A stretch of DNA of 64,000 nucleotides from contig LBRD01000008.1 in assembly GCA_000991245.1 (NCBI GenBank), positions 1,686 to 65,685 on the forward strand, in the 5' to 3' direction. Made by a program: the position numbers and the translations under genes. Under the pieces are notes generated by a model, which did no database searches, was not told the origin of the DNA, and was given only the letters and a program-made list of their open reading frames with translations. Source of the stretch: Parcubacteria group bacterium GW2011_GWC1_36_108 (lineage in GTDB: Bacteria > Patescibacteriota > Minisyncoccia > Moranbacterales > GWC2-37-73). Positions within the stretch are counted from its first letter, which is position 1, and each line of letters opens with the position of its first letter. This document shows, piece by piece, positions 1 through 64,000 of this stretch.

Positions 1-99
1 AAGTGCACCAATAAGCGTCGGAACAAAAACAATAAACCTAACCCAAAGATCAATGAGAGATGTCGCGATTGCCTGCCCCCACGTTTGTACTGGATTCAT
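1..99 (-). CDS. N-terminal fragment of a membrane protein; the gene continues beyond the window start
   Basis: Reverse strand has ATG at 97-99 and reads MNPVQTWGQAIATSLIDLWVRFIVFVPTLIGAL..., a hydrophobic TM-like segment. The frame stays open to position 1. Confidence 0.3.
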   Translation of the reverse strand, partial: MNPVQTWGQAIATSLIDLWVRFIVFVPTLIGAL

Positions 100-126
100 A
101 TTTTTATTTTTTAAAAAAATTATTAA

Positions 127-2739
127 TTATTGTGGAAGAGTTTGAGTTGTTGCACCGTCAGTAGGTTGTGGAGCAGAGATTTCCTCGACGACTGGTGTAG
201 GCTCAGGAACAACTTCGGTATTTAAGTTCTCTGGTTTGTTTTCAATGCCGGCTGCGATATTGCTGATCATTTTTTGAATCTTGTCACGCACATCTTTATT
301 ACTGTCAGCAGGTAATAATTCTAATACTTTTCTATACTGCGCGCTGGCATCAGAATTTCTATTTGTTTTTTCATAAAGAGTTCCTAGTGAAAAATGAGTG
401 TTAATTTCCTTATCATTCTTGCTCAAAATATTTTTATAAATTGTTTCCGCAATTTTATTATCCTCGTCATTACCACGAGCTTGATGGATGCGTGCAGTGT
501 TGTAAACATAATTTAAATTATTTTGTTCCAGCACTGCAGCTTGTTCAATTGATTTTATTGCACCATCCAAATCATTCAAGGCTTCCTGCGTTAAAGCAAA
601 CTGGTAATGCGCGACAGCTAAATCATTTTTCTCATCAATGGCTTTTTGAAATGATTTTTTTGCCTGTTCAATTAATTCATTAGCTTCTTCAGGAGTCTTT
701 TTTGTAGATGCTTGAGACATTTGAATTTGTCCAATCTTCACAAAATATGCAGGATTGTGAGGTTCAAGCTCAAGAGCTTTTTTGTAATTATCTTGAGACA
801 ATGCAAATGAATCAGCAACATACAAACCAGAATTTTCATAAATTTGAGCAAGCGCTTCAACTGCCGCGACATCTTTAGGTGAAAGATTCTTGGCTTGATT
901 TACTGAAGAAATTGAATTATTCAAATAATCTTGAATAAGCCCCAAATTACGTTCACCTTCTCCTTTTAACGTTTCTTCATTTGCTAAACTCATTAATTCC
1001 TGTCCGAGTAAGATATAGTACCGACTTTCTTTATTGTTCAGAGAAATAGCTCCTGCCAATTTTGCGACACTGCCATCAGCAGTAATTTTTTGAGCTCGCA
1101 TCGCACTTGCGGCGCGCATATCAGCCGCATAAATTTTTCCCACAAAGATAAACAAAAATACCACACCAGCACTGACAACCATAAACACAAAAGCCAAGGC
1201 CAGTGCATATTTAGGAGAAGCTTTAAGCGACAACGTAAGGTGATTTTCTTCGGAATCACTTTCGAAAAGCAGCATTGCCACTGCTAAAGAGATAAATAAA
1301 ATTCCTAAAATAATCACCGATCCTTCTATTTTTCCTAAAAATGCATTCACCAACACTACCAGTGAAGCAGAAAAAAGTCCCAATGAATAAAGTTTATTTT
1401 TCTGTTTATTAATACTCAGGAGATAAACTCCAATACTTATAAATGTCAGCACAAGCAAAATCAAGGTGATTGTTCCAATAATTCCAATAGTTGAAAGCGC
1501 TTCAAAGAAAACACCAGCTCCTTGAAAAAATCGCAGATTGTAATATGGATTCAAGTTGAAACTTTGCGGTTTATGCAAAGAAAAATCATATCCATAGGTC
1601 GCTGGACCGCTACCAACCAATAAATTATCCTTCACTGAATTTTTGGTTATCTCCCAAGAAAGTTCACGTGCAGGACTGACTTCTACAGGAAGTTTAACGC
1701 GCGCAATTGAGTTTGAACCAATAATAAGGATTGTCAAAATTGCCACAAATGTTGCCATCGGAAGCCAAGTCCAATTTTCTTTCGGTCTAACAATCTGAGC
1801 TAAAATATAAATCAAGAAAAAACTGACTCCCGCAAGAACGCCCAGCCATGTGACAAAAGAATATAACATTAGCAAGACAAACAGATTTAAAATTAAGGTA
1901 GCAAACAGCACACTAACTGAAGCAACTTTCTTGACACCTTTGGTTTCAACATTCTCCAAAGAAAATATTTTCAAAATAAAAACAAGGATAAATGGAATCA
2001 TTGCCCCTAAAAATATCCCCATTCCCGTGATTGATCCCAGCGGACTAAGTGGCACAAATTGACTGAATTTTTCCGGGATCATAGACACACCCAAAAGATT
2101 AAGCGCCATCCAAACAGCCAAAATAAAATTTGCCGCAATCAAAAAACTGCTAACCAACGCGAATCTTTTTTTATTAAAATGACTAACGATTAAATAATAA
2201 ACGACAACCAAGGCAGTCACATTCATAAATCCGCGCGATGGATCTCCGAAATATCCCCAAAAACTGTGCCATCGGTCAACTGAAAAAAACAATGATACCG
2301 CGTAAGCCAACCAGAAAAGAACAATTGGGATGTCCAGCGGAGTTTTTTTGATTTTCATTTCACCCGTAATCACACCTTTCGAAACCCAGGCAACCAAGGC
2401 AATCAAAAGCCAAGCATAAAAATAAATCTGTTTTTCAAATGAAATTCCTTGCAAAGTAAGACCTGTGAAAAAAAGTGGAATACCAAAAAAGAGTGCGACC
2501 AAACTAATAGTGATAATGCTATCCAAAAAACCAATCATTCTTGGTTGTTGCGGATCTGTTTTTTCCGACTGTGGCTGCTCTTTTTTCTCACTAAACATAC
2601 TCTTAAAGTGCGTGCCGCTAGAAATTGAAACATTCGCCGCTTCCTTTCGAAACTCATCATTGTTTGGAGCATTTTTTGCTGGAACTTCAGAAACACCTTC
2701 ATTTCCACTTTTTTGGCTTGATTGAATTTGAATATTCAT
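127..2739 (-). CDS. Polytopic membrane protein with an O-antigen ligase (Wzy_C)-like core and C-terminal TPR repeats
   Basis: 870-aa ORF with more than 10 predicted TM helices in the N-terminal two thirds. The C-terminal ~300 aa show TPR-like periodicity (e.g. AHYQFALTQEALNDLDGAIKSIEQAAVLEQ). This architecture is common in CPR glycosylation-type proteins. Confidence 0.55.
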   Translation of the reverse strand: MNIQIQSSQKSGNEGVSEVPAKNAPNNDEFRKEAANVSISSGTHFKSMFSEKKEQPQSEKTDPQQPRMIGFLDSIITISLVALFFGIPLFFTGLTLQGISFEKQIYFYAWLLIALVAWVSKGVITGEMKIKKTPLDIPIVLFWLAYAVSLFFSVDRWHSFWGYFGDPSRGFMNVTALVVVYYLIVSHFNKKRFALVSSFLIAANFILAVWMALNLLGVSMIPEKFSQFVPLSPLGSITGMGIFLGAMIPFILVFILKIFSLENVETKGVKKVASVSVLFATLILNLFVLLMLYSFVTWLGVLAGVSFFLIYILAQIVRPKENWTWLPMATFVAILTILIIGSNSIARVKLPVEVSPARELSWEITKNSVKDNLLVGSGPATYGYDFSLHKPQSFNLNPYYNLRFFQGAGVFFEALSTIGIIGTITLILLVLTFISIGVYLLSINKQKNKLYSLGLFSASLVVLVNAFLGKIEGSVIILGILFISLAVAMLLFESDSEENHLTLSLKASPKYALALAFVFMVVSAGVVFLFIFVGKIYAADMRAASAMRAQKITADGSVAKLAGAISLNNKESRYYILLGQELMSLANEETLKGEGERNLGLIQDYLNNSISSVNQAKNLSPKDVAAVEALAQIYENSGLYVADSFALSQDNYKKALELEPHNPAYFVKIGQIQMSQASTKKTPEEANELIEQAKKSFQKAIDEKNDLAVAHYQFALTQEALNDLDGAIKSIEQAAVLEQNNLNYVYNTARIHQARGNDEDNKIAETIYKNILSKNDKEINTHFSLGTLYEKTNRNSDASAQYRKVLELLPADSNKDVRDKIQKMISNIAAGIENKPENLNTEVVPEPTPVVEEISAPQPTDGATTQTLPQ

Positions 2740-2747
2740 AATACTTT

Positions 2748-2784
2748 AAAATTGATATTAACTTTTTTAATATATATCAATTTT
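2748..2784. promoter_or_regulatory. Perfect 11-bp inverted repeat (aaaattgatat / atatcaatttt) in the promoter region of the 870-aa membrane-protein gene; operator-like
   Basis: aaaattgatat-taacttttttaatat-atatcaatttt lies directly 5' of the minus-strand start at 2739. Confidence 0.3.
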
Positions 2785-2835
2785 AACCCTTTTTGAGAAA
2801 AAAGACAATGCGTATGGGTATATATAAGAGGGCAT

Positions 2836-2892
2836 GGTAGAGACGCAAAATCTGTCAGGCATTGTAGAGACGCAAAATTTTGCGTCTCTACC
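2836..2892. repeat. REP/BIME-like element (copy 1) 3' of the RAYT gene
   Basis: ggtagagacgcaaaatctgtcaggcattgtagagacgcaaaattttgcgtctctacc. It is a 14-bp-arm palindrome (gtagagacgcaaaa/ttttgcgtctctac) preceded by a third direct copy of the arm. Confidence 0.8.
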
Positions 2893-2899
2893 GGGTTAT

Positions 2900-3502
2900 C
2901 TATATCCAAACATTTTCAATATTATTCCGGTCACGTTCCCACATTTCAGGGTTTGTTTGGATATATTCACGAATTTTATTCAATGACTCATCATTTCTGA
3001 TGACGTGATCGTAAAATCGAGGTTGCCAGGTAAAATTCAAATCGTTAATTGTTGCATATTTTTTAACACCAATTTTAAACCCACGAATAATGGATGCCAG
3101 ATTTTTTGATTGTGATCCAAATTTATTTTGTGGACACGGTAGAGACGCAAAATCTGTCAGGCATTGTAGAGACGCAAAATTTTGCGTCTCTACGCATTGT
3201 TGAATATTATTCCAATTTATTTCAATAACAACATGCACGTGATTTGGCATGACCACAAATTCAGATGCGTTCGCATGTGGAAAATGTTGTGGGATTTCTT
3301 GCAAACAATTTTCTGCGATTTTTCCAATCTCATTCAAAATCATTTTTCCATCGATAATTTCTCCAAAAAATTCTTCGCGGTTTTTTGTGCAGATCGTGAC
3401 GAAATACATTCCGTTTTGCGCGTAATCATAATTTTGCAAACGGGATGATTGGATGCGGTATTTGTTTTTGAATTTTTCCGGCATGGGTTTTTTGTCGGGC
3501 AC
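2900..3502 (-). CDS. rayT: IS200/IS605-family Y1 (HUH) transposase of the REP-associated RAYT type, carrying an in-frame REP insertion
   Basis: HUH motif MPNHVHVVIEI and a C-terminal catalytic-Tyr region WQPRFYDHVIRNDESLNKIREYIQTNP. The gene is flanked by REP palindromes. A 57-nt REP copy sits inside the ORF between the HUH and Tyr motifs and translates as VETQNFASLQCLTDFASLP. Confidence 0.8.
   Translation of the reverse strand: MPDKKPMPEKFKNKYRIQSSRLQNYDYAQNGMYFVTICTKNREEFFGEIIDGKMILNEIGKIAENCLQEIPQHFPHANASEFVVMPNHVHVVIEINWNNIQQCVETQNFASLQCLTDFASLPCPQNKFGSQSKNLASIIRGFKIGVKKYATINDLNFTWQPRFYDHVIRNDESLNKIREYIQTNPEMWERDRNNIENVWI
3138..3193. repeat. REP element (copy 2), a near-identical duplicate of copy 1, embedded in frame inside the RAYT coding sequence
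   Basis: ggtagagacgcaaaatctgtcaggcattgtagagacgcaaaattttgcgtctctacg is identical to 2836-2892 apart from the terminal base. Confidence 0.8.
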
Positions 3503-3532
3503 GGTAGAGACGCGATTAATCGCGTCTCTACG
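3503..3532. repeat. REP palindrome variant (gattaat spacer) between the RAYT start and the stop of the giant gene
   Basis: ggtagagacgcgattaatcgcgtctctac is a perfect 11-bp-arm hairpin. The same 28-mer recurs at 20378-20405. Confidence 0.8.
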
Positions 3533-3540
3533 GGTTTGGT

Positions 3541-6500
3541 TTATTTTCTAATTGTTGTTGTGCCGGTTTCTCTGACTTCAACTTGTCCGAAATGATAAAG
3601 TTGCCCAATTTCATTGGCGGAAAGGGCGCGGTTGTAGATGCGGACATCGTCGATTTTACCATTAAATGTTCGATCTCCTGCAACATTATTTCCAATTGTC
3701 ATTGCTGTAGAACCTGAGCCAACTACCCCAGTCTTGGCTGCGCTAGCAACAGAAACTCCATCCAGATAAATTGAAACATTCGCTCCATCATACACGCAAT
3801 CAACATGATGCCAGCTATTGTATTTTCCAGAAAGCGGACTAGTTGTGCTTCCAACAGCTGTCACGCCAATATCACATTCAAGATTATTACCAACAAACAA
3901 AAAATTATATGAGCTGCCATTTCCTTTTTCAATAATACGACCAAAGCTAGTTCCTATTCCACTTGTTCTTGGATTTATCCAAGCGCTCAAAGTAAGTTGC
4001 GACATACCATCCAAATTATCTTTATCTGGAACTGTTACTACATTAGTCGCCACGCTAAAATCTGTTCCCTGTCCCAACTTCCCAATCGCTTTGGTTGCAC
4101 CGGAAATTGTGCCGTTATTATTATTTCCAGAAGTGTCTTTGGCAGTTGTGCCGGAAATATCTTTGCCGTCAAAGGTCCAATGCCCGACGAGACCAGCGTC
4201 AAGATTAGGCGATGAAATTTGAGATTGCTGCACAACTTCAGAAAATTCATCAGCGCCGATGTCCCAATCTCCAGCGCGACCTTGCCCGTCAATATCCTCG
4301 CCAAAATGCAAATACGAATCAGCTTGTAAATTTAAACCTGTTTTTCTAGCTACAGTATCAGAAACTGAAAGATGGAAATCCTTATTGGCAGCATCAACAA
4401 AAGCTACTGTGGTTGAATTTTTTGAGTTAGCGCCAGGAGCATCAGCAGCGAGGTCGGAGATGTTGTAATCAGACCCAGCTAAAAATGTACCCTTATACCC
4501 ATCCGTTGAACCTTGCACAATATTATTTTTTGCCACAATAGAGGATCCGGCTAAATCATAAATTCCAGCATTTGTTCCCCCATAAACAGTGTTATTGTAA
4601 GCATACAATGTTTTACCTGCACCATCATAATATCGACAAATTCCTGCACTTCCTCCATAAACAATATTATTATAAACATAAGCAGACTTGGGAGTCGTAC
4701 TTTGCCCATCAATTCTAATACCATAACTTGCCCCATAAGAAGATTTGATAATTGAATTTGAAATTTTTACAGCATTAGGCCCGCTTGAAACATACACGCC
4801 ATCATTACCTATATTAAATTGCAAGCCATCAGCCACAAGATACGATGAATTCAACTGGAAAGAACCGTTCACATCTATTCTAAATTTAGTATCGTCCCAT
4901 TTTCCCTGATGTCTTTGGTTTGTATTTGATTCTGTTGTTGTGCTGACTGGGGTATAAATCTTGATATAATTCGCAGGACTTGTTGTATATGCTGATATTA
5001 TTAAATTTGTATTATTCACACTACCATCGTTATAACAAGGTAGGTTTAATTGATAATTTCCTGTTACTAAATTTGAAGTGTTTAGATAATTCACGCCAGC
5101 CGCATAATTAATGCCATTTCCAATGGCGTAATTAATTAAATTGAAGGTGTGTGCAATTGAATTAACAGTTTGCCCAGTGACATTGGTGGGAGTTGCGCCT
5201 GTTGCGGTGATGAGTTTCCACTGCGATGTCGAAATTTTTTCTGAAATATACGCAACTGATGTTGTGTTGTATGTAACTTTATCACCCACTCCCATGTTCG
5301 TCGCAGTCTGCGCCTCGGAAAAAGTCGCAATGCCCGATGCGATAGTCACCGTTGGTGTGCCGGTTTTATGATCGGTAGTATTTTGCCCGACGGAATAATA
5401 AATTGCGGTTGCGGCTTCATCAGCGCCGATATCCCATATTGTACTTGAAGACGATGGGCGTGTTTGTCCATCGATATCATTGGTGAATGCAAGATTAATA
5501 TCCGCTGATAAGTCAGCGCCGGAATTTTTCGCAGCAGTGTCACTAGTGCTTAAGTGGAAATCTTTATTGGCAGGATCAGCAAAAGCGACGGTGGTGGAAT
5601 TTTTAGAATTGGCACCAGGTGCATCGGCGACAAGATCGGAAATATTATAGTTTGAAGATGGGTGAAAATTAGAACTAGTAAAACCATCGATACAATTTTG
5701 AGCAATATTATTCTTTAAAATAGTGTCCATGTACCCATTAGTATAATATCCGACAATTGCATCTTTGACCGTATTATTGTAAACAACAGCACGCAAAACA
5801 TCGCCACCTGCATTTCCACCAATACCTTTTTTAAAGCCGTAAATGATATTATTCCAAACTTTCAAATTAAAATTTCCGGCAGTCAAATTATATTGGATTC
5901 CAAATATATTTGTTCCACCGCTTCCAGCATACTGAAGTATATTGTTTGAAACATAAGAATTTTTATCCATGTCAATTCCAATTTGATCATAGCCAGATGT
6001 AGATGAGTTTTTTATTTGCAAACCATCAACATGTACGAATTGGTTGTTGATGTTAACATTATATGCACCCACACTTGAAACATTTAGGTTGTATTTTCCA
6101 TCATCCCATTTCCCCTGATGTCTTTGGCTTGCATTTGCTTCGGTTGTCGTGCTTATTGGAGTATAAATTCTGATATAGTTTGCTGGCGCAGTAGTATATC
6201 CTGAAACTGTCACTGCGGTAGTATCCGCAGCACTGTCGTAATAACAAGGAAAATTGAGCTGATAATTTCCAGTGACCAAACCGGTGGTATTCAAATGATT
6301 TACATCAACTGCACCTGTAACTGCAGCTGAAAGAGAAGTGTACTCGTGTTTTATTGAAACCACTGTTGAAGTCGTGATGTCTGCAGGAACTGCACCAGTT
6401 TTTGTAACTAAATTCCAAACTGAAGTGGAGGTTTTTGATGCAATATATGCAATGTCAGTTGTGTTATATGTCACCCTATCCCCAACTCCAATATTTCCAG

Positions 6501-9500
6501 TCTGAGCTGCTGAAAAAGTTGCAACTCCACTTGTAATTGTAATAGTTGGTGTGCCAATTTTAAGGTCAGCAACTGATTGCCCGACAGAATAATAGATTGG
6601 GGCTGCAGCTTCGTCGGCACCAATATCCCATATTGTGCTTGAAGATGATGGACGGGTTTGATTGTCGATGTCAGTCGTGAACAAATATGACGAATCTGAT
6701 GACAAATCTACACCAAAATTGCGTGCAGCAGTGTCGGTAGGAGAAAGATGAAAGTCTTTATTAGCAGCATCTGCAAAAGCGACGGTAGTGGAATTTTTGG
6801 AATTAGCTCCTGGAGCATCAGCAGCGAGATCTGAAATATTATAATCAGAAGTAACATTAAATGTTCCCAAAAAACCATCGCCACAATTTTGAGTAATGTT
6901 GTTTTTTAATACAGCTTGACCAATAGTAGAATGTCGAAATCCAACACTTGCTATCAAACGCAATGTATTATTGTATGCATATGAATTAACACCAGACCAA
7001 CTGTCCAGATTCATACCATTATTAACGTTATTGATTATATTATTAGAAATATATGCTCCTCCTGCAGTTGAGCCATTTGCTGAAATACCTGTGCCATTGT
7101 TAGATGGGAACTCGTCATGGATATAATTACTATCAATGGTAATATATTTTATTCCTGGAAAATACAAAGCGGATGAGGCAAACCCTGGATTTCCAAAATC
7201 AGTAATCTCCAAACCGACAAGTTTTACATATGGAATATTTAAAGCAATCGCATTTCCATTGGTTGAAGGATTAATAAGATAATTAACTCCCGTCGCTTTC
7301 CCTTGATGCCTTTGACTCACATTAACTTCAGTAGTTGTGTTATTTGGGGTATATATTTTTATATAATTTGCAGGACCAGTCGTATATCCATCAACCGTCA
7401 CTACTGTTGTGTCTGCGCCAGAATCATAATAGCAAGGGAAATTAAGTTGATAATTTCCCGCTACCAAATCTGCAGTATTTAAGTGAGTAGCATCAACAGC
7501 ACCAGCTTCTGCAGCGGAAAGTGAGGCGTAGGCGTGAGCGATTGAAGTTACATCTGCATCAGTGACAGCGGTCGGAGCAGCGCCTATTGCGCTTTGACAA
7601 CCCCAGACTGTGGTTGAGGTTTTGTTTGTAATATAGCAAGCTCCACCAGTGTATGTTACCAAATCTCCAACGCCCATATTTGTTGCAGTTTGCGCGACTG
7701 AGAAAGTTGCAGTTCTGGCGGTTGCATCAACTGTAACAGTGCCCGCTCCAGTTTCATGTGAGGTTGTGTTTTGTCCGACGGAATAGAAAATTGCGGTTGC
7801 GGCTTCGTCAGCTCCAATATCCCAAGCATTTATAGTTACATTTCGAGTTTGACCATCTATGTCAGTGTTGAAGGTAAAATTAGAATCCGCTGATAAGTCG
7901 CTACCAGAGTTCTTCGCTGATGTGTCACTAGGACTTAAGTGAAAATCTTTATTAACAGCGTCGGCGAAGGTAACGGTTTGATTTATTTTTGCATTAGCGC
8001 CTAGTGCTGATGCATCTTTAGAAAGATTTTTATTTGAAAGACTTGAATAATTAATCGCTGCGCTTCCGTTTGTACAATAATCATATGAACCATTATTATA
8101 TGACAAATTATTAATAGCAACAATGTCATAATAAGATGACTCGCTAATGCCACAATTACTATTGCCATACAAAGTATTATTATAAACAAATGCGCTATTA
8201 TCAAAATAATTACCAATACCTATACCTTTAGACCAACCATACACAATATTATTGTAAATATAAACTTGCGAACTCGATAAAACATTATTTTCTACTATTA
8301 TGCCACTTTCACTACTAGCACCACCAGTATATTTAATAATATTATTTGAAATATCGACCCCTTTATTAGTACCTCCTACAGAAATACCATCAAACCAAGA
8401 ATTATTACCTGTTTGATCAAGTTGTAATCCAGAAATGTATACGTAATTTATATTTGCCAATATTAAATCCATGCTACCACTACGCAAAACATATCTCCCA
8501 TCATCCCATTTCCCTGAATGTCTTTGCGAATTATTCGCTTCAGTTGTAGTGTTGTTTGGTGTATAAATTTTAATATTATTTGATGGCGAAGTTATGTACC
8601 CAGAAACAGTTACCGTAGTTGTATCCGCACCAGAATCATAATAACAAGGAAAATTAAGCTGATAATTTCCAGCAACCAAATCTGTAGTATTTAAATGGGT
8701 GGCATCAACAGCGCCAGCTTCGGCAGCTGAAAGTGAAGAGTACGCGTGTGTGATTGAAACTACAGTTGAATCGGTTATATTAGCAGGAATTCCTCCTGTA
8801 GCGGTTACTAAATTCCAAACAGAAGTAGAAGTTTTTGAGGAGATATATGCAACATCGGTTGTGTTATATGTGACTTTGTCGCCCACTCCCATATTTGTGG
8901 CAGTTTGAGCCACAGAAAAAGTTGCAACTCCAGATGCAATAGTCACGGTTGGCGAACCAGTTTTATGATCATTTGTGTTTTGTCCGACAGAATAATAGAT
9001 TGCAGTGGCAGCCTGATCCGCACCAATGTCGTAGAGACGTCCATTTATGGCGTCTCGCCCCTGTCCATCTATATCAGTCGTGACCGGAAGATTAGCATCC
9101 GCACTCAAATCCGCGCCAGCATTTTTGGCAGCAGTGTCATTTGGAGAAAGGTGGAAGTCTTTATTGGCAGCGTCGGCGAAGGACACAATCGTCTCAATTT
9201 GATCTTGCGCACCGCCTGTATTTGAAGAATCATCAGAAATATTATAGTTAGAAGCAGAATCAAAACTACTAGCGTACGCACTACCTCCTGTGTTTTGCAC
9301 AATGCAATTTTTAATAAGCGGACTATATCCTTCAGTATATATTCCATTTTCAGAGCCGCCAGAACCATAAACGGTATTATTATAAAATACGTTTTGGACA
9401 CTTCCTCCGAATCTTAATGCAACAACCCTGCTTGCTGAGGAACCGTAAAAAATAGAATTCTTTACGCTAGAACCATCTGTACCATATAACTGAATAGCGT

Positions 9501-12495
9501 ATCCAGTTCCCGTGTTTTTAGAAATACAAGAATCAAACTCAACATAATCATAATCAGGACCAAAAACAATAGTAGTCCAAGCAGTACTTGACGATGTAAC
9601 TTGCAACCCCATTATTTTTGTATAACTTTGCTGTATCGTAAGCGTGTTCAAAGATCCGCCAGAAAGAGCATATCTGTCGTCATCCCACTTCCCGTTATGC
9701 CTTTGTGAAAAATTGGCTTCGTTAGTCGTGTTGTTCGGTGTATAAATCTTAATAAAATTGCTTGCACCAGTGGTATATCCCGTAACTGTCACGGCTGTCG
9801 TGTCTGCAGCAGAATCATAATAACAAGGGAAATTTAATTGATAATTTCCAGTGACTAAATCCGTTGTGTTTAGATGATTAGCATCAACTGCACCTGTGAC
9901 TGCAGCGGAAAGAGAGGTGTACTCGTGTTTTATTGAAACGACGGTTTGGGCGGCGGCTCGATCAGTTGGAACGCCACCACGAGGATTGATAAGGTTCCAA
10001 ACACTGGTTGATGTTTTAGATGAAATGTAGGCAATATTTCCAACAAATTTTGCTGCACCACCAGCTTCTGCGACATACGTTTTTGTAATATCAAGATTTG
10101 TAGCATCAGAAACGTTAGTGATTTGATAAATTCCATTATAATTTGTCGTGCCAGAAATGGTGATGTAATCATATTGAGAAAAACCATGAGCGGCACTGGT
10201 TGTTAGTCTTGTTGTTCCACCACCCTGATCTGCAAAAGTCGTGATATCAATTTGACCATAAGTCACCCGATCGCCAACTCCAATATTCCCAGTCTGCGCT
10301 GCTGAAAAAGTTGCAGCTCCACTTGCAATTGTGACAGTTGGAGTGCCGGTTTTTAAATCAGAAGCAGATTGCCCGACAGAATAAAAAATCCCTGGTGGAT
10401 TTGAAAAACTCCAACCAGTGTTGCCGGAAACATTAGCAGAATTTGCACCCGCATACCAAGCCGCACCACCGGTGGCAGCGATATCTTGCAGTGACAAATA
10501 GTTACCAGCCACAATTCCGTTTGTTTTTTTGAGAGTTGCTGAAGTGCCAGGAGTTGAAGAATTTATTGTAATGAGATTGCCTGAAGTTCCAGTAGCAGTG
10601 AAAAGACCGTTGATTGTTTGGGTTGTGCCGGAAGTAAATTTAACTGTCTTTGGCGCATTAATAGTAAGATTATTGAAAGTGTTGGAACCAGCAATAGTTG
10701 TCGCGCAGTCGCCAGTATTTAAAGTTACATTATTATAAACCAAGCCACCAAATTCAACAGTTTGCGTGGCGCTAGTAAAGTCTTCTATTTTCAATGTTGA
10801 TGTTTCGGCGTTTAAATTTAAATTTGTTATTGTTTGCAAGTTCCAAGGACTTGATGATTGATATGCATTTCCCATTGTCCATATGCCACTTCCCATTAAG
10901 ATTGATCTTGTATTAGAATTGCTTGATGAAAAATTGTTACATGAAACATTAAAATTATTAGCATCGAATGTTCCATTATTCAAAATCAGTGTCCTGCCAT
11001 TTCCTGCCGAAGAATCAAAGTTATCCTGCAATGTTAATATTCCGCCAATCATTGAAATATTAACATTAGCAACACCTGTCATAAAAACTTTTCCAGCACT
11101 TGTCAGTGAATATGATCCCCTGCCTTCGAAGGTTAAGTGCTGCGATTGACCAAATGTCATACCAGAAATCAATGTCAACGAACCATACAATGTATTGGGA
11201 GTTGACGTTAACGAAAAAGTCGGCGAATTTGTCGCTCCCGTCCAAGAAATACTTTTGCCCAAGCGCGGCATATCTGCCACTACTGTTTTACCAGTCGCTG
11301 CAAAAGAATTTGCATCAAAAACCACATCGTCTTGAGGTAGCGGCACGCGACCTGCTCCACCCCCGCCATTGGTAGCCAAAAACCAATTGCCGATTGTTGA
11401 CCAATTGTCCGAAGCACTAGCTCCGTGTTTCCAATATTGCGGTGCACCAGTGGTAAACGTAATTCCAGAATTTCCCCCAGCATCTCCGCTTCCGCCAGAA
11501 ATTGCGGACAAATCCCAACTTCCAGCACCAGCACCAATAATATCACGAAAATCTGCATTGATAACAGAAACATTAGCAGCTGTGATTGTGCGAGCACTGC
11601 CGAGAGTATTTGAGGTAACAAAAAGTCTATTGATTGCAGAATTACCTGCGAAAGTTATCATGTTTGATACAGTAATGTTTCCGGGTAATGACAATGAATT
11701 AGTTTTTGCTGTTGCCGTAGCCCAAGTAAAATTATGACAAGATATATTACCACCATAAAGCAAAAAAGCTGGATCGGTAAATTCTAGATCATAATAAGTT
11801 TGAGAAGATGTAGCAAGAAATTTACTAGTGCTTGTACTTTTAATGAGAGACGTTCCAGCATCCAAAGTACCAATAAACCCCCAAGTATAATCGCCAACAC
11901 TTGTCCTTGATAAAGTTAGCGTGCTGCTGCCAAGATTTATAGAACCAGATGCACCAGTAATTGTATCACTGACTGATATATTATAATTATTCGTATTAAA
12001 TGTTGCGACAGAATATGAGGAATTAACTTGTATTTTATATAGTGAAACATCAGCACCCAGTGTTGTTGTTCCTCCTGCCACATCAAGTGTCAACCCTGCC
12101 ATATCTTGTCCTGCAAAATCTGGCACAACAACTCCCCTTGTTCGCAAGCTTCCATACCCACCAACTACTGTCGTCATACCGCTTACAAGTTTAAAGATAT
12201 TTCCAGCTAAATCTATGCGCGAACTATTATTCCAAGTCAGTGTTCCAACATAATTAGTCATATCAAATGTGTTGCCTAAACACGCAGAATAATCACAGGT
12301 TAAATTTCCGCTTGTTGCCGTTGCTACAATATCATCAACAAGAGTCGGCACCGCGCCCTCCACCCAAGTTCCAGCCGCACTCCAATTTCCCCCAGCATCA
12401 GAAATTGTGCGGGTGGCAGCTTGAGCTTGGGACGTGAAAAAAACCGCGGAGAGCAGAAAGGTTAATACAAAAATTGTAGGCTTGAGAAAATTCAT
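3541..12495 (-). CDS. Giant secreted surface protein (2984 aa) built from repeated beta-sandwich plus parallel beta-helix modules, with a C-terminal LamG/ConA-like lectin domain
   Basis: N-terminal signal peptide MNFLKPTIFVLTFLLSAVFFTSQAQA|AT. About 7 tandem ~400-aa modules each contain (A)TAIYYSVGQ…HLNTTDLVAGNYQLNFPCYYDSG…IKIYTPNNTT…SQRHQGKWDD, then NNxIxxN beta-helix rungs, then a KDFHLSPSDTSAKNSGSDLSAD…TDIDGQTR linker. The C-terminus carries the LamG signatures LVGHWTFDG…DDVRIYNRALSANEIGQLY. Confidence 0.85.
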   Translation of the reverse strand: MNFLKPTIFVLTFLLSAVFFTSQAQAATRTISDAGGNWSAAGTWVEGAVPTLVDDIVATATSGNLTCDYSACLGNTFDMTNYVGTLTWNNSSRIDLAGNIFKLVSGMTTVVGGYGSLRTRGVVVPDFAGQDMAGLTLDVAGGTTTLGADVSLYKIQVNSSYSVATFNTNNYNISVSDTITGASGSINLGSSTLTLSRTSVGDYTWGFIGTLDAGTSLIKSTSTSKFLATSSQTYYDLEFTDPAFLLYGGNISCHNFTWATATAKTNSLSLPGNITVSNMITFAGNSAINRLFVTSNTLGSARTITAANVSVINADFRDIIGAGAGSWDLSAISGGSGDAGGNSGITFTTGAPQYWKHGASASDNWSTIGNWFLATNGGGGAGRVPLPQDDVVFDANSFAATGKTVVADMPRLGKSISWTGATNSPTFSLTSTPNTLYGSLTLISGMTFGQSQHLTFEGRGSYSLTSAGKVFMTGVANVNISMIGGILTLQDNFDSSAGNGRTLILNNGTFDANNFNVSCNNFSSSNSNTRSILMGSGIWTMGNAYQSSSPWNLQTITNLNLNAETSTLKIEDFTSATQTVEFGGLVYNNVTLNTGDCATTIAGSNTFNNLTINAPKTVKFTSGTTQTINGLFTATGTSGNLITINSSTPGTSATLKKTNGIVAGNYLSLQDIAATGGAAWYAGANSANVSGNTGWSFSNPPGIFYSVGQSASDLKTGTPTVTIASGAATFSAAQTGNIGVGDRVTYGQIDITTFADQGGGTTRLTTSAAHGFSQYDYITISGTTNYNGIYQITNVSDATNLDITKTYVAEAGGAAKFVGNIAYISSKTSTSVWNLINPRGGVPTDRAAAQTVVSIKHEYTSLSAAVTGAVDANHLNTTDLVTGNYQLNFPCYYDSAADTTAVTVTGYTTGASNFIKIYTPNNTTNEANFSQRHNGKWDDDRYALSGGSLNTLTIQQSYTKIMGLQVTSSSTAWTTIVFGPDYDYVEFDSCISKNTGTGYAIQLYGTDGSSVKNSIFYGSSASRVVALRFGGSVQNVFYNNTVYGSGGSENGIYTEGYSPLIKNCIVQNTGGSAYASSFDSASNYNISDDSSNTGGAQDQIETIVSFADAANKDFHLSPNDTAAKNAGADLSADANLPVTTDIDGQGRDAINGRLYDIGADQAATAIYYSVGQNTNDHKTGSPTVTIASGVATFSVAQTATNMGVGDKVTYNTTDVAYISSKTSTSVWNLVTATGGIPANITDSTVVSITHAYSSLSAAEAGAVDATHLNTTDLVAGNYQLNFPCYYDSGADTTTVTVSGYITSPSNNIKIYTPNNTTTEANNSQRHSGKWDDGRYVLRSGSMDLILANINYVYISGLQLDQTGNNSWFDGISVGGTNKGVDISNNIIKYTGGASSESGIIVENNVLSSSQVYIYNNIVYGWSKGIGIGNYFDNSAFVYNNTLYGNSNCGISESSYYDIVAINNLSYNNGSYDYCTNGSAAINYSSLSNKNLSKDASALGANAKINQTVTFADAVNKDFHLSPSDTSAKNSGSDLSADSNFTFNTDIDGQTRNVTINAWDIGADEAATAIFYSVGQNTTSHETGAGTVTVDATARTATFSVAQTATNMGVGDLVTYTGGACYITNKTSTTVWGCQSAIGAAPTAVTDADVTSIAHAYASLSAAEAGAVDATHLNTADLVAGNYQLNFPCYYDSGADTTVVTVDGYTTGPANYIKIYTPNNTTTEVNVSQRHQGKATGVNYLINPSTNGNAIALNIPYVKLVGLEITDFGNPGFASSALYFPGIKYITIDSNYIHDEFPSNNGTGISANGSTAGGAYISNNIINNVNNGMNLDSWSGVNSYAYNNTLRLIASVGFRHSTIGQAVLKNNITQNCGDGFLGTFNVTSDYNISDLAADAPGANSKNSTTVAFADAANKDFHLSPTDTAARNFGVDLSSDSSYLFTTDIDNQTRPSSSSTIWDIGADEAAAPIYYSVGQSVADLKIGTPTITITSGVATFSAAQTGNIGVGDRVTYNTTDIAYIASKTSTSVWNLVTKTGAVPADITTSTVVSIKHEYTSLSAAVTGAVDVNHLNTTGLVTGNYQLNFPCYYDSAADTTAVTVSGYTTAPANYIRIYTPISTTTEANASQRHQGKWDDGKYNLNVSSVGAYNVNINNQFVHVDGLQIKNSSTSGYDQIGIDMDKNSYVSNNILQYAGSGGTNIFGIQYNLTAGNFNLKVWNNIIYGFKKGIGGNAGGDVLRAVVYNNTVKDAIVGYYTNGYMDTILKNNIAQNCIDGFTSSNFHPSSNYNISDLVADAPGANSKNSTTVAFADPANKDFHLSTSDTAAKNSGADLSADINLAFTNDIDGQTRPSSSSTIWDIGADEAATAIYYSVGQNTTDHKTGTPTVTIASGIATFSEAQTATNMGVGDKVTYNTTSVAYISEKISTSQWKLITATGATPTNVTGQTVNSIAHTFNLINYAIGNGINYAAGVNYLNTSNLVTGNYQLNLPCYNDGSVNNTNLIISAYTTSPANYIKIYTPVSTTTESNTNQRHQGKWDDTKFRIDVNGSFQLNSSYLVADGLQFNIGNDGVYVSSGPNAVKISNSIIKSSYGASYGIRIDGQSTTPKSAYVYNNIVYGGSAGICRYYDGAGKTLYAYNNTVYGGTNAGIYDLAGSSIVAKNNIVQGSTDGYKGTFLAGSDYNISDLAADAPGANSKNSTTVAFVDAANKDFHLSVSDTVARKTGLNLQADSYLHFGEDIDGQGRAGDWDIGADEFSEVVQQSQISSPNLDAGLVGHWTFDGKDISGTTAKDTSGNNNNGTISGATKAIGKLGQGTDFSVATNVVTVPDKDNLDGMSQLTLSAWINPRTSGIGTSFGRIIEKGNGSSYNFLFVGNNLECDIGVTAVGSTTSPLSGKYNSWHHVDCVYDGANVSIYLDGVSVASAAKTGVVGSGSTAMTIGNNVAGDRTFNGKIDDVRIYNRALSANEIGQLYHFGQVEVRETGTTTIRK

Positions 12496-12561
12496 TAGTA
12501 GAAAAATTTTAAATTTTAAGTTTTAAATTTTAATTGAAATTATAATTTCCAAATAAACAAA

Positions 12562-12918
12562 TTACTTTTTATCAATTGTTATAATAATTTTAGAAAATAT
12601 TAAAGTTAATTCTTGTGCTTCTTTCCAAAATTTCAAGCATTTTTCTTTTTCATCAGGATTACTTTTAGCAATGAGTTGAAGCCAGTATTTTGTTTCTCTG
12701 GCTTCTTTTTTACAAATAGCTATTTTATTTTTGAAATCCTTTTGAGAACAAGCTCCATTTGCTTCAAAATAATTAGCCCCGATACTAGTTGCTGAACGAA
12801 TTAGTTGGCTAATTAATGGCATATTTATCATATCTTTCTTTATTGTTTTGAGAAAAACTATCATATCTTCACTAAATTCTGTTGTTCTTTTTTCTAAATC
12901 GTAATTTGATTTTGTCAT
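12562..12918 (-). CDS. Four-helix-bundle protein (TIGR02436 / 23S-rRNA-intervening-sequence protein family; Avd-like)
   Basis: 118 aa containing QLIRSATSIGANYFEANGACSQKDFKNKIAICKKEARETKYWLQLI, which is the family signature. Confidence 0.75.
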   Translation of the reverse strand: MTKSNYDLEKRTTEFSEDMIVFLKTIKKDMINMPLISQLIRSATSIGANYFEANGACSQKDFKNKIAICKKEARETKYWLQLIAKSNPDEKEKCLKFWKEAQELTLIFSKIIITIDKK

Positions 12919-12963
12919 TTTTAATTTAGATTTGATTTAAAATTTAAAACTTAAAATTTAAAA

Positions 12964-13488
12964 TTATTTCTGCACCAGCACATCATCCTCAAAAACCTTA
13001 TCGGTAACAACTTTTCCCCTTGTTTCGTCGGATGCAATTCCAATTTTGGCAAGATCAACAGCAAATTTTCGGCGTTTGATTTCTTTAGGGTTTTGCTGCT
13101 CTTGCTCGTTGGCAAAAACTCCGGCTTTTTCTTTGAGCGATAATTCCAAAAGTTGTTGTTGCTCTTCGGTTAGTCTCATTTTGATAATTAAAAAGCCTTC
13201 TTGTTCGGCAGTTGAAAATTCCTTGTTTTCATCAGCCGTAAAAAGCACATCACCTCTTTGTAAGGTTCCTTCGACACCACCAGTGTCATAAATCTGAATC
13301 AAAAGCTGCACGGTTTTCTTTTCACCACTTTTAGCTGCTTCTTTAATGCTCATTTTTTCAATTGCCGGAGTTTGCTTGTACCATTTTACGGTTTTATAAA
13401 TTCCAAAAGAGAGGGCGAAAACAATCAAAACTATTCCAATCACAAAAACAGCAAATCTTTTTTTGTTTTCGATTTGGATTTTTTTCAT
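12964..13488 (-). CDS. Hypothetical membrane-anchored protein (N-terminal TM segment, extracytoplasmic domain)
   Basis: 174-aa ORF. The N-terminus KKRFAVFVIGIVLIVFALSFGIY is a single TM anchor; no recognisable catalytic motifs. Confidence 0.5.
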   Translation of the reverse strand: MKKIQIENKKRFAVFVIGIVLIVFALSFGIYKTVKWYKQTPAIEKMSIKEAAKSGEKKTVQLLIQIYDTGGVEGTLQRGDVLFTADENKEFSTAEQEGFLIIKMRLTEEQQQLLELSLKEKAGVFANEQEQQNPKEIKRRKFAVDLAKIGIASDETRGKVVTDKVFEDDVLVQK

Positions 13489-13535
13489 ATCTTTATTTGA
13501 AAATGTTTATTGATTCAATTATAGCACATTTAACG

Positions 13536-13655
13536 CTTTGGGTGGTTGGAGTGAAATCCTTTCACGCTTGGGGTGGTTGGGGTGTTTAGGGGTGGCATCG
13601 TTAATACTTGGGGTGGTTGGGGTGGCATTGTTAAAGCTTTGGGTGGTTGGGGATG
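13536..13655. repeat. Array of four G-rich units (TTGGGGTGGTTGGGGTG-like) directly 3' of the 217-aa four-helix-bundle gene, with G-quadruplex potential
   Basis: ctttgggtggttggagtg…gcttggggtggttggggtgtttaggggtgg…ttggggtggttggggtgg…ctttgggtggttggggatgttaggg. It is complementary to the C-rich array at 14241-14310. Confidence 0.7.
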
Positions 13656-14219
13656 TTAGGGTTTCCCATTTCCATTTCCATTTCTAAAGGAGATGCGTTT
13701 GCGGTAGAGATTTTCGGTGAAGCCGCCTTCGGTTTCATGTTTTCTTTTCAATGATTCGGCCAATTTGGCAAGCAAAAATCCATCCATCTGGCAAAATGTC
13801 AGCAGCATGTTGGCAGCCTGCTCAGCTGACTCCGCTGAAATGCTTGGGGTGTTTAGGGTGTTTAGGGACACCCAAACAACCCTAAACTCCCTAAATTTTT
13901 TGATGCGCGGATCATTCTTTTCCCAAATCAACAAATTTCTTTGACGCAGAAAATCTTGATAATCTTTGGTCAATTCTTCATTTGATCCATGCGCAACACC
14001 AACAAGAAAAATGTAACTCTTGAGCGATTCGGCAGTGTACCCTTCTGCTACATTCTGTGAATTGCTCCGCGCAGCTTGCACCATCTGATCATGAGTGCGA
14101 CTTTTTTTATCAATAAATTTATCACAAAATTGCACCGTCAAATCCTGAATAACCTTGCCCAGCATATACGCCACCAGATATTCATATCCCGGACGACTTT
14201 CGTTTTTTTGATTTTCCAT
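13656..14219 (-). CDS. Four-helix-bundle protein paralog (TIGR02436/Avd-like core plus ~90-aa C-terminal extension); start probably at MENQKNESRPGYEY (the ORF is open to 14309)
   Basis: QMVQAARSNSQNVAEGY…IFLVGVAHGSNEELTKDYQDFLRQRNL matches the Q..RAA.S…N.AEG…FL..A.GS..EL signature. It is paralogous to the 20552-21115 product (DFLRQR…KNDxR, EQAAN.LLT.C, KxKHxxEGGxxExLxRKR). Confidence 0.65.
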   Translation of the reverse strand: MENQKNESRPGYEYLVAYMLGKVIQDLTVQFCDKFIDKKSRTHDQMVQAARSNSQNVAEGYTAESLKSYIFLVGVAHGSNEELTKDYQDFLRQRNLLIWEKNDPRIKKFREFRVVWVSLNTLNTPSISAESAEQAANMLLTFCQMDGFLLAKLAESLKRKHETEGGFTENLYRKRISFRNGNGNGKP

Positions 14220-14240
14220 TTTGTTTGCATTTAAATTGAA

Positions 14241-14310
14241 CCCCCTAACACCCCTAACCGCCCACCAGTGTGAACACCCAAAAATCCCCAACCGCCCAAA
14301 ATACCCCAAG
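14241..14310. repeat. C-rich array (reverse complement of the GGGGTGGTTGGGG units) 5' of the 217-aa four-helix-bundle gene; inverted partner of 13536-13655
   Basis: ccccctaacacccctaaccgcccaccagtgtgaacacccaaaaatccccaaccgcccaaaatacccc. ccccaaccgccc is the reverse complement of gggcggttgggg. Confidence 0.7.
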
Positions 14311-14323
14311 AATTAGGATGACC

Positions 14324-17300
14324 CTACCTCCGCATTTCAACCTTGCCGGTGTTGTACAGGTTGGAAATTTCACTGGCGGAAAGAGCGCGGTTGTAGATAC
14401 GGACATCGTCAAGAGAACCATTGAAATAGTTAGAACTTCCAGATCTTCCAATGTCCAAACGAGTTTTTATTGCTGCACCACCACTCGTATCTGTTGTAGA
14501 TATTGCCTGTTGTTGTCCATCAACGAAAAGAAGAGAGCCATCGACATCATTGTTTTCAACAACAAAAATCATTTGATGCCAATTATTGTCATAAATATTT
14601 ACAGGGTTAGTTGGAGAGAAATATCTCCATTCTGTATTACCTAAATACAATAATGGTCCATTTGACGCTCCAGTATATTCTACATGTAGTGATGGCGGCG
14701 GCGGAGCAGTATTTGTAGACCATCGAAGCAGTGGGGCATTGCTTTGACTGCCATCGTATTTTACCCAAGCAGAAACAGTTGTAGTGTCAGACAATATGCT
14801 GGAGTTTGTGCCACAGTCTACATAGTCACTCGTTCCATTAAACTTCATACCCTGTCTTATTTTCCCTGGTGTCACTGTGGCGCCGGAGATGGTGCCGTTG
14901 TTGCCGAGGCCAGATCGGTCAAACGCTGTCGTGCCGGAAACGTCGGGACCGTCGAAGGACCAGAGGCCGACAAGGCCGTTAGTGCTTTTTGAGTTCTGCG
15001 AAGTCTGCATTGTTGTTTGCCCTTGGTTGTATAGTTGCCCGATTTCGCTGGCGGAAAGCGGGCGATTGTAAAGATGAACGTCATCCAAAAGTCCATTATA
15101 CTTGTTTCTAGCAGAATCACCCGCCGCATCATACCCATAACCAACATATAAAGGATAACCAGCTGTGATTAAATTTCCACTAATGGCTACAGTATCCTTT
15201 AAAATTCCATTAAAATATACTCTTGCATTTGTGCCATCCCAATTAACAGACAAGAAATACCATTCATTTAGTGGATAATTCCAACTTGTCGTGTAATTCG
15301 TTGCATTGTGTGTGATTTTGATTCTTGTTTTTCCTTGCCACAAGTCTGGCATCTGAGATATTGACCAAGTTCTATCGCCAACTCCACCCAACCAAATATT
15401 TGTTGTTGCCTTAGAAATCATTGCACCTTTTGGATCTGTGGTTGTTTTTACCCAGGCATTAAAAGAATATCCGGTTACAAGATTAATTGAAGTATTATCA
15501 GGTATATTAATTTTATCTCCACTTACTCCATTAAAACTAAACCCTTGACCACGCCTTCCCGGAATCACTGTCGCACCAGAAATTGTGCCGTTATTATTGT
15601 TACCGGAAACATCTTTGGTCACAGTACCAGAAGTGTCGTCGCCGTCGAATGTCCAGTGCCCAATAAGTCCAGCATCAAGATTTGGCGATGATTGCTGGGT
15701 CTGCATGACTGTGTCAGAAAATTGATCAGCGCCGATGTCCCAAGGATTCACACGCACCTGCCCATCAATATCAGTGTCGAATGCAAAAAATGAGTCGCGC
15801 TGCAAATCCAAACCTGCGCCTTTGGCGGAAGTGTCCGCTAATTTAAGATGAAAATCTTTATTGGCCGCGTCAACGAAAGCAAACGTCTGACTAATTTTAT
15901 TATTTGCACCCTGCCCAATTGCATCTGTACTGTCTGTTGCATTATAATCAGTGCCAGAAGCGAAGGTGCCAAAATATGTATATAAATTGCCACCAGCATT
16001 TTTCAACAAATTATTTTTAGCAATCGCCGTCCCTGCTGACACACGAATTCCGTTTGTAGAATCAATAATTGTATTATTGTAAATATAAGCAGCTGCATCA
16101 GAATCAAGAATAGCAACGCCTGTTCCTTCTAAACCAAGACAATCATAAATTATATTGTTCCAAATATAAAAAACACTTCCTGCTCCAGCATAGTTAACGC
16201 TAACTCCGTTATCGTTATAACTTCCAGTAGCAGTACTTTTGATAATGTTATTGGAAATTGAAATATTTGCCTGTGCAAGACTGGCTCCCATATTAACAAC
16301 GCTGTAATCCCCTGAATACATTTGCAAACCATCTATTTTTATATTTTCCTCATAATTTAGAATGGAACTACTTGATGCATTTTCAATTCGATACTTTCCA
16401 TCATCCCATCTCCCCTGATGACGCTGGCTTGCGTTAGCCTCGGTTGCCGTGCTTGTTGGAGTATAAATTTTAATATAATTCGACAATCCCGTTGTGTAAC
16501 CATTAATAGTGACTCCTGCCGTATCCGCACCGGAGTCATAATAACAAGGGAAATTGAGTTGATAATTTCCTGCTACCAAATCTGTAGTATTTAAGTGAGT
16601 AGCATCAACAGCTCCAGCTTCGGCAGCGGAAAGTGAAGCGTAAGCGTGGGCGATTGAAGTTACATCGGCATTTGTTGCAGCGGTGGGGGCGGTGCCGGTT
16701 GCGGATTGGCAACCCCAGACTGTGGTTGAGGTTTTGTTTGTAATATAGCAAGCTCCATCTGTGTATGTTATCAAATCTCCCACTCCCATATTAGTGGCAG
16801 TTTGCGCCACTGAAAAAGTTGCGGTCCTTGCGGTGGCATCAACTGTGACAGTACCTGCACCTGTTTCATGAGAATTGGTGTTTTGTCCGACGGAATAATA
16901 GATTGCTATTGCTGCTTCGTCGGCACCGATATCGACAATACCCGCTCCAGTTGGTCGCGTCTGTCCATCTATATCAGTCGTAATCGGCAAATTAGCATCC
17001 GCGCTTAAATCTACACCTGCATTTTTGGCAGCCGAATCACTAGGGGAAAGATGGTAGTCTTTGTTGGCAGCGTCGGAGAAAGCGACAGTGGTGGAATTTT
17101 TGTTGTTTGTACCCTGCTGAATATCATTTGCCAGATCTGAAATATTATTTGAAGAAGCAGCATTAAAAGTTCCAGAACCTGCATATCCATCAGCAAAATT
17201 TTGAACAATATTATTCTTTGCAATAACCGTTCCAGATATTATACCAATACCACTACCAGCTCCAAATCCAACCAAGGTATTATTAAATATATTTACAGTT

Positions 17301-20300
17301 GCAAAGGAATAATTATCATAAATTCCATAAGAAGCTTGCCCATATATTAATGAATTTATGATATTTATCACTGAGGTATTATGATAACTTATTTGAATAC
17401 CAGTATTGCTTCCAGTTGTAACTGGTCCACCACGTATAATGCAATCTTTTATTGTTGTAACTCCACTTCCAGCATTTAGAGAATAGCTAGAGGAACCTCC
17501 ATTTCCTCCTGGAGCATATGCATATGTTTGAATGCCCTCAATTTTATTAAACTGAGTCCCTATACTCATTATTACGCCATAATCAGGAAGTTTTAACTTG
17601 TATTTCCCATCGTCCCATTTCCCCTGATGCCTTTGCGAATTATTCGCTTCAGTGGAAGCATTATTTGGTGTATAAATTTTAATAAAATTATTTGCCCCGG
17701 TAGTGTAGCCAGAAACAACAACTGCAGTCGTGTCTGCAGCGCTATCATAATAGCAAGGGAAATTAAGTTGATAATTTCCTGTCACTAAATCCGTAGTATT
17801 CAAATGATTAGCATCAATTGCTCCAGTGACTGCAGCAGAAAGAGAAGTGTATTCATGTTTAATTGAAACGACGGTTGAAGTTGTGATGTCAGCAGGAACT
17901 GCTCCAGTTTTTGTCACAAGATTCCAAACTGAAGTTGATGTTTTTCAGCAACTGATTGCCCGACAGAATAATAGATTGCGGTTGCTGCTTCGTCGGCGCC
18001 GATATCCCATATTGTGCTTGAAGATGATGGACGGGTTTGATTGTCGATGTCAGTGTTGAATGCAAAATTAGCATCCGCTGATAAGTCGCTACCAGAATTC
18101 TTCGCTGATGTGTCGCTAGGACTCAAGTGGAAATCCTTATTGGCTACGTCGACAAAAGATACTGTCTGATTTATCTTTGAATTGACTGGGTTGGTCAAAT
18201 TATTGGCAGTTGCGTCAGAAGAAATATTATTAACGGAACTTTTTCCATCATTCAGGTAAGCTGATACAACATTATAATCAATTACATTTCCAAATGCGAT
18301 ATTATTACCAAAACCAGCCAAAGATTTATACATATTTGTACCACCAAAATACGCTCCAGTCCCACACCCATACATTGTATTATTATAATAAACATTATTA
18401 CTATAATTACCCTGTTGATCAATGCTTAATCCAGCCACATCAAAATTATAAATAATATTATTAAAAGATTTAAAATTATATCCAAAACGAACAGCTATAC
18501 CACTGTGACCAGTAGTACTTGATTCTCGTTTTAAAATGGAATTTTTAAGTGTTACATAATCAGCATAAGAATTACCAAAAGCATTGGTTGATAACGTGCC
18601 AGCCACAGAAATTTGTAACCCTTCAATTACAGTGTAGTCCTGGTCATTATTGATATATAAAGCATTTGTGCCAGTTGCAGGCACGAGTTTGTATTTCCCA
18701 TCATCCCATTTTCCAGAATGCCTTTGACTCTGATTTACTTCGGTTAAAATATTATTCGGCGTATAAATTTTTATAAAATTACTTGCCCCAGTTGTGTATC
18801 CAGAAACTGTAACCGCAGTTGTATCCGCGCCAGAATCATAGTAGCAAGGGAAATTCAATTGATAATTTCCAGCCACCAAATCCGTTGTATTCAAATGGGT
18901 AGCATCAACTGCGCCAGCTTCGGCAGCTGAAAGTGAAGAGTAGGCGTGGGCGATTGAAGTTACATCGGCATTTGTGACTGCAGTAGGGGCTCCGCCAGTG
19001 GCGGATTGACAACCCCAGACTGTGGTTGAAGTTTTTGATAAAATATAGCAAGCTCCGCCAGTGTAAGTTATCAAATCGCCCACTCCCATATTTGTTGCAG
19101 TTTGCGCGACTGAGAAAGTTGCGGTTCTAGCAATGGCATCTACCGTAACAGTGCCGCTGCCTGTTTCATGAGAATTGGTATTTTGTCCGACACTGTAATA
19201 GATGGCTGTTGCCGCTTCGTCAGCGCCAATATCCCATATTACACTTGAAGACGATGGACGCGTTTGCCCGTCGATGTCAGTATTAAATGCAAAATTAGAA
19301 TCCGCTGATAAGTCGCTACCGGAATTCTTCGCTGATGTGTCGCTAGGGCTTAAGTGAAAATCTTTATTGGCAGCGTCGGCGAAGGCGACAGTGGTGGAAT
19401 TTTTGGAATTCGCACCAGGTGCATCGGCGGCGAGATCGGAAATGTTATAATCTGACCCAGTAAAATTACCAGAGTACACATGAAATCCATCAATATTATT
19501 TTGCGAAATAGAATTTTTTACAACGAAAGTACCGTAATTAGCCCAATAACCGTTGGTTGTATTATATATAGTATTATTATTTGCATACAATATACCGCCA
19601 ATACTATTATTAAATCTCAATCCTATACCACTTGAAGCGTCATATAATATATTATTATAAACCTTATTAATTCCGGAGGAAGCTATATTAACAAGCGTCG
19701 CATTATTACCTACAGTACTCTTTACAATTGAATTGCCAAGTTCCAAATTATTCCCAGCTGCACCAAAAAATATAGCGCCATCTCCGCCAGTTATAAGTGT
19801 TTTTTGTATCTGCAATCCTTGAATTTTTGAATACGGGATATTTACATACAATGCATTAGCCGCATTTGCAACCAATCTATACTTCCCATCATCCCACTTT
19901 CCCTGATGTCTTTGGCTTACATTGGTTTCAGTAGTCGTGCTTGTTGGAGTATATATTTTGATATAATTTGAAACACCTGTCGTATATCCAGAAACTGTCA
20001 CCGCCGTTGTATCCGCTGCACTGTCATAATAACAAGGGAAATTGAGCTGATAATTTCCTGTTACTAAATCTGTAGTGTTGAGATGATTGGCGTCAACCGC
20101 ACCAGTAACTGCAGCAGACAAACTTGTGTATTCATGTTTAATTGAAACGACGGTTGAAGTTGTGATGTCAGCAGGAACTGCTCCAGTTTTTGTCACAAGA
20201 TTCCAAACTGAAGTTGATGTTTTTCCACTTGCAATTGTGACAGTCGGCGTGCCAGTTTTTAAATCAGCAGCAGATTGCCCAATTGAATAGTAGATTGCAG

Positions 20301-20493
20301 TGGCTGCGTGTGCCTGTGAGGAAAACGCGAAAAAACCGATAGCGAAAAATGCCGCCGCCAAGAAAAATCGAACACCCGTAGAGACGCGATTAATCGCGTC
20401 TCTACCATGCGCGTCTCTATCACGATTTTTTGAAAAATATTTTGTTATTTTTACCAATCGCTCATGAGCGAAAGGTTTTGATTTTAGATTCAT
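14324..20493 (-). pseudogene. Giant surface-protein paralog split into two overlapping ORFs (896-aa N-terminal part 17914-20604 and 1197-aa C-terminal part 14324-17917) by a frameshifting intragenic deletion; either a pseudogene or an assembly collapse in repeats
   Basis: The N-terminal ORF has a signal peptide (…GVRFFLAAAFFAIGFFAFSSQAHA|ATAIYYS) and the same module types as 3541-12495. It stops at …AIYYSVGQSVAEKHQLQFGIL*. The next ORF restarts 4 nt earlier, mid-module (MTKTGAVPADITTSTVV…), and carries three C-terminal LamG-like domains. At the junction about 140 nt of an otherwise conserved module are missing. Confidence 0.6.
20378..20424. repeat. REP palindrome (identical 28-mer to 3505-3532) plus a partial extra arm, lying in frame in the 5' region of the giant paralog
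   Basis: gtagagacgcgattaatcgcgtctctac-catgcgcgtctctatcacg, translated in the ORF as …NRDRDAHGRDAINRVSTG…. Confidence 0.75.
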
Positions 20494-20551
20494 TTTTTCA
20501 TGCTTAAGTTTCTTAAGACACTTAAGGTTCTTACTAAGATTCTTATGTTTC

Positions 20552-21115
20552 TTAATATCCCCTGTATTCCCGTCTTTTTCTGTGCAACTCCTCTGAAAGA
20601 CCACCTTCTTTTTGATGCTTCAATTTCAACGCCTCAACTTGGCGATGGAGAAGCAATGTTGCTTGATGGCAAAGCGTCAGCAGAAAATTTGCAGCTTCTT
20701 CACTTTGCTCTGGTAGTTCAATTGTTTTCAGGAGCTCTTCGGTTTCATACTCCTTGTTTAAGACGCTTAAGTTACTTAGGTTTCTTACGAGTGTCGCGCT
20801 TCGCGCTCGCAGTGCGAGTACTCGCGAGTCATTTTTGTCCCATTTAGAAAGTTTTCTCTGACGCAAAAAATCTTCCAGATCACCAGTCAATTCTTCCAAG
20901 GACCCCTTGGCGATGCCCGTGAGGTTGATGGCCACTTTTAGAGAAACATCCATGTCATCCGAGCCTTCCACGATGTTTTGTTTTCCACTTCTGGCTGCAC
21001 CATCCATTTGCTCTTTCAGTTTCCAACTTTTTATCCATTTTTCAGCAAACTCAACCTCTCGGTCATAGATGATGACCGAAAACCAATAGGTATAAAGTTT
21101 TTTGTATGGTTGCAT
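20552..21115 (-). CDS. Four-helix-bundle protein paralog (Avd-like/TIGR02436 core plus C-terminal extension)
   Basis: QMDGAARSGKQNIVEG…GIAKGSLEELTGDLEDFLRQRKL, and a C-terminus matching the 13656-14219 product. Confidence 0.6.
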   Translation of the reverse strand: MQPYKKLYTYWFSVIIYDREVEFAEKWIKSWKLKEQMDGAARSGKQNIVEGSDDMDVSLKVAINLTGIAKGSLEELTGDLEDFLRQRKLSKWDKNDSRVLALRARSATLVRNLSNLSVLNKEYETEELLKTIELPEQSEEAANFLLTLCHQATLLLHRQVEALKLKHQKEGGLSEELHRKRREYRGY

Positions 21116-21155
21116 AAGTTTTTTAAGATTCTTGGATTACCTAAGTTTCTTCATG

Positions 21156-24100
21156 TCACAATTTTTCCTCCATAATTATCCAGTCAAAAGAAACGTCTTC
21201 AGTGACAAGATTCTTTACACTAACAGTAAATCCTTCTCCGAATTTTACTTCGGTGACGGCGATTCCTTGATCAAGGGCTACTTTTGGTGTGATGAAAACT
21301 TTTGAAGAAATATTTGCAGCTTTTGTTTTGACAAAGAAAGTTTTTCCATCGCTCTTTGTGTCATCATCTTTGCCGTCGCCATCCAAATCTTTCTTAATTA
21401 AAGTTATTGATGCATCACCGATTGTGCGAGCTTCTGGGTCTAAGACAGATACGATTAATTTGCCCGTTTCCAAACTTTTGACAGTTAATTTTCCAGCAAT
21501 TGCAATGTCGCCAATATCCTCACCCTGCCCAACACCAAGCAGCATTTTTATCAGTGCAATATCTTGAGTGTTTAAATCAATTTGAGCGATGTTTAATTCA
21601 GAATTTGCCTTGATCTGAAGCTCGGTCATTTGATCTTGTAATGTTTCAGCTAAACTCGTTAGGGAGTTTAGGGAATTTAAGATATTTAAATTGTCATTCT
21701 GAACTTGTTTCAGAATCTGATCAGTGTTTGCCAACTGCGCATCAAGACTTGTTTTTGCAACTGCAACTAATTGATTCACCTGATCTTGAATGTTCATACT
21801 AGCAATGTTTAACGTCACAGCTTCTTCAACTTTTTCCACAGTCAAACTTTGATTTCTGCGTGAAATCAAAACTTGAATTGTTCCTTTTTCTCCAGCAAAT
21901 GATTGAATCGCAACACCAACAGTTGATTCGCCCGCATTAGCTTTTCGCAAATATCCGGCAGACTCTGCAGCTGTCAAATTGTCTCCGATTTGAATTACGC
22001 CATTTTCAGTGGAAACTTTTCCAGGAACCTGTCCGAGCATACCGATTATTTTGTAATTTGGATCATTATCGCGCTCGGTTCCATTTCCATTTCCAACAAT
22101 AGACGGATTTGAAGAAACAATACCCATCACATTATTATCGCCAGAACGTGTGCAGCGTTCAACTGAATTTGCGTTAGTTACATCAACACAAACAACTTCT
22201 CCAGACTGAAGATCAATATCTTTAGTATAAAAATATTCCGCATAATCAGCGCCGTTTGTTAGATAACCGTTTTTAGAATTAATTTTAGAAGAAGCGTGCT
22301 GGACATCCAAAATGTATCCCGGAGTTGTTGTGCCGATACCAACACCAAGCGCATTCATTCCACCTGCACCATCAGAAGTTCCATATAATGTTAACATCGC
22401 GTTTCCATCAAGACTTGCTGTGTAGCTATTAACCACGCCAACAGTTGAAGCAGTTGTTACTGCCATATCAATCCAGCTTATTATTCCAGAATCTGCAGAA
22501 AATTCCTGCGTTCCGATAGAAAGACTTCCGATGCTTGTCACGCCACTTGTATCGATTGAGAATTGACTCGTGCCTGCAATTCCATTGCCTGCAAAAATTT
22601 TGAATTTGTTTGAATCAGTCACATCAACTCCCATTGAGAATTGTTGAGCGCCCGCGCCAAGTCGGAAATAGTTATTTGTGTTATCCCAATAAAGGTTGGC
22701 GTTATTTTGGTCATAAATTCCACTTGCGCCTGCAAAAACTAACGAACCTTGAGTGAATTGAGTGGTTGAACCTGTGCCACCATGAGTCACATCGATTGCG
22801 GTTCCGTTCCAAACTCCAGTTGTTATTGTGCCAAGCGTTGTGATTGAACTTGCGCCAGTCCATGTTCCACCAGCAATTGCAGCCAACTCTGCATTATATC
22901 CTTGGACATTTGTTCCGATTGCAAGTCCAAGATTTGTCCTAGCTGTTGCCGCATCAGTCGCGCCAGTTCCACCATTAGCAACAGCAACCGTACCGGAAAG
23001 ATAGGCAGTTGCATCCCAGCTCCAAACTCCGGCAGTGTTTTTCAGTAAACCGTTTGTTGAAGCTGTTGGTAAAGTATATGTTATATCAGCTGCCTGATCT
23101 CCACCTTGCAAATATGAATAGTATGTTGGAGTTGTGCCTGTTTCAATCAAACCAAGTTTTGCTCCCATTTTTACTGCTAAATTAGAAGTGTTACCGTCAC
23201 CACTGGAAGTTCCATAAATCGTCAGCATTACATTTCCATCAAGCATCGCTCCATAACTTTCAACCGTTCCGTTTGTTGCAGCTGACGTTACAGGCATATC
23301 AGTCCATGAAATTGCTCCTGAATTTTCAGCAAATGATTGCGCGCCAAGTTGAAGACTTGCAATGTTCGTCACTCCATTTGTATCTATCGTAAACTGACCA
23401 GTTCCCGCAATTCCACTTCCAGTTGCAATCTTAAATTTGCTTGAATCAGTCGCATCAACACCCATTGAAAATTGTTGAGCGCCCGCGCCAAGTCGGAAAT
23501 AGTTATTTGTATTATCCCAATAAAGGTTGGCATTATTTTGATCATAAATTCCAGAAGCTCCCGCAAAAATTAATGAGCCTTGAGTAAATTGAGTCAATGT
23601 TCCAGAACCACCACTAGTAACCGGTAAAATTCCAGTAACATTTGTTGAAGCTAAATTGATTGCATTAGCAGTTATTTCCTGACCACTTAATGACAAATAA
23701 TTTTCTCCTGCTATGGTTGCAGAGCTGTGAATTGCTGTACTACTCCAGGTCGGAACTCCAGCGACCAAGGTTAAAACTTGCCCATCCGAACCACGAGTAA
23801 TTTTTCCAAGTGTTGAGGTAGTATCCGCATACAACATATCGCCAATAGAATAAGATGCATAACCAGTTCCACCATATTGCGCACCAAGAGCAGTAGAAAG
23901 TGTCAATGAATTGAATGCCACATCTGATGTTGTGTTGATTGTTTGTGGAAGTGAAATCGTAACTGCACCATTTGCAGCTGAAACAGCAACTTGATTAGCA
24001 GTTCCAGCCAAACTTGTCACTCCAGAGTTAGCAATTGAAATTGAACCAGCTCCATTAGTGATAGAAATTCCAGTGCTGGCGGTTAATGTTGCCAAATCAT

Positions 24101-27100
24101 ATCCTGCTCCATTTCCAATTAACAATGTTCCACTAGCTGCACTTGCACCATTAACACCCGTGCCACCATATTGAGCACCAATTGCACTTCCTTGCCAAGC
24201 ACCAGCCACGACCTGACCGGAAGCATTAACTTGAAAAGCATCGTTTGTTCCAACTGTGAAAAGTGAAGCGGGGGTGTTATCACCAATACCAAAATTTCCT
24301 TGATTAACAACTGTGTATCTACTTGATTGAAAAAGTATATCACTTCCAGATCCAGTTAATAATCTTACGCCACTTCCAGCTAAGGTATTACCAATACTTA
24401 ATTGACTACCTGTTTTAAATATACTGCCATTCACATTTATATTTCCATCGACTTCAAGAGCTTCATTAAGGGTTGCAGTTCCAATCCCCAACCTCTTGGC
24501 TATATTATCCCAAAATAAATTACTATTATCTTCAGAATAAATTCCACTAGCTCCAGCAAAAACCAAAGAGCCAGGCGTGAATGCTCCTGCTCCTGTGCCT
24601 CCATTGGCAACTGGTAAAATTCCAGAAACATTAGACGAAGCTAGGTTAATAGCGCCTGCGGTAATTTGTTGATCAATAATAGAAAGATAATTTTCACCGG
24701 CAAGTGTCACCTGGTCATGCACTGAAGCTGATGTTATATAACCAGAGTCATTCGTCCACATTGAAATATTTCCAGACTTGTTAGTCAAGGTATCAGTGCT
24801 TGAAGCGGTAATATACCCCGCGCTAGCATGATCTCCCCAACCATAAGCAGAATTCCAGTTGGTTATATTGGTGCCAGTAATTCCATTTGCAGCAGAAGCA
24901 ACAAAGATTGGATCGGTTTCAGAAAAACTAGTTAAATAACCCTCACTAGCATGATCTCCCCAACCATAAGCAGTGTTCCAATTGGATGAAGATGATATAT
25001 ATGTGTCATTTATTGCAGTACCTTGCCAAATACCAGCAATGACTTGACCGGAAGTGTTAACTTGAAAAAGATCATTGTTTCCGACTGTAAGCATTGATGC
25101 TGGCGAACTATCACCAATTCCCACATTACCAGTATCTGCATCTATCACCATTAATTCATTTGCTCCAGCTGCTTGCAAATCGCCACCCCTATTAAATGTA
25201 AACTTAGTAAGTTGATGTCCAAAAAATTGATAATTAAATGCGTCTGGTGTTCCAATTCCCATTTTCATAGTTGGAAGAGTGCCATAGATATTAACAGCTG
25301 CTCCTCCGGTATAATTTCCAAAGGATAATTTTGCTCCTGGAGTAATCGTTCCAATTCCCAATCTCTTGTTTGTATTGTCCCAAAATAAATTATCATTATC
25401 TTCAGAATAAATTCCACTTGCTCCTGCGAAAACTAAAGAGCCAGCCGTGAATGTTCCTGCTCCAGTACCTCCTCTTGAAACATTCAAATATTGTTCATTG
25501 CCAAGTGTATTTGTGCCTGTCCAATATGTTACATATCCATTAACGCCTGTGCCTGTGATTCCGCCAACCCCAGAAACCGTTGAACATTGCCAGTCTTTTC
25601 CTGTATTATCCCAAGCTAAAACCTCATTGTTTGCACAACCCTGCAACAATGACAGTTGATTATTCAAAGCGCCGGAAAATTGCATTCCAGAAAAAGATGA
25701 GGTGCTAGCAGTTCCACCATTTGCAGAAAGAAGTGCAATTGAAAGCGTGCCGGTTTCTGTAATTGGTCCTCCTGTAAGACCATTGCCAGAGGCAACATTT
25801 GTTACTGTTCCAATTCCACCACTTCCACCTTCTACTGTTCCCCAATACAAATTACTACTTGCATCAATTTTTAAAACCTGCCCGGATGATCCCGCTGCTG
25901 TTGGAAGTGTGTATGCAATGTCACCAGCTTGTGTTCCACTATTTTGAAAAGCAGTTTTATATGTTCCTGATTTTATATTAAGCGCACCATCAATTGTTGT
26001 TCCTGCGAATGTTGGAGAACTTGTTGTCTGTAAGTTTTGATTTATTGAAACATTTGCTCCGGAAATAGTAAGTGTTCTCGAACTGGTTCCTCCGGCAATT
26101 GTAAATCCATCAGCCGCGGAGGCAAGTGTCAGGCCGTTAACAGTTGAAGGCGTAATACTTCCGAGTGTCAGTGTGATAGCTGGAGTTGTTGTTGCATTTG
26201 CAACTGTTCCGGAAATTCCGTTGGCAGTTGTTACTGAAACTGTTGTGACCGTTCCATTTCCATTGGCAACAATATTTCCATTCAATTTCTGAATAGCCTG
26301 TAAAATTGAATCCGTAGCAGCAATTGTGCCAGCGCCTGACACATAATTTGTGAGTAATTTTCCAGTGACTGCGATGTCAGTGAATGATGCGCTTGGAAGT
26401 GCGTTGGTTGCTAGTGTTCCTTGAGCGCTAGTTGCATACGCTGTTGATGCCGTGAATGCTGCCGTTCCTAGAAGTCCTGTGACTGAATTTAGATTTGCAA
26501 CTGTAGCTGTCATTCCTGTTAGGTTCGTAGCGGTAGCAGCATTTCCGGTTGTGTTTTGATTTAGAGTTGGAACATCGGCTACTGCAATTGCTCTCATGGT
26601 TGGCATTCCTGCTGATCCGTTTGGAGCAGCCCAGAAAAAGTTTGCGGTGCTTGATGAAAATGCTGGAGCGTATGATGAAGCTGCTGTATAAGCGGCAGTT
26701 CCGAGTGTTCCACCTGTTGTAACCGTAAGAGTTTGACCAGCTGCAATGTTTAAAGTGTTTGTTCCGTTGGCTGTAACAGTAAGACCATTGTATGTTTTTC
26801 CGGTAAGCGCTGAAGCAATTTTATTGTCCGCTATCGCAGTTGCATTCCAAGTTCCAGTTGCAATTGTTCCAAGCGTTGTGATATTTGTTGAACCTGCCCA
26901 AGTTGAAAGCGCAATATCTTCAACACTTCCAAGTCCAATATCACTTTTCGTAAGAGTTACCCAAACAAGGTCTGCGCCTGCACCATTTGATTTCAAAAGT
27001 TGTCCAGAAGTACCAGGTCCAAGTAGTGACCAAGTTGGAGATACTCCTTGACCAGCAATTATCGCTCCACGAGTTACAGCAGCAGCAGTCGTATCAGAAT

Positions 27101-29027
27101 GTGAAGTTGAAAGAAATGGATGAGCGCTTCCAGCAACTGATCCCCAGGTTGGAACTCCACCAACGATTGTTAGTGCTTGACCATTAGCTCCGATTGCACG
27201 ACGCGAAAAAGTATTGCCACTGGAATAATACAATATATCACCAGCACTGTATGTTGAAAGTCCGGTGCCACCATTAGCAATTGTCAGTGGCGAAGTAAGA
27301 GAAAGAGAAGCAAAAGTAGCATCAGCCGTGGTTGAAATATTTTGCGGAAGAGAAATAGTAATAACACCAGTATTAGCTGAGGCGGTTATTTGATTTGCTG
27401 TTCCATTAAGCTGCGTTACTCCCGTATTTGCAATACTAATTGTTCCAGGCCCATTAGTAACAGAAATTCCAGTGCTACCACTCAATGTTGCCAAAGAATA
27501 ATTTGTTCCATTTCCGATTAATAATTGTCCACTGGCAGGCGCAGTAGAAAGTCCAGTTCCACCTTTTGCAATTCCCAAAATAGCAAGTTCCGTTAAAGTG
27601 TTTCCTGCTCCCCAAACTGCCAAATTATTTTGTGTTCCACTTCCCGTCACACCTCCTGCGCCCAAAACTGAAACCCAACTTGGCAAATGAGTAATCGGAT
27701 CAATCATTAAAACTTTACTATCAGCACCAACATTAGAAAGCTTGCTAAGCGTGTTTGCTGCACTGGAATAAAGCAGGTCTCCAGCAGCATAAGTATTTAT
27801 CCCAGTTCCGCCACGCACAGCGCTGATTGTGCCACCATTCCAAACACTGGCAGCGTTTGCAAAATTCCAAGCGCCAGTTATAACTTCATTTTGATTTTTT
27901 CTTGTAATACCAGAATTAGCATAATCAATTCCTATTGTTGCGATATTGCTAGCCAAACTAAAAGTAAAATCGCTAGTTCCATTAAATGCCAGGGTGTTAA
28001 AATTGATTTCCTCAATTGCTTCCTCGCCGTTTACTTTGATGACAGCCATTGATGCCCCAACAAAATTAGAGCATTTCCAAACCTTAGCACCATTGTCCCA
28101 ACTTAAAACCTGACTATTGGCACATCCTTGAAGCAATGTTAGTTGATCTGAAGAATCTCCCGCAAATTCAAGCCCTGAAAATGATTGGGTTGTTGCTGTT
28201 GTTCCATTTGCAGCGTTCAAAATATCAGCTATTCCTAAATTTGAAAAATTAACACCATTATTCGAATACTGCCAACTTCCCAAAGCTCCATTAAATCTAA
28301 TCGTAGGTTTGTTCAGAGCATTTCCAACTGCCAAATCAAAATTATTTCCAGCAAGTTCACCACCTGAACCAATATTAAAAACTAGATTTGTGCTGCCAGT
28401 ATCAGTGTTTTGCAAATGAATATCATCAATATTGCTAAAACGTGAATCGTTACCTAAAACCAATTGATTGCTGCCAGTTCCCGTTGGCAACATCTTGATG
28501 TCTATTTTACCTTTTGCTCCAAGTTGCGGGATATTACCTTCACTTGTTCCCAAGGTTGCACCGCCAAGAGCAGCTGAATCCATAGCAAGAGCAACTGAAC
28601 TCATTTTTTTGCGAGGAACAAATTCACTATCGGAGTTCATTCTGATTCCAAGATAATATTCGTTGTTAGAAAAATTCAAATCAGCAGGAAGAGGAACAAC
28701 TGCACCAAGATATGCACTCAAAACTCCATCGCGAATATAAATTTTCTGTGTCTCTTGCCAAGCTCTTTGAGAAGCGTCGCTATCAGATGGATATGGATCG
28801 GTGCTACTTCGATCAGTTCGATACAAAGCAAAACGAATTTCATATTCTCCATTTTGCAAAGATTCATTTTTTTCATTAGAAACAAAAGCTGAAATATTTA
28901 TTTGTGGTGCAATCTGAGCGCGAGAAAATTTAAAACCAAATGCAAGCAATGCAAAAGCAAAAAAAGATATTAGCGCTATTGAAATTTTATTTTTATTATT
29001 ACTCATTATCAGAAAAATAATACCCAC
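21156..29027 (-). CDS. Giant surface protein (2623 aa) with an N-terminal signal/TM, repeated GGTG-motif fibre-like repeats (similar to phage tail-fibre repeats), and a C-terminal coiled-coil plus beta-rich domain
   Basis: N-terminus MSNNKNKISIALISFFAFALLAFGFKFSRAQ. Repeats contain LPVANGGTGAGAFTPGSLVFAGASGIYSEDNSNLFWDN, ANGGTGLSTY and VAVANGGTGATDAATARTNLGLA. Long near-identical internal DNA repeats occur, e.g. ~22580-22760 versus ~23420-23600. The C-terminus has ~150 aa of heptad-rich coiled coil. Confidence 0.8.
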   Translation of the reverse strand: MGIIFLIMSNNKNKISIALISFFAFALLAFGFKFSRAQIAPQINISAFVSNEKNESLQNGEYEIRFALYRTDRSSTDPYPSDSDASQRAWQETQKIYIRDGVLSAYLGAVVPLPADLNFSNNEYYLGIRMNSDSEFVPRKKMSSVALAMDSAALGGATLGTSEGNIPQLGAKGKIDIKMLPTGTGSNQLVLGNDSRFSNIDDIHLQNTDTGSTNLVFNIGSGGELAGNNFDLAVGNALNKPTIRFNGALGSWQYSNNGVNFSNLGIADILNAANGTTATTQSFSGLEFAGDSSDQLTLLQGCANSQVLSWDNGAKVWKCSNFVGASMAVIKVNGEEAIEEINFNTLAFNGTSDFTFSLASNIATIGIDYANSGITRKNQNEVITGAWNFANAASVWNGGTISAVRGGTGINTYAAGDLLYSSAANTLSKLSNVGADSKVLMIDPITHLPSWVSVLGAGGVTGSGTQNNLAVWGAGNTLTELAILGIAKGGTGLSTAPASGQLLIGNGTNYSLATLSGSTGISVTNGPGTISIANTGVTQLNGTANQITASANTGVITISLPQNISTTADATFASLSLTSPLTIANGGTGLSTYSAGDILYYSSGNTFSRRAIGANGQALTIVGGVPTWGSVAGSAHPFLSTSHSDTTAAAVTRGAIIAGQGVSPTWSLLGPGTSGQLLKSNGAGADLVWVTLTKSDIGLGSVEDIALSTWAGSTNITTLGTIATGTWNATAIADNKIASALTGKTYNGLTVTANGTNTLNIAAGQTLTVTTGGTLGTAAYTAASSYAPAFSSSTANFFWAAPNGSAGMPTMRAIAVADVPTLNQNTTGNAATATNLTGMTATVANLNSVTGLLGTAAFTASTAYATSAQGTLATNALPSASFTDIAVTGKLLTNYVSGAGTIAATDSILQAIQKLNGNIVANGNGTVTTVSVTTANGISGTVANATTTPAITLTLGSITPSTVNGLTLASAADGFTIAGGTSSRTLTISGANVSINQNLQTTSSPTFAGTTIDGALNIKSGTYKTAFQNSGTQAGDIAYTLPTAAGSSGQVLKIDASSNLYWGTVEGGSGGIGTVTNVASGNGLTGGPITETGTLSIALLSANGGTASTSSFSGMQFSGALNNQLSLLQGCANNEVLAWDNTGKDWQCSTVSGVGGITGTGVNGYVTYWTGTNTLGNEQYLNVSRGGTGAGTFTAGSLVFAGASGIYSEDNDNLFWDNTNKRLGIGTITPGAKLSFGNYTGGAAVNIYGTLPTMKMGIGTPDAFNYQFFGHQLTKFTFNRGGDLQAAGANELMVIDADTGNVGIGDSSPASMLTVGNNDLFQVNTSGQVIAGIWQGTAINDTYISSSSNWNTAYGWGDHASEGYLTSFSETDPIFVASAANGITGTNITNWNSAYGWGDHASAGYITASSTDTLTNKSGNISMWTNDSGYITSASVHDQVTLAGENYLSIIDQQITAGAINLASSNVSGILPVANGGTGAGAFTPGSLVFAGASGIYSEDNSNLFWDNIAKRLGIGTATLNEALEVDGNINVNGSIFKTGSQLSIGNTLAGSGVRLLTGSGSDILFQSSRYTVVNQGNFGIGDNTPASLFTVGTNDAFQVNASGQVVAGAWQGSAIGAQYGGTGVNGASAASGTLLIGNGAGYDLATLTASTGISITNGAGSISIANSGVTSLAGTANQVAVSAANGAVTISLPQTINTTSDVAFNSLTLSTALGAQYGGTGYASYSIGDMLYADTTSTLGKITRGSDGQVLTLVAGVPTWSSTAIHSSATIAGENYLSLSGQEITANAINLASTNVTGILPVTSGGSGTLTQFTQGSLIFAGASGIYDQNNANLYWDNTNNYFRLGAGAQQFSMGVDATDSSKFKIATGSGIAGTGQFTIDTNGVTNIASLQLGAQSFAENSGAISWTDMPVTSAATNGTVESYGAMLDGNVMLTIYGTSSGDGNTSNLAVKMGAKLGLIETGTTPTYYSYLQGGDQAADITYTLPTASTNGLLKNTAGVWSWDATAYLSGTVAVANGGTGATDAATARTNLGLAIGTNVQGYNAELAAIAGGTWTGASSITTLGTITTGVWNGTAIDVTHGGTGSTTQFTQGSLVFAGASGIYDQNNANLYWDNTNNYFRLGAGAQQFSMGVDVTDSNKFKIFAGNGIAGTSQFSIDTSGVTSIGSLSIGTQEFSADSGIISWIDMAVTTASTVGVVNSYTASLDGNAMLTLYGTSDGAGGMNALGVGIGTTTPGYILDVQHASSKINSKNGYLTNGADYAEYFYTKDIDLQSGEVVCVDVTNANSVERCTRSGDNNVMGIVSSNPSIVGNGNGTERDNDPNYKIIGMLGQVPGKVSTENGVIQIGDNLTAAESAGYLRKANAGESTVGVAIQSFAGEKGTIQVLISRRNQSLTVEKVEEAVTLNIASMNIQDQVNQLVAVAKTSLDAQLANTDQILKQVQNDNLNILNSLNSLTSLAETLQDQMTELQIKANSELNIAQIDLNTQDIALIKMLLGVGQGEDIGDIAIAGKLTVKSLETGKLIVSVLDPEARTIGDASITLIKKDLDGDGKDDDTKSDGKTFFVKTKAANISSKVFITPKVALDQGIAVTEVKFGEGFTVSVKNLVTEDVSFDWIIMEEKL

Positions 29028-29087
29028 CCCTTTTATGTTTAAAAAACTTTTTCTCCAGACTTTACAACCTTATAACTTTATAACTTT

Positions 29088-29936
29088 TTACTTCTTCAGA
29101 GCCCAACCAAAAATACTTTCCATTTCACTAGAAATCAATTCAATCACTGATACCGGTTTTGAACCTGTATAAACGGCAATCGCATCAGAAACAGAAACAT
29201 TGCCACTCCTATCAGTAACACTAACCGTAAAAACATATCTGGTAGCTTGCTCAAGATTATTCAAAACCAATGCATGTGAAAATCCATATCCATATTCTTT
29301 GATGTTTTTTTCTGCCCCTTTTCCATCTTTAGCATATTTAACTTCGGATTTTGCCAATTTGTTTGTTTTCCAAGAAATAAGCACCTGCATTTTTTTTCCA
29401 TCTTTTGTCATAAGCATTTCACTGCGAACATCCATTGCTTTTAGTGGTAATGCTTCTGTCTCAGCAGCCAGCACGATGTTTGCACCACCGATTGCAATGT
29501 CTTTGATTTTATAATTCTCACTCTTTCCTGCGATGCCTTTTAAATCATCGCCTGCAACAACGACAGCATTTTGCTCTTTGCTCACATTTCCAGATTCATT
29601 AACAAAAATATGATCTTCGTTTTTTGGTATTTCCATTTGCACCTGTTGTTTTACTGCGCTTGATTGCTGGGCGTTTTTATTTCTAAAATATACAGCTGCA
29701 CTTGCAGCAATCATCATCAATAACAAAAATGAAATGCCCGCAATTTTTAAAACTTTTTTCTTAAGTTCCATTTTTTTACTAAAAGCTTGAAATTTCAATT
29801 CTGCTTGATTATTCTCAACACCAAAATGAGCATCCTTGCCAACTGGAACACTCTCAATATTTTCAACTATTTTTGGTTGTTTTTTTTCTTTTTCCTTTTT
29901 CAATTTTTTACATTTTTCCGAATAAAAATTGAACAC
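29088..29936 (-). CDS. Membrane-anchored protein with a C-terminal FN3/Ig-like beta-sandwich; its C-terminal tail is homologous to the tail of the 61928.. ORF
   Basis: TM segment IAGISFLLLMMIAASAAVYF. The C-terminus …ATRYVFTVSVTDRSGNVSVSDAIAVYTG…SEMESIFGWALKK parallels …GTVYNFKVKSIDASGNEAISNDFALLTP…FTEIFGWAKF. Confidence 0.55.
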   Translation of the reverse strand: MFNFYSEKCKKLKKEKEKKQPKIVENIESVPVGKDAHFGVENNQAELKFQAFSKKMELKKKVLKIAGISFLLLMMIAASAAVYFRNKNAQQSSAVKQQVQMEIPKNEDHIFVNESGNVSKEQNAVVVAGDDLKGIAGKSENYKIKDIAIGGANIVLAAETEALPLKAMDVRSEMLMTKDGKKMQVLISWKTNKLAKSEVKYAKDGKGAEKNIKEYGYGFSHALVLNNLEQATRYVFTVSVTDRSGNVSVSDAIAVYTGSKPVSVIELISSEMESIFGWALKK

Positions 29937-30059
29937 AAATATCTAACTAAATTATACTATTTTTTCCCGTTTTAGACAACAATTTAATATTTCAATTTTT
30001 GGCTTAAAAAAAGCAAATTTTAACAAAAATAAAAAGTTATCCACACCCATATTTGCCAA

Positions 30060-30086
30060 ATAAAAAATCCCGACAAAATGCCGGGA
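30060..30086. terminator. Bidirectional rho-independent terminator (hairpin tcccgacaaaatgccggga with A-run upstream and T-run downstream) 3' of gyrB
   Basis: aaaaaatcccgacaaaatgccgggattttttt. Confidence 0.6.
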
Positions 30087-30161
30087 TTTTTTTGAAAATT
30101 TTTGAGTTTTATTTTTGCTTTTTATTGATATCAAACAAACCAAGCCTACAACACAATAACT

Positions 30162-30279
30162 TGTCATCTTGAGCGGAATTGAGACCGATAGGTCGAAATG
30201 AAGTCGAAAGATCTGGGCTCAGATTCTTCGATTCCGCAGCTTCTCCCTAGGGTCGAAGCTGCTACACTCAGAATGACAT
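30162..30279. repeat. Structured ~118-nt element (copy A) of the TGTCAT…ATGACA family
   Basis: tgtcatcttgagcg…agtcgaaagatctg…gctgct…ctcagaatgaca shares termini and two 14-nt blocks with copy B at 42084-42173. Confidence 0.6.
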
Positions 30280-30308
30280 ACTGACAGTAATTTAGTTAAT
30301 TCAGTATT

Positions 30309-32408
<2,100 letters not shown>

Positions 32409-32580
32409 TTAAATTTATTTTCATTAATTAATTTTATTCAATAAATCTCAATGTCAAAATCCAAATATCCAATAAATGTCCTAAGTCCAAATGAAAAAAA
32501 TTTAGTCATTAAGATTTTGGATTTTGTTTGACATTTGACATTGAGATTTTGGATTTATTATCCAAATATATTTCACAAAC

Positions 32581-32955
32581 CTATTTTTTTGTCAGGAAGT
32601 ACAATTCTACCAAAAATATTCCTGCTACCGCCAGTGCTCCATCCCACCAGGTCAAAATGCGATATTGTTGTAAAATCAGCAACAGGCACAAAAGTATCGC
32701 AATCAATATTCCCTGTCTAAAACTAATCCCGATGTGTGCAAGAGCATTGTCCTCACTTCCGCTAACTTTTTTGCGCATCCATGTGAAAAAAAGAATGAAC
32801 ACTCCAGAAAAAAACAGTAGCGCGCTGATAAAAAAAAGGAGTTGCCCAGCAGCGCCAGTTTTTTGCGGATCCATTTGTATTATAACCAAAATCCAAGCCG
32901 CAAATGAAATCGCCGTGGAGATTCTTATTCCCCAAAGATACGATGTTAACGTCAT
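32581..32955 (-). CDS. Small integral membrane protein (4 TM), unknown function
   Basis: 124-aa hydrophobic ORF; no known motifs. Confidence 0.4.
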   Translation of the reverse strand: MTLTSYLWGIRISTAISFAAWILVIIQMDPQKTGAAGQLLFFISALLFFSGVFILFFTWMRKKVSGSEDNALAHIGISFRQGILIAILLCLLLILQQYRILTWWDGALAVAGIFLVELYFLTKK

Positions 32956-33105
32956 ATTTTTGTTTTTATTGAAAACACTACTTATTCATTATAGCGGAAA
33001 ATAGCTGGCAAGGCAAGCAAAAAGTTACTTTTTCAACTGTTTGACAATACTAAAAAAATGCGTATAATAAAAAGGTGCTAATATCTACCTATCATTATCA
33101 AATAT

Positions 33106-33179
33106 AGCGGGATGGAGCAGTCTGGCAGCTCGCGTGGCTCATAACCACGAGGTCGTAGGTTCAAATCCTACTCCCGCAA
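33106..33179 (+). tRNA. tRNA-Met (anticodon CAT), initiator-like
   Basis: Cloverleaf with anticodon loop CTCATAA. It closely matches the E. coli tRNA-fMet body, with a 1:72 mismatch and an A11:U24 pair. Confidence 0.8.
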
Positions 33180-33265
33180 CAAGAGTTAACTGACAACTTA
33201 TAACTCACAACCTATAACAAAAACTCACAGTTGTTTGTGGTTAGTTGTAAGTTGTTTGTTTGATT

Positions 33266-33339
33266 GGCAGGGTAGCTCAGCTGGTTAGAGCACAGCCTTC
33301 ATAAGGCTGGGGTCGCGGGTCCGAGTCCCGCCCCTGCTA
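33266..33339 (+). tRNA. tRNA with CAT anticodon (elongator Met, or Ile2/lysidine type)
   Basis: Acceptor ggcaggg/ccctgct, anticodon arm cagcc-ttcataa-ggctg, T-arm gcggg-tccgagt-cccgc. Confidence 0.8.
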
Positions 33340-33366
33340 CAGGTTTTAAAAAATGAAAATATTTCT

Positions 33367-33450
33367 GGGGTCGTAGCTCAGCTGGTTAGAGCGATTGCCT
33401 GTCACGCAATAGGTCGTGGGTTCGAGTCCCATCGGCCCCGCAGAAATTTA
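33367..33450 (+). tRNA. tRNA-Asp (anticodon GTC)
   Basis: Acceptor ggggtcg/cggcccc, anticodon arm attgc-ctgtcac-gcaat, T-arm gtggg-ttcgagt-cccat. Confidence 0.8.
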
Positions 33451-33503
33451 AAACAACATCCGCAAGGATGTTGTTTTTATTTTACTTTTAAATTTTTGAT
33501 GTT

Positions 33504-34037
33504 TCAATCCAGAAATTCGAGATATTTCAAGAAGTTCTCATACACGCCAATTACGGCCACAGCCATACGCTGATCAATGACAAAATCTGCTTCGTGCACA
33601 ATTTGATTTCTGATTTTATGAGCACCTATCAATGATTCCAAGTGATCGTCAAGATGGGCAGCACTAACCTGCTCAAGTTTTTCAGACATATTGGCGCCCT
33701 TATATCCAATGCCGGACAATATTTCATCAGCAATCGCATCAGCTTCAATAATTGCAACTTTGTATTGCGAAGTATTTTCATCCTTAAGCCTGCTTTTAAC
33801 TTTGTCCCAACGCTTTTGCATTTTGCTTTTTGAAGCCAGTGGAATGTCCATACCTTTAAGACCAACACGAAGATGTTGTGGCACATCGCGCAAAATAAGC
33901 ATCAAAACAATATCAATAAACAAAACCAACAAATAAATAGCTAGGAATATCTTCAACACCAAAACAAACGGAGAATAATAAAAATTCTTCAGCACTTCCA
34001 GCAAAACTACAATAAAATTTTCTATATCGTAAAACAT
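33504..34037 (-). CDS. Hypothetical membrane protein (N-terminal TM helices plus soluble C-terminal domain)
   Basis: 177-aa ORF; no recognisable catalytic motifs. Confidence 0.4.
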   Translation of the reverse strand: MFYDIENFIVVLLEVLKNFYYSPFVLVLKIFLAIYLLVLFIDIVLMLILRDVPQHLRVGLKGMDIPLASKSKMQKRWDKVKSRLKDENTSQYKVAIIEADAIADEILSGIGYKGANMSEKLEQVSAAHLDDHLESLIGAHKIRNQIVHEADFVIDQRMAVAVIGVYENFLKYLEFLD

Positions 34038-34193
34038 AAGGCTGCAGCAATTTCAAATTAAAAATTTCAAATTTCAAATCAATGCCTAATTTCCAATGCA
34101 TTATTTTTTTAATTTCAGCATTTAGATTTTATTTGGAATTTGACATTTGGATTTTGACATTTAAAAAATAACAAACGCAAACAATTTTTACTT

Positions 34194-35654
34194 TTATTTT
34201 TTAGTGTTTATCTCGTAAGTGTGTGCGCAATTAAGCATTCCTTCTTCATCGAACCATTTTCCCATCAATTGTCCGCCGACTGGCAATTCTTTGCCATCAG
34301 TTGCGATAGCGCCAATTGGAAATGAAATTGCAGGCACACCAGCCAAATTTGCAGTTATTGTAAAAATATCAGACAAATACATCTTGAGAGGATCAGCTGA
34401 TTTTTCACCAATTTTAAAGGCAACTTCCGGTGCTGTCGGAGAATAAATAAAATCCACAGTTTTGAAAGCATTCTCAAAATCTCTGCGAATAAGCGCGCGA
34501 ACCTTTTGCGCTTTCAAATAATATGCATCATAATATCCAGCACTAAGCGCATACGTTCCAAGCATAATTCTTCTTTTCACTTCATCGCCAAATCCAATTT
34601 TACGCGTGTCCAAATATGTTTCTAGCAATTTTTTTGGCAACGCATTTTCATTAATATCAGAATCGACATTATCATCAGAGCGCATACCAAATTTAATCCC
34701 ATCAAATTTTGCCAAATTGGAACTAACTTCGCTCGTCATAATAATGTAATACGTTGGCAATGCATATTCACTGTGCGGCAAACTTATTGTTTCAATTTTA
34801 GCACCAAGCGTCCTGAATTTTTCAAGAGATTTTTCAAAAATATTTTTTATTTCGCCTTCCAAGCTTTCAACATATTCTTTTGGCACACCAATTACTTTTC
34901 CTGAAATATCTCCAGTTAAATAATCTTCATATTTTTTATCACTGCTTTTAGCGCTTGTTGCGTCAAGCAAGTCCTGTCCAGAAATTCGAGACAAAATAAT
35001 TGCAACATCTTCAACTCTTTTTGCAATCGGTCCTATTTGATCCAAACTTGAAGCCATTGCAATCGCTCCACTTCTTGAAACTCTTCCATACGTAGGCTTG
35101 AGTCCCACCACTCCGCAAAAAGAAGCTGGTTGCCTGATTGAACCACCCGTATCAGTTCCTAGCGACCAAACCGCCTGCCCAGCAGCCACGCTGGCAACAC
35201 TTCCACCAGAAGAGCCACCGGCCACACGAGAAGTGTCCACTGGATTTTTTGTAATTTTATACGCACTGTTTTCAGTTGAAGACCCCATTGCAAATTCATC
35301 CAGATTGGTTTTTCCCAAAATCACAGCGCCACATTCTTTCAATTTTCTAATCACAGTTGCGTCATATGGCGCAATATAATTGTCCAAAATTTTTGAGGCT
35401 GCTGTGGTTCGCACACCATCAACACAAATATTGTCCTTGATCGCACAAGGAATTCCTTCGATTAAATCAATCTCTTCTCCTTTGGCAATTTTCTCATCAA
35501 CAAACTGAGCCTGCTGCATTGCAAGTTTTTTTGTGAGAGTTAAATATGCACCAATTTCAGCGTCATTCTTTTCAATAACATCAAAATACTGCTCAGTCAG
35601 TTGAACAGAGGTTATTTCTTTGTTTATTAATTTTTGATGTAAATCTCTGATCAT
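34194..35654 (-). CDS. gatA: Glu-tRNA(Gln)/Asp-tRNA(Asn) amidotransferase subunit A; start probably at MIRDLHQKL
   Basis: Amidase signature GGSSGGSVASVAAGQA, a catalytic Ser/Lys context and C-terminal GatA homology. The ORF is open to 35690 through a heptamer-repeat leader. Confidence 0.9.
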   Translation of the reverse strand: MIRDLHQKLINKEITSVQLTEQYFDVIEKNDAEIGAYLTLTKKLAMQQAQFVDEKIAKGEEIDLIEGIPCAIKDNICVDGVRTTAASKILDNYIAPYDATVIRKLKECGAVILGKTNLDEFAMGSSTENSAYKITKNPVDTSRVAGGSSGGSVASVAAGQAVWSLGTDTGGSIRQPASFCGVVGLKPTYGRVSRSGAIAMASSLDQIGPIAKRVEDVAIILSRISGQDLLDATSAKSSDKKYEDYLTGDISGKVIGVPKEYVESLEGEIKNIFEKSLEKFRTLGAKIETISLPHSEYALPTYYIIMTSEVSSNLAKFDGIKFGMRSDDNVDSDINENALPKKLLETYLDTRKIGFGDEVKRRIMLGTYALSAGYYDAYYLKAQKVRALIRRDFENAFKTVDFIYSPTAPEVAFKIGEKSADPLKMYLSDIFTITANLAGVPAISFPIGAIATDGKELPVGGQLMGKWFDEEGMLNCAHTYEINTKK

Positions 35655-35680
35655 GAAACATGTAACATGTAACATGTAAC
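35652..35680. repeat. Heptanucleotide tandem repeat (catg[a/t]aa ×4) overlapping and immediately 5' of the gatA start codon
   Basis: catgaaa-catgtaa-catgtaa-catgtaa on the + strand equals ttacatg repeats on the coding strand, each unit containing an ATG. Confidence 0.7.
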
Positions 35681-35731
35681 AAAAATTCAAAATGCATTCT
35701 TGTTATATGCTATATGTTTTATGTTATATGC

Positions 35732-36019
35732 TTAAAGCACGCTTTTTACCTTTATAAATCCTTCTTTAACCTCTGGTACATTTTTCATAATTTCTTCCTT
35801 GCCCAGCTCCCCAAAATCAAAATGCTCGTCACTGCGGAAAGTGTTTTGCATTCCTGTAATATGTCCAATTGGCTCCACGCCAGTAACATCAACTTCATCC
35901 AATTTTTTAAAATAATCCAAAATCTCAGATAAATCATGCTGATATTTTTCCACGTCTTGCTCGCTCACACCAATTCGCGCAAGAGTAGCAATATGTAATA
36001 TTTCTTCTTTTGATAACAT
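35732..36019 (-). CDS. gatC: Glu-tRNA(Gln)/Asp-tRNA(Asn) amidotransferase subunit C
   Basis: MLSKEEILHIATLARIGVSEQDVEKYQHDLSEILDYF…; ~95 aa, GatC family. Confidence 0.85.
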   Translation of the reverse strand: MLSKEEILHIATLARIGVSEQDVEKYQHDLSEILDYFKKLDEVDVTGVEPIGHITGMQNTFRSDEHFDFGELGKEEIMKNVPEVKEGFIKVKSVL

Positions 36020-36121
36020 AGTATGATACAAATTATGCTAATTAATACGAATGACGCAAATATGCAAATGATTCGCATCATTCGTGTATTCGCGTATTAG
36101 CATAAGATTCGCGTATTCGTA

Positions 36122-38428
<2,307 letters not shown>

Positions 38429-38980
38429 TTACTGTCTAAGCGAAACGGTGGTTTGCATTTTAGCAGCATTACCACCATACGCATCTGCCGTTATTGAAAT
38501 TTTCCCAAAAACTGGATTCATTGGATCTGTTATGTCCGTTGGCACGCCAGAAAATGAAAAACTTGAAAGTTCATTTGGCGCAGTAAGCGATGTGAATGAC
38601 GCTGCTGATGGATTAGTATCACAATCAGTGATAACTGTGCCAGCAGCAGTAAAAACTTTTAACAGTCCATCAGTATCATATTTATAAGTAACACACAAGG
38701 ATCTCGAATTATCAAACATTGTTATTTGATTTACTCCAGCATAAGAAGTTGGCGCCGACGGAAAAACACTACTCCTGATTGTTTTTGCCATCATATTTAT
38801 GACATATTGCGCACTTTCCATACCTCTTTGAGTTTTTTTAACATTTGCATAATTTTTTAGCAATGAAGAAAAAGACCCCATCAACATAACGATGATGAAA
38901 GAAAAAACAAGCAGCGCAATCAGAGTTTCAACCAATGAAAAACCTTTTTTCTTTTTTATATTTTTATTCAACATATTCAA
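38429..38980 (-). CDS. Prepilin-type N-terminal cleavage/methylation-domain protein (minor pilin/pseudopilin)
   Basis: N-terminus …KKKGFSLVETLIALLVFSFIIV (class III signal). Confidence 0.75.
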   Translation of the reverse strand: MNMLNKNIKKKKGFSLVETLIALLVFSFIIVMLMGSFSSLLKNYANVKKTQRGMESAQYVINMMAKTIRSSVFPSAPTSYAGVNQITMFDNSRSLCVTYKYDTDGLLKVFTAAGTVITDCDTNPSAASFTSLTAPNELSSFSFSGVPTDITDPMNPVFGKISITADAYGGNAAKMQTTVSLRQ

Positions 38981-38987
38981 GATATTT

Positions 38988-39539
38988 TTATAAATCAGGA
39001 AATACAGCTTTTACTGAAACACAATTGTTTGCAATATTACAAGTCCCCGGAAATCCAGTTATTGATGCAAATCCGTTATTTTTCCAAGTCACATAACTCG
39101 TTACTTCTATTTCTCTTGTTGATAGAGCTTTAGTGCCTGTCACAGTCAAATAGATTGTCCTATAAAATTTTGTTGGGACCGATCCTGCTCCATTAGTGTG
39201 AGTATAAAAACCACCATTCAAATAGAGTCGCTTATCTGTTCCAACACCCATATTTAAAGCTGAACTTGTATAATCAATCCGTTTATCATTATATGGAGAT
39301 CCAAGTGCATTAAGTGCATCCAAAGTTGCTTCACCATTATCTTTCAAATTCCTAACAAGTTCAATACCTTCTTGAGCAAGCTCTGAAGCAATGATTTGAT
39401 TTTTAGCATTGATTGAATTTTTCGTATTCGCCGTCATCAAAAACAGCACAGATGAAATGCCAATCGACAAAACCAAGAGAGAGATCAGAACCTCTACCAA
39501 AGAAAACCCCCGCTTAATTTTATTATATTTTTTTTCCAT
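38988..39539 (-). CDS. Prepilin-type minor pilin
   Basis: N-terminus …KRGFSLVEVLISLLVLSIGISS. Confidence 0.75.
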   Translation of the reverse strand: MEKKYNKIKRGFSLVEVLISLLVLSIGISSVLFLMTANTKNSINAKNQIIASELAQEGIELVRNLKDNGEATLDALNALGSPYNDKRIDYTSSALNMGVGTDKRLYLNGGFYTHTNGAGSVPTKFYRTIYLTVTGTKALSTREIEVTSYVTWKNNGFASITGFPGTCNIANNCVSVKAVFPDL

Positions 39540-39628
39540 TTTTTTACCCCATTGAATTGTTTACCCAGTTGAATTTATTTATATTCAACAGGGCGGAAAC
39601 ACTATTCAATTGGGGTCATTTTTTATTT

Positions 39629-40159
39629 TTATGGACAAGCAACACCTTTTTGTTCAGTCACGGAACCATTTGCCGAAACAACAACTGATGCGCAAACGCT
39701 GGCAATTGTTGATCTTAATATGATTATTTTTACGCCATCAACCCTTCCATCTGGCGGACTAAAAAACAAATTTACATCTGAGCCAACAAATGAAACTCTT
39801 TTTTTGGTAAGATCAATAGATTGCCCACCGATAGCTATTTCAGTAGGAGTAACAGCACAATCACTATAATATTTAACAGTATAAGTAACGCCTAGAGGTG
39901 CATCTAATTCAAATTTACAAGCATTTATATCAGCAATGCCGTCCGCATTAGTATCAAATCGTTTTCCATTCAATGCTTCGTTTTGCAGAGCTCTAATCTG
40001 AGCTGCAATTTGTCTAGCTACCACTTCAACATCCGAAGATGCTTTCTTGCCATTTTGATTCACAAAAAGAACTCCTGTCATAAAAATCATAATTGCAGCC
40101 ACAATTAGCATTTCTACCAAGGAGAAACCTTTTTTAATTTTTGAAAATTTTTGTTTCAT
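39629..40159 (-). CDS. Prepilin-type minor pilin (GspH/FimT-like)
   Basis: N-terminus …KKGFSLVEMLIVAAIMIFMTGV. Confidence 0.75.
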   Translation of the reverse strand: MKQKFSKIKKGFSLVEMLIVAAIMIFMTGVLFVNQNGKKASSDVEVVARQIAAQIRALQNEALNGKRFDTNADGIADINACKFELDAPLGVTYTVKYYSDCAVTPTEIAIGGQSIDLTKKRVSFVGSDVNLFFSPPDGRVDGVKIIILRSTIASVCASVVVSANGSVTEQKGVACP

Positions 40160-40160
40160 C

Positions 40161-40961
40161 TTATCCTAACATAAAAAACCAATATTTAAGGGCTGGAAAC
40201 ATTTGCGGAAGAATGATTACCAGAAAAGTTCCTGTAATCAAAAAAGGTGCAAAAGGAACTTGGCTTTTCATTGTTTTCTTGCTAATAGCAATAAGTCCAA
40301 CACTGATTAGCGCGCCGATTGTAAACGAAAGCATCAGCGCCACAATAATATTAGGCCAACCAACAACCATCCCTACTAAAAGTCCGAGATAAGCATCGCC
40401 ATATCCCATCCATGTTTCTTTGGAATATGCTGCCAGTGACCAGAAAAATCCGCCCGCTACCAATCCGCCGACTATTCCTGAAATCGTGCGCAAATCCAAA
40501 ATTGAAGTTGCAAAACCAAAATTTTGCCAATCAGAAAAAAGAAAAAATGCCAAACTCACTCCAACTCCAAGCCACAAAATCAGCATCGGAATTTCCATAT
40601 ATCTGAAATCATACACGAAAATAATCATCAGAATTGAAAATGAAATCAAATAATACATTGTCAGCATCCAACTCGAAAGATCGAGCACATTGAAAAAATA
40701 ATTTCCTATGAGCGCAAAAACAATTCCAGTCATAGCTTCGACAACTGGATATTGCCAAGAAATTTTTTCGCCGCAATCTCTGCATTTTGCGCTAAGCAAA
40801 ACGAAACTAAGGAGCGGCACATTATCGAACCATCTGACTTTCTTTTTGCAATTTGGACAATGACTCCTCTCCATCAAAGATTCCACCGCATTCAAGCGAT
40901 ACACAACCGCATTCAAAAAACTTCCGATAATAAGTCCAAGGATGAGGAAAATAATAAGCAT
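40161..40961 (-). CDS. pilD: Prepilin peptidase (A24 family); start probably at MLIIFLILG
   Basis: N-terminal Zn-binding CPNC…CRDC pairs, and a polytopic membrane domain with GYGDAYLGLLVGMVVGW. The ORF is open upstream to 41012, through repeat element C. Confidence 0.85.
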   Translation of the reverse strand: MLIIFLILGLIIGSFLNAVVYRLNAVESLMERSHCPNCKKKVRWFDNVPLLSFVLLSAKCRDCGEKISWQYPVVEAMTGIVFALIGNYFFNVLDLSSWMLTMYYLISFSILMIIFVYDFRYMEIPMLILWLGVGVSLAFFLFSDWQNFGFATSILDLRTISGIVGGLVAGGFFWSLAAYSKETWMGYGDAYLGLLVGMVVGWPNIIVALMLSFTIGALISVGLIAISKKTMKSQVPFAPFLITGTFLVIILPQMFPALKYWFFMLG

Positions 40962-40972
40962 AATATTGTCTG

Positions 40973-41059
40973 TGTCATTCCGGACTTGATCCGGAATCCC
41001 GAGCTTTGGCACACAGGCCTTTCTGCCACGAGAGATACTGAAACAAGTTCAGTATGACA
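40973..41059. repeat. Structured ~87-nt element (copy C, divergent) with TGTCAT…ATGACA termini in the pilD 5' region
   Basis: tgtcattccggacttgatccggaatcccgag…cagtatgaca, with an internal 8-bp hairpin attccgga-cttga-tccggaat. Confidence 0.4.
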
Positions 41060-41153
41060 AAATAAAATCTTAACTTCCTAAATTTTACCACAAAAACAAA
41101 AAGTATGCCAATTCAACACATACTTTCAATCCTGAAAAAATCTAGCCTTATAA

Positions 41154-41531
41154 TTAAGGCGTGCAAGAACCAGTAGTGGCATTGCAAATTATATTAACAC
41201 CACCGCATGTTCCCGTAAACAAATTTCCTGCTGCCGCGAAAGATGAGCAGCCATTAGGTTCTGCCGGCCATTTTGCATCTGTCGTGGAAATAGGATTACA
41301 AATATAACCATCAGGAGCATACGCAAGCAATGAACTACCAGCAGAAACACAAAAAATCATATAATTTAATGCACTTTTCATTGTTGTTTTTCCAGCGCCA
41401 AATCTAGCCTTATCCCGAGAAGCATTCATACTTACCAGAATAGCCGCAGCCAAAATTCCAATAATAGCAATCACAATCAGAAGCTCAATCAATGTAAACC
41501 CCCGCCTAGCCGGCAGGTATGTTTTTTTCAT
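41154..41531 (-). CDS. Type IV major pilin (PilA-like)
   Basis: [33 protein letters not shown]. Confidence 0.85.
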   Translation of the reverse strand: MKKTYLPARRGFTLIELLIVIAIIGILAAAILVSMNASRDKARFGAGKTTMKSALNYMIFCVSAGSSLLAYAPDGYICNPISTTDAKWPAEPNGCSSFAAAGNLFTGTCGGVNIICNATTGSCTP

Positions 41532-41708
41532 AAATTTTAATGTTTTTTATTTTTTGTATTTAATATTTTGTATTTCACATTATATAAATTTTACCATAAA
41601 AACAATTAGGCACCAAATTAAAATACAAAACAAAAAGAACTCAGGAAAACTGAGTTCTTTTGCAAGATGATACCGTGTAAAAAATACGCGATATAATAAA
41701 AATACTAA

Positions 41709-42068
41709 CTAGGTTGTGACACAAGAACCGAGTGAGGCATCACAAGTTATTGTTGAAGTTCCGCATGCTCCAATAAGTTGATCACCCGATACAGACAATG
41801 TGCAACCATTTGGTTGTGCTGGGAATAGGGCGTCAGTAGTTGCCACAGTTGAACAAATAGCTCCACCACTAGAATAGTTATTTATAGAACTTGTACCATC
41901 ACCAACACACAACACCATATAAGTCAAAGCACTTCTCATTGATGCTTGAGCTGATGCTAATTGTGCTTTTGTTCGAGCATTAGAAGTGCTTACCAAAATA
42001 ACTCCTGCCAAAATACCAATGATTGCAATTACAATCAAAAGTTCAATCAATGTAAAACCTTTTTTCAT
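41709..42068 (-). CDS. Type IV pilin paralog
   Basis: [26 protein letters not shown]; Cys-rich C-terminal region. Confidence 0.85.
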
Positions 42069-42083
42069 ATTATTTTTTCTTTA

Positions 42084-42173
42084 TGTCATCTTGAGCGATT
42101 CGTCAGCAGACGAAGAGTCGAAAGATCTGAACCCGGATCCTCACGTCGCACTGCTGTGCTCCTCAGGATGACA
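42084..42173. repeat. Structured ~90-nt element (copy B) of the TGTCAT…ATGACA family, immediately 5' of a pilin gene
   Basis: tgtcatcttgagcgattcgtcagcagacgaagagtcgaaagatctg…gctgctgtgctcctcaggatgaca. Confidence 0.6.
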
Positions 42174-42275
42174 CTATGATATTATTATCTTTTTAATATT
42201 ATTTATTGTTTTTGCTAAAAAATCGACCTATCTCTTTTAGCGTATATTTAAACTCACACTCAATCTAACAAAAAT

Positions 42276-42665
42276 TTATGGCGTAGAACAACTATTATTA
42301 GCATAACTGCATGTTATTGTAGGTTGTCCACTTTTAGTCGCGGTAAATGTATAAGTTGATATTTGAGCGTTTGTTGCTGCAGCAGCAGTAACGGTATATC
42401 CTGTTTTAGCATTTACATTTGGCCAAAGAACACTATGACTTGCATCATTGCAAATTTTACTTGCAACATTATAAGCATTAAGTCCGGCACCATCATCCTG
42501 ACAAGTTACAATTTCCGGTAAAACACTTGATAGAGTTGTGATCGCAGAAGCTGTTTTTGATTTATCAATACTACTTCCAGTACTAACCAAAACAACACCA
42601 GCTAAAATTCCAATGATTGCAATTACAAGCATGAGCTCAATGAGTGTAAACGCCTTTTTCTGCAT
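42276..42665 (-). CDS. Type IV pilin paralog with Ala at the -1 cleavage position
   Basis: [27 protein letters not shown] has KKAF instead of the canonical KGF. The ORF is open to 42707. Confidence 0.75.
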   Translation of the reverse strand: MQKKAFTLIELMLVIAIIGILAGVVLVSTGSSIDKSKTASAITTLSSVLPEIVTCQDDGAGLNAYNVASKICNDASHSVLWPNVNAKTGYTVTAAAATNAQISTYTFTATKSGQPTITCSYANNSCSTP

Positions 42666-42892
42666 ATGTTTATTTATCTTGATTTTCATATTTTTATTAT
42701 AGCACAAAAATTATTTATTTTAAACCCTTCAATAAATTTTCTCCTTATCATTCTCTCCTTTGATAAGGAGAGATGTCTTGTATTCAAGACAGAGAGGTCA
42801 GAGAGAATCGTTACTAAGGCTCCGCTCAAACCCCTCCGCCCTATCGGGCACCTCCCCTCATCCGAGGAGAGGAAGATAGTGAAGAAAACCTT

Positions 42893-44104
42893 TTATTGCA
42901 TCTGTCCCGCTATACTATATATCGGCATCAAAATAGCAAAGACTAAAATTCCAACACCCAAACCAAGAAAAGAAATCAGGATTGGTTCGAGCATTGTTGA
43001 AAGATTTCTGGTAATGCGATCGGTTTCTTGGTTGTAAAAAACTGACATATGTCTCAAAACTTCACTAATCTTTCCAGCTTCTTCTCCTATTTTTACCATT
43101 TGCGCAACGATTGGAGGAAAATATTCGCTGCGAGCAAAGACACTGCTTATTGTTCCTCCTTTTTTCACTTCGTCTGCTGCGCGTAAAATGACAGCTTCAT
43201 ATGCTGTGCTGTTTACAACTTCCCCCACAATAACCAACGCTCTGACAATTGGAATTCCTCCATCCAAGAGCACTGAGAGATTTTCAGAAAAACGAGATAT
43301 GTAAACATATTGAAAAAGTTTTCCAATTACAGGGATTTTCATTTTGATAATATCCCATTCTCTTTTCCCATCTTCTGTTTTAACGTAATAAACAATTCCA
43401 CTGACAACAGCAATAATAATAAGCCCTACCAACCACCAATAAACACTCATAAAATCGCCCATTTTCATCAAAACTGCTGTATACCAAGGAATTTCGACAT
43501 TCATATCTTTGAAAATACCTGTAAGTTTCGGAAGAACGACCGTAAAAACAATAAAACCGATGATGACTGCGGCAGACAAGACAAAAATTGGATAAAACAA
43601 GGCTCCTTTTATTTTTGAATTTAAATCGTAATTTTTCTCGGTATTTTCCGCCAAAAACAAGATGCTGCGTTGCAAATTTCCGGAAAGCTCCCCTGCTTTT
43701 ACCATACTAACAGCCAACGTTTCAAAAACATTCTTATGCTTTGACATAGCTTCGGAAAAAGGCACTCCATCTTCAATGTCGCTGATCATTTCAATTATCA
43801 CTGTTCTAAAAAAAACATTTTCAGTTTGATCTCCCACTGCCTGCAAAGAACCAATAATAGAAACTTTAGCCTCAATCAGCGTTGCCAGCTGCCTATAAAA
43901 AACAGAGAGTTCTCGCAAGCTAACACCCTCCCAAATGTGTTGCAAATCCTTCATCACAGCAGAAACTTCTTCAATTTTTTCAATCTTAAGCAGAATATAC
44001 CCCTTTTCTTGAAGCATTGCCACTGCAGCATCATTATTGGTAGCATCCACTTTGCCACTAATAATCTCGCCACCAGAATTTTTTGCCTGAAATAAAAATT
44101 TCAT
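42893..44104 (-). CDS. pilC: Type IV pilus platform protein (GspF/PilC family)
   Basis: 403 aa with two T2SS-F repeats and three TM segments. Confidence 0.85.
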   Translation of the reverse strand: MKFLFQAKNSGGEIISGKVDATNNDAAVAMLQEKGYILLKIEKIEEVSAVMKDLQHIWEGVSLRELSVFYRQLATLIEAKVSIIGSLQAVGDQTENVFFRTVIIEMISDIEDGVPFSEAMSKHKNVFETLAVSMVKAGELSGNLQRSILFLAENTEKNYDLNSKIKGALFYPIFVLSAAVIIGFIVFTVVLPKLTGIFKDMNVEIPWYTAVLMKMGDFMSVYWWLVGLIIIAVVSGIVYYVKTEDGKREWDIIKMKIPVIGKLFQYVYISRFSENLSVLLDGGIPIVRALVIVGEVVNSTAYEAVILRAADEVKKGGTISSVFARSEYFPPIVAQMVKIGEEAGKISEVLRHMSVFYNQETDRITRNLSTMLEPILISFLGLGVGILVFAILMPIYSIAGQMQ

Positions 44105-44118
44105 ATTAGTTAATTGAT

Positions 44119-45198
44119 TTATTTTTTACTAATCAACATCTGCAAGTATTCTTCGTTTTTTGAATAAATAAGTGCGTCATCCATTGTTATGAGTCCTCTT
44201 TGAATCAAATCTGCCAATGATTTGTCCAATGAAACCATCCCTTCCCTAAGACTTGTTTCAATCACACTGTCAATCTGATATGATTTATTTTCTCTGATCA
44301 AATTTTCTACTGCATGATTGTTCATCATAATCTCCATAGCAGGAATTCGTCCTCCTCCAACTTTCGGAACCAAGCGCTGAGAAACCACACCCAGCAGCAC
44401 GCTTGCAAGCTGCGATCTGATTTGATTTTGTTGATGCGCGGGAAAAACATCCACGATTCTATCAATGGTTTGTGAGGTGTCATTGGTGTGAAGCGTTGCC
44501 AAAATCAAATGCCCGGTTTCTGCAGCCGTCATAGCCGTGCTTATTGTGTCCAAATCTCGAAGCTCTCCAATAAGAACAACGTTTGCATCTTCACGAAAAA
44601 CACTGCGAAGCCCATCCGGAAAAGATTTAGTATCCCTGCCAACTTCGCGTTGATTGATTATGCATCTGTCCTGCTCGTAAATATATTCAATAGGATCTTC
44701 AATAGTGATTATATGTTTGTCTTCATTATGATTAACAAAATCAATCAGTGCGGAAAGTGTTGTTGATTTTCCGTGTCCAACAGGCCCTGTTACTAAGAGC
44801 AACCCTTGCGTGTTTTTGGTAAAATCATATAGTATCGGCGGAATATTTAATTCTTCCAGAGTTCTAACATTTCCAGAGACCATACGCATAGTCACACTTG
44901 TGTTTCCCTGTTGATGAAAAATATTAGTTCGAAATCGAGCTTTGTCTTCGAAATTATATGAGAAATCAACCTGACCATCTGCAATCAACTTTTTTTTGTT
45001 ATCCTCGCTCATCAAAGCATCGCTGAGTGCTTGCGTGTCATCAGCAGATAAAATTGATTCTTGAGTCAATGGATACAATTTTCCATCCAGCCTGAGTGTT
45101 GGATAACGACCCACAACCAAATGCAAATCAGAAGCATTTTGCTGAGCCACCAATCGCAGAAGATTTTTTATTCTTTGTTCGCTTTGCAATGTTGTCAT
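44119..45198 (-). CDS. pilT: Twitching-motility/retraction ATPase PilT
   Basis: Walker A GPVGHGKSTT, IITIEDPIEY, Asp box and His box; ~359 aa. Confidence 0.85.
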   Translation of the reverse strand: MTTLQSEQRIKNLLRLVAQQNASDLHLVVGRYPTLRLDGKLYPLTQESILSADDTQALSDALMSEDNKKKLIADGQVDFSYNFEDKARFRTNIFHQQGNTSVTMRMVSGNVRTLEELNIPPILYDFTKNTQGLLLVTGPVGHGKSTTLSALIDFVNHNEDKHIITIEDPIEYIYEQDRCIINQREVGRDTKSFPDGLRSVFREDANVVLIGELRDLDTISTAMTAAETGHLILATLHTNDTSQTIDRIVDVFPAHQQNQIRSQLASVLLGVVSQRLVPKVGGGRIPAMEIMMNNHAVENLIRENKSYQIDSVIETSLREGMVSLDKSLADLIQRGLITMDDALIYSKNEEYLQMLISKK

Positions 45199-45242
45199 TT
45201 TGTTTTTATATTAAAAACACTGTGTTTACATTATACCAATTT

Positions 45243-45626
45243 TTACATCTTCAGCAAAGTTTTTACTTTGAGCACAACCTCTGATGGTGTGAAATGCGAT
45301 TTTATCAAATATCCATCAGCTCCATTTTCAACACTATTAACAATATTTTCATTATCTTTTGAAATATTTGTAAGCATTATGATTGGAATATTTTTTAAAA
45401 CATCAATGCTTTTTATTTTTTTAAAAACTTGAGTACCATCCATATTCGGCATAATTATATCAAGCAAAATAATATCAGGAATTTCTTTTTTCAATTTTTC
45501 CATAGCATCAACTCCGTCTTCAGCAACAACAACCTCAAAACCTTCCTGAGAAAATTTTATTTCATAAATATCCCTAATAAACGCATCATCTTCAGCGATC
45601 AATATTTTCTTAGCCCTAATAGCCAT
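45243..45626 (-). CDS. Stand-alone CheY-like response-regulator receiver (PilH/PilG-like)
   Basis: KILIAEDDAFIRD…ILLDIIMPNMDG…MLTNISK. Confidence 0.8.
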   Translation of the reverse strand: MAIRAKKILIAEDDAFIRDIYEIKFSQEGFEVVVAEDGVDAMEKLKKEIPDIILLDIIMPNMDGTQVFKKIKSIDVLKNIPIIMLTNISKDNENIVNSVENGADGYLIKSHFTPSEVVLKVKTLLKM

Positions 45627-45643
45627 ATTTATATTTTTTAAAC

Positions 45644-47362
45644 TTAGCCTTTATCATCTTCCATCTCGCCTCCAACATTCTTGCTTCCCTCGGTTACTCT
45701 TTCAACCTCTTCAAGCGTTGTCAGCCCAAGCAAAACCTTGAGCACACCATCTTGTTTGATTGTTACCATTCCTTGCTTGTTGGCATATTCTTGAACAGCA
45801 GTTTCTGAACCATTATGTTCGGAGATTATTTCTTTCATTTCTTTATCAATTTCAAGTGCTTCAAAAATTGCTACGCGACCTTTATATCCACTATTACCAC
45901 AAGATTCGCATCCTTTGCCTTTATACATATGCACTCCGTCTTCCAAATTAAGTTTATACTTTTCAATTTCCCCTTTTGACATTTTGTCTATTTGTTCATG
46001 AATATATCCTGAAACTGCTGGAGAAATTTTCACTTCCTCTTTGCAATCGCTGCAAATTCTTCGTACAAGTCTCTGCGCTCCCACAACCCGAAGAGATGAG
46101 GCCAACAAAAAAGCTTCGATTCCCATATCAATAAGTCGCGGAACTGCCCCAATGGAACTGTTTGTATGCAAAGTAGAAACAACTAAATGTCCTGTGAGCG
46201 CTGCGTGGATGGTAAGCTCAGCTGTTTCATTGTCACGAATTTCCCCAACCATAATCACATTAGGATCTTGACGCAAAATACTGCGAAGTCCGCTGGCAAA
46301 AGTATATCCTATTTCTGGGTTTATTTGACTTTGATTGATTCCAGAGATTGAATATTCAACAGGATCTTCAAGTGTTATTATGTTTCGTTCCTCCTTGTTA
46401 AGAATATCCAAACAAGCATACAGCGTTGTTGATTTTCCACTTCCTGTTGGACCTGTCATTAAAATAATACCGAATGGTTCTTTAATATTTCGAGTAAGAA
46501 TTTCCCGCCCACTTCCCATAAGACCCATACTTTCAAGGTCGATGACTTTGCTGCCCGTGTCCAAAAGACGCAGCACGACTTTTTCGCCATCAATCACGGG
46601 CAAAGTCGACACACGAAAATCAACCGAATGCCCATCTTCCTTAATTTTAAATCTTCCATCCTGAGGTTTTCTTTTCTCGTCTATTTTTAAATTAGAAAGA
46701 ATTTTTATTCTTGACACAACAGCCCTGCCAACTTCTTTTGGGATAGAAAGAGAAGCGTACAGAACACCGTCAACTCTGAAACGAACACGATATTCTTTTG
46801 CGCCATAAGGCTCAATATGGATATCGCTAGCCTTTCCGTCAATCGCATGCCTAATAACAACACTTAAGAGCTTTGTCACAGGCGCTGATTGCAAACTATC
46901 ATTAGCTTTTGAGTCATCCTCCTCCCCTGCTGGCAAATTCATATCTCCAATGCTTTCCATTTGCAAAGAATCCATCGCTTCTTCAATAGCCCTCTCTGCG
47001 CCACCTTCATATTGCTCTATCATTTTCTGAAAAACTCCCTCCGAAACCAAATATAAATCAAATTCTAATTTTTTTTTCTCTGAAATAAAGCGCAGGATAT
47101 TAAGGGCATTTGTATTTTGTGGATCAATTATTGCTATTTTAACATTGGCTCCACTGGCTTCAAAAGCAACAATTTTATTTTGCTTTGCGATATCTTCAGA
47201 GATAATATTCAATGTTTCAGAAATAATAGTTGGAGCATCTTGAAGATACGGAATTCCTAATTCCTTGGCTCTTTTTAATATTTCGTCAGAATCAGAATGC
47301 ACCAAGCTTGATTTGCTTGCGGTTGATGCGACATTTTTTTTTAATGTATTTTTTTTCTCCAT
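45644..47362 (-). CDS. pilB: Type IV pilus assembly ATPase (GspE/PilB family)
   Basis: 572 aa; N-terminal T2SS-E N domain, Walker A MTGPTGSGKSTT, and a tetracysteine CSDC…CESC motif. Confidence 0.85.
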   Translation of the reverse strand: MEKKNTLKKNVASTASKSSLVHSDSDEILKRAKELGIPYLQDAPTIISETLNIISEDIAKQNKIVAFEASGANVKIAIIDPQNTNALNILRFISEKKKLEFDLYLVSEGVFQKMIEQYEGGAERAIEEAMDSLQMESIGDMNLPAGEEDDSKANDSLQSAPVTKLLSVVIRHAIDGKASDIHIEPYGAKEYRVRFRVDGVLYASLSIPKEVGRAVVSRIKILSNLKIDEKRKPQDGRFKIKEDGHSVDFRVSTLPVIDGEKVVLRLLDTGSKVIDLESMGLMGSGREILTRNIKEPFGIILMTGPTGSGKSTTLYACLDILNKEERNIITLEDPVEYSISGINQSQINPEIGYTFASGLRSILRQDPNVIMVGEIRDNETAELTIHAALTGHLVVSTLHTNSSIGAVPRLIDMGIEAFLLASSLRVVGAQRLVRRICSDCKEEVKISPAVSGYIHEQIDKMSKGEIEKYKLNLEDGVHMYKGKGCESCGNSGYKGRVAIFEALEIDKEMKEIISEHNGSETAVQEYANKQGMVTIKQDGVLKVLLGLTTLEEVERVTEGSKNVGGEMEDDKG

Positions 47363-47404
47363 AATAAATAAGGAACCTTAAATCAGGAATTCGGGTAGCA
47401 AAAA

Positions 47405-48181
47405 TTAATTAACAATAAATGGATTTTGCTTTCCTTCAGGAGCAATGTAATCCCCGATTAATTGAGCTTTTTGAGGAATATATTTTTTCAGCGCAATAAT
47501 CGTTTCATTGTCCAAAATGGCATTAAAATTTTCAACTTTCTGGTTGTTTATTTTTATATTATCCAAATACCCAAAAGTTATTTCGACATCGGCCAACAAT
47601 AGATTACTGTTATTAGCAACAGGCTCTCCCTCTGCTTCTTGCTCACCATCTGCTTCATTTGTTTGCTTTGCGATTTTCACAAATTTAACAGCATTAAAAA
47701 CTGGCATTCTTTGCAAATTATTAAGGAAAATTCTTACTTTTTCATATTCGCCAGCGATTGAAATCTCAGCGGGAATTGTTTGCAATGAATTAATTTCATT
47801 TAAAGCCTCCTGACCATCAGAAGATGCAACATTTTTAGCTGTCAAAGCAGTAGCCTTTTCGACACTTTTTAAGGAAATGTCCAACAATGAAACATTCGCA
47901 TCATTGGCCAGGAAATTTATTTCACTAATAATTCGCTCCTCAGTTTTATTGCTCGGCAAATATCTTTTTACGACATTTTGTATGTCAGCATTATCAACAA
48001 GCTCTTTCCCGAGTGCTTCGATTGTTGCGTTTCTATTATTAATTTCGTTTAATTCTTCTTTTTTTGCAATAATATCCTCATTTATTTTCTTGATATTATT
48101 TATTTCAGGCCATATAAAACTAATAAAAATCACGACCGAAACAGAAAGCATAATTGGGAAGAAAAGAAATTTTAATTTCAT
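47405..48181 (-). CDS. pilO: PilO-like pilus assembly protein (TM, coiled coil, C-terminal domain)
   Basis: Position in the pilM-N-O order, N-terminal TM, and a coiled-coil EELNEINNRNATIEALGKEL. Confidence 0.55.
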   Translation of the reverse strand: MKLKFLFFPIMLSVSVVIFISFIWPEINNIKKINEDIIAKKEELNEINNRNATIEALGKELVDNADIQNVVKRYLPSNKTEERIISEINFLANDANVSLLDISLKSVEKATALTAKNVASSDGQEALNEINSLQTIPAEISIAGEYEKVRIFLNNLQRMPVFNAVKFVKIAKQTNEADGEQEAEGEPVANNSNLLLADVEITFGYLDNIKINNQKVENFNAILDNETIIALKKYIPQKAQLIGDYIAPEGKQNPFIVN

Positions 48182-48237
48182 TTTTTTAATCCAGGTTATT
48201 GTTTATTTCTAAGCAAAAACTGGGACAATATAATTTT

Positions 48238-48774
48238 TTATTTTTTAATTTTCATTTCAATATTACATTTCACACCTTCTTCACTGCGAGCAACATCCAC
48301 AATGTTTATTTCATCAAAATATTTGGAATTTTTAAGATTGAAAATTTGCAAAGCCAGATTATTAAAATTATCGGCTTCAAAAGAAACAATCGCTTTTTCT
48401 TGATCATATTCAAATTCAGAAACAAGCATTCCTGAGCTCATATCTTCGCCAAGATAATCAAGTACCTTGGTAATTTCCAGACGTGTTACGTTTTCATTTT
48501 CAATTTCAAGATTTTTTTTAATTTCAGTTAGACGATTTTGCGTATCCATAGCCATTTCAAGACTTTTCAAATTGACAATTTTTCCTTTTTCAACCAAAAT
48601 AGTCTCTGCCAAAGCATTATTTTTTCCTTCCACAATGGGAACATAAAATTTCAATGCTGCGAGCAACAACACAATAATAGCTAAAATTCCCAATGAAAAA
48701 AACATTCCTTTGTTCCCGCTTTTCAAAAAAGAATTGTCCTCCTGCTGAGTTTGATGCAAATTTATAGTGGTCAT
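48238..48774 (-). CDS. pilN: PilN-like pilus assembly protein
   Basis: Single TM (FFSLGILAIIVLLLAAL) with a periplasmic domain, immediately downstream of pilM. Confidence 0.55.
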   Translation of the reverse strand: MTTINLHQTQQEDNSFLKSGNKGMFFSLGILAIIVLLLAALKFYVPIVEGKNNALAETILVEKGKIVNLKSLEMAMDTQNRLTEIKKNLEIENENVTRLEITKVLDYLGEDMSSGMLVSEFEYDQEKAIVSFEADNFNNLALQIFNLKNSKYFDEINIVDVARSEEGVKCNIEMKIKK

Positions 48775-48851
48775 TTTTTTTGCCCCGTTGAATTCGCCTT
48801 TGGCGACTATTCAACTGGGGTATTAACTCCTTTTATTATGTTTTTATTTTT

Positions 48852-49955
48852 TTATTTACGCTTATATTCCTCTATTCCTCGCAGAGCAAGACCGATTGCG
48901 ACAGAAAAAGAAGCTCCCAGTTGAGATACTAATGGTTTAGCGTTTTCATCAACTAAAATTCTTTTCCAAGGATCTCCCACAGTAACAGGCATTCCAAGCG
49001 AACTAGTGAGATATTCCTCAAGACCTTTCATTTTTGATGTGCCGCCTGAAATAAAAATCCCATCAATGCGCAAGTTTTTATTTTTCTCTCTACAAGCATT
49101 CAATATTCGTTTTGATTCGCTCGCAATCAACTCCAACACAGGAATAACGAGCGCTGATTCTCTGCTATTTATTAAATCCTTATCTCCCTTTTTAAAACTT
49201 TCTGCCCGTTGCCTTGAAACAGCCATACTATCAACAATAGCGGTCGTAATTTCATTTCCACCAGCATCAATATTTCGATTGACTGTCACGACTCCTTTTT
49301 CTACTAAAATCATATTAGCTGCTCGAGAACCAATGTCGATAATAAAAAAATTGCCAACATCCTCACCTACCAAGCAGCGTGCAATTGAAAAAGTTTCCAA
49401 TTCGATGGCTCTAACTTCCATATTCATTCCGGAAACAAGTCTGTCGTAGTGTTCAATGTCTTTTTTTGGCGCAGCAACAAGAAGGACTCGTATTCGTTTG
49501 CTGTTATTTTTTTCCAAATTTTGCTGCGACACTTTGTCCGCTTCAAGATGTTCAATAATCTCCCAACTCATTGCGACCTCATCGAGAGAACTTGGGATAT
49601 ATTTGTGAGCCTCAAATTGAATGGCTCTGGCAAGCTCATCCTGCTGCATCTCAGGCAATTCAATGATTGTTATAAGCCCACTAAATCCAGGAATGGAAAC
49701 ATACGCCCTTGAGCCTCGTTTCAATTTCATTTTCGCAATTAAATTCTTGAGCGCGCTGTTTAGTTTTTGTTCATAAGAAGAAACATTTGCACCTTTTGGC
49801 TGATCACCTTGCCCACTCCAATTCAAGTCAACGACCCCATAATTTTCCAATTTGGTTTTTTGATTTTCAAAGGAAAGCTCCACAACTTTAATTGAGGACG
49901 TTCCGAAATCTATTCCGACAAAGTGATTGTCTACTTTCTTTAAAAATTCAAACAT
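48852..49955 (-). CDS. pilM: Type IV pilus assembly protein PilM (actin-like ATPase fold)
   Basis: VGIDFGTSSIKVVEL… and FtsA/MreB-like motifs; 367 aa. Confidence 0.8.
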   Translation of the reverse strand: MFEFLKKVDNHFVGIDFGTSSIKVVELSFENQKTKLENYGVVDLNWSGQGDQPKGANVSSYEQKLNSALKNLIAKMKLKRGSRAYVSIPGFSGLITIIELPEMQQDELARAIQFEAHKYIPSSLDEVAMSWEIIEHLEADKVSQQNLEKNNSKRIRVLLVAAPKKDIEHYDRLVSGMNMEVRAIELETFSIARCLVGEDVGNFFIIDIGSRAANMILVEKGVVTVNRNIDAGGNEITTAIVDSMAVSRQRAESFKKGDKDLINSRESALVIPVLELIASESKRILNACREKNKNLRIDGIFISGGTSKMKGLEEYLTSSLGMPVTVGDPWKRILVDENAKPLVSQLGASFSVAIGLALRGIEEYKRK

Positions 49956-50161
49956 TTTTGTATTTATTTTAGTCTAAAACTTGCAGATTATGTTATCATA
50001 ATAGTAAAAAGTCATTAAACTTTTTGGTATTGTCGTTCGCTCGGAGATAAAAGTGCTCTTTTATCTCACTCACTTTACTAAATAATAACATAATTTTGAA
50101 AAACAAACAACAGCTCTTGTTTATTATTTTTCCACAATGACACCATTATCATACCATAATT

Positions 50162-50893
50162 TTGAAAAACTTTCTTAAGAAAACACATTTCATCATATTG
50201 GACACATTATTTCCCATTTCTTGCATTAACTGCAAAAAAGAGGGTTCTTGGCTTTGCGACAAATGTCAAAATAACATTCACATTAATGAAGAACATCTGT
50301 GTCCAATATGTGAAAAAATGATCACTCCGGACGGACGAACTTGTCTTTCTTGCAAAAGAAAAAGCTTCCTTGATGGACTCCTTGTTGCAGCTTCCTATTC
50401 CCAATTTCAAATTTCAAAAGCAGTTCATCTTTTCAAATATCGCTTCGTGGATGATTTGCACATTCCTCTGGGAAACTTATTTGTAAACGTCCTGAGAAAA
50501 ACAGAACTCCCACTACCCAACATCATAACACCAGTGCCACTTCACAAAAGAAGGCTCCGCTGGCGAGGATTCAATCAATCAGCGCTGCTCGCAAAACATC
50601 TTGCGGATAATTTATTGCCTCAAAACAAAATACCATTTGACGAAAACATTCTTATTCGCAATCGCTACACGTCGCCACAGATGAAAATAAAAGATCACAT
50701 TTCGCGCAAGCAAAACATTGCCGGAGCATTTTCACTCTCTCCTGATGCGGAAATTAAAAACAAAACTGTTTTGTTAGTTGATGACATCGCCACCACCGGC
50801 TCCACGCTTTTTGAATGTGCCAAAATCCTTAAGGAAGCTGGGGCAAGCGAGGTTTTTGCAATTGTAATTGCTCGGCAGGAAACGAAGAGTTAA
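50162..50893 (+). CDS. comFC: ComF-family protein (double zinc ribbon plus phosphoribosyltransferase domain)
   Basis: CINCKK…CDKCQ…CPICEK…CLSCKRK and the PRTase motif VLLVDDIATTGSTLFE. Confidence 0.85.
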   Translation: MKNFLKKTHFIILDTLFPISCINCKKEGSWLCDKCQNNIHINEEHLCPICEKMITPDGRTCLSCKRKSFLDGLLVAASYSQFQISKAVHLFKYRFVDDLHIPLGNLFVNVLRKTELPLPNIITPVPLHKRRLRWRGFNQSALLAKHLADNLLPQNKIPFDENILIRNRYTSPQMKIKDHISRKQNIAGAFSLSPDAEIKNKTVLLVDDIATTGSTLFECAKILKEAGASEVFAIVIARQETKS

Positions 50894-50962
50894 TGGTTAA
50901 GTGAGTGTTTTTTTGCTATACTGACAATGTAGTAACTGATACCATATTAAAAAATCTAACAT

Positions 50963-51556
50963 ATGTCTCAAAATCAACAAACAAAATACCAGGAATTCAT
51001 CTATAAAAATAAACGTGTCATAGAAAGTGTCACATTATCATGCAAAAAAAGACTAACAAAAAATCCAAGAATAACAACGGAGGAGCTTTTCACTGCACTC
51101 AGCAAAGAGTTTGGGGATGTCTATTATGAAGATAAAAACCTCTGGATTGCATATTTTAAAAAAAATATTCCTAGCATTTTACGTGAAATAGCTGAGGATG
51201 CGCGCTTGGAAAGCCTTGTATTAGAACAAAAAAAATTTTCATTTCAAGATGCTAATGATGAATTGCGAAACAATTTCAAAACTAACAAATATCACATCTC
51301 ATCACTTACCAATCTTCCAGGAGATGAACACATTGAAAAAAGCTTACCTACTGGAGATATAGACGATCAGGAAGATCCCGTAGAGTTTACAATAGTAATC
51401 CCACCCAGGGAAATGCCAAAAAAGGAAATAGAAACTGCACTGAAGCACCTAGAGGTAGAGCCGGAATTAGATCTACATTTAAAACCAATTTCCAAAAAAA
51501 CTCTCGATGAAGGAAGAGATAACAACTTCCCTTTTGGCAAAGGCATGTTGAAATAA
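50963..51556 (+). CDS. Hypothetical protein
   Basis: 197-aa ORF with good coding periodicity; no motifs recognised. Confidence 0.4.
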   Translation: MSQNQQTKYQEFIYKNKRVIESVTLSCKKRLTKNPRITTEELFTALSKEFGDVYYEDKNLWIAYFKKNIPSILREIAEDARLESLVLEQKKFSFQDANDELRNNFKTNKYHISSLTNLPGDEHIEKSLPTGDIDDQEDPVEFTIVIPPREMPKKEIETALKHLEVEPELDLHLKPISKKTLDEGRDNNFPFGKGMLK

Positions 51557-51596
51557 CTTTAAATATTTATTTTTCAATATTAAATTAATTTGAGTT

Positions 51597-52202
51597 TTAC
51601 TGTTCTAATTTAACCACTCCTGCTTCAACAAGCGCGCGATAATGATCGGGCTTGCTACGCAGCAAATATTCAATAACCTTTCCTTTGACGGGCAAACTTT
51701 TCAGTCCATTTTTTTGTGCAAATTTTTCAATTTTTTCCAGCGCTTCAGCCATCTGTTTTTTTTCTTCCACCAAAAGTTCTATCGCCCCAATATTATAAAC
51801 ACCTTTGTCATCATAAACCACATTGTCAAGATCAATAACAAATTCTTCTTTTTTGAATTTTTTTCTTGTTGTGACGCAATTGCAAAAAGGTTTATAACCA
51901 AAAGCTTCAATATCACTTTCAAAATCATTTATTTTTGCAATCGCAAAAATTTCCCTTATTTTTTCCTCCCCTTCAATTTCTTGATATTGCTGCGAAAAAT
52001 TTTTATCGCCCAAGTGCATCGGCAATTTCAATTCAAAATCCTCTCCTCTTTTTCTCAGCCAAATGTCATTTTTCGTCAGTGCAAATTCATCAGTGTCATA
52101 ATAAACATCTGTAAAAGTTTTTTCACCAACAAAATCAGCTCCCCCAACAAGCCTCTCAATGTCGCTTTCAGAAAGTATAAATTTTTTCTCTACTTCAAAC
52201 AT
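51597..52202 (-). CDS. CYTH-domain protein (triphosphate tunnel metalloenzyme; CyaB/ThTPase family)
   Basis: N-terminal EVEKKF motif and an overall ~200-aa CYTH-like pattern of acidic/basic residues. Confidence 0.6.
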   Translation of the reverse strand: MFEVEKKFILSESDIERLVGGADFVGEKTFTDVYYDTDEFALTKNDIWLRKRGEDFELKLPMHLGDKNFSQQYQEIEGEEKIREIFAIAKINDFESDIEAFGYKPFCNCVTTRKKFKKEEFVIDLDNVVYDDKGVYNIGAIELLVEEKKQMAEALEKIEKFAQKNGLKSLPVKGKVIEYLLRSKPDHYRALVEAGVVKLEQ

Positions 52203-52309
52203 AATAGTTAGTTTATAAAGTTCATAAAGTTATAAAGTTTATGAACGGAAAATCACCAGACAAATCAAAAACAATTCAATGCCATAACTTGTCTAAAATT
52301 AAATTATCA

Positions 52310-53506
52310 TCAAGCAACAACTTCCACATTTTCCTGCGTTATGATTTTTTCATTTATGCAGCATTTTTTCATAATGAAAAAAGCTGCTGATAATAATAGA
52401 ATATTAAGTAGAAAAGGCCATTGCACATTTTTGACGAATAGTGCGCCTGCCAATAATGGTCCAACAATCATAGAGACGGACATTATTGAGGCCATAATCC
52501 CCATAACCTCTCCTCTTTTTTGAGCGCCTGCCACACTTGCAATCCCACTAGACATCAAAACGCGAAGTGTTGATTGACCAACTGTGGTCAAGAGAAGACC
52601 GGCAGCAAAAAAAGCGAAGATTTTTAAATCCAGAAAAACAAAACCCAAAATCATAACCACAAAAAACCAGATCTCCAAATCAACTTCTTTGAAATATTTA
52701 AGCCATATTCTCTTGAGCGCAAAACCTTGATTGATAACAAGAATAACTCCCATAGCCGTGAAGAGATATCCTGTTGCGGAAGCTGAGAAACCAAAAACTG
52801 ATTTCACAAAAAGTGCAAAAATTGATTGCATTCCTGCAAAAGCAATACCAAAAAGAAACCACGCTATGTATCGAGACCTGAGCATCCTGTCTTTCATTGC
52901 ACTGAAAAGTGGAATGAATGGATTTATCGGAATTTTTTTGACAGCATTTTTGTTATGATTTGTTTCTGGCAAAAAGAAATATGCACCGATTGCGTTGAAC
53001 ATTGCCAAGAATCCCACAAACCAAAATGGAAGTGCTGGCGAAATTCCTCCAAGCGTTGCCCCAATAACAGGACCTATCATAAAACCGATTCCAAAAACCG
53101 CACCGATCAGTCCTAGATTTGTGGTTCGTTCTTTGTCATTTTTCGCAATATCCAACAAATAGCTTTGTGCGATTGGAAAATTTCCTGCAGCTGCTCCGTC
53201 AATAATGCGTCCCAAAAACAAAAGCCAGACAGAATTTGCTGAAGCAAAAACAAACCAACCAAAAGCCGTGCTTGCGATGCTGATAATCAAAATCGGCCTG
53301 CGTCCAATTTTATCGGAAAGTGCTCCCAGAAATGGACTGCTCACAAAAGAAAAGAATGCAAAAACTGAAAAAAGCAGGGTTACCACAAAAGAAGAAACAC
53401 CAAAACTTTCCACATAAAAAGGCAGCACAGGAATAATAATACCCAGACCTATTACATCAACCAGAACCGTCAGGATAATTATAATTTTTATTTTTTCAAA
53501 TTTCAT
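52310..53506 (-). CDS. MFS transporter
   Basis: 12 TM, with GALSDKIGRRP (MFS motif A) after TM2. Confidence 0.8.
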   Translation of the reverse strand: MKFEKIKIIIILTVLVDVIGLGIIIPVLPFYVESFGVSSFVVTLLFSVFAFFSFVSSPFLGALSDKIGRRPILIISIASTAFGWFVFASANSVWLLFLGRIIDGAAAGNFPIAQSYLLDIAKNDKERTTNLGLIGAVFGIGFMIGPVIGATLGGISPALPFWFVGFLAMFNAIGAYFFLPETNHNKNAVKKIPINPFIPLFSAMKDRMLRSRYIAWFLFGIAFAGMQSIFALFVKSVFGFSASATGYLFTAMGVILVINQGFALKRIWLKYFKEVDLEIWFFVVMILGFVFLDLKIFAFFAAGLLLTTVGQSTLRVLMSSGIASVAGAQKRGEVMGIMASIMSVSMIVGPLLAGALFVKNVQWPFLLNILLLSAAFFIMKKCCINEKIITQENVEVVA

Positions 53507-53559
53507 TGAATTATTTTTCCATTACTAATTTCAAATTAACACGCAGAAGAGAAACGTTT

Positions 53560-54069
53560 TTACATCCTTTGTCCGAAATTTCTTCCAGATTGCCAAGTTT
53601 CTTCCTCCTCTTCAACTGGAGTTATGTGATACTTAATAATGGTAACTTTTGAGCCGGCGTAGACATCGCTTTCATCAACTTCTTCTATCATATTTCGCCT
53701 ATCCTTTTCATACAGTTTACCCTTGGATTCAATATTAAAAACATCAAAATATTCGATTGACTCTTTCATTCCATATTCACCTTTAACATTAAGATTAATT
53801 TCTTTTTCTTCTGTTCCAAAATCCTCAATCACTATTTTTATTTTTTCCTCATCAAAAATAGCGGTTACTTTCCCGTCACTTTTTCCGTCGCTCAGTGAAT
53901 TTTTTACCAACTGAACAAGGTAATTCCCCACAGCATACAATTTTCCAGGAGTTGCAGGAGAGTTAGATTGCTTCGAAGTTTCTTTCCACCAATCTCCAAC
54001 TATTTGCGGGATGTTGTTTGCTTGGGCTGCTTTGATTTCAAGGCTCGCTTCAAAAATTACATCAGCCAT
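53560..54069 (-). CDS. Hypothetical protein; start probably at MADVIFEAS
   Basis: The ORF is open to 54141; no motifs recognised. Confidence 0.35.
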   Translation of the reverse strand: MADVIFEASLEIKAAQANNIPQIVGDWWKETSKQSNSPATPGKLYAVGNYLVQLVKNSLSDGKSDGKVTAIFDEEKIKIVIEDFGTEEKEINLNVKGEYGMKESIEYFDVFNIESKGKLYEKDRRNMIEEVDESDVYAGSKVTIIKYHITPVEEEEETWQSGRNFGQRM

Positions 54070-54088
54070 CTTATTTACTTTTAAAGAA

Positions 54089-54397
54089 TTATCCAAACAA
54101 TTTTTCTTTATCATCACTATCAATTTCTTTTTTTTCACCAATCACTTCTTTCTCATAAACCCAGAAACGTTCACCTTCTGATGACAACTGCCAACCTGAT
54201 TTTTCAAGTCTTGCCTTTTTCATTTCAGCAGCTGGATCATTTTTTTCAACTGTTTCCATCATCCAATCATCTTCCCCTTCCCTGTGTTCAACAAGTCTGT
54301 TGTGAAATTTGTTATACACAATTTCACTTTTTTCCAATTGTGTTTTTTGATCTTCCTCTTTTTTCAAAAAAGGATTCTCAAATGAAGATCCATTCAT
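54089..54397 (-). CDS. Hypothetical acidic protein
   Basis: 102-aa ORF; no motifs recognised. Confidence 0.3.
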   Translation of the reverse strand: MNGSSFENPFLKKEEDQKTQLEKSEIVYNKFHNRLVEHREGEDDWMMETVEKNDPAAEMKKARLEKSGWQLSSEGERFWVYEKEVIGEKKEIDSDDKEKLFG

Positions 54398-54564
54398 ATG
54401 TTTTTTAGTTTATTTATCTTTATTTATTATACTCCACTCCGAAAAATACACAAAAAAGAGTTCATAAGAACTCTTTTTTAATTTGCGGAGAAGGAGGGAT
54501 TCCTCTTCCTCCGCAATTTCTCGCGAGTACGCAGAGAAATTTCTCCTCCAGAGCCTGGGTTTCT

Positions 54565-54590
54565 AAAAAAGCAAAACCGTTTGCTTTTTT
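54565..54590. terminator. Bidirectional intrinsic terminator hairpin (gcaaaaccgtttgc flanked by A6/T6)
   Basis: aaaaaagcaaaaccgtttgctttttt. Confidence 0.55.
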
Positions 54591-54627
54591 AGAATACCCT
54601 TCGAATCCTTCCTCTTTTTCAAATACA

Positions 54628-54660
54628 TAAAATAGAGTCCCCCAAAAGGGACTCTATTTT
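54628..54660. terminator. Bidirectional intrinsic terminator (perfect 10-bp stem atagagtccc/gggactctat) downstream of tRNA-Ser
   Basis: aaaatagagtcccccaaaagggactctatttt. Confidence 0.6.
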
Positions 54661-54667
54661 ATGTATG

Positions 54668-54754
54668 CGGAGAAGGAGGGATTCGAACCCTCGAGGGGTT
54701 TTACCCCCTGCCTCGTTAGCAGTGAGGTGCTTTCGGCCTCTCAGCCACCTCTCC
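54668..54754 (-). tRNA. tRNA-Ser (anticodon GCT), long variable arm
   Basis: Reverse complement is GGAGAGGTGGCTGAGAGGCCGAAAGCACCTCACTGCTAACGAGG…GGGTTCGAATCCCTCCTTCTCCG. Confidence 0.75.
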
Positions 54755-54771
54755 TAAAATATTCAATTGTG

Positions 54772-54856
54772 AGGAAGCGAAGAGATTCGAACTCTTGATG
54801 GGTCGCCCCATGACAGTTTTCAAGACTGTTGCCTTCAACCGCTCGGCCACGCTTCC
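54772..54856 (-). tRNA. tRNA-Ser (anticodon TGA), long variable arm
   Basis: Reverse complement is GGAAGCGTGGCCGAGCGGTTGAAGGCAACAGTCTTGAAAACTGT…GAGTTCGAATCTCTTCGCTTCC. Confidence 0.75.
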
Positions 54857-55159
54857 AAATTGTTTTTTCCAAAAACATAAAAAACTGATGCCTCGCAGTT
54901 GCCCTGGTTTTCTTTTGAAAACCTTCAAATGCTCCTATTTCGCATTTGAACCACTCGGACATGCTTCCTTCTTTTTTCAACTCCACATATCATAACAGCT
55001 AGAAACATATTTGTAAACCCGCACACTCAATAATATAAATAGCATACAACACTTTGAGTGTGTGGGTAAATATGCTAGAATTGAGCCAAGTCTATCTAAA
55101 CGAATATACCTCAGTGAAATATGTCTGCTTGCTAGCAGAATTTCACGGGGCAAGAAAAT

Positions 55160-55756
55160 ATGTCATTTGATCTTAGAAATTCCAAGCCGCTTCATTCAGC
55201 TAATATACCCACAAAATCAGGTCATATTCAACAAGAAAAAATAGAAGAAAAGCAGCCCGTAGAGCAAGATGATTCATATCGAAAAAATAATTCAGGAGAA
55301 GTTTTGCATCAATGGAAGGCACCAGAATTTGAAGTATACGAAAAAAGTGCTCGATGGTATATTATTTTTGGACTTTTTATTGTTGCCATGATTGCCTATG
55401 CAATGAGCACCAATAGCCCCATTATGGCAATAACCTTCATCTTGTTAGGTATTGTTGGATATATCTACTTGCAAAAAGATCCGCGTGTTATCACCTTTTC
55501 TATAACATCCAAAGGGGTTACAGCTGACAAGGAAATGTATTTATACGAAAATATACATTCCTTTTGGATTTTTTATGATCCAAATCACACCAAAACTATT
55601 AGTCTTCACACAAAAGCTTCTATGCTTCCATTTGTTCATATACCTCTTAACAATGAGGATCCAGTAAAAATGCGCGAATTTTTAATGCAAAACATTCCCG
55701 AAATTAAACAAGATCCAGGATTGATTGATGCAATTGAACGCGTTTTACATATCTAA
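55160..55756 (+). CDS. Hypothetical membrane protein (2 TM)
   Basis: 198-aa ORF with hydrophobic segments IIFGLFIVAMIAYAM and IMAITFILLGIVGYIYL. Confidence 0.4.
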   Translation: MSFDLRNSKPLHSANIPTKSGHIQQEKIEEKQPVEQDDSYRKNNSGEVLHQWKAPEFEVYEKSARWYIIFGLFIVAMIAYAMSTNSPIMAITFILLGIVGYIYLQKDPRVITFSITSKGVTADKEMYLYENIHSFWIFYDPNHTKTISLHTKASMLPFVHIPLNNEDPVKMREFLMQNIPEIKQDPGLIDAIERVLHI

Positions 55757-55929
55757 CTAACTTACAACCAACAACAAACAACGTACAACAGGGGCTCTGG
55801 TATTGCTTTATTTTAATTTTTATCGTAGACTGAGTTCTGTCAGATAAAGACTACCTACGATATTGTTTTAATCGTATTTATTGAATTTTGTTGTTAGTTG
55901 TTAGTTGTAGGTTGTTAGTCATAAGAGAA

Positions 55930-56002
55930 GTGCTTGTAGCTCAGTGGATAGAGCGTCTGGTTGCGGTCCAGAAGGTCGCAGGTCCGATTCCTGCCTAGCA
56001 CA
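55930..56002 (+). tRNA. tRNA-Arg (anticodon read as GCG)
   Basis: GTGCTTGTAGCTCAGTGGATAGAGCGTCTGGTTGCGGTCCAGAAGGTCGCAGGTCCGATTCCTGCCTAGCACA. D-, anticodon- and T-stems pair canonically; anticodon loop TTGCGGT. Confidence 0.7.
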
Positions 56003-56174
56003 CAAATGAATGAAATGAGTTTGAGGGCTTGGAGTGAGTGAACGATTTCACTCACGTCAGGAATCGGACGCCGGAGCAATTTTCGTCAGCAGACGAAAAT
56101 GCGAGGCGGTGGCCAGACAAATTTTTGCGTCGGCAAAAATTTAGTCGAGGCCGATTCCTGCCTAGCACACAAAT
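56003..56174. repeat. ~145-nt structured insert bounded by a 24-nt direct repeat of the tRNA-Arg 3' end (att-like duplication)
   Basis: ccgattcctgcctagcacacaaat occurs at 55984-56007 and 56151-56174. The intervening sequence contains three hairpins (gtgagtgaa/ttcactcac; ttttcgtc-agca-gacgaaaa; atttttgc-gtcg-gcaaaaat) and a closing stem caggaatcgg/ccgattcctg. Confidence 0.6.
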
Positions 56175-56310
56175 TTAGCACACACATTTGTCGGAAAATG
56201 TCAGGAATTTAAAGGTCTTGACATTTTTCGATAAAAGGAGTATAATATAAGATTATAGTTTTTTTACAAAAACCAGCACACTTGTTGTGCAAAAACCAGG
56301 AGGTTAACCG

Positions 56311-56760
56311 ATGGAAGAAAAAGAGATAACGATGCTTCGCACCAAGCTCATCAGCACAGCCAGAACACTGCTAACACAGCTTCATGACATTATCCCAGAA
56401 GAACCTCTGGGAAGTTTCAAAGGTGGAGATGGTTTGGAATCAGAAGGAATGATTGTTAACCATACTCAAAATGTGATTGATGTTAGTCGCAAAGAAGGGA
56501 ATGTGGAAATTATCACAGAATGCCTGCGATCGTTAGAAAAAATCGACGAAGGTTCTTACGGCGAATGCGATGAATGCGAAAAGCCTATCGCCACTGGCCG
56601 CTTGAAACTTTCCCCTTATTCCAATCTTTGCACTCAATGCAAAAGCGATCAGGAAAAAGCCAACAAACACCTGTGCATTGTTTCTGATCAGGGACCACAC
56701 TCCTGCGTTAGCATCAAAACAATCAGGCAGCGCCTGTATTCGTGCATCGCACACGCCTAA
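56311..56760 (+). CDS. DksA/TraR-family C4 zinc-finger protein
   Basis: C-terminal CDECEKPIATGRLKLSPYSNLCTQC (C4 finger) preceded by a coiled-coil region. Confidence 0.7.
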   Translation: MEEKEITMLRTKLISTARTLLTQLHDIIPEEPLGSFKGGDGLESEGMIVNHTQNVIDVSRKEGNVEIITECLRSLEKIDEGSYGECDECEKPIATGRLKLSPYSNLCTQCKSDQEKANKHLCIVSDQGPHSCVSIKTIRQRLYSCIAHA

Positions 56761-56771
56761 AAATTACCCCG

Positions 56772-56806
56772 CCCCGGGAACAGAAATGTTTCCGGGGATT
56801 TTTTTA
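56772..56806 (+). terminator. Rho-independent terminator after the dksA-like gene
   Basis: ccccgggaaca-gaaa-tgtttccgggg followed by atttttttatt. Confidence 0.65.
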
Positions 56807-56857
56807 TTCCCAAGATTATCACTAGATACAAAATATCCAATGAGCTATAATTTAAGT

Positions 56858-59068
56858 ATGGATTTTTTGAAGATGAAATTGGAAAAACTGCCGCGCATAG
56901 GGATGAAATATGGCGCAATTTTAAAAAAACTCAACATTGAAACGGTGGAGGATTTTTTGTTGCACTTCCCTTTTCGCTATGAAGATTATTCTGAGCGAAT
57001 CTTAATTGAAAATCTTGCCGCTGGCGAAACGGCGACTGTGATGGGAGAAGTTGTCCAAAGTAAATTGGTGCGCACTTGGAAAAAGAAGATGATGATCACG
57101 GAGTGCTTCGTGAGCGACGAAACTGGCACAGTGAGGGCTGTGTGGTTCAATCAACCCTATGTCAGTGATTCACTCACTGCTGGTAAGGGTGTTAGACTTG
57201 CTGGAAAAGTTTCGCAAGATACAAAAGGAATGTTTTTTTCCAATCCAGCTTGGGAACTTTCTTCTCGCACCCCAACCAATACAGGAAGGCTTGTCCCAAT
57301 ATATCCAGAAACTGAAGGGCTTACTTCAAAATGGATTCGTTGGCAAATGCAAAACATGATTAAATATGCTGATGCGCTTATTGATCCAATTCCGGAAAAT
57401 ATTTTAAAAGGTTTACATTTACCAATCCTAAGTGAAGCTGTAAAATCTTTGCACTTTCCAAAAACTCTCAAGGAATTTGAACTTGCGCAAAAACGTTTCG
57501 CTTTTCAACAAATGTTTTTGGTGCAACTTGCAACTCAGCGTGTCAAAATTTCATGGGACAAACAAAATGCTGTTTCAATTGCTTTTAATGAAACGTTAAC
57601 CAAATATTTCGTCGAGTCACTTCCCTTCACTCTCACTGACGCTCAACGCAAAGCCGCCTTTCAAATTTTGAAAGATTTGGAAAAGCCTTTGCCAATGAAT
57701 CGCTTGCTCAATGGCGACGTGGGCAGCGGAAAAACAATCGTGGCCGCTATGGCTTGTTTAAGTGCCATTAATGCTGGTTTTCAAGTTTCAATAATGGCTC
57801 CAACTGAAGTGCTCGCCAAACAACACTATCTAACACTTTGTGGACTATTTAAAAATAGTGAAATAAAAATAGCATTGTTTACCAATTCATATCGTGAGAT
57901 AAATAATTTCCAATTTCCAATTTCCAATTTCCAAATAAATCCAAATGTTGAAAATCCAAAATTAAAAAATACAAAAAAAATACGAGATTCACGGGATGAT
58001 TTTTTAGAAAAATTAAAATCTGGGGAAATTAATTTAGTTATTGGGACTCATGCACTGATTCAAAAAGATATTCATCCTGTTAAATCCCCGACTAATGGTC
58101 GGGGTGCGAAGCAATTTAACAGGGTAAAATTTAAAAATTTAGCTTTAATTATTATCGATGAACAACATCGTTTCGGTGTGGCTCAACGTGCTTTTTTGCA
58201 ACAGCAGATTGCTGATATTAACGACGGCTTGCCTGGTAAGATTCCGCATTTGCTCACGATGACAGCAACTCCGATTCCCCGCACACTGACTTTGGCTTTT
58301 TTTGGAAATCTGGATATTTCAGTGTTGGATGAAATGCCAAAAAATAGAAAACCCATTGTCACTGAGATTATTTTGCCAAGCAAGAGAAAAGATATCTATG
58401 ATTTTGTGCGCAGCGAAATTTCCAAAGGTCATCAAGCTTTTATCATTTTTCCACTTGTTGAAGAATCGGAAAAACTAACTGAACTAAAAGCTGCAACCCA
58501 GGAACACGAAAGATTGTCTCGGGAAATTTTTCCAGATTTAAAATTAGGACTCCTGCACGGAAAATTAAAGGCTAGTGAAAAAGAGCAAGTGATGGCTGAT
58601 TTTAAAGATAAGAAATATAACATTTTAGTCGCCACCAGCGTGGTGGAAGTTGGTATTGATATTCCAAATGCTACTGTGATTGTGATTGAAGATGCAGAAA
58701 GATTTGGTCTTTCGCAACTTCATCAATTTCGCGGACGAGTCGGCAGATCAGACAAACAATCATATTGTTTTCTTTTTACTGGCAGCAAAACCGTCAAAGC
58801 CAAATCGCGCCTAGGTGCAATGGAAAAAACATCCAGCGGTTTTGCGATTGCCGAAGAAGATTTGAAACTGCGTGGTCCCGGAGAATTTCTTGGCACGCGT
58901 CAATCCGGTCTTCCCGACATCGCCATGGAGCATTTGTCCAACGTAAAGCTCATTGAAATCGCCCATGATTATGCCGAGCAAACACTGCAAAACAGTCCCG
59001 ATTTGGCAGACTATCCCCTTTTGCAAAAAGAGCTTGGAAAATTCCAAAGTAATGTACACCTTGAATAA
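56858..59068 (+). CDS. recG: ATP-dependent DNA helicase RecG, with low-complexity in-frame insertions
   Basis: Wedge/OB N-terminal region, helicase motifs GDVGSGKT, DEQHRFGV, TATPIPRT, and a C-terminal domain. The ORF is open upstream to 56678, but the start is assigned at MDFLKMKLEKLP. An insertion …[37 protein letters not shown]… lies between motifs I and II. Confidence 0.9.
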   Translation: MDFLKMKLEKLPRIGMKYGAILKKLNIETVEDFLLHFPFRYEDYSERILIENLAAGETATVMGEVVQSKLVRTWKKKMMITECFVSDETGTVRAVWFNQPYVSDSLTAGKGVRLAGKVSQDTKGMFFSNPAWELSSRTPTNTGRLVPIYPETEGLTSKWIRWQMQNMIKYADALIDPIPENILKGLHLPILSEAVKSLHFPKTLKEFELAQKRFAFQQMFLVQLATQRVKISWDKQNAVSIAFNETLTKYFVESLPFTLTDAQRKAAFQILKDLEKPLPMNRLLNGDVGSGKTIVAAMACLSAINAGFQVSIMAPTEVLAKQHYLTLCGLFKNSEIKIALFTNSYREINNFQFPISNFQINPNVENPKLKNTKKIRDSRDDFLEKLKSGEINLVIGTHALIQKDIHPVKSPTNGRGAKQFNRVKFKNLALIIIDEQHRFGVAQRAFLQQQIADINDGLPGKIPHLLTMTATPIPRTLTLAFFGNLDISVLDEMPKNRKPIVTEIILPSKRKDIYDFVRSEISKGHQAFIIFPLVEESEKLTELKAATQEHERLSREIFPDLKLGLLHGKLKASEKEQVMADFKDKKYNILVATSVVEVGIDIPNATVIVIEDAERFGLSQLHQFRGRVGRSDKQSYCFLFTGSKTVKAKSRLGAMEKTSSGFAIAEEDLKLRGPGEFLGTRQSGLPDIAMEHLSNVKLIEIAHDYAEQTLQNSPDLADYPLLQKELGKFQSNVHLE
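57895..57922. repeat. (AATTTCC)x4 heptanucleotide array inside recG; the same unit as in ligA
   Basis: aatttccaatttccaatttccaatttcc encodes [10 protein letters not shown]. Confidence 0.8.
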
Positions 59069-59309
59069 CTGTGCATAATTTATAAATTGATAGTTTAAAT
59101 AAAAAAAGCTATAATATAAAGACTTATTTTTAAAATAAATAGTAATTTTAAAGGCTAAATTTTAAATTTTAAATCAAATCTAAATGTCTAAATTTTAAAA
59201 CATTTAAATTATTTGAAATTCATTTAAAATTTAAAACTTAAAATTTAAAATTATTGACAGCAAAAATCGCTGTAGCAATATTTTCTAATAAATTAAATTT
59301 ACAAACAAA

Positions 59310-60647
59310 ATGAACAAATCAATTTTCAAGGCTTATGACATTCGAGGACTTTATCCTCAAGATTTAAACGGACAAGATGCGTATCAGATTGGACGTGCAA
59401 TTGTGCAGCATACTAATGCAAAAACCATTGTGATCGGAGCTGATATGCGTACTTCATCGCCAGAAATCCAAGCGGGCCTTATGCGAGGCATTACCGAACA
59501 AGGAGCTAATGTTATCAACATCGGACTCGTGAGCACACCAATGTTATATTTTGCTTCTTGGAAATTAAATGTTGACGGTGGTGTTATGATCACAGCATCG
59601 CACAACACTGCTGAGTGGAATGGTCTTAAACTTTGCAAAAAAAATGCAGTGCCAATTGGAGAAGGAGATGGAATGGAAGAAATTCGTGATCTCGCACTTG
59701 GTGGAAAATTTACGCAAAGTGAAATTATTGGAACAATCGAAAATAACGAAACATTAAAAAAAGAATATTCTAAATACATTTCCAGCTTTTTCAAAAGTGG
59801 ATTTAACAGAAAAAAAATTGTCATCGATTTTGCTAATTCTGTTGGTGCGTTAGACAAAGACATTTTTGAAAAATTTCCTGATGATGTTGAGCCTGTTTAT
59901 CTTTTTGAAGAACTGGATGGAACATTTCCAAATCACGAAGCAAATCCACTAAAACTTGAAACATTAGAGGCTTTGCAAGAAAAGGTGTTGGCAGAAAAAG
60001 CCGATTTAGGAATTTCTTATGATGGCGACGCTGATCGCGTTGGCTTTGTTGATGAAAAAGGAGAGATAGTTCCAATGGATTATATGATAGCATTGCTCGC
60101 TGAAGAAACTCTAAAAAAATATCCTGGCGGTACGATTTTAATGGATTTGCGTTCATCTAATGCAGTCAGAGAGGTTATCGAGGAAGCTGGAGGAAAAGTG
60201 CATCGTTGTCGTGTGGGGCATTCACTGATCAAAGGACAAATGCGCAGAGATGATGCAATTTTTGCTGGAGAACTTTCTGGTCATTATTTCTTTGAAGAAA
60301 ATTCCAAAGCCGAAATGACAACACTAGCTGTTATCACATTATTAAATCTGTTGAATGAAACAGGCAAAACAATGTCGGAGCTGACTGAAAACCTTAAGCG
60401 CTATTTCCATAGTGGAGAAATAAATTCAGATGTTGAAGATAAGGTTGGAATGATGAATAAGCTTAAAGAAATTTATAAAGAAGGAACACTTGATGAACTA
60501 GATGGCGTGCGTATTGATTTTGCTGATTGGTGGTTTAATGTTCGCGCCTCAAACACTGAACCGAAACTTCGTCTCAACCTTGAGGCAAAAACCAAGGAAT
60601 TAATGGAGCAAAAACGCGAAGAACTGCTAAACATTATCCGAGGATAA
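59310..60647 (+). CDS. Phosphomannomutase/phosphoglucomutase (alpha-D-phosphohexomutase family)
   Basis: Active-site loop TASHNTAEWNGLK, metal-binding DGDADR, sugar-binding GELSGH. Confidence 0.85.
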   Translation: MNKSIFKAYDIRGLYPQDLNGQDAYQIGRAIVQHTNAKTIVIGADMRTSSPEIQAGLMRGITEQGANVINIGLVSTPMLYFASWKLNVDGGVMITASHNTAEWNGLKLCKKNAVPIGEGDGMEEIRDLALGGKFTQSEIIGTIENNETLKKEYSKYISSFFKSGFNRKKIVIDFANSVGALDKDIFEKFPDDVEPVYLFEELDGTFPNHEANPLKLETLEALQEKVLAEKADLGISYDGDADRVGFVDEKGEIVPMDYMIALLAEETLKKYPGGTILMDLRSSNAVREVIEEAGGKVHRCRVGHSLIKGQMRRDDAIFAGELSGHYFFEENSKAEMTTLAVITLLNLLNETGKTMSELTENLKRYFHSGEINSDVEDKVGMMNKLKEIYKEGTLDELDGVRIDFADWWFNVRASNTEPKLRLNLEAKTKELMEQKREELLNIIRG

Positions 60648-60690
60648 AAAATTATACACATTCCTGCAGGTGCATGAATGTGTATAATTT
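60648..60690. terminator. Perfect 15-bp inverted repeat between convergent pgm and trpS (bidirectional terminator)
   Basis: aaattatacacattc-ctgcaggtgcat-gaatgtgtataattt. Confidence 0.6.
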
Positions 60691-60744
60691 CAAAAACAAA
60701 AATCGGAGTTCTTCTCCGATTTTTTATATCCTAAGTCCTACTTC

Positions 60745-61764
60745 CTAAACAATAAATCCAACTTTCCCTTTCACTTCATCAAGCTTTGCCTTAGCAATTG
60801 GACGGACTTTGGCGGCTCCGTCGGCAAGAATTTTCAAAACTTCTTCTTCTGAAAGTGCATTGAATTTTTCTTGGAATGGTTTTAGAAATCCAATGATAAC
60901 TTCAGCCAATTCAGTTTTGAAATCACCGTATCCCCTGCCTACATATAATTTTTCAATTTCCTTGGGAGATTTTTCTGAAAATGCAGCGTAAATATTGATC
61001 AGATTTTTGAGTGCTGGTTTATCATCAGAATAAATAATCTCACTGCCAGAGTCAGTTACGGCCTTTTTAATCTTGCGTCTGATTGTTTCTTCATCATCCA
61101 AAAGTTCGATGCGGTTATACACAGATTCGGCTGATTTACTCATCTTTTTCTCTGGATTATCCAATCCCATCACCCTCCCGCCTACGCCAAAGCTTCGGCC
61201 GGCAAGCATTCCCTCTTCTTTTATAAATGCTTTTGGAATAATAAAAGTTTCGCCAAATTTTTGATTAAATCTTTTGGCCAAATCGCGCGCCAACTCCACA
61301 TGCTGTTTTTGATCTTCCCCAACTGGCACAACCTCAGTTCCATATAGCAAAATATCAGCCGCCATTAAAACAGGATAATCAAAAAGCCCAACAGCAGCGC
61401 CTTCGCTTCCTCCTTTTTGAGTCTTATCTTTAAATTGTGTCATTTTTTCCAATTCTGGCATTTTTGCAATCGTGTTTAAAATCCACATCAGTTCTGCGTG
61501 CTCGGAAACTTGTGACTGAATGAAAATGGAAGATTTTTTTGGATCGATTCCGGCAGCTAAATATATTTTGGCAATTTCAATGGTTTTTTTTCTGAGCGTT
61601 TCTGGATCTTGTGGCACCGTGATGGCATGCATATCAACCACACAAAAAATAGATTCGAACTCGTCTTGAAGTTTGACCCAATTAGCAATGGCTCCCAAAT
61701 AATTTCCAATATGCAAGTTTCCACTCGGCTGAACACCTGAAAAGATTCGCTTACGCAAGTTCAT
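60745..61764 (-). CDS. trpS: Tryptophan--tRNA ligase
   Basis: HIGH-type motif SGNLHIGNYLGA and KMSKS; 339 aa. Confidence 0.9.
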   Translation of the reverse strand: MNLRKRIFSGVQPSGNLHIGNYLGAIANWVKLQDEFESIFCVVDMHAITVPQDPETLRKKTIEIAKIYLAAGIDPKKSSIFIQSQVSEHAELMWILNTIAKMPELEKMTQFKDKTQKGGSEGAAVGLFDYPVLMAADILLYGTEVVPVGEDQKQHVELARDLAKRFNQKFGETFIIPKAFIKEEGMLAGRSFGVGGRVMGLDNPEKKMSKSAESVYNRIELLDDEETIRRKIKKAVTDSGSEIIYSDDKPALKNLINIYAAFSEKSPKEIEKLYVGRGYGDFKTELAEVIIGFLKPFQEKFNALSEEEVLKILADGAAKVRPIAKAKLDEVKGKVGFIV

Positions 61765-61842
61765 ATGGTTATAGAGTTCATAAAGTTATAAAGTAATGAT
61801 ACCTAAAATAGGCATTTTTTGCAAACAAAAGCCCAGATTCAA

Positions 61843-61915
61843 CTCTCAACAATCAACTTACAACCAACAACATTTTGGGCATTTCTGTGTTTGTTGTCTG
61901 TTGATAGTTGTAGGT
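61843..61915. repeat. CAAC/GTTG-rich inverted repeat (caacaatcaacttacaaccaacaac … gttgtctgttgatagttgtaggttgtgag)
   Basis: A member of a family also seen at 33185-33262 and 55745-55920. Confidence 0.5.
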
Positions 61916-61927
61916 TGTGAGTTATCT

Positions 61928-64000
61928 TTAGAATTTTGCCCATCCAAAGATTTCGGTGAAGTTTCCGACGATGATTTGGATGATGTTTTCTCTTCTTTTT
62001 GGAGTAAGAAGTGCAAAATCATTGGAGATTGCCTCGTTGCCAGAGGCATCAATTGATTTTACTTTAAAGTTGTATACTGTTCCGGGTTTAAAGACTGTGA
62101 TCACTCCAATGTGATTGTTGGTTAAATTGTCAGTGATTTTAATTTCTTTTTCTTCTCCATTTCTACCTTCTTTGTAAAGAATGCTAGTGGTTGCTTGCTC
62201 ATCTGTTTTCCAAGAAATGATAGCTTGGACTTTATCTGATTGAGTAAGGGCGCTATCAGTTTTGATGTTATCGATTTTCGGTGCAGATTGATCTTGACCA
62301 GTAGTAAGATCTGGAGCCTTGAGAGTTGATTCTGTGCCTTGTTCGTCTCTTACTGTGATTGTTATGGCAAATGTCGAACCTTGATCAAGATTAATCAATT
62401 CAATTCTGTGATCGGTGCTGAGTTCTCTTGCTCCTTGCGAACCAGTTTTCTGTCCATCTTTAATATTAGCATACGACACATTGGAATCAGTAGGAACATT
62501 AGTTTTAAAGACAATTATTGCACCATGTTCAGTTACACTGTTAATAGCAACATCGGTAATTTTGGCTGGAGATTTTGGTTCAAAAGTATTATCAGATGAT
62601 GCAAAGAATCTTCCATCCTTATCCTTGCCCTTAACTCTGTAATGATAAACTGCTCCTTGATTAAGATTGGAAAGATTGATGGAATGTTCAGTAGCATAAG
62701 CGCTGTTTTCTTTTTTGTCTCCATAGCTAGTAGAAAGTCCGTATTCTACCGTTGAAGTAGTTTCTTGATCAGTTTCCCAAGAAACAGTAGCTGTGCCGAG
62801 ATTTTTTGATTCTACTTTGATTGAGGAGATTGAAGATGGCGAAGCGGTAGTAAAAGAAGATTCAGATGATTGACCAATGTTACCGGCAGCGTCAGTAGAA
62901 GAAGCAACGTAGAGATATTTAGTTCCTGGTACAAGCCCCGTAAGAACAACGGAGTGGGATGCCACGTAATTATCAACGTCACTATTTACTGTGCTATCAA
63001 TTGCACCGCTTTCTGAGATATCAGCAACTCCATATCTAACCGTGCTATTACCCTTCTCATCACTGTCCCAAGTGATGGTTACACCTTCCCCAATAATATT
63101 AGAAACTTTCACATTGCTAATTGTTGGCGGCAAATTATCTCCGCCAGTGATACTTCCCTGCGCAATCATTTTATCCAGAGTTGTAAAATCTTTTTCATCA
63201 CTTGAAACAGCAACTGCGTCCGGCAGATTATCTTTGCAAGTTACTTTGTAGTAATGCTTGGTGGAAAAAAGCATACCTGTTAGAGCGATAGAGTGAGCCT
63301 TGTTGTAGGTATCAACTTTTTCTTGCACCGGCACATAGGCATAGCTACCGGGAGCCGTACCGTATTCAATAAAACAGTTGGCAACCTGGTCGGTTTCAAA
63401 TGAAATTACTGCCGCTGTATCAGTAAGCATCGAAGGATTAACATCTTCAAAGGTTATCGTTTCCAAAGCTGGATGATCAAGACTAGCATCTAGTGGCATA
63501 TCAAAAGAATATTCTGCAGAAGTGGTGTCATTGCCGTAGATGTCACTGGAAATTACCTTGTAATAATATTTAGAATTAACATTGTCTAAATCTGAAATGA
63601 TATACGTGTGACCTTTTTGCAACGTCGTTTCTTCAGCCAATGTTATGTACGGTCCTCCGACAGATATGGAATATTTAACTTGAGATGTTGCATCTTCATT
63701 CGTTACCCAAGTGATTGCAGCTTGGTTGATTGTGACCATCGGATGCAAAACACTTGTAATTATCGGTCCTGCTGTATCAGTATCAGTAGTAAAATTGTAT
63801 AGCAGTCCAGCGTTATCAGCTATTGTCTCTCCACCATCATCATCCACTGCTTTGATTGAAAAATAGTATTGAATGCCTCTTGTTAAATTAGTAATGATTT
63901 TTGAATGTGTGGTTTCTTTTTTCTGATCTTCAAAAACAATTGGTTCGGTTAAGACGGCTCCGATATGATTTTCGGAATAAGAAATACTGGAAGGCACAGA
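61928..64000 (-). CDS. Large surface protein with multiple FN3/Ig-like beta-sandwich repeats; N-terminus beyond the window end (partial)
   Basis: At least 6 ~95-aa repeats with Y-x-Y/F…K/R…D/G patterns (e.g. GTKYLYVASSTDAAGN; GAVYHYRVKGKDKDGR). The C-terminal tail …FTEIFGWAKF is shared with the 29088-29936 product. The frame is open to position 64000. Confidence 0.6.
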   Translation of the reverse strand, partial: SVPSSISYSENHIGAVLTEPIVFEDQKKETTHSKIITNLTRGIQYYFSIKAVDDDGGETIADNAGLLYNFTTDTDTAGPIITSVLHPMVTINQAAITWVTNEDATSQVKYSISVGGPYITLAEETTLQKGHTYIISDLDNVNSKYYYKVISSDIYGNDTTSAEYSFDMPLDASLDHPALETITFEDVNPSMLTDTAAVISFETDQVANCFIEYGTAPGSYAYVPVQEKVDTYNKAHSIALTGMLFSTKHYYKVTCKDNLPDAVAVSSDEKDFTTLDKMIAQGSITGGDNLPPTISNVKVSNIIGEGVTITWDSDEKGNSTVRYGVADISESGAIDSTVNSDVDNYVASHSVVLTGLVPGTKYLYVASSTDAAGNIGQSSESSFTTASPSSISSIKVESKNLGTATVSWETDQETTSTVEYGLSTSYGDKKENSAYATEHSINLSNLNQGAVYHYRVKGKDKDGRFFASSDNTFEPKSPAKITDVAINSVTEHGAIIVFKTNVPTDSNVSYANIKDGQKTGSQGARELSTDHRIELINLDQGSTFAITITVRDEQGTESTLKAPDLTTGQDQSAPKIDNIKTDSALTQSDKVQAIISWKTDEQATTSILYKEGRNGEEKEIKITDNLTNNHIGVITVFKPGTVYNFKVKSIDASGNEAISNDFALLTPKRRENIIQIIVGNFTEIFGWAKF

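What the first reader, a model, noticed from the sequence alone, without database searches (positions are those of the whole stretch)
17830..20230. Giant paralog disrupted by two repeat-mediated deletions that begin at the identical breakpoint
Two ~100-nt stretches are almost identical: 17841-17936 and 20111-20226 (…gaaacgacggttgaagttgtgatgtcagcaggaactgctccagtttttgtcacaagattccaaactgaagttgatgtttttc). Each is followed by sequence that skips part of the canonical module, compared with intact copies such as 6420-6600.

At 20226 about 90 nt (30 codons) are missing, and the frame is preserved. At 17936 about 140 nt are missing, so the frame shifts and the gene splits into overlapping ORFs 17914..20604 and 14324..17917.

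Identical breakpoints in two places suggest recombination or slippage between modules, i.e. a possible cassette-shuffling or on/off mechanism. The alternative is a collapsed assembly in repeats.
Basis: seen in the sequence. Interest (0 to 1): 0.6.

Follow-up and report, generated by a model that had tools for sequence, protein, structure and literature searches.

The report
Assembly artefact splitting a surface-protein gene
The two "deletions" that split this giant repeat-rich surface-protein gene are almost certainly mistakes made by the short-read assembler at a 119-base exact repeat, because independent assemblies of the same groundwater bacterium show one intact 2166-residue gene.

Summary
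Two 100-nt stretches (17847-17946 and 20126-20225) are identical, and just upstream of each (gene on the minus strand) the window lacks part of the ~400-aa module. 90 nt are missing in frame at 20224/20225. 130 nt are missing at 17945/17946, which shifts the frame and gives ORFs 17914..20604 and 14324..17917.

The biological reading fails. The window is NCBI contig UR95_C0008 of the CPR bacterium GW2011_GWC1_36_108. About 59 kb of it could be compared with independent assemblies of the same Rifle groundwater population. There are no substitutions, and these two gaps are the only differences. Those assemblies, including MEGAHIT runs named k127, carry one uninterrupted 2166-aa gene.

In the intact gene, modules 1 and 3 share a 119-nt exact repeat, the only exact repeat of 60 nt or more in the repaired window. 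Both junctions keep 99 nt of it, which is k-1 for k=100, the maximum k of IDBA-UD published for Rifle assemblies from the same lab. They fall on the two exit nodes of a k=100 de Bruijn graph. Two contigs of a sister GW2011 bin have different gaps (30 and 38 nt) with the same right-hand end. Orthologues in related strains keep the "deleted" segment.

Low interest.

The parts
17914..20604 (-). N-terminal fragment of the surface-protein gene: longest ORF 896 aa, deposited as KKP89413.1. It holds a signal-peptide-like N-terminus, module 1 (with the 90-nt gap), module 2 and the start of module 3. It ends at a TGA created by the frameshift.
14324..17917 (-). C-terminal fragment of the same gene: 1197 aa, deposited as KKP89412.1 'Cell wall/surface repeat protein'. 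It holds the rest of module 3, module 4 and two Laminin_G_3 stretches.
20224..20225 (-). Junction 1, in module 1. 90 nt present in the intact allele are missing here (gene strand AGTTGCAAC...ATATTGCATC, encoding VATFSAAQTGNIGVGDRVTYNTTDIAYIAS). The frame is kept. Placement is ambiguous by 1 nt (an A).
17945..17946 (-). Junction 2, in module 3. 130 nt present in the intact allele are missing here (gene strand ATTTAAAAACAGC...ATATTGCATC). The result is a frameshift and a stop at 17914-17916. Placement is ambiguous by 1 nt (an A).
20126..20224 (-). Copy 1 of the retained 99 nt (the last 99 nt of the 119-nt exact repeat of the intact gene). This is the exit node of a k=100 de Bruijn graph.
17847..17945 (-). 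Copy 2 of the retained 99 nt of the 119-nt exact repeat. This is the second exit node of the k=100 graph.
3541..12495 (-). Paralogue: 2984 aa, with five copies of the module-start motif plus Laminin_G_3. Its canonical modules show what is missing. It is a 2984-aa ORF in the independent assembly as well.

Best explanation
The true gene is one uninterrupted 6501-nt ORF of 2166 aa. It has a signal-peptide-like N-terminus and four ~400-aa modules. Each module has a conserved ~120-aa N-terminal part and a divergent region that is probably a right-handed beta-helix, with a choice-of-anchor-Q-like match in module 3. Two LamG stretches follow at the C-terminus. The organism is a Moranbacteria-like CPR bacterium from Rifle groundwater.

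Modules 1 and 3 share a 119-nt exact repeat. The repeat is longer than the assembler's largest k (IDBA-UD, maxk 100, inferred for this assembly) and shorter than the 150-nt reads. In a k=100 de Bruijn graph, the contig leaving the repeat starts with its last 99 nt (k-1). In the deposited GW2011_GWC1_36_108 contig, the contig start 'AAAAACATC...' was butted directly onto an upstream contig end that had stopped 90 nt (module 1) or 130 nt (module 3) short. That left two apparent deletions with an identical downstream breakpoint. One of them shifts the frame, so the annotation shows two ORFs.

Shown here:
- The intact allele exists in independent assemblies.
- The window is otherwise base-for-base identical to them.
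- The junctions coincide with the k=100 exit nodes.
- Sister assemblies carry different gaps with the same right-hand end.

Inferred:
- That this particular assembly used IDBA-UD with maxk 100.
- Which step made the bad join: scaffolding, local assembly, or the Velvet-based repair step.
- That no read supports the junctions.
For: 1. **Intact allele.** Independent assemblies carry one ORF of 2166 aa between the same flanking genes: ERZ909590 (contig name k127), ERZ28564412, ERZ909595 and ERZ28564383. Two further contigs (JGI 3300024999 and ERZ28564383 scaffold_390) cover module 1 intact. The 2166-aa product is recorded on 5 ENA and 3 JGI contigs. The 896-aa and 1197-aa fragments are each recorded on a single contig, the NCBI one.
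2. **Identity elsewhere.** Window positions 2964-31115, 32893-54104 and 49310-64000 match independent assemblies with no substitutions. The only differences are the 90-nt and 130-nt gaps.
3. **The repeat.** The exact repeat in the intact gene is 119 nt, and 99 nt of it are retained after each junction.
4. **Graph test.** In the repaired 64,220-nt window, this is the only exact repeat of 60 nt or more. A k=100 graph has four branching nodes, and the two exit nodes (43867 and 46276 on the repaired minus strand) are the two right-hand breakpoints. At k=127 and k=141 there are none.
5. **Same end, different gaps.** Two contigs of another GW2011 bin (GCA_000990595.1) have other gaps with the same right-hand end. 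L004 lacks 30 nt in module 3, which creates a TAA. L021 lacks 38 nt in module 1. In both the 99-nt count is unambiguous.
6. **Other errors in that bin.** The same bin also has 31-37-nt gaps elsewhere that the window and other assemblies do not share.
7. **Published methods.** Rifle metagenomes from this lab were assembled with IDBA-UD at maxk 100 from 150-bp reads. [quoted passage not shown] Local assembly errors are noted as prominent in IDBA-UD, with scaffold-end overlaps of n or n-1 (PMC7111523).
8. **Orthologues.** Two-, three- and four-module orthologues all keep the segment.
Against: - No reads were available, so absence of read support for the two junctions is inferred, not shown.
- The upstream (left) ends of the four gaps are not all predicted by a simple single-genome de Bruijn model. 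Only the module 3 left end coincides with the end of a maximal 34-nt repeat.
- The other 31-37-nt gaps in the sister bin are not next to exact repeats, so more than one error mode is involved.
- In the window's own two junctions the breakpoint is ambiguous by 1 nt, so 98 or 99 nt are retained.
- The methods paper for the GW2011 genomes themselves (Brown et al. 2015) could not be read here. maxk 100 is taken from sister papers of the same lab and site.
Confidence: 0.93

Rival explanations
1. The deletions are real alleles in the GWC1 population. Breakage or slippage at a hotspot just upstream of AAAAACATC removes part of the module's N-terminal domain and switches the giant surface protein off (frameshift) or shortens it. 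This would be a contingency or phase-variation locus.
For: The junctions are present in deposited sequences from two bins. Four different gaps end at one position. The gene family is clearly recombinogenic over evolutionary time: there is a 119-nt exact tract in modules that are 65% identical overall, and there are 2-, 3- and 4-module orthologues.
Against: - Each junction occurs in only one assembly, all from one assembly series. Every independent assembly found that spans these sites has the intact sequence.
- The shared end sits 99 nt (k-1 for k=100) from the end of the repeat.
- Microhomology at the junctions is 1 nt at most. There is no simple-sequence tract, so no reversible switch.
- There are no linked SNPs over ~59 kb.
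Confidence: 0.04
2. The two ORFs are meant to be expressed as they stand. Either they are two genes coupled through the GTGA overlap at 17914-17917, or one protein is made by a programmed -1 frameshift on G-AAA-AAC at the junction.
For: There is a 4-nt stop/start overlap. A -1 slip on the A5 run at 17941-17945 would read ...GQSVAEKTSTSVW... and rejoin the frames. This is read directly from the sequence and was not tested.
Against: - The same gene in the same population is a single in-frame ORF without any shift site, as it is in related strains.
- The supposed second gene would start in the middle of a module and would lack a signal peptide.
- The frameshift site is created by the gap itself.
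Confidence: 0.01
3. The 'deletions' are ordinary divergent module boundaries: shorter natural variants of the module's N-terminal domain that also occur in orthologues.
For: Module lengths do vary (1182-1227 nt). The gap in module 1 is in frame.
Against: - All module 1 copies in the 2-, 3- and 4-module orthologues, and all paralogue modules, keep the segment.
- The window differs from the intact allele by nothing else.
- The module 3 gap breaks the frame.
Confidence: 0.01

Closest known systems
Local assembly or scaffolding errors of IDBA-UD metagenome assemblies, as described for Rifle and CPR genomes (PMC7111523, PMC5079060)
   Same: - A short region where two contigs were wrongly joined.
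- It lies inside a protein-coding gene with internal repeats.
- One side of the join is a contig end carrying the k-1 (99-nt) tail of an exact repeat longer than maxk=100.
- Re-assembly at larger k gives a clean ORF.
   Different: - Here the error survived the published curation and entered GenBank as two proteins.
- The papers describe unsupported sequence, or Ns inserted despite overlap. They do not describe N-free abutment that mimics a deletion.
- The exact step that produced it is not identified.
Phase or antigenic variation of repeat-rich surface proteins by slipped-strand mispairing or intragenic recombination (for example Neisseria opa, Mycoplasma vlp/vsa; from general knowledge)
   Same: - A large secreted protein built of tandem modules.
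- An exact repeat lies between modules.
- Module number differs between closely related strains.
   Different: - There is no simple-sequence tract, and no repeat or microhomology flanks the gaps.
- The short alleles were not found in any independent assembly retrieved here.
- The breakpoints track assembler k rather than sequence features.
Giant beta-helix/LamG 'cell wall/surface repeat' proteins of Moranbacteria and other Patescibacteria
   Same: - The intact 2166-aa protein matches dozens of 1200-3700-aa proteins from Moranbacteria and Parcubacteria MAGs at 31-54% identity.
- These matches carry Laminin_G_3 and Beta_helix hits.
   Different: Nothing unusual was found. It is an ordinary member of this family, and the function of the family has not been tested.

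Membership tests
de Bruijn-graph mis-join at an exact repeat (assembly artefact) | An exact repeat longer than the assembler's k lies at the site | tested here: met
   The intact gene has a 119-nt exact repeat. It is the only exact repeat of 60 nt or more in the repaired window. maxk 100 is reported for Rifle assemblies.
de Bruijn-graph mis-join at an exact repeat (assembly artefact) | The junction coincides with a graph branch node (k-1 overlap) | tested here: met
   99 nt of the repeat are retained at all four junctions. The exit nodes 43867 and 46276 of the k=100 graph are the two right-hand breakpoints. The left ends are only partly explained.
de Bruijn-graph mis-join at an exact repeat (assembly artefact) | Independent assemblies or larger k give a different, self-consistent sequence | tested here: met
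   Independent assemblies, including contigs named k127, give an intact 2166-aa ORF. The sequence is otherwise 100% identical over ~59 kb.
de Bruijn-graph mis-join at an exact repeat (assembly artefact) | No read spans the junction without mismatch | not testable with these tools
   No access to reads.
Repeat-mediated deletion, slipped-strand phase variation | Direct repeats or microhomology flank the deleted segment, or there is a simple-sequence tract | tested here: not met
   Microhomology is 1 nt at most at the junctions. The AAAAAC and TTGCA repeats nearby would predict other products.
Repeat-mediated deletion, slipped-strand phase variation | Both alleles are recoverable from the population in independent data | tested here: not met
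   Each short junction is seen in only one GW2011 contig. The intact product is on 8 contigs.
Cassette-based antigenic variation (expression site plus silent cassettes) | Promoterless partial cassettes donate segments to one expressed locus | tested here: not met
   The related sequences in the window are full-length, intact paralogous genes, not silent cassettes.
Programmed -1 ribosomal frameshift | The shift site and the two-frame arrangement are conserved in orthologues | tested here: not met
   Orthologues and the same-population allele are single in-frame ORFs.
Patescibacterial beta-helix/LamG giant surface proteins | Laminin_G_3 domain(s), beta-helix-like modules, N-terminal signal sequence | tested here: met
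   - Laminin_G_3 matches at 3.5e-38, in two stretches.
- Beta_helix (PF13229) matches in the paralogue.
- The choice_anchor_Q domain matches at 26.3 bits against a cut-off of 25.
- The hydrophobic N-terminus ending AHA|A is read directly from the sequence.
- Homologues are named Moranbacteria LamG or cell-wall surface repeat proteins.

The most novel reading that the evidence does not exclude
Some of the four junctions are real, rare alleles. A fragile site just upstream of AAAAACATC, in the conserved N-terminal domain of modules 1 and 3, would repeatedly suffer one-sided deletions. That would switch off or shorten a giant attachment protein of an episymbiotic CPR bacterium. It would come on top of the apparent module gain and loss seen between strains (2, 3 or 4 modules with flanks 98.5-99.4% identical).
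Probability: 0.04. Interest if true: 0.4.

Novelty: not a real feature. Interest (0 to 1): 0.07.

Why it matters
There is little biological significance. The gene is an ordinary intact member of the giant beta-helix/LamG surface-protein family of Moranbacteria-like CPR bacteria.

The practical value is database hygiene. GenBank proteins KKP89413.1 (896 aa) and KKP89412.1 (1197 aa) are fragments of one 2166-aa protein. So are KKQ39020.1 (986 aa) and KKQ38946.1 (683 aa, partial) of the sister bin. Some of these fragments have been copied into nr and MetaClust.

The case also gives a simple diagnostic for scans of metagenome-assembled genomes. An apparent deletion whose end lies k-1 bases from the end of an exact repeat is an assembler signature, not biology.

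Tried and rejected
- **Slippage between short direct repeats.** AAAAAC (K-T codons) and TTGCA occur near both ends of the gaps. Slippage there would give other junction sequences than those observed. Rejected.
- **Homopolymer miscall.** An A6 to A5 miscall would explain the frameshift on its own. It is superseded, because the intact allele shows that 130 nt are missing, not 129 plus a miscall.
- **Left ends as graph branch points.** I asked whether the left ends of the four gaps are de Bruijn branch points at lower k. Only one fits (a 34-nt maximal repeat at the module 3 left end), and two others are off by 1 nt. Inconclusive.
- **k-1 signature in the sister bin's other gaps.** The other 31-37-nt gaps of the sister bin are not next to any exact repeat in the window. 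They are a different error mode or unexplained.
- **Genome-contig scan.** A genome-contig scan for the repeat found nothing. The metagenome-contig scan found only L021.
- **Exact look-ups.** Look-ups of the 1197-aa ORF and of P0001 in the look-up of encoding contigs found nothing.
- **Structure search.** A PDB sequence search with one module found nothing.
- **Methods paper.** I could not retrieve the Brown et al. 2015 methods.

Full report
**1. What is at the coordinates.**
All large genes in this part of the window are on the minus strand. ORFs 17914..20604 (896 aa) and 14324..17917 (1197 aa) overlap by 4 nt (GTGA). Read together they look like one protein:
- an N-terminus resembling a signal peptide (...FFAFSSQAHA|ATAIYYS);
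- tandem modules of about 400 aa, each beginning AIYYSVGQ and ending DIGADEAA;
- two Laminin_G_3 stretches at the C-terminus.

A paralogue of 2984 aa lies at 3541..12495.

The maximal identical stretch is 100 nt (17847-17946 and 20126-20225). The neighbouring 300 nt are only 65% identical.

Alignment with canonical paralogue modules shows what is missing. Module 1 lacks about 90 nt in frame. Module 3 lacks about 130 nt, which shifts the frame. Both gaps end immediately before AAAAACATCAAC on the gene strand.

**2. Where the window comes from, and what other assemblies show.**
Exact look-ups of two neighbouring small proteins returned many contigs from Rifle groundwater metagenomes. The 896-aa and 1197-aa products are GenBank KKP89413.1 and KKP89412.1. 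They sit on a 78,872-nt contig (UR95_C0008) of 'Parcubacteria group bacterium GW2011_GWC1_36_108'. Each is recorded on that one contig only.

In independent assemblies the same interval, between the same flanking genes, is a single ORF of 6501 nt and 2166 aa with no internal stop. These are ENA ERZ909590 (contig named k127), ERZ909595, and the ERZ28564412 and ERZ28564383 scaffolds. Two further contigs (JGI 3300024999 and ERZ28564383 scaffold_390) cover module 1 intact. The 2166-aa product is on 5 ENA and 3 JGI contigs.

BLAST of the window against these contigs gives three blocks at 100% identity, separated by 90 nt and 130 nt that the window lacks. The sum, 220 nt, is the difference between 6501 nt and the 6281 nt of the window interval.

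Window positions 2964-31115, 32893-54104 and 49310-64000 are covered by independent assemblies. Across them there is not one substitution, and the two gaps are the only differences.

**3. Why the two gaps share a breakpoint.**
In the intact gene, modules 1 and 3 share a 119-nt exact repeat (L012 10962-11080 and 13371-13489). Each window junction keeps the last 99 nt of it.

I rebuilt the window with the intact gene (64,220 nt) and tested it:
- The 119-mer is the only exact repeat of 60 nt or more.
- A k=100 de Bruijn graph of the repaired window has just four branching 99-mer nodes.
- The two exit nodes (43867 and 46276 on the repaired minus strand) start at the two right-hand breakpoints.
- At k=127 and k=141 there is no branching.

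Contigs leaving a repeat in such a graph begin with its last k-1 bases. The right-hand 'breakpoint' is therefore a contig start.

Two contigs of another GW2011 bin (GCA_000990595.1, US57) show the same thing with other left ends. LBTM01000023.1 (L004) lacks 30 nt in module 3, which makes a TAA. Ga0076114_127 / US57_C0027 (L021) lacks 38 nt in module 1. Both resume at the same AAAAACATC, and in both the 99-nt count is unambiguous. In the window's own two junctions the placement is ambiguous by one A.

That sister bin also carries 31-37-nt gaps elsewhere that neither the window nor the other assemblies share. These are not next to exact repeats, so those assemblies have more than one kind of local error.

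**4. Published methods agree.**
- Rifle metagenomes from this laboratory were sequenced as 150-bp pairs and assembled with IDBA-UD at --maxk 100 (PMC5079060; PMC4736985; IDBA_UD also in PMC4742961).
[quoted passage not shown] It adds that scaffold ends overlap by n or n-1, where n is the largest k. [quoted passage not shown]

I could not read the methods of the paper that released the GW2011 genomes. That this assembly used maxk 100 is an inference from sister papers.

**5. Alternatives.**
- **Real deletion alleles or an on/off switch.** Each junction is private to one contig of one assembly series. The intact allele is what every independent assembly found here recovers. Microhomology at the junctions is 1 nt at most, and the short repeats nearby (AAAAAC, TTGCA) would predict different products. 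There is no simple-sequence tract. The shared end tracks k-1. I give this 0.04.
- **Two coupled genes or a programmed -1 frameshift on G-AAA-AAC.** The site is created by the gap itself and is absent from the in-frame allele and from the orthologues. I give this 0.01.
- **Natural short module variants.** Orthologues in related strains have flanks 98.5-99.4% identical to the window. L018, L014 and L020 have three modules (L018 complete at 1832 aa). L013 has two modules (1341 aa). All keep GVATFSAAQTGNIGVGDRVTYNTTDIAYIAS in module 1, as do the paralogue modules. This is refuted.

**6. What the gene really is.**
It is a 2166-aa secreted protein with four modules. The modules keep a conserved ~360-nt N-terminal part (80-100% identical between modules 1 and 3) and a strongly diverged middle (35-50%). 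Domain evidence is as follows:
- Pfam Beta_helix matches in the paralogue, and Laminin_G_3 matches in two stretches.
- NCBIfam choice-of-anchor Q gives a weak match just above cut-off, near the end of module 3.
- No PDB sequence match was found.

Homologues of 1200-3700 aa come from Moranbacteria and Parcubacteria MAGs, and some are named LamG or cell-wall/surface repeat proteins. This is an ordinary member of a known but functionally untested family of CPR surface proteins.

The 119-nt exact tract and the differing module numbers among near-identical strains suggest real inter-module recombination over evolutionary time. That is a different matter from the two gaps under review.

**7. Verdict.**
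The favoured biological interpretation is not supported. Confidence is 0.93, and read mapping would settle it. Novelty: not a real feature. Interest is low, apart from the database correction and the k-1 diagnostic.

Noticed in passing
window 17847-17946 and 20126-20225; intact form L012 10962-11080 and 13371-13489: In the true (intact) gene, modules 1 and 3 share a 119-nt exact tract inside an N-terminal module region that is 80-100% identical. The module middles are only 35-50% identical. This pattern suggests recent gene conversion between modules, or strong constraint on the N-terminal domain with diversification of the middle.
   Followed up: partly
L013 10512-14537; L018 609-6107; L012 10512-17012 (orthologous to window 14324-20604): Strains whose flanking DNA is 98.5-99.4% identical to the window carry 2-module (1341 aa), 3-module (1832 aa) or 4-module (2166 aa) versions of this gene. 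Internal identity is only about 82-90%. The gene appears to be a hotspot of real strain-level variation.
   Followed up: partly
window 12562-12918, 13656-14309, 20552-21115 (all minus strand): Small four-helix-bundle genes lie beside the giant surface-protein genes. All three match 23S_rRNA_IVP, though the two larger only below Pfam's gathering cut-off. The two larger ones also match TIGR02436 and the TIGR04258 'suffix' domain. Some distant homologues of the giant protein carry a PF05635 hit within the same protein (P0011, P0025). The reason for this association is unknown.
   Followed up: no
L004 (LBTM01000023.1) versus window 14975-15011 and 13650-13682; L021 versus window 21777-21807 and 24737-24773: The sister GW2011 bin GCA_000990595.1 lacks four further short segments (37, 33, 31 and 37 nt) that are present in the window. 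All four positions lie in window stretches that independent assemblies match at 100%. None is next to an exact repeat, so these are probably a second kind of local assembly error.
   Followed up: partly
window about 38400-50000 (minus strand): There is a type IV pilus-like gene cluster: PilM/FtsA-like, PilO-like, two T2SSE ATPases, T2SSF, a response regulator, a prepilin peptidase and several N_methyl pilins. It lies close to three giant surface-protein genes (3541-12495, 14324-20604, 21156-29027).
   Followed up: no
L029 about 1213-1312 (corresponds to window 57387-57441): One independent scaffold (ERZ28564140 scaffold_614) has 100 Ns inserted between flanks that overlap by 55 nt. This is the 'Ns despite overlap' scaffolding error described in PMC7111523. 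The window is clean here.
   Followed up: partly
window 17914-17917: The GTGA stop/start overlap between the two ORF fragments mimics translational coupling. It is a by-product of the frameshift: the GTG is an internal valine codon (NLVTKTG) of the intact protein.
   Followed up: yes

What the first reader, a model, noticed from the sequence alone, without database searches (positions are those of the whole stretch)
30162..30279. Family of ~90–120-nt structured elements with TGTCAT…ATGACA termini in promoter regions
Copy A (30162-30279, between gyrB and the 282-aa gene) and copy B (42084-42173, directly upstream of a pilin gene) share identical termini and two identical 14-nt blocks (tgtcatcttgagcg; agtcgaaagatctg), plus ctcag[a/g]atgaca ends. 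A more divergent copy C (40973-41059) with the same termini sits on the 5' end of pilD.

All three are moderately GC-rich islands in AT-rich DNA and lie in 5' leader/promoter positions of minus-strand genes. They could be a MITE with 6-bp TIRs or a cis-regulatory / small-RNA element.
Basis: seen in the sequence. Interest (0 to 1): 0.6.

Follow-up and report, generated by a model that had tools for sequence, protein, structure and literature searches.

The report
TGTC-tagged palindromic repeats (REP dimers)
The three elements are real copies of a small palindromic repeat found across many bacterial phyla (the CGTC/TGTC-tagged REP superfamily); they were inserted into untranslated regions only in this Moranbacteria lineage, so they are selfish or neutral DNA, not a conserved promoter or RNA switch.

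Summary
A (30162-30278), B (42084-42173) and C (40973-41059) exist. A and B share two exact 14-mers and TGTCAT…ATGACA ends.

They are not promoter elements. Each is a head-to-head dimer of hairpin units with an unpaired 5' TGTC tag and a stem that starts A-T, T-A. This is the CGTC/TGTC-tagged REP superfamily of Di Nocera et al. 2013, which includes Neisseria dRS3 and Rickettsia RPE-4/-6.

- **Fit to the family:** C's arms and a fourth, solo unit inside a giant gene (21692-21720) fit the published architecture exactly. A/B arms are a bulged variant, TGTC-ATYYT-GA-GCG…-GA-ARRAT.
- **Distribution:** The simple form of that variant, with a GCGNAGC apex, was found in genomes assigned to more than 15 phyla, in metagenomes and in 40 viral contigs.
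- **Lineage-specific insertion:** Related Moranbacteria with the same gene order lack A, B and C at the same sites. One relative carries a C-type copy where the window has none.
- **Mobility signals:** No target-site duplication and no linked transposase were found. Within-arm pairing is compensated in 98.6% of cases, against 77% for between-arm pairing.

The mobilising enzyme is unknown here, as in the literature.

The parts
30162..30278 (.). Copy A core: a head-to-head dimer of two TGTC-tagged hairpin arms. The left arm is 30162-30215 on the + strand and the right arm is 30220-30278 read on the - strand. Each arm carries an extra nested hairpin.
   Evidence: Sequence and fold. Arm stems ATCTT/AAGAT and ATTCT/AGAAT are compensated within each arm but mismatched between arms. 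Absent from the orthologous gyrB-downstream spacer in L127, L129, L130 and L131.
30135..30304 (.). Probable full extent of the A-type repeat unit (about 172 nt). It is the core plus about 27 nt of AT-rich outer inverted repeats, which are decayed in this copy. It abuts the gyrB stop codon (30309-30311).
   Evidence: L270 3055-3224 and L282 986-1157 share only this 172-nt segment, at 89% identity. Three-way alignment. The outer flanks pair in L270 but not in the window copy.
42084..42173 (.). Copy B: a head-to-head dimer. The left arm is 42084-42131 on the + strand with stem ATCTT/AAGAT. The right arm is 42130-42173 on the - strand with stem ATCCT/AGGAT. It lies between two pilin genes, 15 nt upstream of the ATG at 42068.
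   Evidence: Absent from the same pilin-pilin spacer in L296 and L298 and not seen in L297, although an upstream block of about 55 nt is conserved in L296 and L298. A B-type relative in L273 lies 7 nt before an ATG.
40973..41059 (.). Copy C: a head-to-head dimer of two canonical units. One is TGTC-ATTCCGGA-CTTGA-TCCGGAAT-CCC (40973-41001, + strand). The other is TGTC-ATACTGAA-CTTGT-TTCAGTAT-CTC (41059-41031, - strand). It sits in the pilD leader, 11 nt before the ATG at 40961.
   Evidence: DNA folds show an unpaired 4-nt tag, an 8-bp stem and a 5-nt loop, with z-scores of -3.5 and -3.3. Census. Absent upstream of pilD in L296-L298, where the TGnTAAAAT -10 element is conserved.
21692..21720 (+). 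Solo canonical unit TGTC-ATTCTGAA-CTTGT-TTCAGAAT-CTG. It lies inside the 2623-aa ORF 21156-29027 (- strand) and is read through in frame as …DQILKQVQNDN….
   Evidence: 0.32 such units expected per shuffled window. The sister ortholog (80% identical overall) is locally divergent with a 7-aa gap exactly here.

Best explanation
A, B and C are head-to-head dimers (tags outside) of TGTC-tagged repetitive palindromes. They belong to the CGTC/TGTC-tagged REP superfamily. The 29-nt unit at 21692 is a solo member.

**Shown**
- Each arm is a hairpin preceded by an unpaired TGTC. Its stem begins A-T, T-A and it is followed by a short CYN tail.
- C and the solo unit have the canonical 8-bp stem and 5-nt loop.
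- In A/B-type arms the top of the stem is replaced by tandem G·A mismatches. The apex is GCGNAGC in the simple form. In A and B it is expanded by a nested hairpin.
- The copies are lineage-specific insertions into transcribed but untranslated DNA: the gyrB 3' end, the pilin intercistronic leader and the pilD leader. One further unit is inserted in frame in a giant surface-protein gene.
- They have no target-site duplication and no linked gene.

**Inferred**
- The element acts as DNA. Each arm folds on single-stranded DNA, for example on the lagging-strand template or in a transcription bubble.
- GCGNAGC is the unusually stable DNA mini-hairpin motif, which supports a DNA-level structure.
- A trans-acting enzyme that reads tag plus hairpin would cut and rejoin the element, as RAYT/IS200-type HUH tyrosine transposases do with GTAG REPs.
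- That enzyme is not identified here. The literature finds no dedicated transposase for CGTC REPs.

**Consequence for the host (inferred)**
- The copies are mostly neutral passengers that survive where they do not break genes.
- B and C add stable stem-loops to the pilin and pilD leaders. A adds one to the gyrB 3' UTR. These could change mRNA stability or translation as a side effect.
For: **Architecture**
- TGTC tag, AT-first stems and tails are seen.
- They match the published definition: the CGTC tag is often TGTC, stems are 8-9 bp and almost always start with A-T pairs, loops are 4-5 nt, there is a 3-nt tail, HH dimers predominate, intragenic copies occur and no transposase is associated (PMC3733652).

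**Family size and spread**
The loci come from Acidobacteriota, Bacteroidota, Chloroflexota, Clostridia, Planctomycetota, Verrucomicrobiota, Gemmatimonadota, Actinomycetota, Aquificota, Nitrospirota, Synergistota, Armatimonadota, Patescibacteria and others.
- It also hit 40 viral contigs.
- The ATCTT subtype hit at least 120 metagenome contigs.

**The arm is the conserved unit**
- In 185 elements, intra-arm pairs are Watson-Crick in 730 of 740 cases, against 570 of 740 for inter-arm pairs. 76 elements are heterodimers.
- With an anchor that does not specify the stem, stem position 3 is C-G in 49 arms, T-A in 65, G-C in 4 and G·T in 1. The apical N is free: A 48, C 40, G 18, T 13.
- GCGNAGC with any N is the DNA mini-hairpin, with Tm 70-76 °C (PMC13037366).

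**Gain and loss at orthologous sites**
- A is absent in L127, L129, L130 and L131.
- B and C are absent in L296-L298, where gene order and neighbouring signals are conserved.
- A C-type copy lies between gatC and gatA in L127-L129 but not in the window.
- The solo unit coincides with a local indel in an otherwise 80% identical protein.

**Other**
- An in-frame insertion sits in RecG of a Parcubacteria genome.
- There is no TSD signal and no recurrent neighbouring gene.
Against: - The mobilising enzyme and the DNA-level mechanism are inferred by analogy only.
- The only Y1 transposases seen (window 2900-3502 and L096) are flanked by GTAG-type REPs, not TGTC units.
- A/B arms do not meet the published stem and loop dimensions. 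Their local folds are not significantly better than shuffles under nearest-neighbour parameters. Their placement in the superfamily therefore rests on the tag, the AT-first compensated stem, the tail, the equal 21-nt body length and the dimer arrangement.
- A and B share arm ends but not internal hairpins, so they are not recent copies of one another.
- All strains of this species that were sampled carry A, B and C. No ongoing transposition is shown.
- B, C and L273 all lie 7-15 nt upstream of start codons. With n = 3 this could hint at a function or a target preference.
- Part of the family statistics comes from sequences ascertained with patterns that fixed the outer ends.
Confidence: 0.75

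Rival explanations
1. A cis-regulatory RNA or small RNA. The four-way-junction fold of A and B (a closing stem plus three hairpins) would be a functional RNA structure controlling the pilin, pilD and 282-aa genes.
For: - The folds are strong (z = -5.1 and -3.3). A and B keep the same junction layout although hairpins 1 and 3 differ in sequence.
- B, C and the L273 relative sit 7-15 nt before start codons, downstream of promoter-like sites.
- All three copies lie in transcribed regions.
Against: - There is no Rfam match, even at E ≤ 10.
- The elements are absent from the same leaders in sister species that keep the flanking signals.
- A lies in the gyrB 3' region, upstream of a terminator-like hairpin, not in a leader.
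- Both strands fold about equally well.
- Pairing is conserved within arms, not in the closing stem.
- G·T pairs are not enriched over mismatches in the arm stems, 5 against 5.
- Family members occur in unrelated contexts, including coding sequence and phage tail-gene spacers.
Confidence: 0.1
2. A classical MITE: an internally deleted DDE-type insertion sequence with TG…CA-type terminal inverted repeats, moved by cut-and-paste by the parent IS.
For: - TGTC…GACA ends resemble the TG…CA termini of DDE transposons (my own recollection, not tested).
- The size is 87-172 nt, with inverted ends and a dispersed, polymorphic distribution.
Against: - Direct repeats of 2-5 nt at the junctions occur at chance frequency in 208 copies.
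- Heterodimers keep intra-arm complementarity and lose inter-arm complementarity. This is not expected if a transposase reads two equivalent duplex ends.
- Solo units and tandem arrays of single ends exist.
- No transposase was found between or next to copies.
- Arm sequences are conserved across phyla, whereas MITE/IS pairs are normally lineage-restricted (recollection, not tested).
Confidence: 0.08
3. Structural or transcription-termination hairpins that arise or are maintained in place, with no transposition. They would be convergent or recombinationally spread terminator-like palindromes.
For: - In Hymenobacter and some others the element sits in the centre of an A-tract/stem…stem/T-tract palindrome. 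9 of 208 copies have at least 8 of 10 complementary flank bases, against 0.5 expected.
- A follows a stop codon. REPs are known to accumulate at 3' ends (PMC3733652).
Against: - A, B and C have no T-tract. B and C precede genes.
- A separate terminator-like hairpin follows A and is conserved without it in the sister species.
- Near-identical 25-28-nt arm sequences across phyla cannot be convergent.
- A 172-nt unit is shared at 89% identity by otherwise unrelated loci.
Confidence: 0.05

Closest known systems
CGTC-tagged REP superfamily, families CGTC-1 to -4 (Di Nocera, De Gregorio & Rocco 2013, BMC Genomics 14:522). According to that paper it includes Neisseria dRS3 and Rickettsia conorii RPE-4 and RPE-6.
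   Same: - Unpaired terminal tetranucleotide. The paper states that CGTC is changed to TGTC in many repeats.
- Stems start with complementary A-T pairs, followed by a 3-nt tail.
- Head-to-head dimers with spacers of 20-100 bp.
- Intergenic location between unidirectional or convergent genes.
- In-frame intragenic copies, notably in DNA-repair genes. Here that is RecG in L065.
- No associated transposase.
- Copy C and the solo unit have exactly the 8-bp stem and 5-nt loop format.
   Different: - A/B-type arms have a 5-bp stem, tandem G·A mismatches and a GCGNAGC apex or an inserted hairpin. This lies outside the published ranges of 8-9-bp stems and 4-5-nt loops.
- Tails are mostly CTN rather than CCA.
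- The paper reported five phyla: Proteobacteria, Chlorobi, Bacteroidetes, Spirochaetes and Thermotogae. This subtype was found in many more, including Patescibacteria, and in viral contigs.
- The consensus sequences in the paper's figures could not be read, so identity with a listed family could not be checked.
GTAG REPs / REPINs mobilised by RAYTs (Nunvar 2010; Bertels & Rainey 2011; Ton-Hoang 2012)
   Same: - Tag plus hairpin units.
- Inverted doublets forming a long hairpin of about 100 nt.
- Singletons and clusters also occur.
- No target-site duplication.
- Mainly extragenic.
   Different: - The tag is TGTC, not GTAG.
- No Y1 transposase is flanked by these units. The window's own RAYT-like gene (2900-3502) is flanked by GTAGAGACGC…GCGTCTCTAC repeats instead.
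- The arm sequence is conserved across phyla, whereas REPINs are usually species-specific (recollection, not tested here).
Rickettsia palindromic elements inserted in frame in genes (Ogata et al. 2000)
   Same: Palindromic repeats that are tolerated in frame inside protein-coding genes. Examples here are the solo unit in the giant ORF and the 39-codon insertion in RecG of L065.
   Different: - Translations of A, B, C and the L065 insert match no NCBIfam or Pfam model.
- Most copies here are intergenic.
- The host is a free-living or episymbiotic Patescibacteria bacterium, not Rickettsia.
Bacterial MITEs such as Correia/NEMIS, ERIC and QMITE2
   Same: Small, non-autonomous, with inverted ends, hairpin-forming when transcribed, and sometimes placed in UTRs.
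   Different: No target-site duplication and no cognate IS. The unit is a tagged hairpin rather than a pair of duplex ends.

Membership tests
CGTC/TGTC-tagged REP superfamily (PMC3733652) | Unpaired terminal tetranucleotide CGTC (variants TGTC, CCTC) at one end of the palindrome | tested here: met
   TGTC precedes all seven arms in the window: 21692, 30162, 30278(-), 40973, 41059(-), 42084 and 42173(-). It is unpaired in the arm folds of C, the solo unit, A-left and B-right. It is present in 112 of 119 arms found with an anchor that does not include the tag, although the loci were ascertained with tagged patterns.
CGTC/TGTC-tagged REP superfamily (PMC3733652) | Stem of 8-9 bp whose first two pairs are A-T and T-A | tested here: inconclusive
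   Met by C's two arms and the solo unit, which have perfect 8-bp stems. A/B arms start A-T, T-A, but the continuous stem is 5 bp, followed by tandem G·A and a second helix.
CGTC/TGTC-tagged REP superfamily (PMC3733652) | Loop of 4-5 nt | tested here: inconclusive
   C and the solo unit have 5-nt loops: CTTGA, CTTGT, CTTGT. Simple A/B-type arms have a 3-nt GNA loop. A and B themselves carry inserted hairpins.
CGTC/TGTC-tagged REP superfamily (PMC3733652) | Short unpaired 3-nt tail (consensus CCA) at the untagged end | tested here: inconclusive
   A tail is present but differs from the consensus: CCC and CTC in C, CTG in the solo unit. Across the family the counts are CTC 51, CTG 19, CTA 13, CCC 13 and CCA 6.
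CGTC/TGTC-tagged REP superfamily (PMC3733652) | Predominantly head-to-head dimers (tags outside), partners 20-100 bp apart | tested here: met
   A, B and C all have tags at the outer ends. The same holds for the roughly 200 full elements collected from the loci; the search patterns used to find them required tags at both outer ends.
CGTC/TGTC-tagged REP superfamily (PMC3733652) | No transposase gene associated with the repeats | tested here: met
   No recurrent protein family was found next to copies. RAYT-like hits occur once in 2.15 Mb of loci and are flanked by GTAG repeats. Genes bracketed by elements are ordinary. This is absence of evidence within about 2 Mb, not a whole-genome test.
REPIN / RAYT system | GTAG (GTRG) tag on the REP, and REPs flanking a RAYT gene | tested here: not met
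   The tag is TGTC. The window's Y1_Tnp gene (29.5 bits) is flanked by GTAG-tagged palindromes of unrelated sequence.
Classical (DDE-type) MITE | Target-site duplication of fixed length flanking the terminal inverted repeats | tested here: not met
   Direct repeats of 2-5 nt occur at chance level in 208 copies. None flanks A, B or C.
Classical (DDE-type) MITE | A parent insertion sequence with the same ends | not testable with these tools
   Pattern searches span at most 600 nt, so pairs of ends 1-3 kb apart could not be scanned. None was seen in the loci held.
Rickettsia palindromic element protein-level families (RPE models in NCBIfam) | The translated element matches an RPE domain model | tested here: not met
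   Ten translations of A, B, C and the L065 insert gave no NCBIfam or Pfam match at E ≤ 10. I did not confirm that RPE models are in this library copy.
Any curated structured-RNA family (Rfam 15) | Covariance-model match at or near the gathering score | tested here: not met
   Only tRNAs reach the gathering score in the window. The best hits over the elements are 11-18 bits, far below the cut-offs.
Intrinsic terminator | GC-rich hairpin immediately followed by a T-tract | tested here: not met
   The scan reports no terminator-like site overlapping A, B or C. Terminator-like sites lie elsewhere in the same spacers.

The most novel reading that the evidence does not exclude
The A/B-type repeat (TGTC-ATYYT-GA-GCGNAGC-GA-ARRAT-CTN) may be an undescribed, nearly pan-bacterial family of single-stranded-DNA hairpin elements. 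Its recognition core would be the ultra-stable d(GCGNAGC) mini-hairpin flanked by sheared G·A pairs. It would be moved by an enzyme that is not a RAYT, either an unrecognised nuclease/recombinase or a housekeeping replication or repair activity present even in roughly 1-Mb Patescibacteria genomes. It may be carried between hosts on phage DNA. This family could then be used to identify the transposase that has been missing for CGTC-type REPs since 2013.
Probability: 0.25. Interest if true: 0.7.

Novelty: new member of a known kind. Interest (0 to 1): 0.4.

Why it matters
**For annotating this window**
- The three GC-rich islands should be masked as repeats. They should not be read as promoters, riboswitches or small RNAs.
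- They explain over-long ORF calls, such as the GTG-started 283-aa pilD.
- They also explain odd peptide segments such as …ILKQVQND… in the giant protein.

**More broadly**
- CGTC/TGTC-tagged REPs are a described but little-studied superfamily with no known mobilising enzyme.
- This work extends it to Patescibacteria, to more than ten further phyla and to viral contigs.
- It shows clean insertion/empty-site pairs between closely related genomes.
- It shows that selection or recognition acts on the individual arm hairpin, whose apex matches the DNA mini-hairpin motif.
- These points give concrete handles for finding the enzyme: oligonucleotide substrates, and phylogenetic profiling of copy number against gene content.

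Tried and rejected
- **Rfam** at gathering and at E ≤ 10: nothing but tRNAs and noise.
- **Full-text searches for arm sequences** (GTCATCCTGAGCG, CTGAGCGAAGCGAAG and variants): only unrelated primer hits.
- **'MITE' plus 'Patescibacteria' search:** nothing relevant.
- **Coxiella QMITE1/2:** different elements (GTAG REP, 7-11-nt direct repeats), but that paper's reference list led to the CGTC paper.
- **Supplements of the CGTC paper:** they hold no sequences, so exact family assignment was not possible.
- **Pfam and NCBIfam on translations:** no match.
- **Linked gene:**
  - All-against-all clustering of 2321 ORFs around 120 genome copies found no recurrent family.
  - tblastn with the window's RAYT found one unrelated hit.
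  - Pfam on ten genes bracketed by elements found housekeeping and phage genes only.
- **PLSDB plasmids:** one partial arm hit, in Planktothrix.
- **Strand or wobble test for RNA:** uninformative for inter-arm pairs, because each heterodimer necessarily gives one G·T and one A·C.
- **Position relative to genes in low-GC loci:** n = 14, mixed convergent, unidirectional and intragenic, with no 5'-UTR rule.
- **Strains with identical gyrB or pilin:** all carry the elements, so no within-species polymorphism was found.
- **Rejected on sequence and by Rfam:** hammerhead or other ribozyme, integron attC and Tn402-like ends.

Full report

Yes. Copy A (30162-30278) and copy B (42084-42173) begin with the identical 14-mer TGTCATCTTGAGCG. 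Both contain the identical 14-mer AGTCGAAAGATCTG and end in CTCAGRATGACA. Each 14-mer occurs exactly twice in the 64-kb window.

Copy C (40973-41059) shares only the TGTCAT/ATGACA ends. The three copies are 49-53% G+C in a 38% G+C window. They fold far better than shuffled sequences, about equally well on both strands.

**2. Gene context**

The window is a Candidatus Moranbacteria-type (Patescibacteria) contig; part of it matches GCA_000990595.1 contig LBTM01000010. All relevant genes are on the minus strand:
- a type IV pilus operon (pilM…pilB, pilT, pilC, three pilins, pilD, pseudopilins);
- then ligA, gatC, gatA;
- then gyrB (30309-32390) and a 282-aa gene (29088-29936).

The three copies sit as follows:
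- **A** starts about 30 nt after the gyrB stop. It lies upstream of a terminator-like hairpin (30063-30095), a TTATCCACA DnaA-box-like motif (30039-30047) and the TTGTCT-17-TATAAT site of the 282-aa gene. It is therefore a gyrB 3'-end element, not a promoter element.
- **B** lies between two pilin genes, 15 nt before the ATG at 42068.
- **C** lies 11 nt before the pilD ATG at 40961. The 283-aa GTG-started ORF that overlaps C is an over-extension; gene callers give 266 aa. C is downstream of a TTGGCA-18-TGnTAAAAT promoter-like site.

**3. Anatomy**

C consists of two units that each fold on their own:
- TGTC-ATTCCGGA-CTTGA-TCCGGAAT-CCC on the + strand;
- TGTC-ATACTGAA-CTTGT-TTCAGTAT-CTC on the - strand.

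Each has an unpaired 4-nt tag, a perfect 8-bp stem beginning A-T, T-A, a 5-nt loop and a short tail.

A scan for this architecture found one more unit, TGTC-ATTCTGAA-CTTGT-TTCAGAAT-CTG at 21692-21720. Shuffled windows give 0.32 such units.

A and B arms have the same tag, the same AT-first stem and the same tail. The stems are ATCTT/AAGAT, ATTCT/AGAAT and ATCCT/AGGAT. Above five base pairs the arm continues as GA…GA mismatches enclosing a further helix.

**4. The wider family**

It also retrieved 40 IMG/VR contigs. The ATCTT subtype retrieved at least 120 metagenome contigs.

The common form is TGTCATYCTGAGCGNAGCGAAGRATCTN, then a 30-60-nt variable core, then the inverted complement of that arm. 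The simple arm body is 21 nt, the same length as the canonical unit: ATTCT-GA-GC-GNA-GC-GA-AGAAT against ATTCTGAA-CTTGT-TTCAGAAT.

I re-extracted arms with an anchor that fixes only AT…GAGCGNAGCGA…AT:
- 112 of 119 arms carry TGTC;
- stem position 3 is C-G in 49 arms, T-A in 65, G-C in 4 and G·T in 1;
- the apical N is free (A 48, C 40, G 18, T 13).

GCGNAGC with any N is the DNA 'mini-hairpin', with two G-C pairs, a sheared G·A pair and Tm 70-76 °C (PMC13037366). I take this as an indication, not proof, that the structure matters as single-stranded DNA.

**5. Which pairing is conserved?**

In 185 two-armed elements, 76 are heterodimers whose two arms use different stem variants.
- Pairs within an arm are Watson-Crick in 730 of 740 cases.
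- Pairs between arms are Watson-Crick in only 570 of 740 cases.

A and B are themselves heterodimers of this kind. So the long 'closing stem' and the four-way junction follow from placing two related hairpins head to head. They are not the conserved feature.

**6. Are the copies conserved at their sites or inserted?**

Related Moranbacteria keep the same gene order.
- The gyrB-downstream spacer of L127/L129 (neighbour protein 75% identical), L130 and L131 lacks A. It keeps the terminator-like hairpin, the DnaA-box-like motif and the -10 region.
- The pilin-pilin spacer of L296 and L298 keeps an upstream block of about 55 nt but lacks B. No B-type element was detected in L297.
- The pilD leaders of L296-L298 keep TGnTAAAAT but lack C.
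- Conversely, L127-L129 carry an 87-nt C-type dimer between gatC and gatA, where the window has a 41-nt spacer.
- The solo unit lies in a giant surface-protein gene. The sister ortholog is 80% identical overall but is locally unalignable there, with a 7-aa gap.
- In a Parcubacteria genome (L065), a 115-nt A/B-type element is read through as a 39-codon in-frame insertion inside the helicase domain of RecG.
- A's relatives in L270 and L282 share 172 nt at 89% identity and nothing else. The unit that spread therefore includes about 27 nt of AT-rich outer inverted repeats on each side. These are decayed in the window copy.

**7. Mobility signatures**
- No target-site duplication: 2-5-nt direct repeats occur at chance level in 208 copies.
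- In a minority, mostly Hymenobacter, the flanks are unique inverted repeats with A- and T-tracts. The element then sits in the loop of a terminator-like palindrome. 9 of 208 copies show this, against 0.5 expected.
- Tandem arrays of single ends occur.
- No gene family recurs next to copies.
- The window encodes a 200-aa Y1 (IS200-like) transposase at 2900-3502. It is flanked by GTAGAGACGC…GCGTCTCTAC palindromes, which makes it a typical RAYT with GTAG REPs, not TGTC units. The same is true of the only other RAYT-like gene in the 2.15 Mb of loci.

**8. Comparison with what is known**

Di Nocera, De Gregorio and Rocco (2013; PMC3733652) sorted REPs into GTAG- and CGTC-tagged superfamilies. For CGTC repeats they report:
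[quoted passage not shown] - mainly head-to-head dimers, with tags outside;
- location between unidirectional or convergent ORFs;
- intragenic copies, notably in replication and repair genes;
- equivalence to Neisseria dRS3 and Rickettsia RPE-4/-6;
- no associated transposase;
- presence in five phyla.

C and the solo unit meet every structural criterion. A/B arms meet the tag, AT-first-stem, tail and dimer criteria but not the stem and loop dimensions. The authors themselves note that bulged classes probably escaped detection.

I therefore file the finding as new members of this known superfamily. A/B belong to a bulged, GCGNAGC-cored family that I could not find described.

**9. Mechanism**

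Shown: tag-plus-hairpin units, lineage-specific insertion without target duplication, tolerance in UTRs and in frame in genes, and no linked gene.

Inferred: excision and insertion as single-stranded DNA by a trans-acting enzyme that recognises the tag and the hairpin, by analogy with RAYT/IS200 enzymes on GTAG REPs. The enzyme is unknown. The rivals (regulatory RNA, classical MITE, in-place terminator hairpins) are each contradicted by at least one direct test above.

Effects of B and C on the pilin and pilD mRNAs, and of A on the gyrB 3' end, are possible but untested.

**10. Verdict**

This is a real repeat family, correctly spotted. It is ordinary in kind: a REP-like selfish palindrome from a published superfamily. 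It has some new detail: a new host phylum, a new arm variant, clean empty sites and arm-level compensation. It also bears on an old open question, namely what moves CGTC-type REPs.

Noticed in passing
window 2830-3531 (- strand): A 200-aa IS200-like Y1 transposase gene (2900-3502; Pfam Y1_Tnp 29.5 bits; HUH motif in …MPNHVHVVIEI…). It is flanked by GTAG-tagged palindromes GTAGAGACGCnnnnnnnnGCGTCTCTAC at 3502-3531 and 2830-2893. This is a RAYT/REPtron-like unit of the other (GTAG) REP superfamily, in a Patescibacteria genome.
   Followed up: partly
window about 3130-3195 (- strand), inside the RAYT-like ORF: A copy of the same GTAG palindrome doublet lies in frame inside the transposase gene itself, encoding …CVETQNFASLQCLTDFASLP…. 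It sits after the HUH motif and before the C-terminal …WQPRFYDHVIRNDESL… segment. The Pfam match covers only residues 31-111.
   Followed up: no
window 30039-30047: A perfect TTATCCACA (DnaA-box consensus, from memory). It lies in the gyrB to 282-aa spacer, within the block CTGTGGATAACTTTTT that is invariant in all four related lineages aligned.
   Followed up: no
window 30063-30095: A bidirectional terminator-like hairpin (AAAAAATCCCGGCATTTTGTCGGGATTTTTT). It is conserved in the sister species with a G·T to A-T change in the stem. The consensus terminator scan did not report it.
   Followed up: partly
window 40951-40978 (- strand): The terminal ATGACA of copy C, with a 16-nt spacer and TATTAT, scores 10 of 12 as a promoter-like site. 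The element end resembles a -35 hexamer, so insertions might occasionally create promoters.
   Followed up: no
window 25623-25654 (- strand), inside ORF 21156-29027: TGTCATTGTTGCAGGGTTGTGCAAACAATGAG has a TGTC tag and an AT-first stem of about 9 bp with one bulge. It may be a second degenerate solo unit in the giant gene, or it may be chance in AT-rich DNA.
   Followed up: no
L127 9733-9800 (sister species, after the gyrB stop): Where the window has copy A, the sister species has an unrelated short hairpin, CTCTCCTCAGATGAGGAGAG. Its origin is unknown.
   Followed up: no
L270 895-948, 3679-3813, 5709-5760, 7784-7846, 8078-8204: The same CPR-like contig that holds an intact A-type element carries further repeat families. 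One is another TGTC-tagged type (GTGTCATTGCGAGTCGGTACTCCGACGTGGCAATC). Another is a repeat of about 50-60 nt (CTAGACTGCCACGCAAATTCCGAGTAC…) present in both orientations and also in L282.
   Followed up: no
L034 5890-6000; L103 1690-1775: Tandem arrays of a single element end (GCTCAGGATGACA plus 10-17 nt) with periods of 30 and 23 nt, next to a complete element.
   Followed up: no
L042, L052, L066, L089, L111, L114 (Hymenobacter) and L049: The element sits exactly in the centre of copy-specific palindromes with an A-tract on one side and a T-tract on the other, like bidirectional terminator stems. This suggests insertion into hairpin loops or selective survival there.
   Followed up: partly
L138 1055-2490, and the same arrangement in L139, L164 and L165: In IMG/VR contigs, elements occupy successive intergenic spacers between phage tail-region genes, bracketing a 376-aa ORF (Pfam was not run on this ORF). 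The family therefore also resides in phage or prophage DNA.
   Followed up: partly
window 3541-12495 and 21156-29027 (- strand): Two giant ORFs of 2984 and 2623 aa, with repetitive, surface-protein-like sequence. The sister ortholog of the second is 2887 aa.
   Followed up: no

What the first reader, a model, noticed from the sequence alone, without database searches (positions are those of the whole stretch)
55984..56174. tRNA-Arg 3'-end duplication bracketing a 145-nt highly structured insert
The last 24 nt of tRNA-Arg (ccgattcctgcctagcacacaaat) are repeated exactly 145 nt downstream. This is the hallmark of site-specific integration into a tRNA gene, but the enclosed DNA is far too small for an integrase-bearing element.

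Instead it folds into three tight hairpins plus a closing stem (caggaatcgg/ccgattcctg) that uses the duplicated tRNA segment. One hairpin (ttcgtcagcagacgaa) also occurs in element B at 42102-42117.

The insert could be a decayed integrative element remnant, a tRNA-linked small RNA, or a miniature att-based mobile element.
Basis: seen in the sequence. Interest (0 to 1): 0.55.

Follow-up and report, generated by a model that had tools for sequence, protein, structure and literature searches.

The report
Conserved folded cassette behind tRNA genes
The small insert after tRNA-Arg is not a one-off integration scar but one copy of an apparently undescribed family of tightly folded, non-coding ~100-170-nt cassettes, as conserved as the tRNA itself, that sit behind several different tRNA genes in Moranbacteria-type (candidate phyla radiation, CPR) bacteria, each framed by copies of its own tRNA's 3' end.

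Summary
A 24-nt exact repeat lies at 55984-56007 and 56151-56174 (20 nt of tRNA-Arg(GCG) plus 4 nt of trailer). It encloses 143 nt with three perfect hairpins and a 12-nt inverted copy of the T-arm.

The scar reading does not hold. The same cassette follows the syntenic tRNA-Arg in at least 12 Moranbacteria species. Its core is 88-99% identical where flanking intergenic DNA is about 50-58%.

Twenty distinct copies support a three-way-junction fold: 40 pairs, 95% paired, 16 pairs with double compensatory changes, 0 of 500 shuffles as good.

The same core also follows tRNA-Asn, tRNA-Leu, tRNA-Ser(UGA) and Ser(GCU)-type ends. Each time its inverted and direct flanks match the adjacent tRNA. Cassettes with other cores follow tRNA-Ser genes, including one in this window.

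Tandem arrays, proximal-insertion patterns, decaying distal copies and terminators placed before the cassette body favour a DNA-level element. My best reading (about 0.4) is a non-autonomous, site-specific insertion cassette that enters at the T-loop and supplies a replacement tRNA 3' end. The main rival (about 0.3) is a processed, tRNA-mimicking non-coding RNA.

There is no match in Rfam, IMG/VR, INPHARED, PLSDB or the searched literature. The recombinase and any expression remain unknown.

The parts
55930..56003 (+). tRNA-Arg(GCG). It has an unusual C55 in the T-loop (TCCGATT), a T6.T67 acceptor mismatch and no encoded CCA.
   Evidence: ARAGORN. Rfam tRNA 65.3 bits. Sequence read.
55984..56007 (+). 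Proximal direct repeat (DR1): T-loop position 55 to the tRNA 3' end, plus 4 nt of trailer.
   Evidence: D2.
56008..56033 (+). Spacer GAATGAAATGAGTTTGA plus an acceptor-5'-strand-like segment GGGCTTGG (56025-56032). The latter can pair with CCTAGC(AC) of either repeat (helix P1, weakly supported). This part is retained in the sister-strain deletion allele.
56034..56055 (+). Hairpin 1 (GTGAGTGAA-CGAT-TTCACTCAC). Its sequence varies between tRNA contexts but it always forms a hairpin.
   Evidence: (compensatory UA>CG and GC>AU changes in L016).
56058..56069 (+). Inverted copy of the T-arm ('anti-T-arm', CAGGAATCGGAC). It is a 12/12 complement of the tRNA at 55982-55993. It pairs over 10 bp with the distal repeat (helix P3).
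   Evidence: I5, I9. Covaries with the adjacent tRNA across Arg/Leu/Ser/Asn contexts.
56069..56108 (+). Helix P4 (CGCC/GGCG) enclosing hairpin 2. The stem varies with compensation and the C-AGYA-G loop is conserved.
   Evidence: helices 2 and 3; 8 of 11 pairs in helix 3 show double changes.
56109..56152 (+). Helix P5 (GGCC..GAC / GTC..GGCC) enclosing hairpin 3. This includes the near-invariant block GAGGCGGTGGCCAGACAAATTTTTGCG..CAAAAATTTAGTCGAGG. The 3' end of P5 uses the first 2 nt of the distal repeat, so the repeat begins at the three-way junction.
56151..56174 (+). Distal direct repeat (DR2): an exact copy of the tRNA 3' end plus CAAAT.
56176..56188 (+). Third, partial repeat TAGCACACACATT. 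Probably the relic of a further, deleted unit.
   Evidence: D1. Interpretation is by analogy with the arrays in L052, L066 and L024.
56036..56182 (+). Segment missing (replaced by ATTT) in the sister-strain type L003/L005/L006/L007/L009. This is a deletion that does not respect the repeat boundaries.
   Evidence: Polarity is set by the outgroups.
56218..56246 (+). Consensus sigma-70-type promoter (TTGACA-17-TATAAT) of the downstream dksA/traR-type gene (56311-56760). It lies outside the cassette and marks the native flank.
   Evidence: Pfam zf-dskA_traR. Conserved in relatives.
54485..54666 (-). Second cassette of the same architecture but a different core, behind tRNA-Ser(GCU) (54667-54754, minus strand). 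It has a terminator-like hairpin at 54623-54666 and an inverted T-loop copy near 54600-54608. Further hairpins follow, then an exact 18-nt copy of the tRNA 3' end at 54485-54502.

Best explanation
The insert is one member of a family of small, non-coding, self-folding cassettes that live at the 3' ends of tRNA genes in Moranbacteria-type CPR bacteria.

Each cassette has five parts:
- the tRNA's own T-loop-to-3'-end segment, sometimes followed by a terminator;
- an inverted copy of that segment;
- a conserved body of two extended hairpins joined in a three-way junction;
- a 3' edge (GTCGAGG) that imitates the 5' strand of a T-stem;
- a second, direct copy of the tRNA 3' end.

I think it is most likely a non-autonomous, site-specific insertion cassette. 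On this model it enters the tRNA gene at the T-loop, brings a replacement 3' end so that the tRNA stays intact, and pushes the old 3' end downstream. The old end then decays.

The inverted copy lets a single strand fold into a duplex imitation of the target. The crossover point then sits at the three-way junction. That fold is what a recombinase supplied in trans would recognise.

Shown here: the architecture, the conservation, the fold, the occurrence at several tRNAs, and the arrays. Inferred: actual mobility, the single-stranded intermediate, and the enzyme.
For: 1. The direct repeat starts in the T-loop and runs past the tRNA end in every case (19-35 nt). It always matches the adjacent tRNA.

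2. One homologous core (near-invariant GAGGCGGTGRCCAGAC-hairpin-GTCGAGG) lies behind tRNA-Arg(GCG), Asn(GUU), Leu(CAA), Ser(UGA) and Ser(GCU)-type 3' ends. Its flanks are re-matched each time. It must therefore have moved between tRNA loci.

3. There are tandem arrays of unlike units in L050 (three units) and L065 (two).

4. L052 equals the truncated unit of L017 plus a complete unit inserted next to the tRNA.

5. The same terminator lies after the cassette in L066 but before it in L024. Serial insertion plus deletion explains this.

6. The window keeps a third partial repeat.

7. In L011 the tRNA-resident 3' end and the inverted copy carry the derived C55 (G in the inverted copy) and the tRNA carries T67. 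The distal copy keeps the ancestral A67, which would pair with T6.

8. Distal copies are often degraded or interrupted (L011, L016, L024, L051, L052) while the body stays intact.

9. An intrinsic terminator stands between the tRNA and the cassette body in L016, L021, L024, L062, L055 and most Ser cassettes. The body is therefore not obviously meant to be co-transcribed.

10. The fold has strong covariation but no strand bias in wobble pairs: 13 G.U against 12 A.C. It folds equally well as DNA on either strand.

11. tRNA 3' ends in these genomes are demonstrably live integration sites. A large-serine-recombinase plus rolling-circle-Rep island is inserted at tRNA-Ser(GCU), upstream of pre-existing cassettes, in L061 and L027.
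Against: - No recombinase is linked to any cassette, and there is none in the 64-kb window.
- No clean empty site was found whose boundaries coincide with the repeats. The two absence alleles examined (L003 type, L017) are imprecise deletions.
- Only one copy of this core occurs per locus or genome fragment seen, unlike an actively proliferating miniature transposon (MITE).
- The tRNA-Arg cassette is syntenic over species whose RecG proteins are only 65-89% identical. Its acceptor-matching sequences track the host tRNA. That fits vertical inheritance under purifying selection, meaning a host function, at least as well as recurrent re-insertion.
- Unequal crossing-over between the repeats can make same-type arrays and keep the repeats identical without any mobility.
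- A double-stranded circle of about 150 bp is sterically unfavourable. A single-stranded or RNA intermediate therefore has to be assumed.
Confidence: 0.4

Rival explanations
1. A host-encoded, processed non-coding RNA that mimics the tRNA. On this reading the cassette is read through from the tRNA promoter. It folds so that its 3' strand (identical to the tRNA's T-stem and acceptor 3' strand plus discriminator) pairs with the inverted copy, forming an extended acceptor/T-like helix with side arms. The tRNA-processing enzymes (RNase P, RNase Z, CCA-adding enzyme) then release it. Alternatively it modulates maturation of the upstream tRNA.
For: Core conservation equals that of the tRNA while the flanks are randomised. 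Covariation is strong in all helices and loop and junction sequences are conserved, as in protein-binding RNAs. The position is directly downstream of tRNA promoters, with no terminator in the window-type arrangement. The topology is acceptor-like stem, side arm, then long helix ending at the discriminator. The element is syntenic across many species.
Against: Strong intrinsic terminators precede the body in many species. There is no G.U over A.C excess on the + strand. The acceptor-like helix P1 is not maintained by covariation (6-7 of 10 pairs). The T-loop is paired away, so the elbow recognised by RNase P and RNase Z is missing. The distal copy that would form the helix is degraded in several lineages although the core is intact. 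There is no Rfam relative. This model does not explain arrays of unlike units or why the RNA must copy the neighbouring tRNA. The element is lost without obvious consequence in close relatives.
Confidence: 0.3
2. A palindrome-associated (PATE-like) derivative of an IS200/IS605-type element, or a REP-like substrate. It would be mobilised as single-stranded DNA by an HUH (Y1) transposase acting on the conserved hairpins. The tRNA 3' end would be carried along as part of the left end.
For: IS200-type Y1 transposase genes (Pfam Y1_Tnp, E 1e-33 to 1e-42) lie directly beside the cassette in two independent loci. These are L050, and L057 where it is absent from the otherwise homologous L061. The window genome has a Y1_Tnp-type (REP-associated-transposase-like) gene and GTAG…CTAC REP palindromes. 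The element is two or three hairpins in about 150 nt and folds well as DNA on either strand. The hairpin-2 16-mer recurs in another small palindromic element at 42099-42114.
Against: IS200/IS605 transposition makes no target duplication. The hairpins of the neighbouring IS200 copies are unrelated in sequence to the cassette hairpins. No GTAG-type REP signature is present. Adjacency in 2 of about 12 loci may only reflect the preference of these IS for hairpin-rich DNA. There are few copies per genome.
Confidence: 0.1
3. An inert scar: attL and attR left fused after internal deletion of a larger integrase-bearing island or prophage that had integrated into tRNA-Arg.
For: The direct repeat is of the classical T-loop-to-3'-end type. 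Larger recombinase-bearing islands do integrate at tRNA 3' ends in these genomes. Deletions are frequent here.
Against: The same roughly 100-nt body is kept at 88-99% identity across species while neighbouring intergenic DNA is unalignable. Compensatory substitutions maintain its helices. The same body recurs at other tRNAs. No full-length parent carrying this body was found in IMG/VR, INPHARED or PLSDB.
Confidence: 0.07
4. A by-product of replication template switching. Palindrome extension around the tRNA terminator would create the inverted copy. Unequal crossing-over would create and homogenise the direct copies. No dedicated function or mobility would be involved.
For: In Ser cassettes, the tRNA 3' end, the terminator and the inverted copy form one long near-perfect palindrome centred on the terminator loop (L025, about 80 nt). 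Quasipalindrome correction would explain why the inverted copy follows the C55 change of the tRNA.
Against: This cannot explain a conserved, covarying body shared between different tRNA loci and species.
Confidence: 0.05

Closest known systems
Genomic islands and prophages that integrate into the T-loop sublocation of tRNA genes via tyrosine integrases, and their non-autonomous derivatives (CIMEs, cis-mobilisable elements flanked by attL/attR). From my own knowledge: Williams 2002 classification; CIMEs of streptococcal integrative conjugative elements.
   Same: The direct repeat runs from the T-loop to just beyond the tRNA 3' end. The tRNA is kept intact by an element-side copy. There is tandem accretion at the same tRNA. 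The distal copy decays.
   Different: The element is 100-170 nt with no gene at all. It has a conserved, covarying single-strand fold. An inverted copy of the target lies inside the element. It is conserved at tRNA level over long evolutionary distances. No integrase was found.
Integron attC sites and ORF-less cassettes, and the folded single-stranded attP of CTX-type phages that exploit XerCD (own knowledge).
   Same: A recombination substrate that is an imperfect hairpin of about 60-150 nt. Its paired arms imitate a double-stranded core site. Structure is conserved more than sequence in some stems. Arrays are built by insertion at one primary site.
   Different: No GTTRRRY/RYYYAAC core sites were seen by eye. 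The presumed crossover lies at the inner (junction) end of the closing helix, not at its base. The primary site is a tRNA T-loop. No IntI or Xer linkage has been shown.
Miniature inverted-repeat transposable elements (MITEs), palindrome-associated elements of IS200/IS605 (PATEs), and REP/BIME elements.
   Same: They are small, non-coding and hairpin-rich. Inverted terminal segments are present. Y1 transposase genes occur nearby in some loci.
   Different: The flanking duplication is long (19-35 nt), variable in length and anchored at a fixed tRNA position. The termini are copies of the target rather than of a transposase site. There are one or few copies per genome rather than many.
tRNA-like processed RNAs and tRNA trailers with function: mascRNA/menRNA, plant mitochondrial t-elements, MHV68 tRNA-miRNA hybrid RNAs (TMERs), and the E. 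coli 3'ETS(leuZ) sponge (own knowledge; some of these surfaced in literature).
   Same: The element lies directly downstream of, or is fused to, a tRNA. It has an acceptor-like helix ending at a discriminator-like base. Hairpins follow a tRNA.
   Different: It has no T-loop/D-loop elbow. It copies the neighbouring tRNA's own sequence. Terminators often lie in between. Expression is untested.

Membership tests
tRNA-integrating genomic island / prophage remnant (tyrosine integrase, T-loop class) | Direct repeat of the tRNA 3' part starting in the T-loop (or anticodon loop) and flanking the element. | tested here: met
   24-nt exact repeat from T-loop position 55. The same pattern is seen at other tRNAs.
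tRNA-integrating genomic island / prophage remnant (tyrosine integrase, T-loop class) | An integrase gene, or a recognisable remnant of one, next to one att site. | tested here: not met
   The 143 nt between the repeats hold no gene-sized reading frame; one 54-codon frame on the opposite strand (55915-56079) spans the tRNA gene and part of the insert. No integrase-like ORF was seen among all window ORFs of at least 120 aa, by motif inspection only. Neighbouring genes are housekeeping.
tRNA-integrating genomic island / prophage remnant (tyrosine integrase, T-loop class) | Empty alleles in relatives whose boundaries coincide with the att repeat. | tested here: not met
   The absence allele lacks 56036-56182, not the repeat-bounded segment. 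Outgroups show it is a deletion.
MITE | Terminal inverted repeats plus a short target-site duplication of fixed length. | tested here: not met
   The inverted/direct copies are target sequence. Duplication length varies from 19 to 35 nt.
MITE | Many near-identical copies dispersed in one genome. | tested here: inconclusive
   Only one copy of this core occurs in the 64-kb window and one per metagenomic locus. Whole genomes were not available.
IS200/IS605-derived PATE or REP/BIME | Subterminal hairpins recognised by a Y1 (HUH) transposase, no target duplication, and for REP a conserved GTAG-type tetranucleotide. | tested here: not met
   A long duplication is present. There is no GTAG signature. 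The hairpins are unlike those of the adjacent IS200 copies. Y1_Tnp genes nearby in 2 loci are only suggestive.
Integron cassette / attC | R''/R' core sites (RYYYAAC…GTTRRRY) at the base of an imperfect hairpin, and an intI nearby or an attC cluster. | tested here: inconclusive
   By eye the motifs are absent. No attC model was available. No integrase is present in the window.
Any described RNA family (Rfam 15) | Covariance-model match at or near the gathering score. | tested here: not met
   Only the tRNA matches. Remaining hits are chance microRNA (miRNA) and small nucleolar RNA (snoRNA) matches far below threshold, and none lies on the cassette's own strand.
tRNA-like processed RNA (mascRNA / t-element type) | An acceptor stem stacked on a T-arm with an intact T-loop, and processing by RNase P / RNase Z. 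| tested here: inconclusive
   An acceptor-like plus long helix is predicted. However, the T-loop nucleotides are base-paired and P1 lacks covariation. Processing is not testable with these tools.

The most novel reading that the evidence does not exclude
A new class of tRNA-gene-specific, gene-less homing cassettes. A roughly 150-nt single strand folds into a three-way junction whose closing helix is a duplex replica of the tRNA gene's T-loop-to-3'-end. This would be a folded att site analogous to integron attC or CTX attP(+). A trans-acting recombinase would insert it at the T-loop while the cassette donates a replacement tRNA 3' end. The result would be CRISPR-like, leader-proximal arrays of 'tRNA-end repeats' in candidate phyla radiation (CPR) bacteria.
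Probability: 0.25. Interest if true: 0.85.

Novelty: new variant of a known kind. Interest (0 to 1): 0.7.

Why it matters
If these are mobile, they would be the smallest site-specific integrative elements known. They would also be an example of a selfish element that survives inside essential tRNA genes by carrying a spare 3' end. That would give a handle on how tRNA genes become integration hot spots in CPR bacteria, whose mobile elements are poorly known.

If instead they are RNAs, they are a conserved, widespread and unannotated non-coding RNA class that copies its neighbouring tRNA. That would point to an unknown link with tRNA processing or surveillance in organisms with minimal genomes.

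Either way, annotation pipelines currently see nothing here. Partial tRNA repeats of this kind could also mislead genomic-island and prophage predictors.

Tried and rejected
- **Rfam.** Searched at gathering and at permissive E-values. Only the tRNA matched.
- **Second or overlapping tRNA or tmRNA.** None found.
- **Protein-based relatives via the downstream dksA-like gene.** Only one distant homologue turned up, so I switched to RecG-anchored loci.
- **Viral origin.** Two core patterns and a right-half pattern gave no IMG/VR hit. A left-half pattern gave 9 hits, all chance matches inside GC-rich phage coding regions.
- **INPHARED phages and PLSDB plasmids.** No blastn match.
- **Strand assignment by wobble pairs.** Inconclusive, 13 against 12.
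- **Family of C-AGYA-G-loop hairpins linking the cassette to 'element B'.** Only 6 such hairpins occur in the window against about 1.2 expected. Only two share the GTCAGCAGAC motif, which is too few to build on.
- **Cassette as the end of the large-serine-recombinase island in L061.** Rejected. The same island end in L027 is followed by a different cassette, so the island inserted upstream of pre-existing cassettes.
- **Body as the reverse complement of the rest of the tRNA.** Similarity stops at the T-loop.
- **Other ideas considered and dropped for lack of the defining features:** small peptide, hammerhead-type junction, bridge RNA, omega-RNA guide, res site, serine-recombinase attP palindrome.
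- **Literature.** Five full-text searches found nothing describing such elements.

Full report
**1. The observation**

ARAGORN and Rfam place tRNA-Arg(GCG) at 55930-56003. The 24-mer CCGATTCCTGCCTAGCACACAAAT occurs exactly twice in the 64-kb window, at 55984-56007 and 56151-56174. None is expected by chance.

The repeat begins at T-loop position 55 and runs 4 nt past the tRNA. The 143 nt between the copies hold three perfect hairpins, at 56034-55, 56079-100 and 56119-142. They also hold a segment (56058-56069) that is a perfect 12-nt complement of the tRNA's T-arm. That segment pairs over 10 bp with the distal repeat. A third, partial repeat follows at 56176-56188.

Folding energy is about 7-9 standard deviations below shuffled controls. 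This holds as RNA and as DNA of either strand.

**2. Context**

The window is from a Moranbacteria-type CPR genome. It is identical to contigs from Rifle-type groundwater assemblies and nearly identical to GCA_000990595.1. Downstream lie a consensus promoter, a dksA/traR-type gene, recG, a phosphomannomutase gene and trpS. All are housekeeping, and I found no integrase in the window.

**3. The 'empty' allele is a deletion**

A sister strain type (L003, L005-L007, L009; 90-98% identical) lacks window 56036-56182 and has ATTT instead. These boundaries do not coincide with the repeat. The first 28 nt after the tRNA are kept, and the distal repeat is gone. Outgroups (section 4) show that the filled state is ancestral.

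**4. Conservation**

RecG-anchored loci from GTDB species representatives show tRNA-Arg(GCG) in the same position in 13 Moranbacteria relatives (RecG 65-89% identical).
- The cassette is clearly present in L011, L012, L013, L014, L016, L021 and L024.
- Divergent versions are present in L015, L018 and L020.
- It is truncated in L017.
- It is absent in L025 and L045.

Against the window, the cassette core is 88-99% identical and the tRNA 91-100%. The 150 nt upstream and the 100 nt downstream are only 48-71% identical, which is close to random.

**5. The fold**

RNAalifold on six species gives the following structure:
- a weak acceptor-like helix P1;
- hairpin 1;
- a closing helix P3 (inverted T-arm copy with the distal repeat);
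- two extended hairpins, P4/hairpin 2 and P5/hairpin 3, meeting P3 in a tight three-way junction.

The single-sequence minimum-free-energy fold reproduces this. The direct repeat begins exactly at the junction.

On 20 distinct copies, 40 pairs are 95.2% paired. Sixteen pairs show changes on both sides. None of 500 shuffles reaches any of the main measures, and sliding the partners drops pairing to 32-49%.

Hairpin-2 stems vary freely with compensation, while its C-AGYA-G loop is kept. The block GAGGCGGTGRCCAGAC-hairpin 3-GTCGAGG is almost invariant.

Wobble pairs give no strand preference: 13 G.U against 12 A.C.

**6. Other tRNAs**

An exact-pattern scan of JGI metagenomes with the invariant block gave 17 loci. 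Besides tRNA-Arg loci, the same core follows:
- tRNA-Asn(GUU) in L055;
- tRNA-Ser(UGA) in L060;
- tRNA-Leu(CAA) in L050;
- 3' ends of Ser(GCU) type in L053, L054 and L056.

In each case the inverted segment and the distal direct copy match that tRNA, not tRNA-Arg.

Cassettes with the same layout but other, distantly similar cores (P4-like helix, CCAGRC motif) follow tRNA-Ser(GCU) and Ser(UGA) in many relatives. One follows tRNA-Ser(GCU) in this window, at 54485-54666 on the minus strand.

A survey of all tRNAs in the loci held finds inverted copies 13-67 nt and direct copies 90-190 nt downstream of these tRNAs. Nothing comparable lies upstream. A covariance model recovers 27 loci, including weaker variants.

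**7. Signs of insertion and turnover**

- L050 carries three unlike units in tandem behind tRNA-Leu, and L065 carries two.
- L052 has the truncated unit seen in L017 plus a complete unit between it and the tRNA.
- L066 and L024 share one terminator. It lies after the cassette in L066 and before it in L024. This is expected if two units once stood in tandem and different ones were lost.
- In L011 the tRNA-resident 3' end has C55 and T67 (a T6.T67 mismatch) and the inverted copy has the matching G. The distal copy has the A67 that would pair with T6.
- Distal copies are interrupted or mutated in L011, L016, L024, L051 and L052, although the body is intact.
- A good intrinsic terminator lies between the tRNA and the cassette body in L016, L021, L024, L062, L055 and most Ser cassettes.

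**8. Recombinases around**

No gene is linked to the cassettes. However, tRNA 3' ends here are live targets. In L061 (and L027, L014, L015) an island integrated at the extreme 3' end of tRNA-Ser(GCU), upstream of pre-existing cassettes. It encodes a large serine recombinase (Resolvase + Recombinase + Zn ribbon) and a rolling-circle Rep.

IS200-type Y1 transposase genes abut the cassette in L050 and L057.

**9. Interpretation**

The combination is best explained by a small, non-autonomous, site-specific insertion cassette. The relevant features are:
- a T-loop-anchored duplication;
- a re-matched inverted copy;
- a shared core at different tRNAs;
- unlike-unit arrays;
- proximal insertion;
- decaying distal copies;
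- terminators before the body;
- no strand bias.

On this model the cassette supplies a replacement tRNA 3' end. It is recognised as a folded single strand in which the target sequence is rebuilt as a duplex ending at a three-way junction. The mobility, the intermediate and the enzyme are inferred, not shown.

The main counter-argument is the tRNA-level conservation at a syntenic site, with host-tracking sequences. That fits a host-selected, processed tRNA-mimicking RNA about as well. I rate the two readings 0.4 and 0.3. An HUH-mobilised variant, an inert scar and a pure template-switch by-product are less likely.

**10. Novelty**

I found no match in any of the following:
- Rfam 15;
- IMG/VR;
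- INPHARED and PLSDB;
- five full-text literature searches.

The closest known things are T-loop-type tRNA integration and CIMEs, folded single-stranded att sites (attC, CTX attP), MITE/PATE elements and tRNA-like processed RNAs. It fails at least one defining feature of each tested family. I file it as a new variant of a known kind (tRNA-targeted integrative DNA). A real chance remains that it is something more unusual.

Noticed in passing
window 54485-54754 (minus strand): tRNA-Ser(GCU) is followed by a cassette of the same architecture: a terminator-like 19-bp hairpin, an inverted T-loop copy, further hairpins, and an exact 18-nt copy of the tRNA 3' end 164 nt downstream. Its core differs from the tRNA-Arg cassette. 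Relatives carry yet other cores at this tRNA.
   Followed up: partly
window 58073-58126 and about 57918-57950 (inside recG): Relative to the sister strain (L003), RecG carries an in-frame 54-nt palindromic insert (CCTGTTAAATCCCCGAC…GTCGGGG…AATTTAACAGG). It also carries a 33-nt TTTCCAA-type tandem-repeat insert. This resembles in-frame palindromic elements such as the Rickettsia RPEs.
   Followed up: partly
window 2864-3531 and 20378-20405: REP-like palindromes GTAGAGACGC…GCGTCTCTAC occur four times. They flank, and one doublet lies inside, a 194-aa Y1_Tnp (IS200-like, REP-associated-transposase-like) ORF at 2900-3484 (minus strand) that reads through the internal copy.
   Followed up: partly
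window 40965-41058 and 42085-42175: Two elements of about 90 nt are bounded by GTCAT…ATGAC and lie after pilin-like genes. The second ('element B') shares the 16-mer TTCGTCAGCAGACGAA with hairpin 2 of the cassette.
   Followed up: partly
L061 4100-10600 (also L027, L014, L015): An island of about 6.4 kb is integrated at the extreme 3' end of tRNA-Ser(GCU). It encodes a large serine recombinase, a rolling-circle Rep (REP_ORF2-G2P) and a DUF4041/T5orf172 protein. The recombinase ORF reads into the tRNA on the opposite strand.
   Followed up: partly
L050 645-1088; L057 1012-1431: IS200-type Y1 transposase genes lie immediately beside the 3' side of cassettes, in convergent orientation. In L057 the IS is absent from the otherwise homologous L061.
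   Followed up: partly
window 55930-56003: tRNA-Arg(GCG) of this clade has C instead of the near-universal U at position 55 and a T6.T67 acceptor mismatch. Both changes lie in the part that the cassette model says is element-supplied.
   Followed up: partly
L001 (GCA_000990595.1, LBTM01000010) compared with the window: This assembly lacks five short stretches (29-42 nt) present in all other identical contigs. One is 41 nt inside tRNA-Arg, and two break the phosphomannomutase gene into three ORFs. These are most likely assembly artefacts.
   Followed up: no
window 55759-55778 / 55887-55906; 33197-33256; L063 upstream of tRNA-Arg: GTTGTTAGTTGT-type heptamer-like repeats and their complement form inverted repeats flanking the region upstream of tRNA genes. 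They recur near the tRNA-Met/Asp cluster.
   Followed up: no
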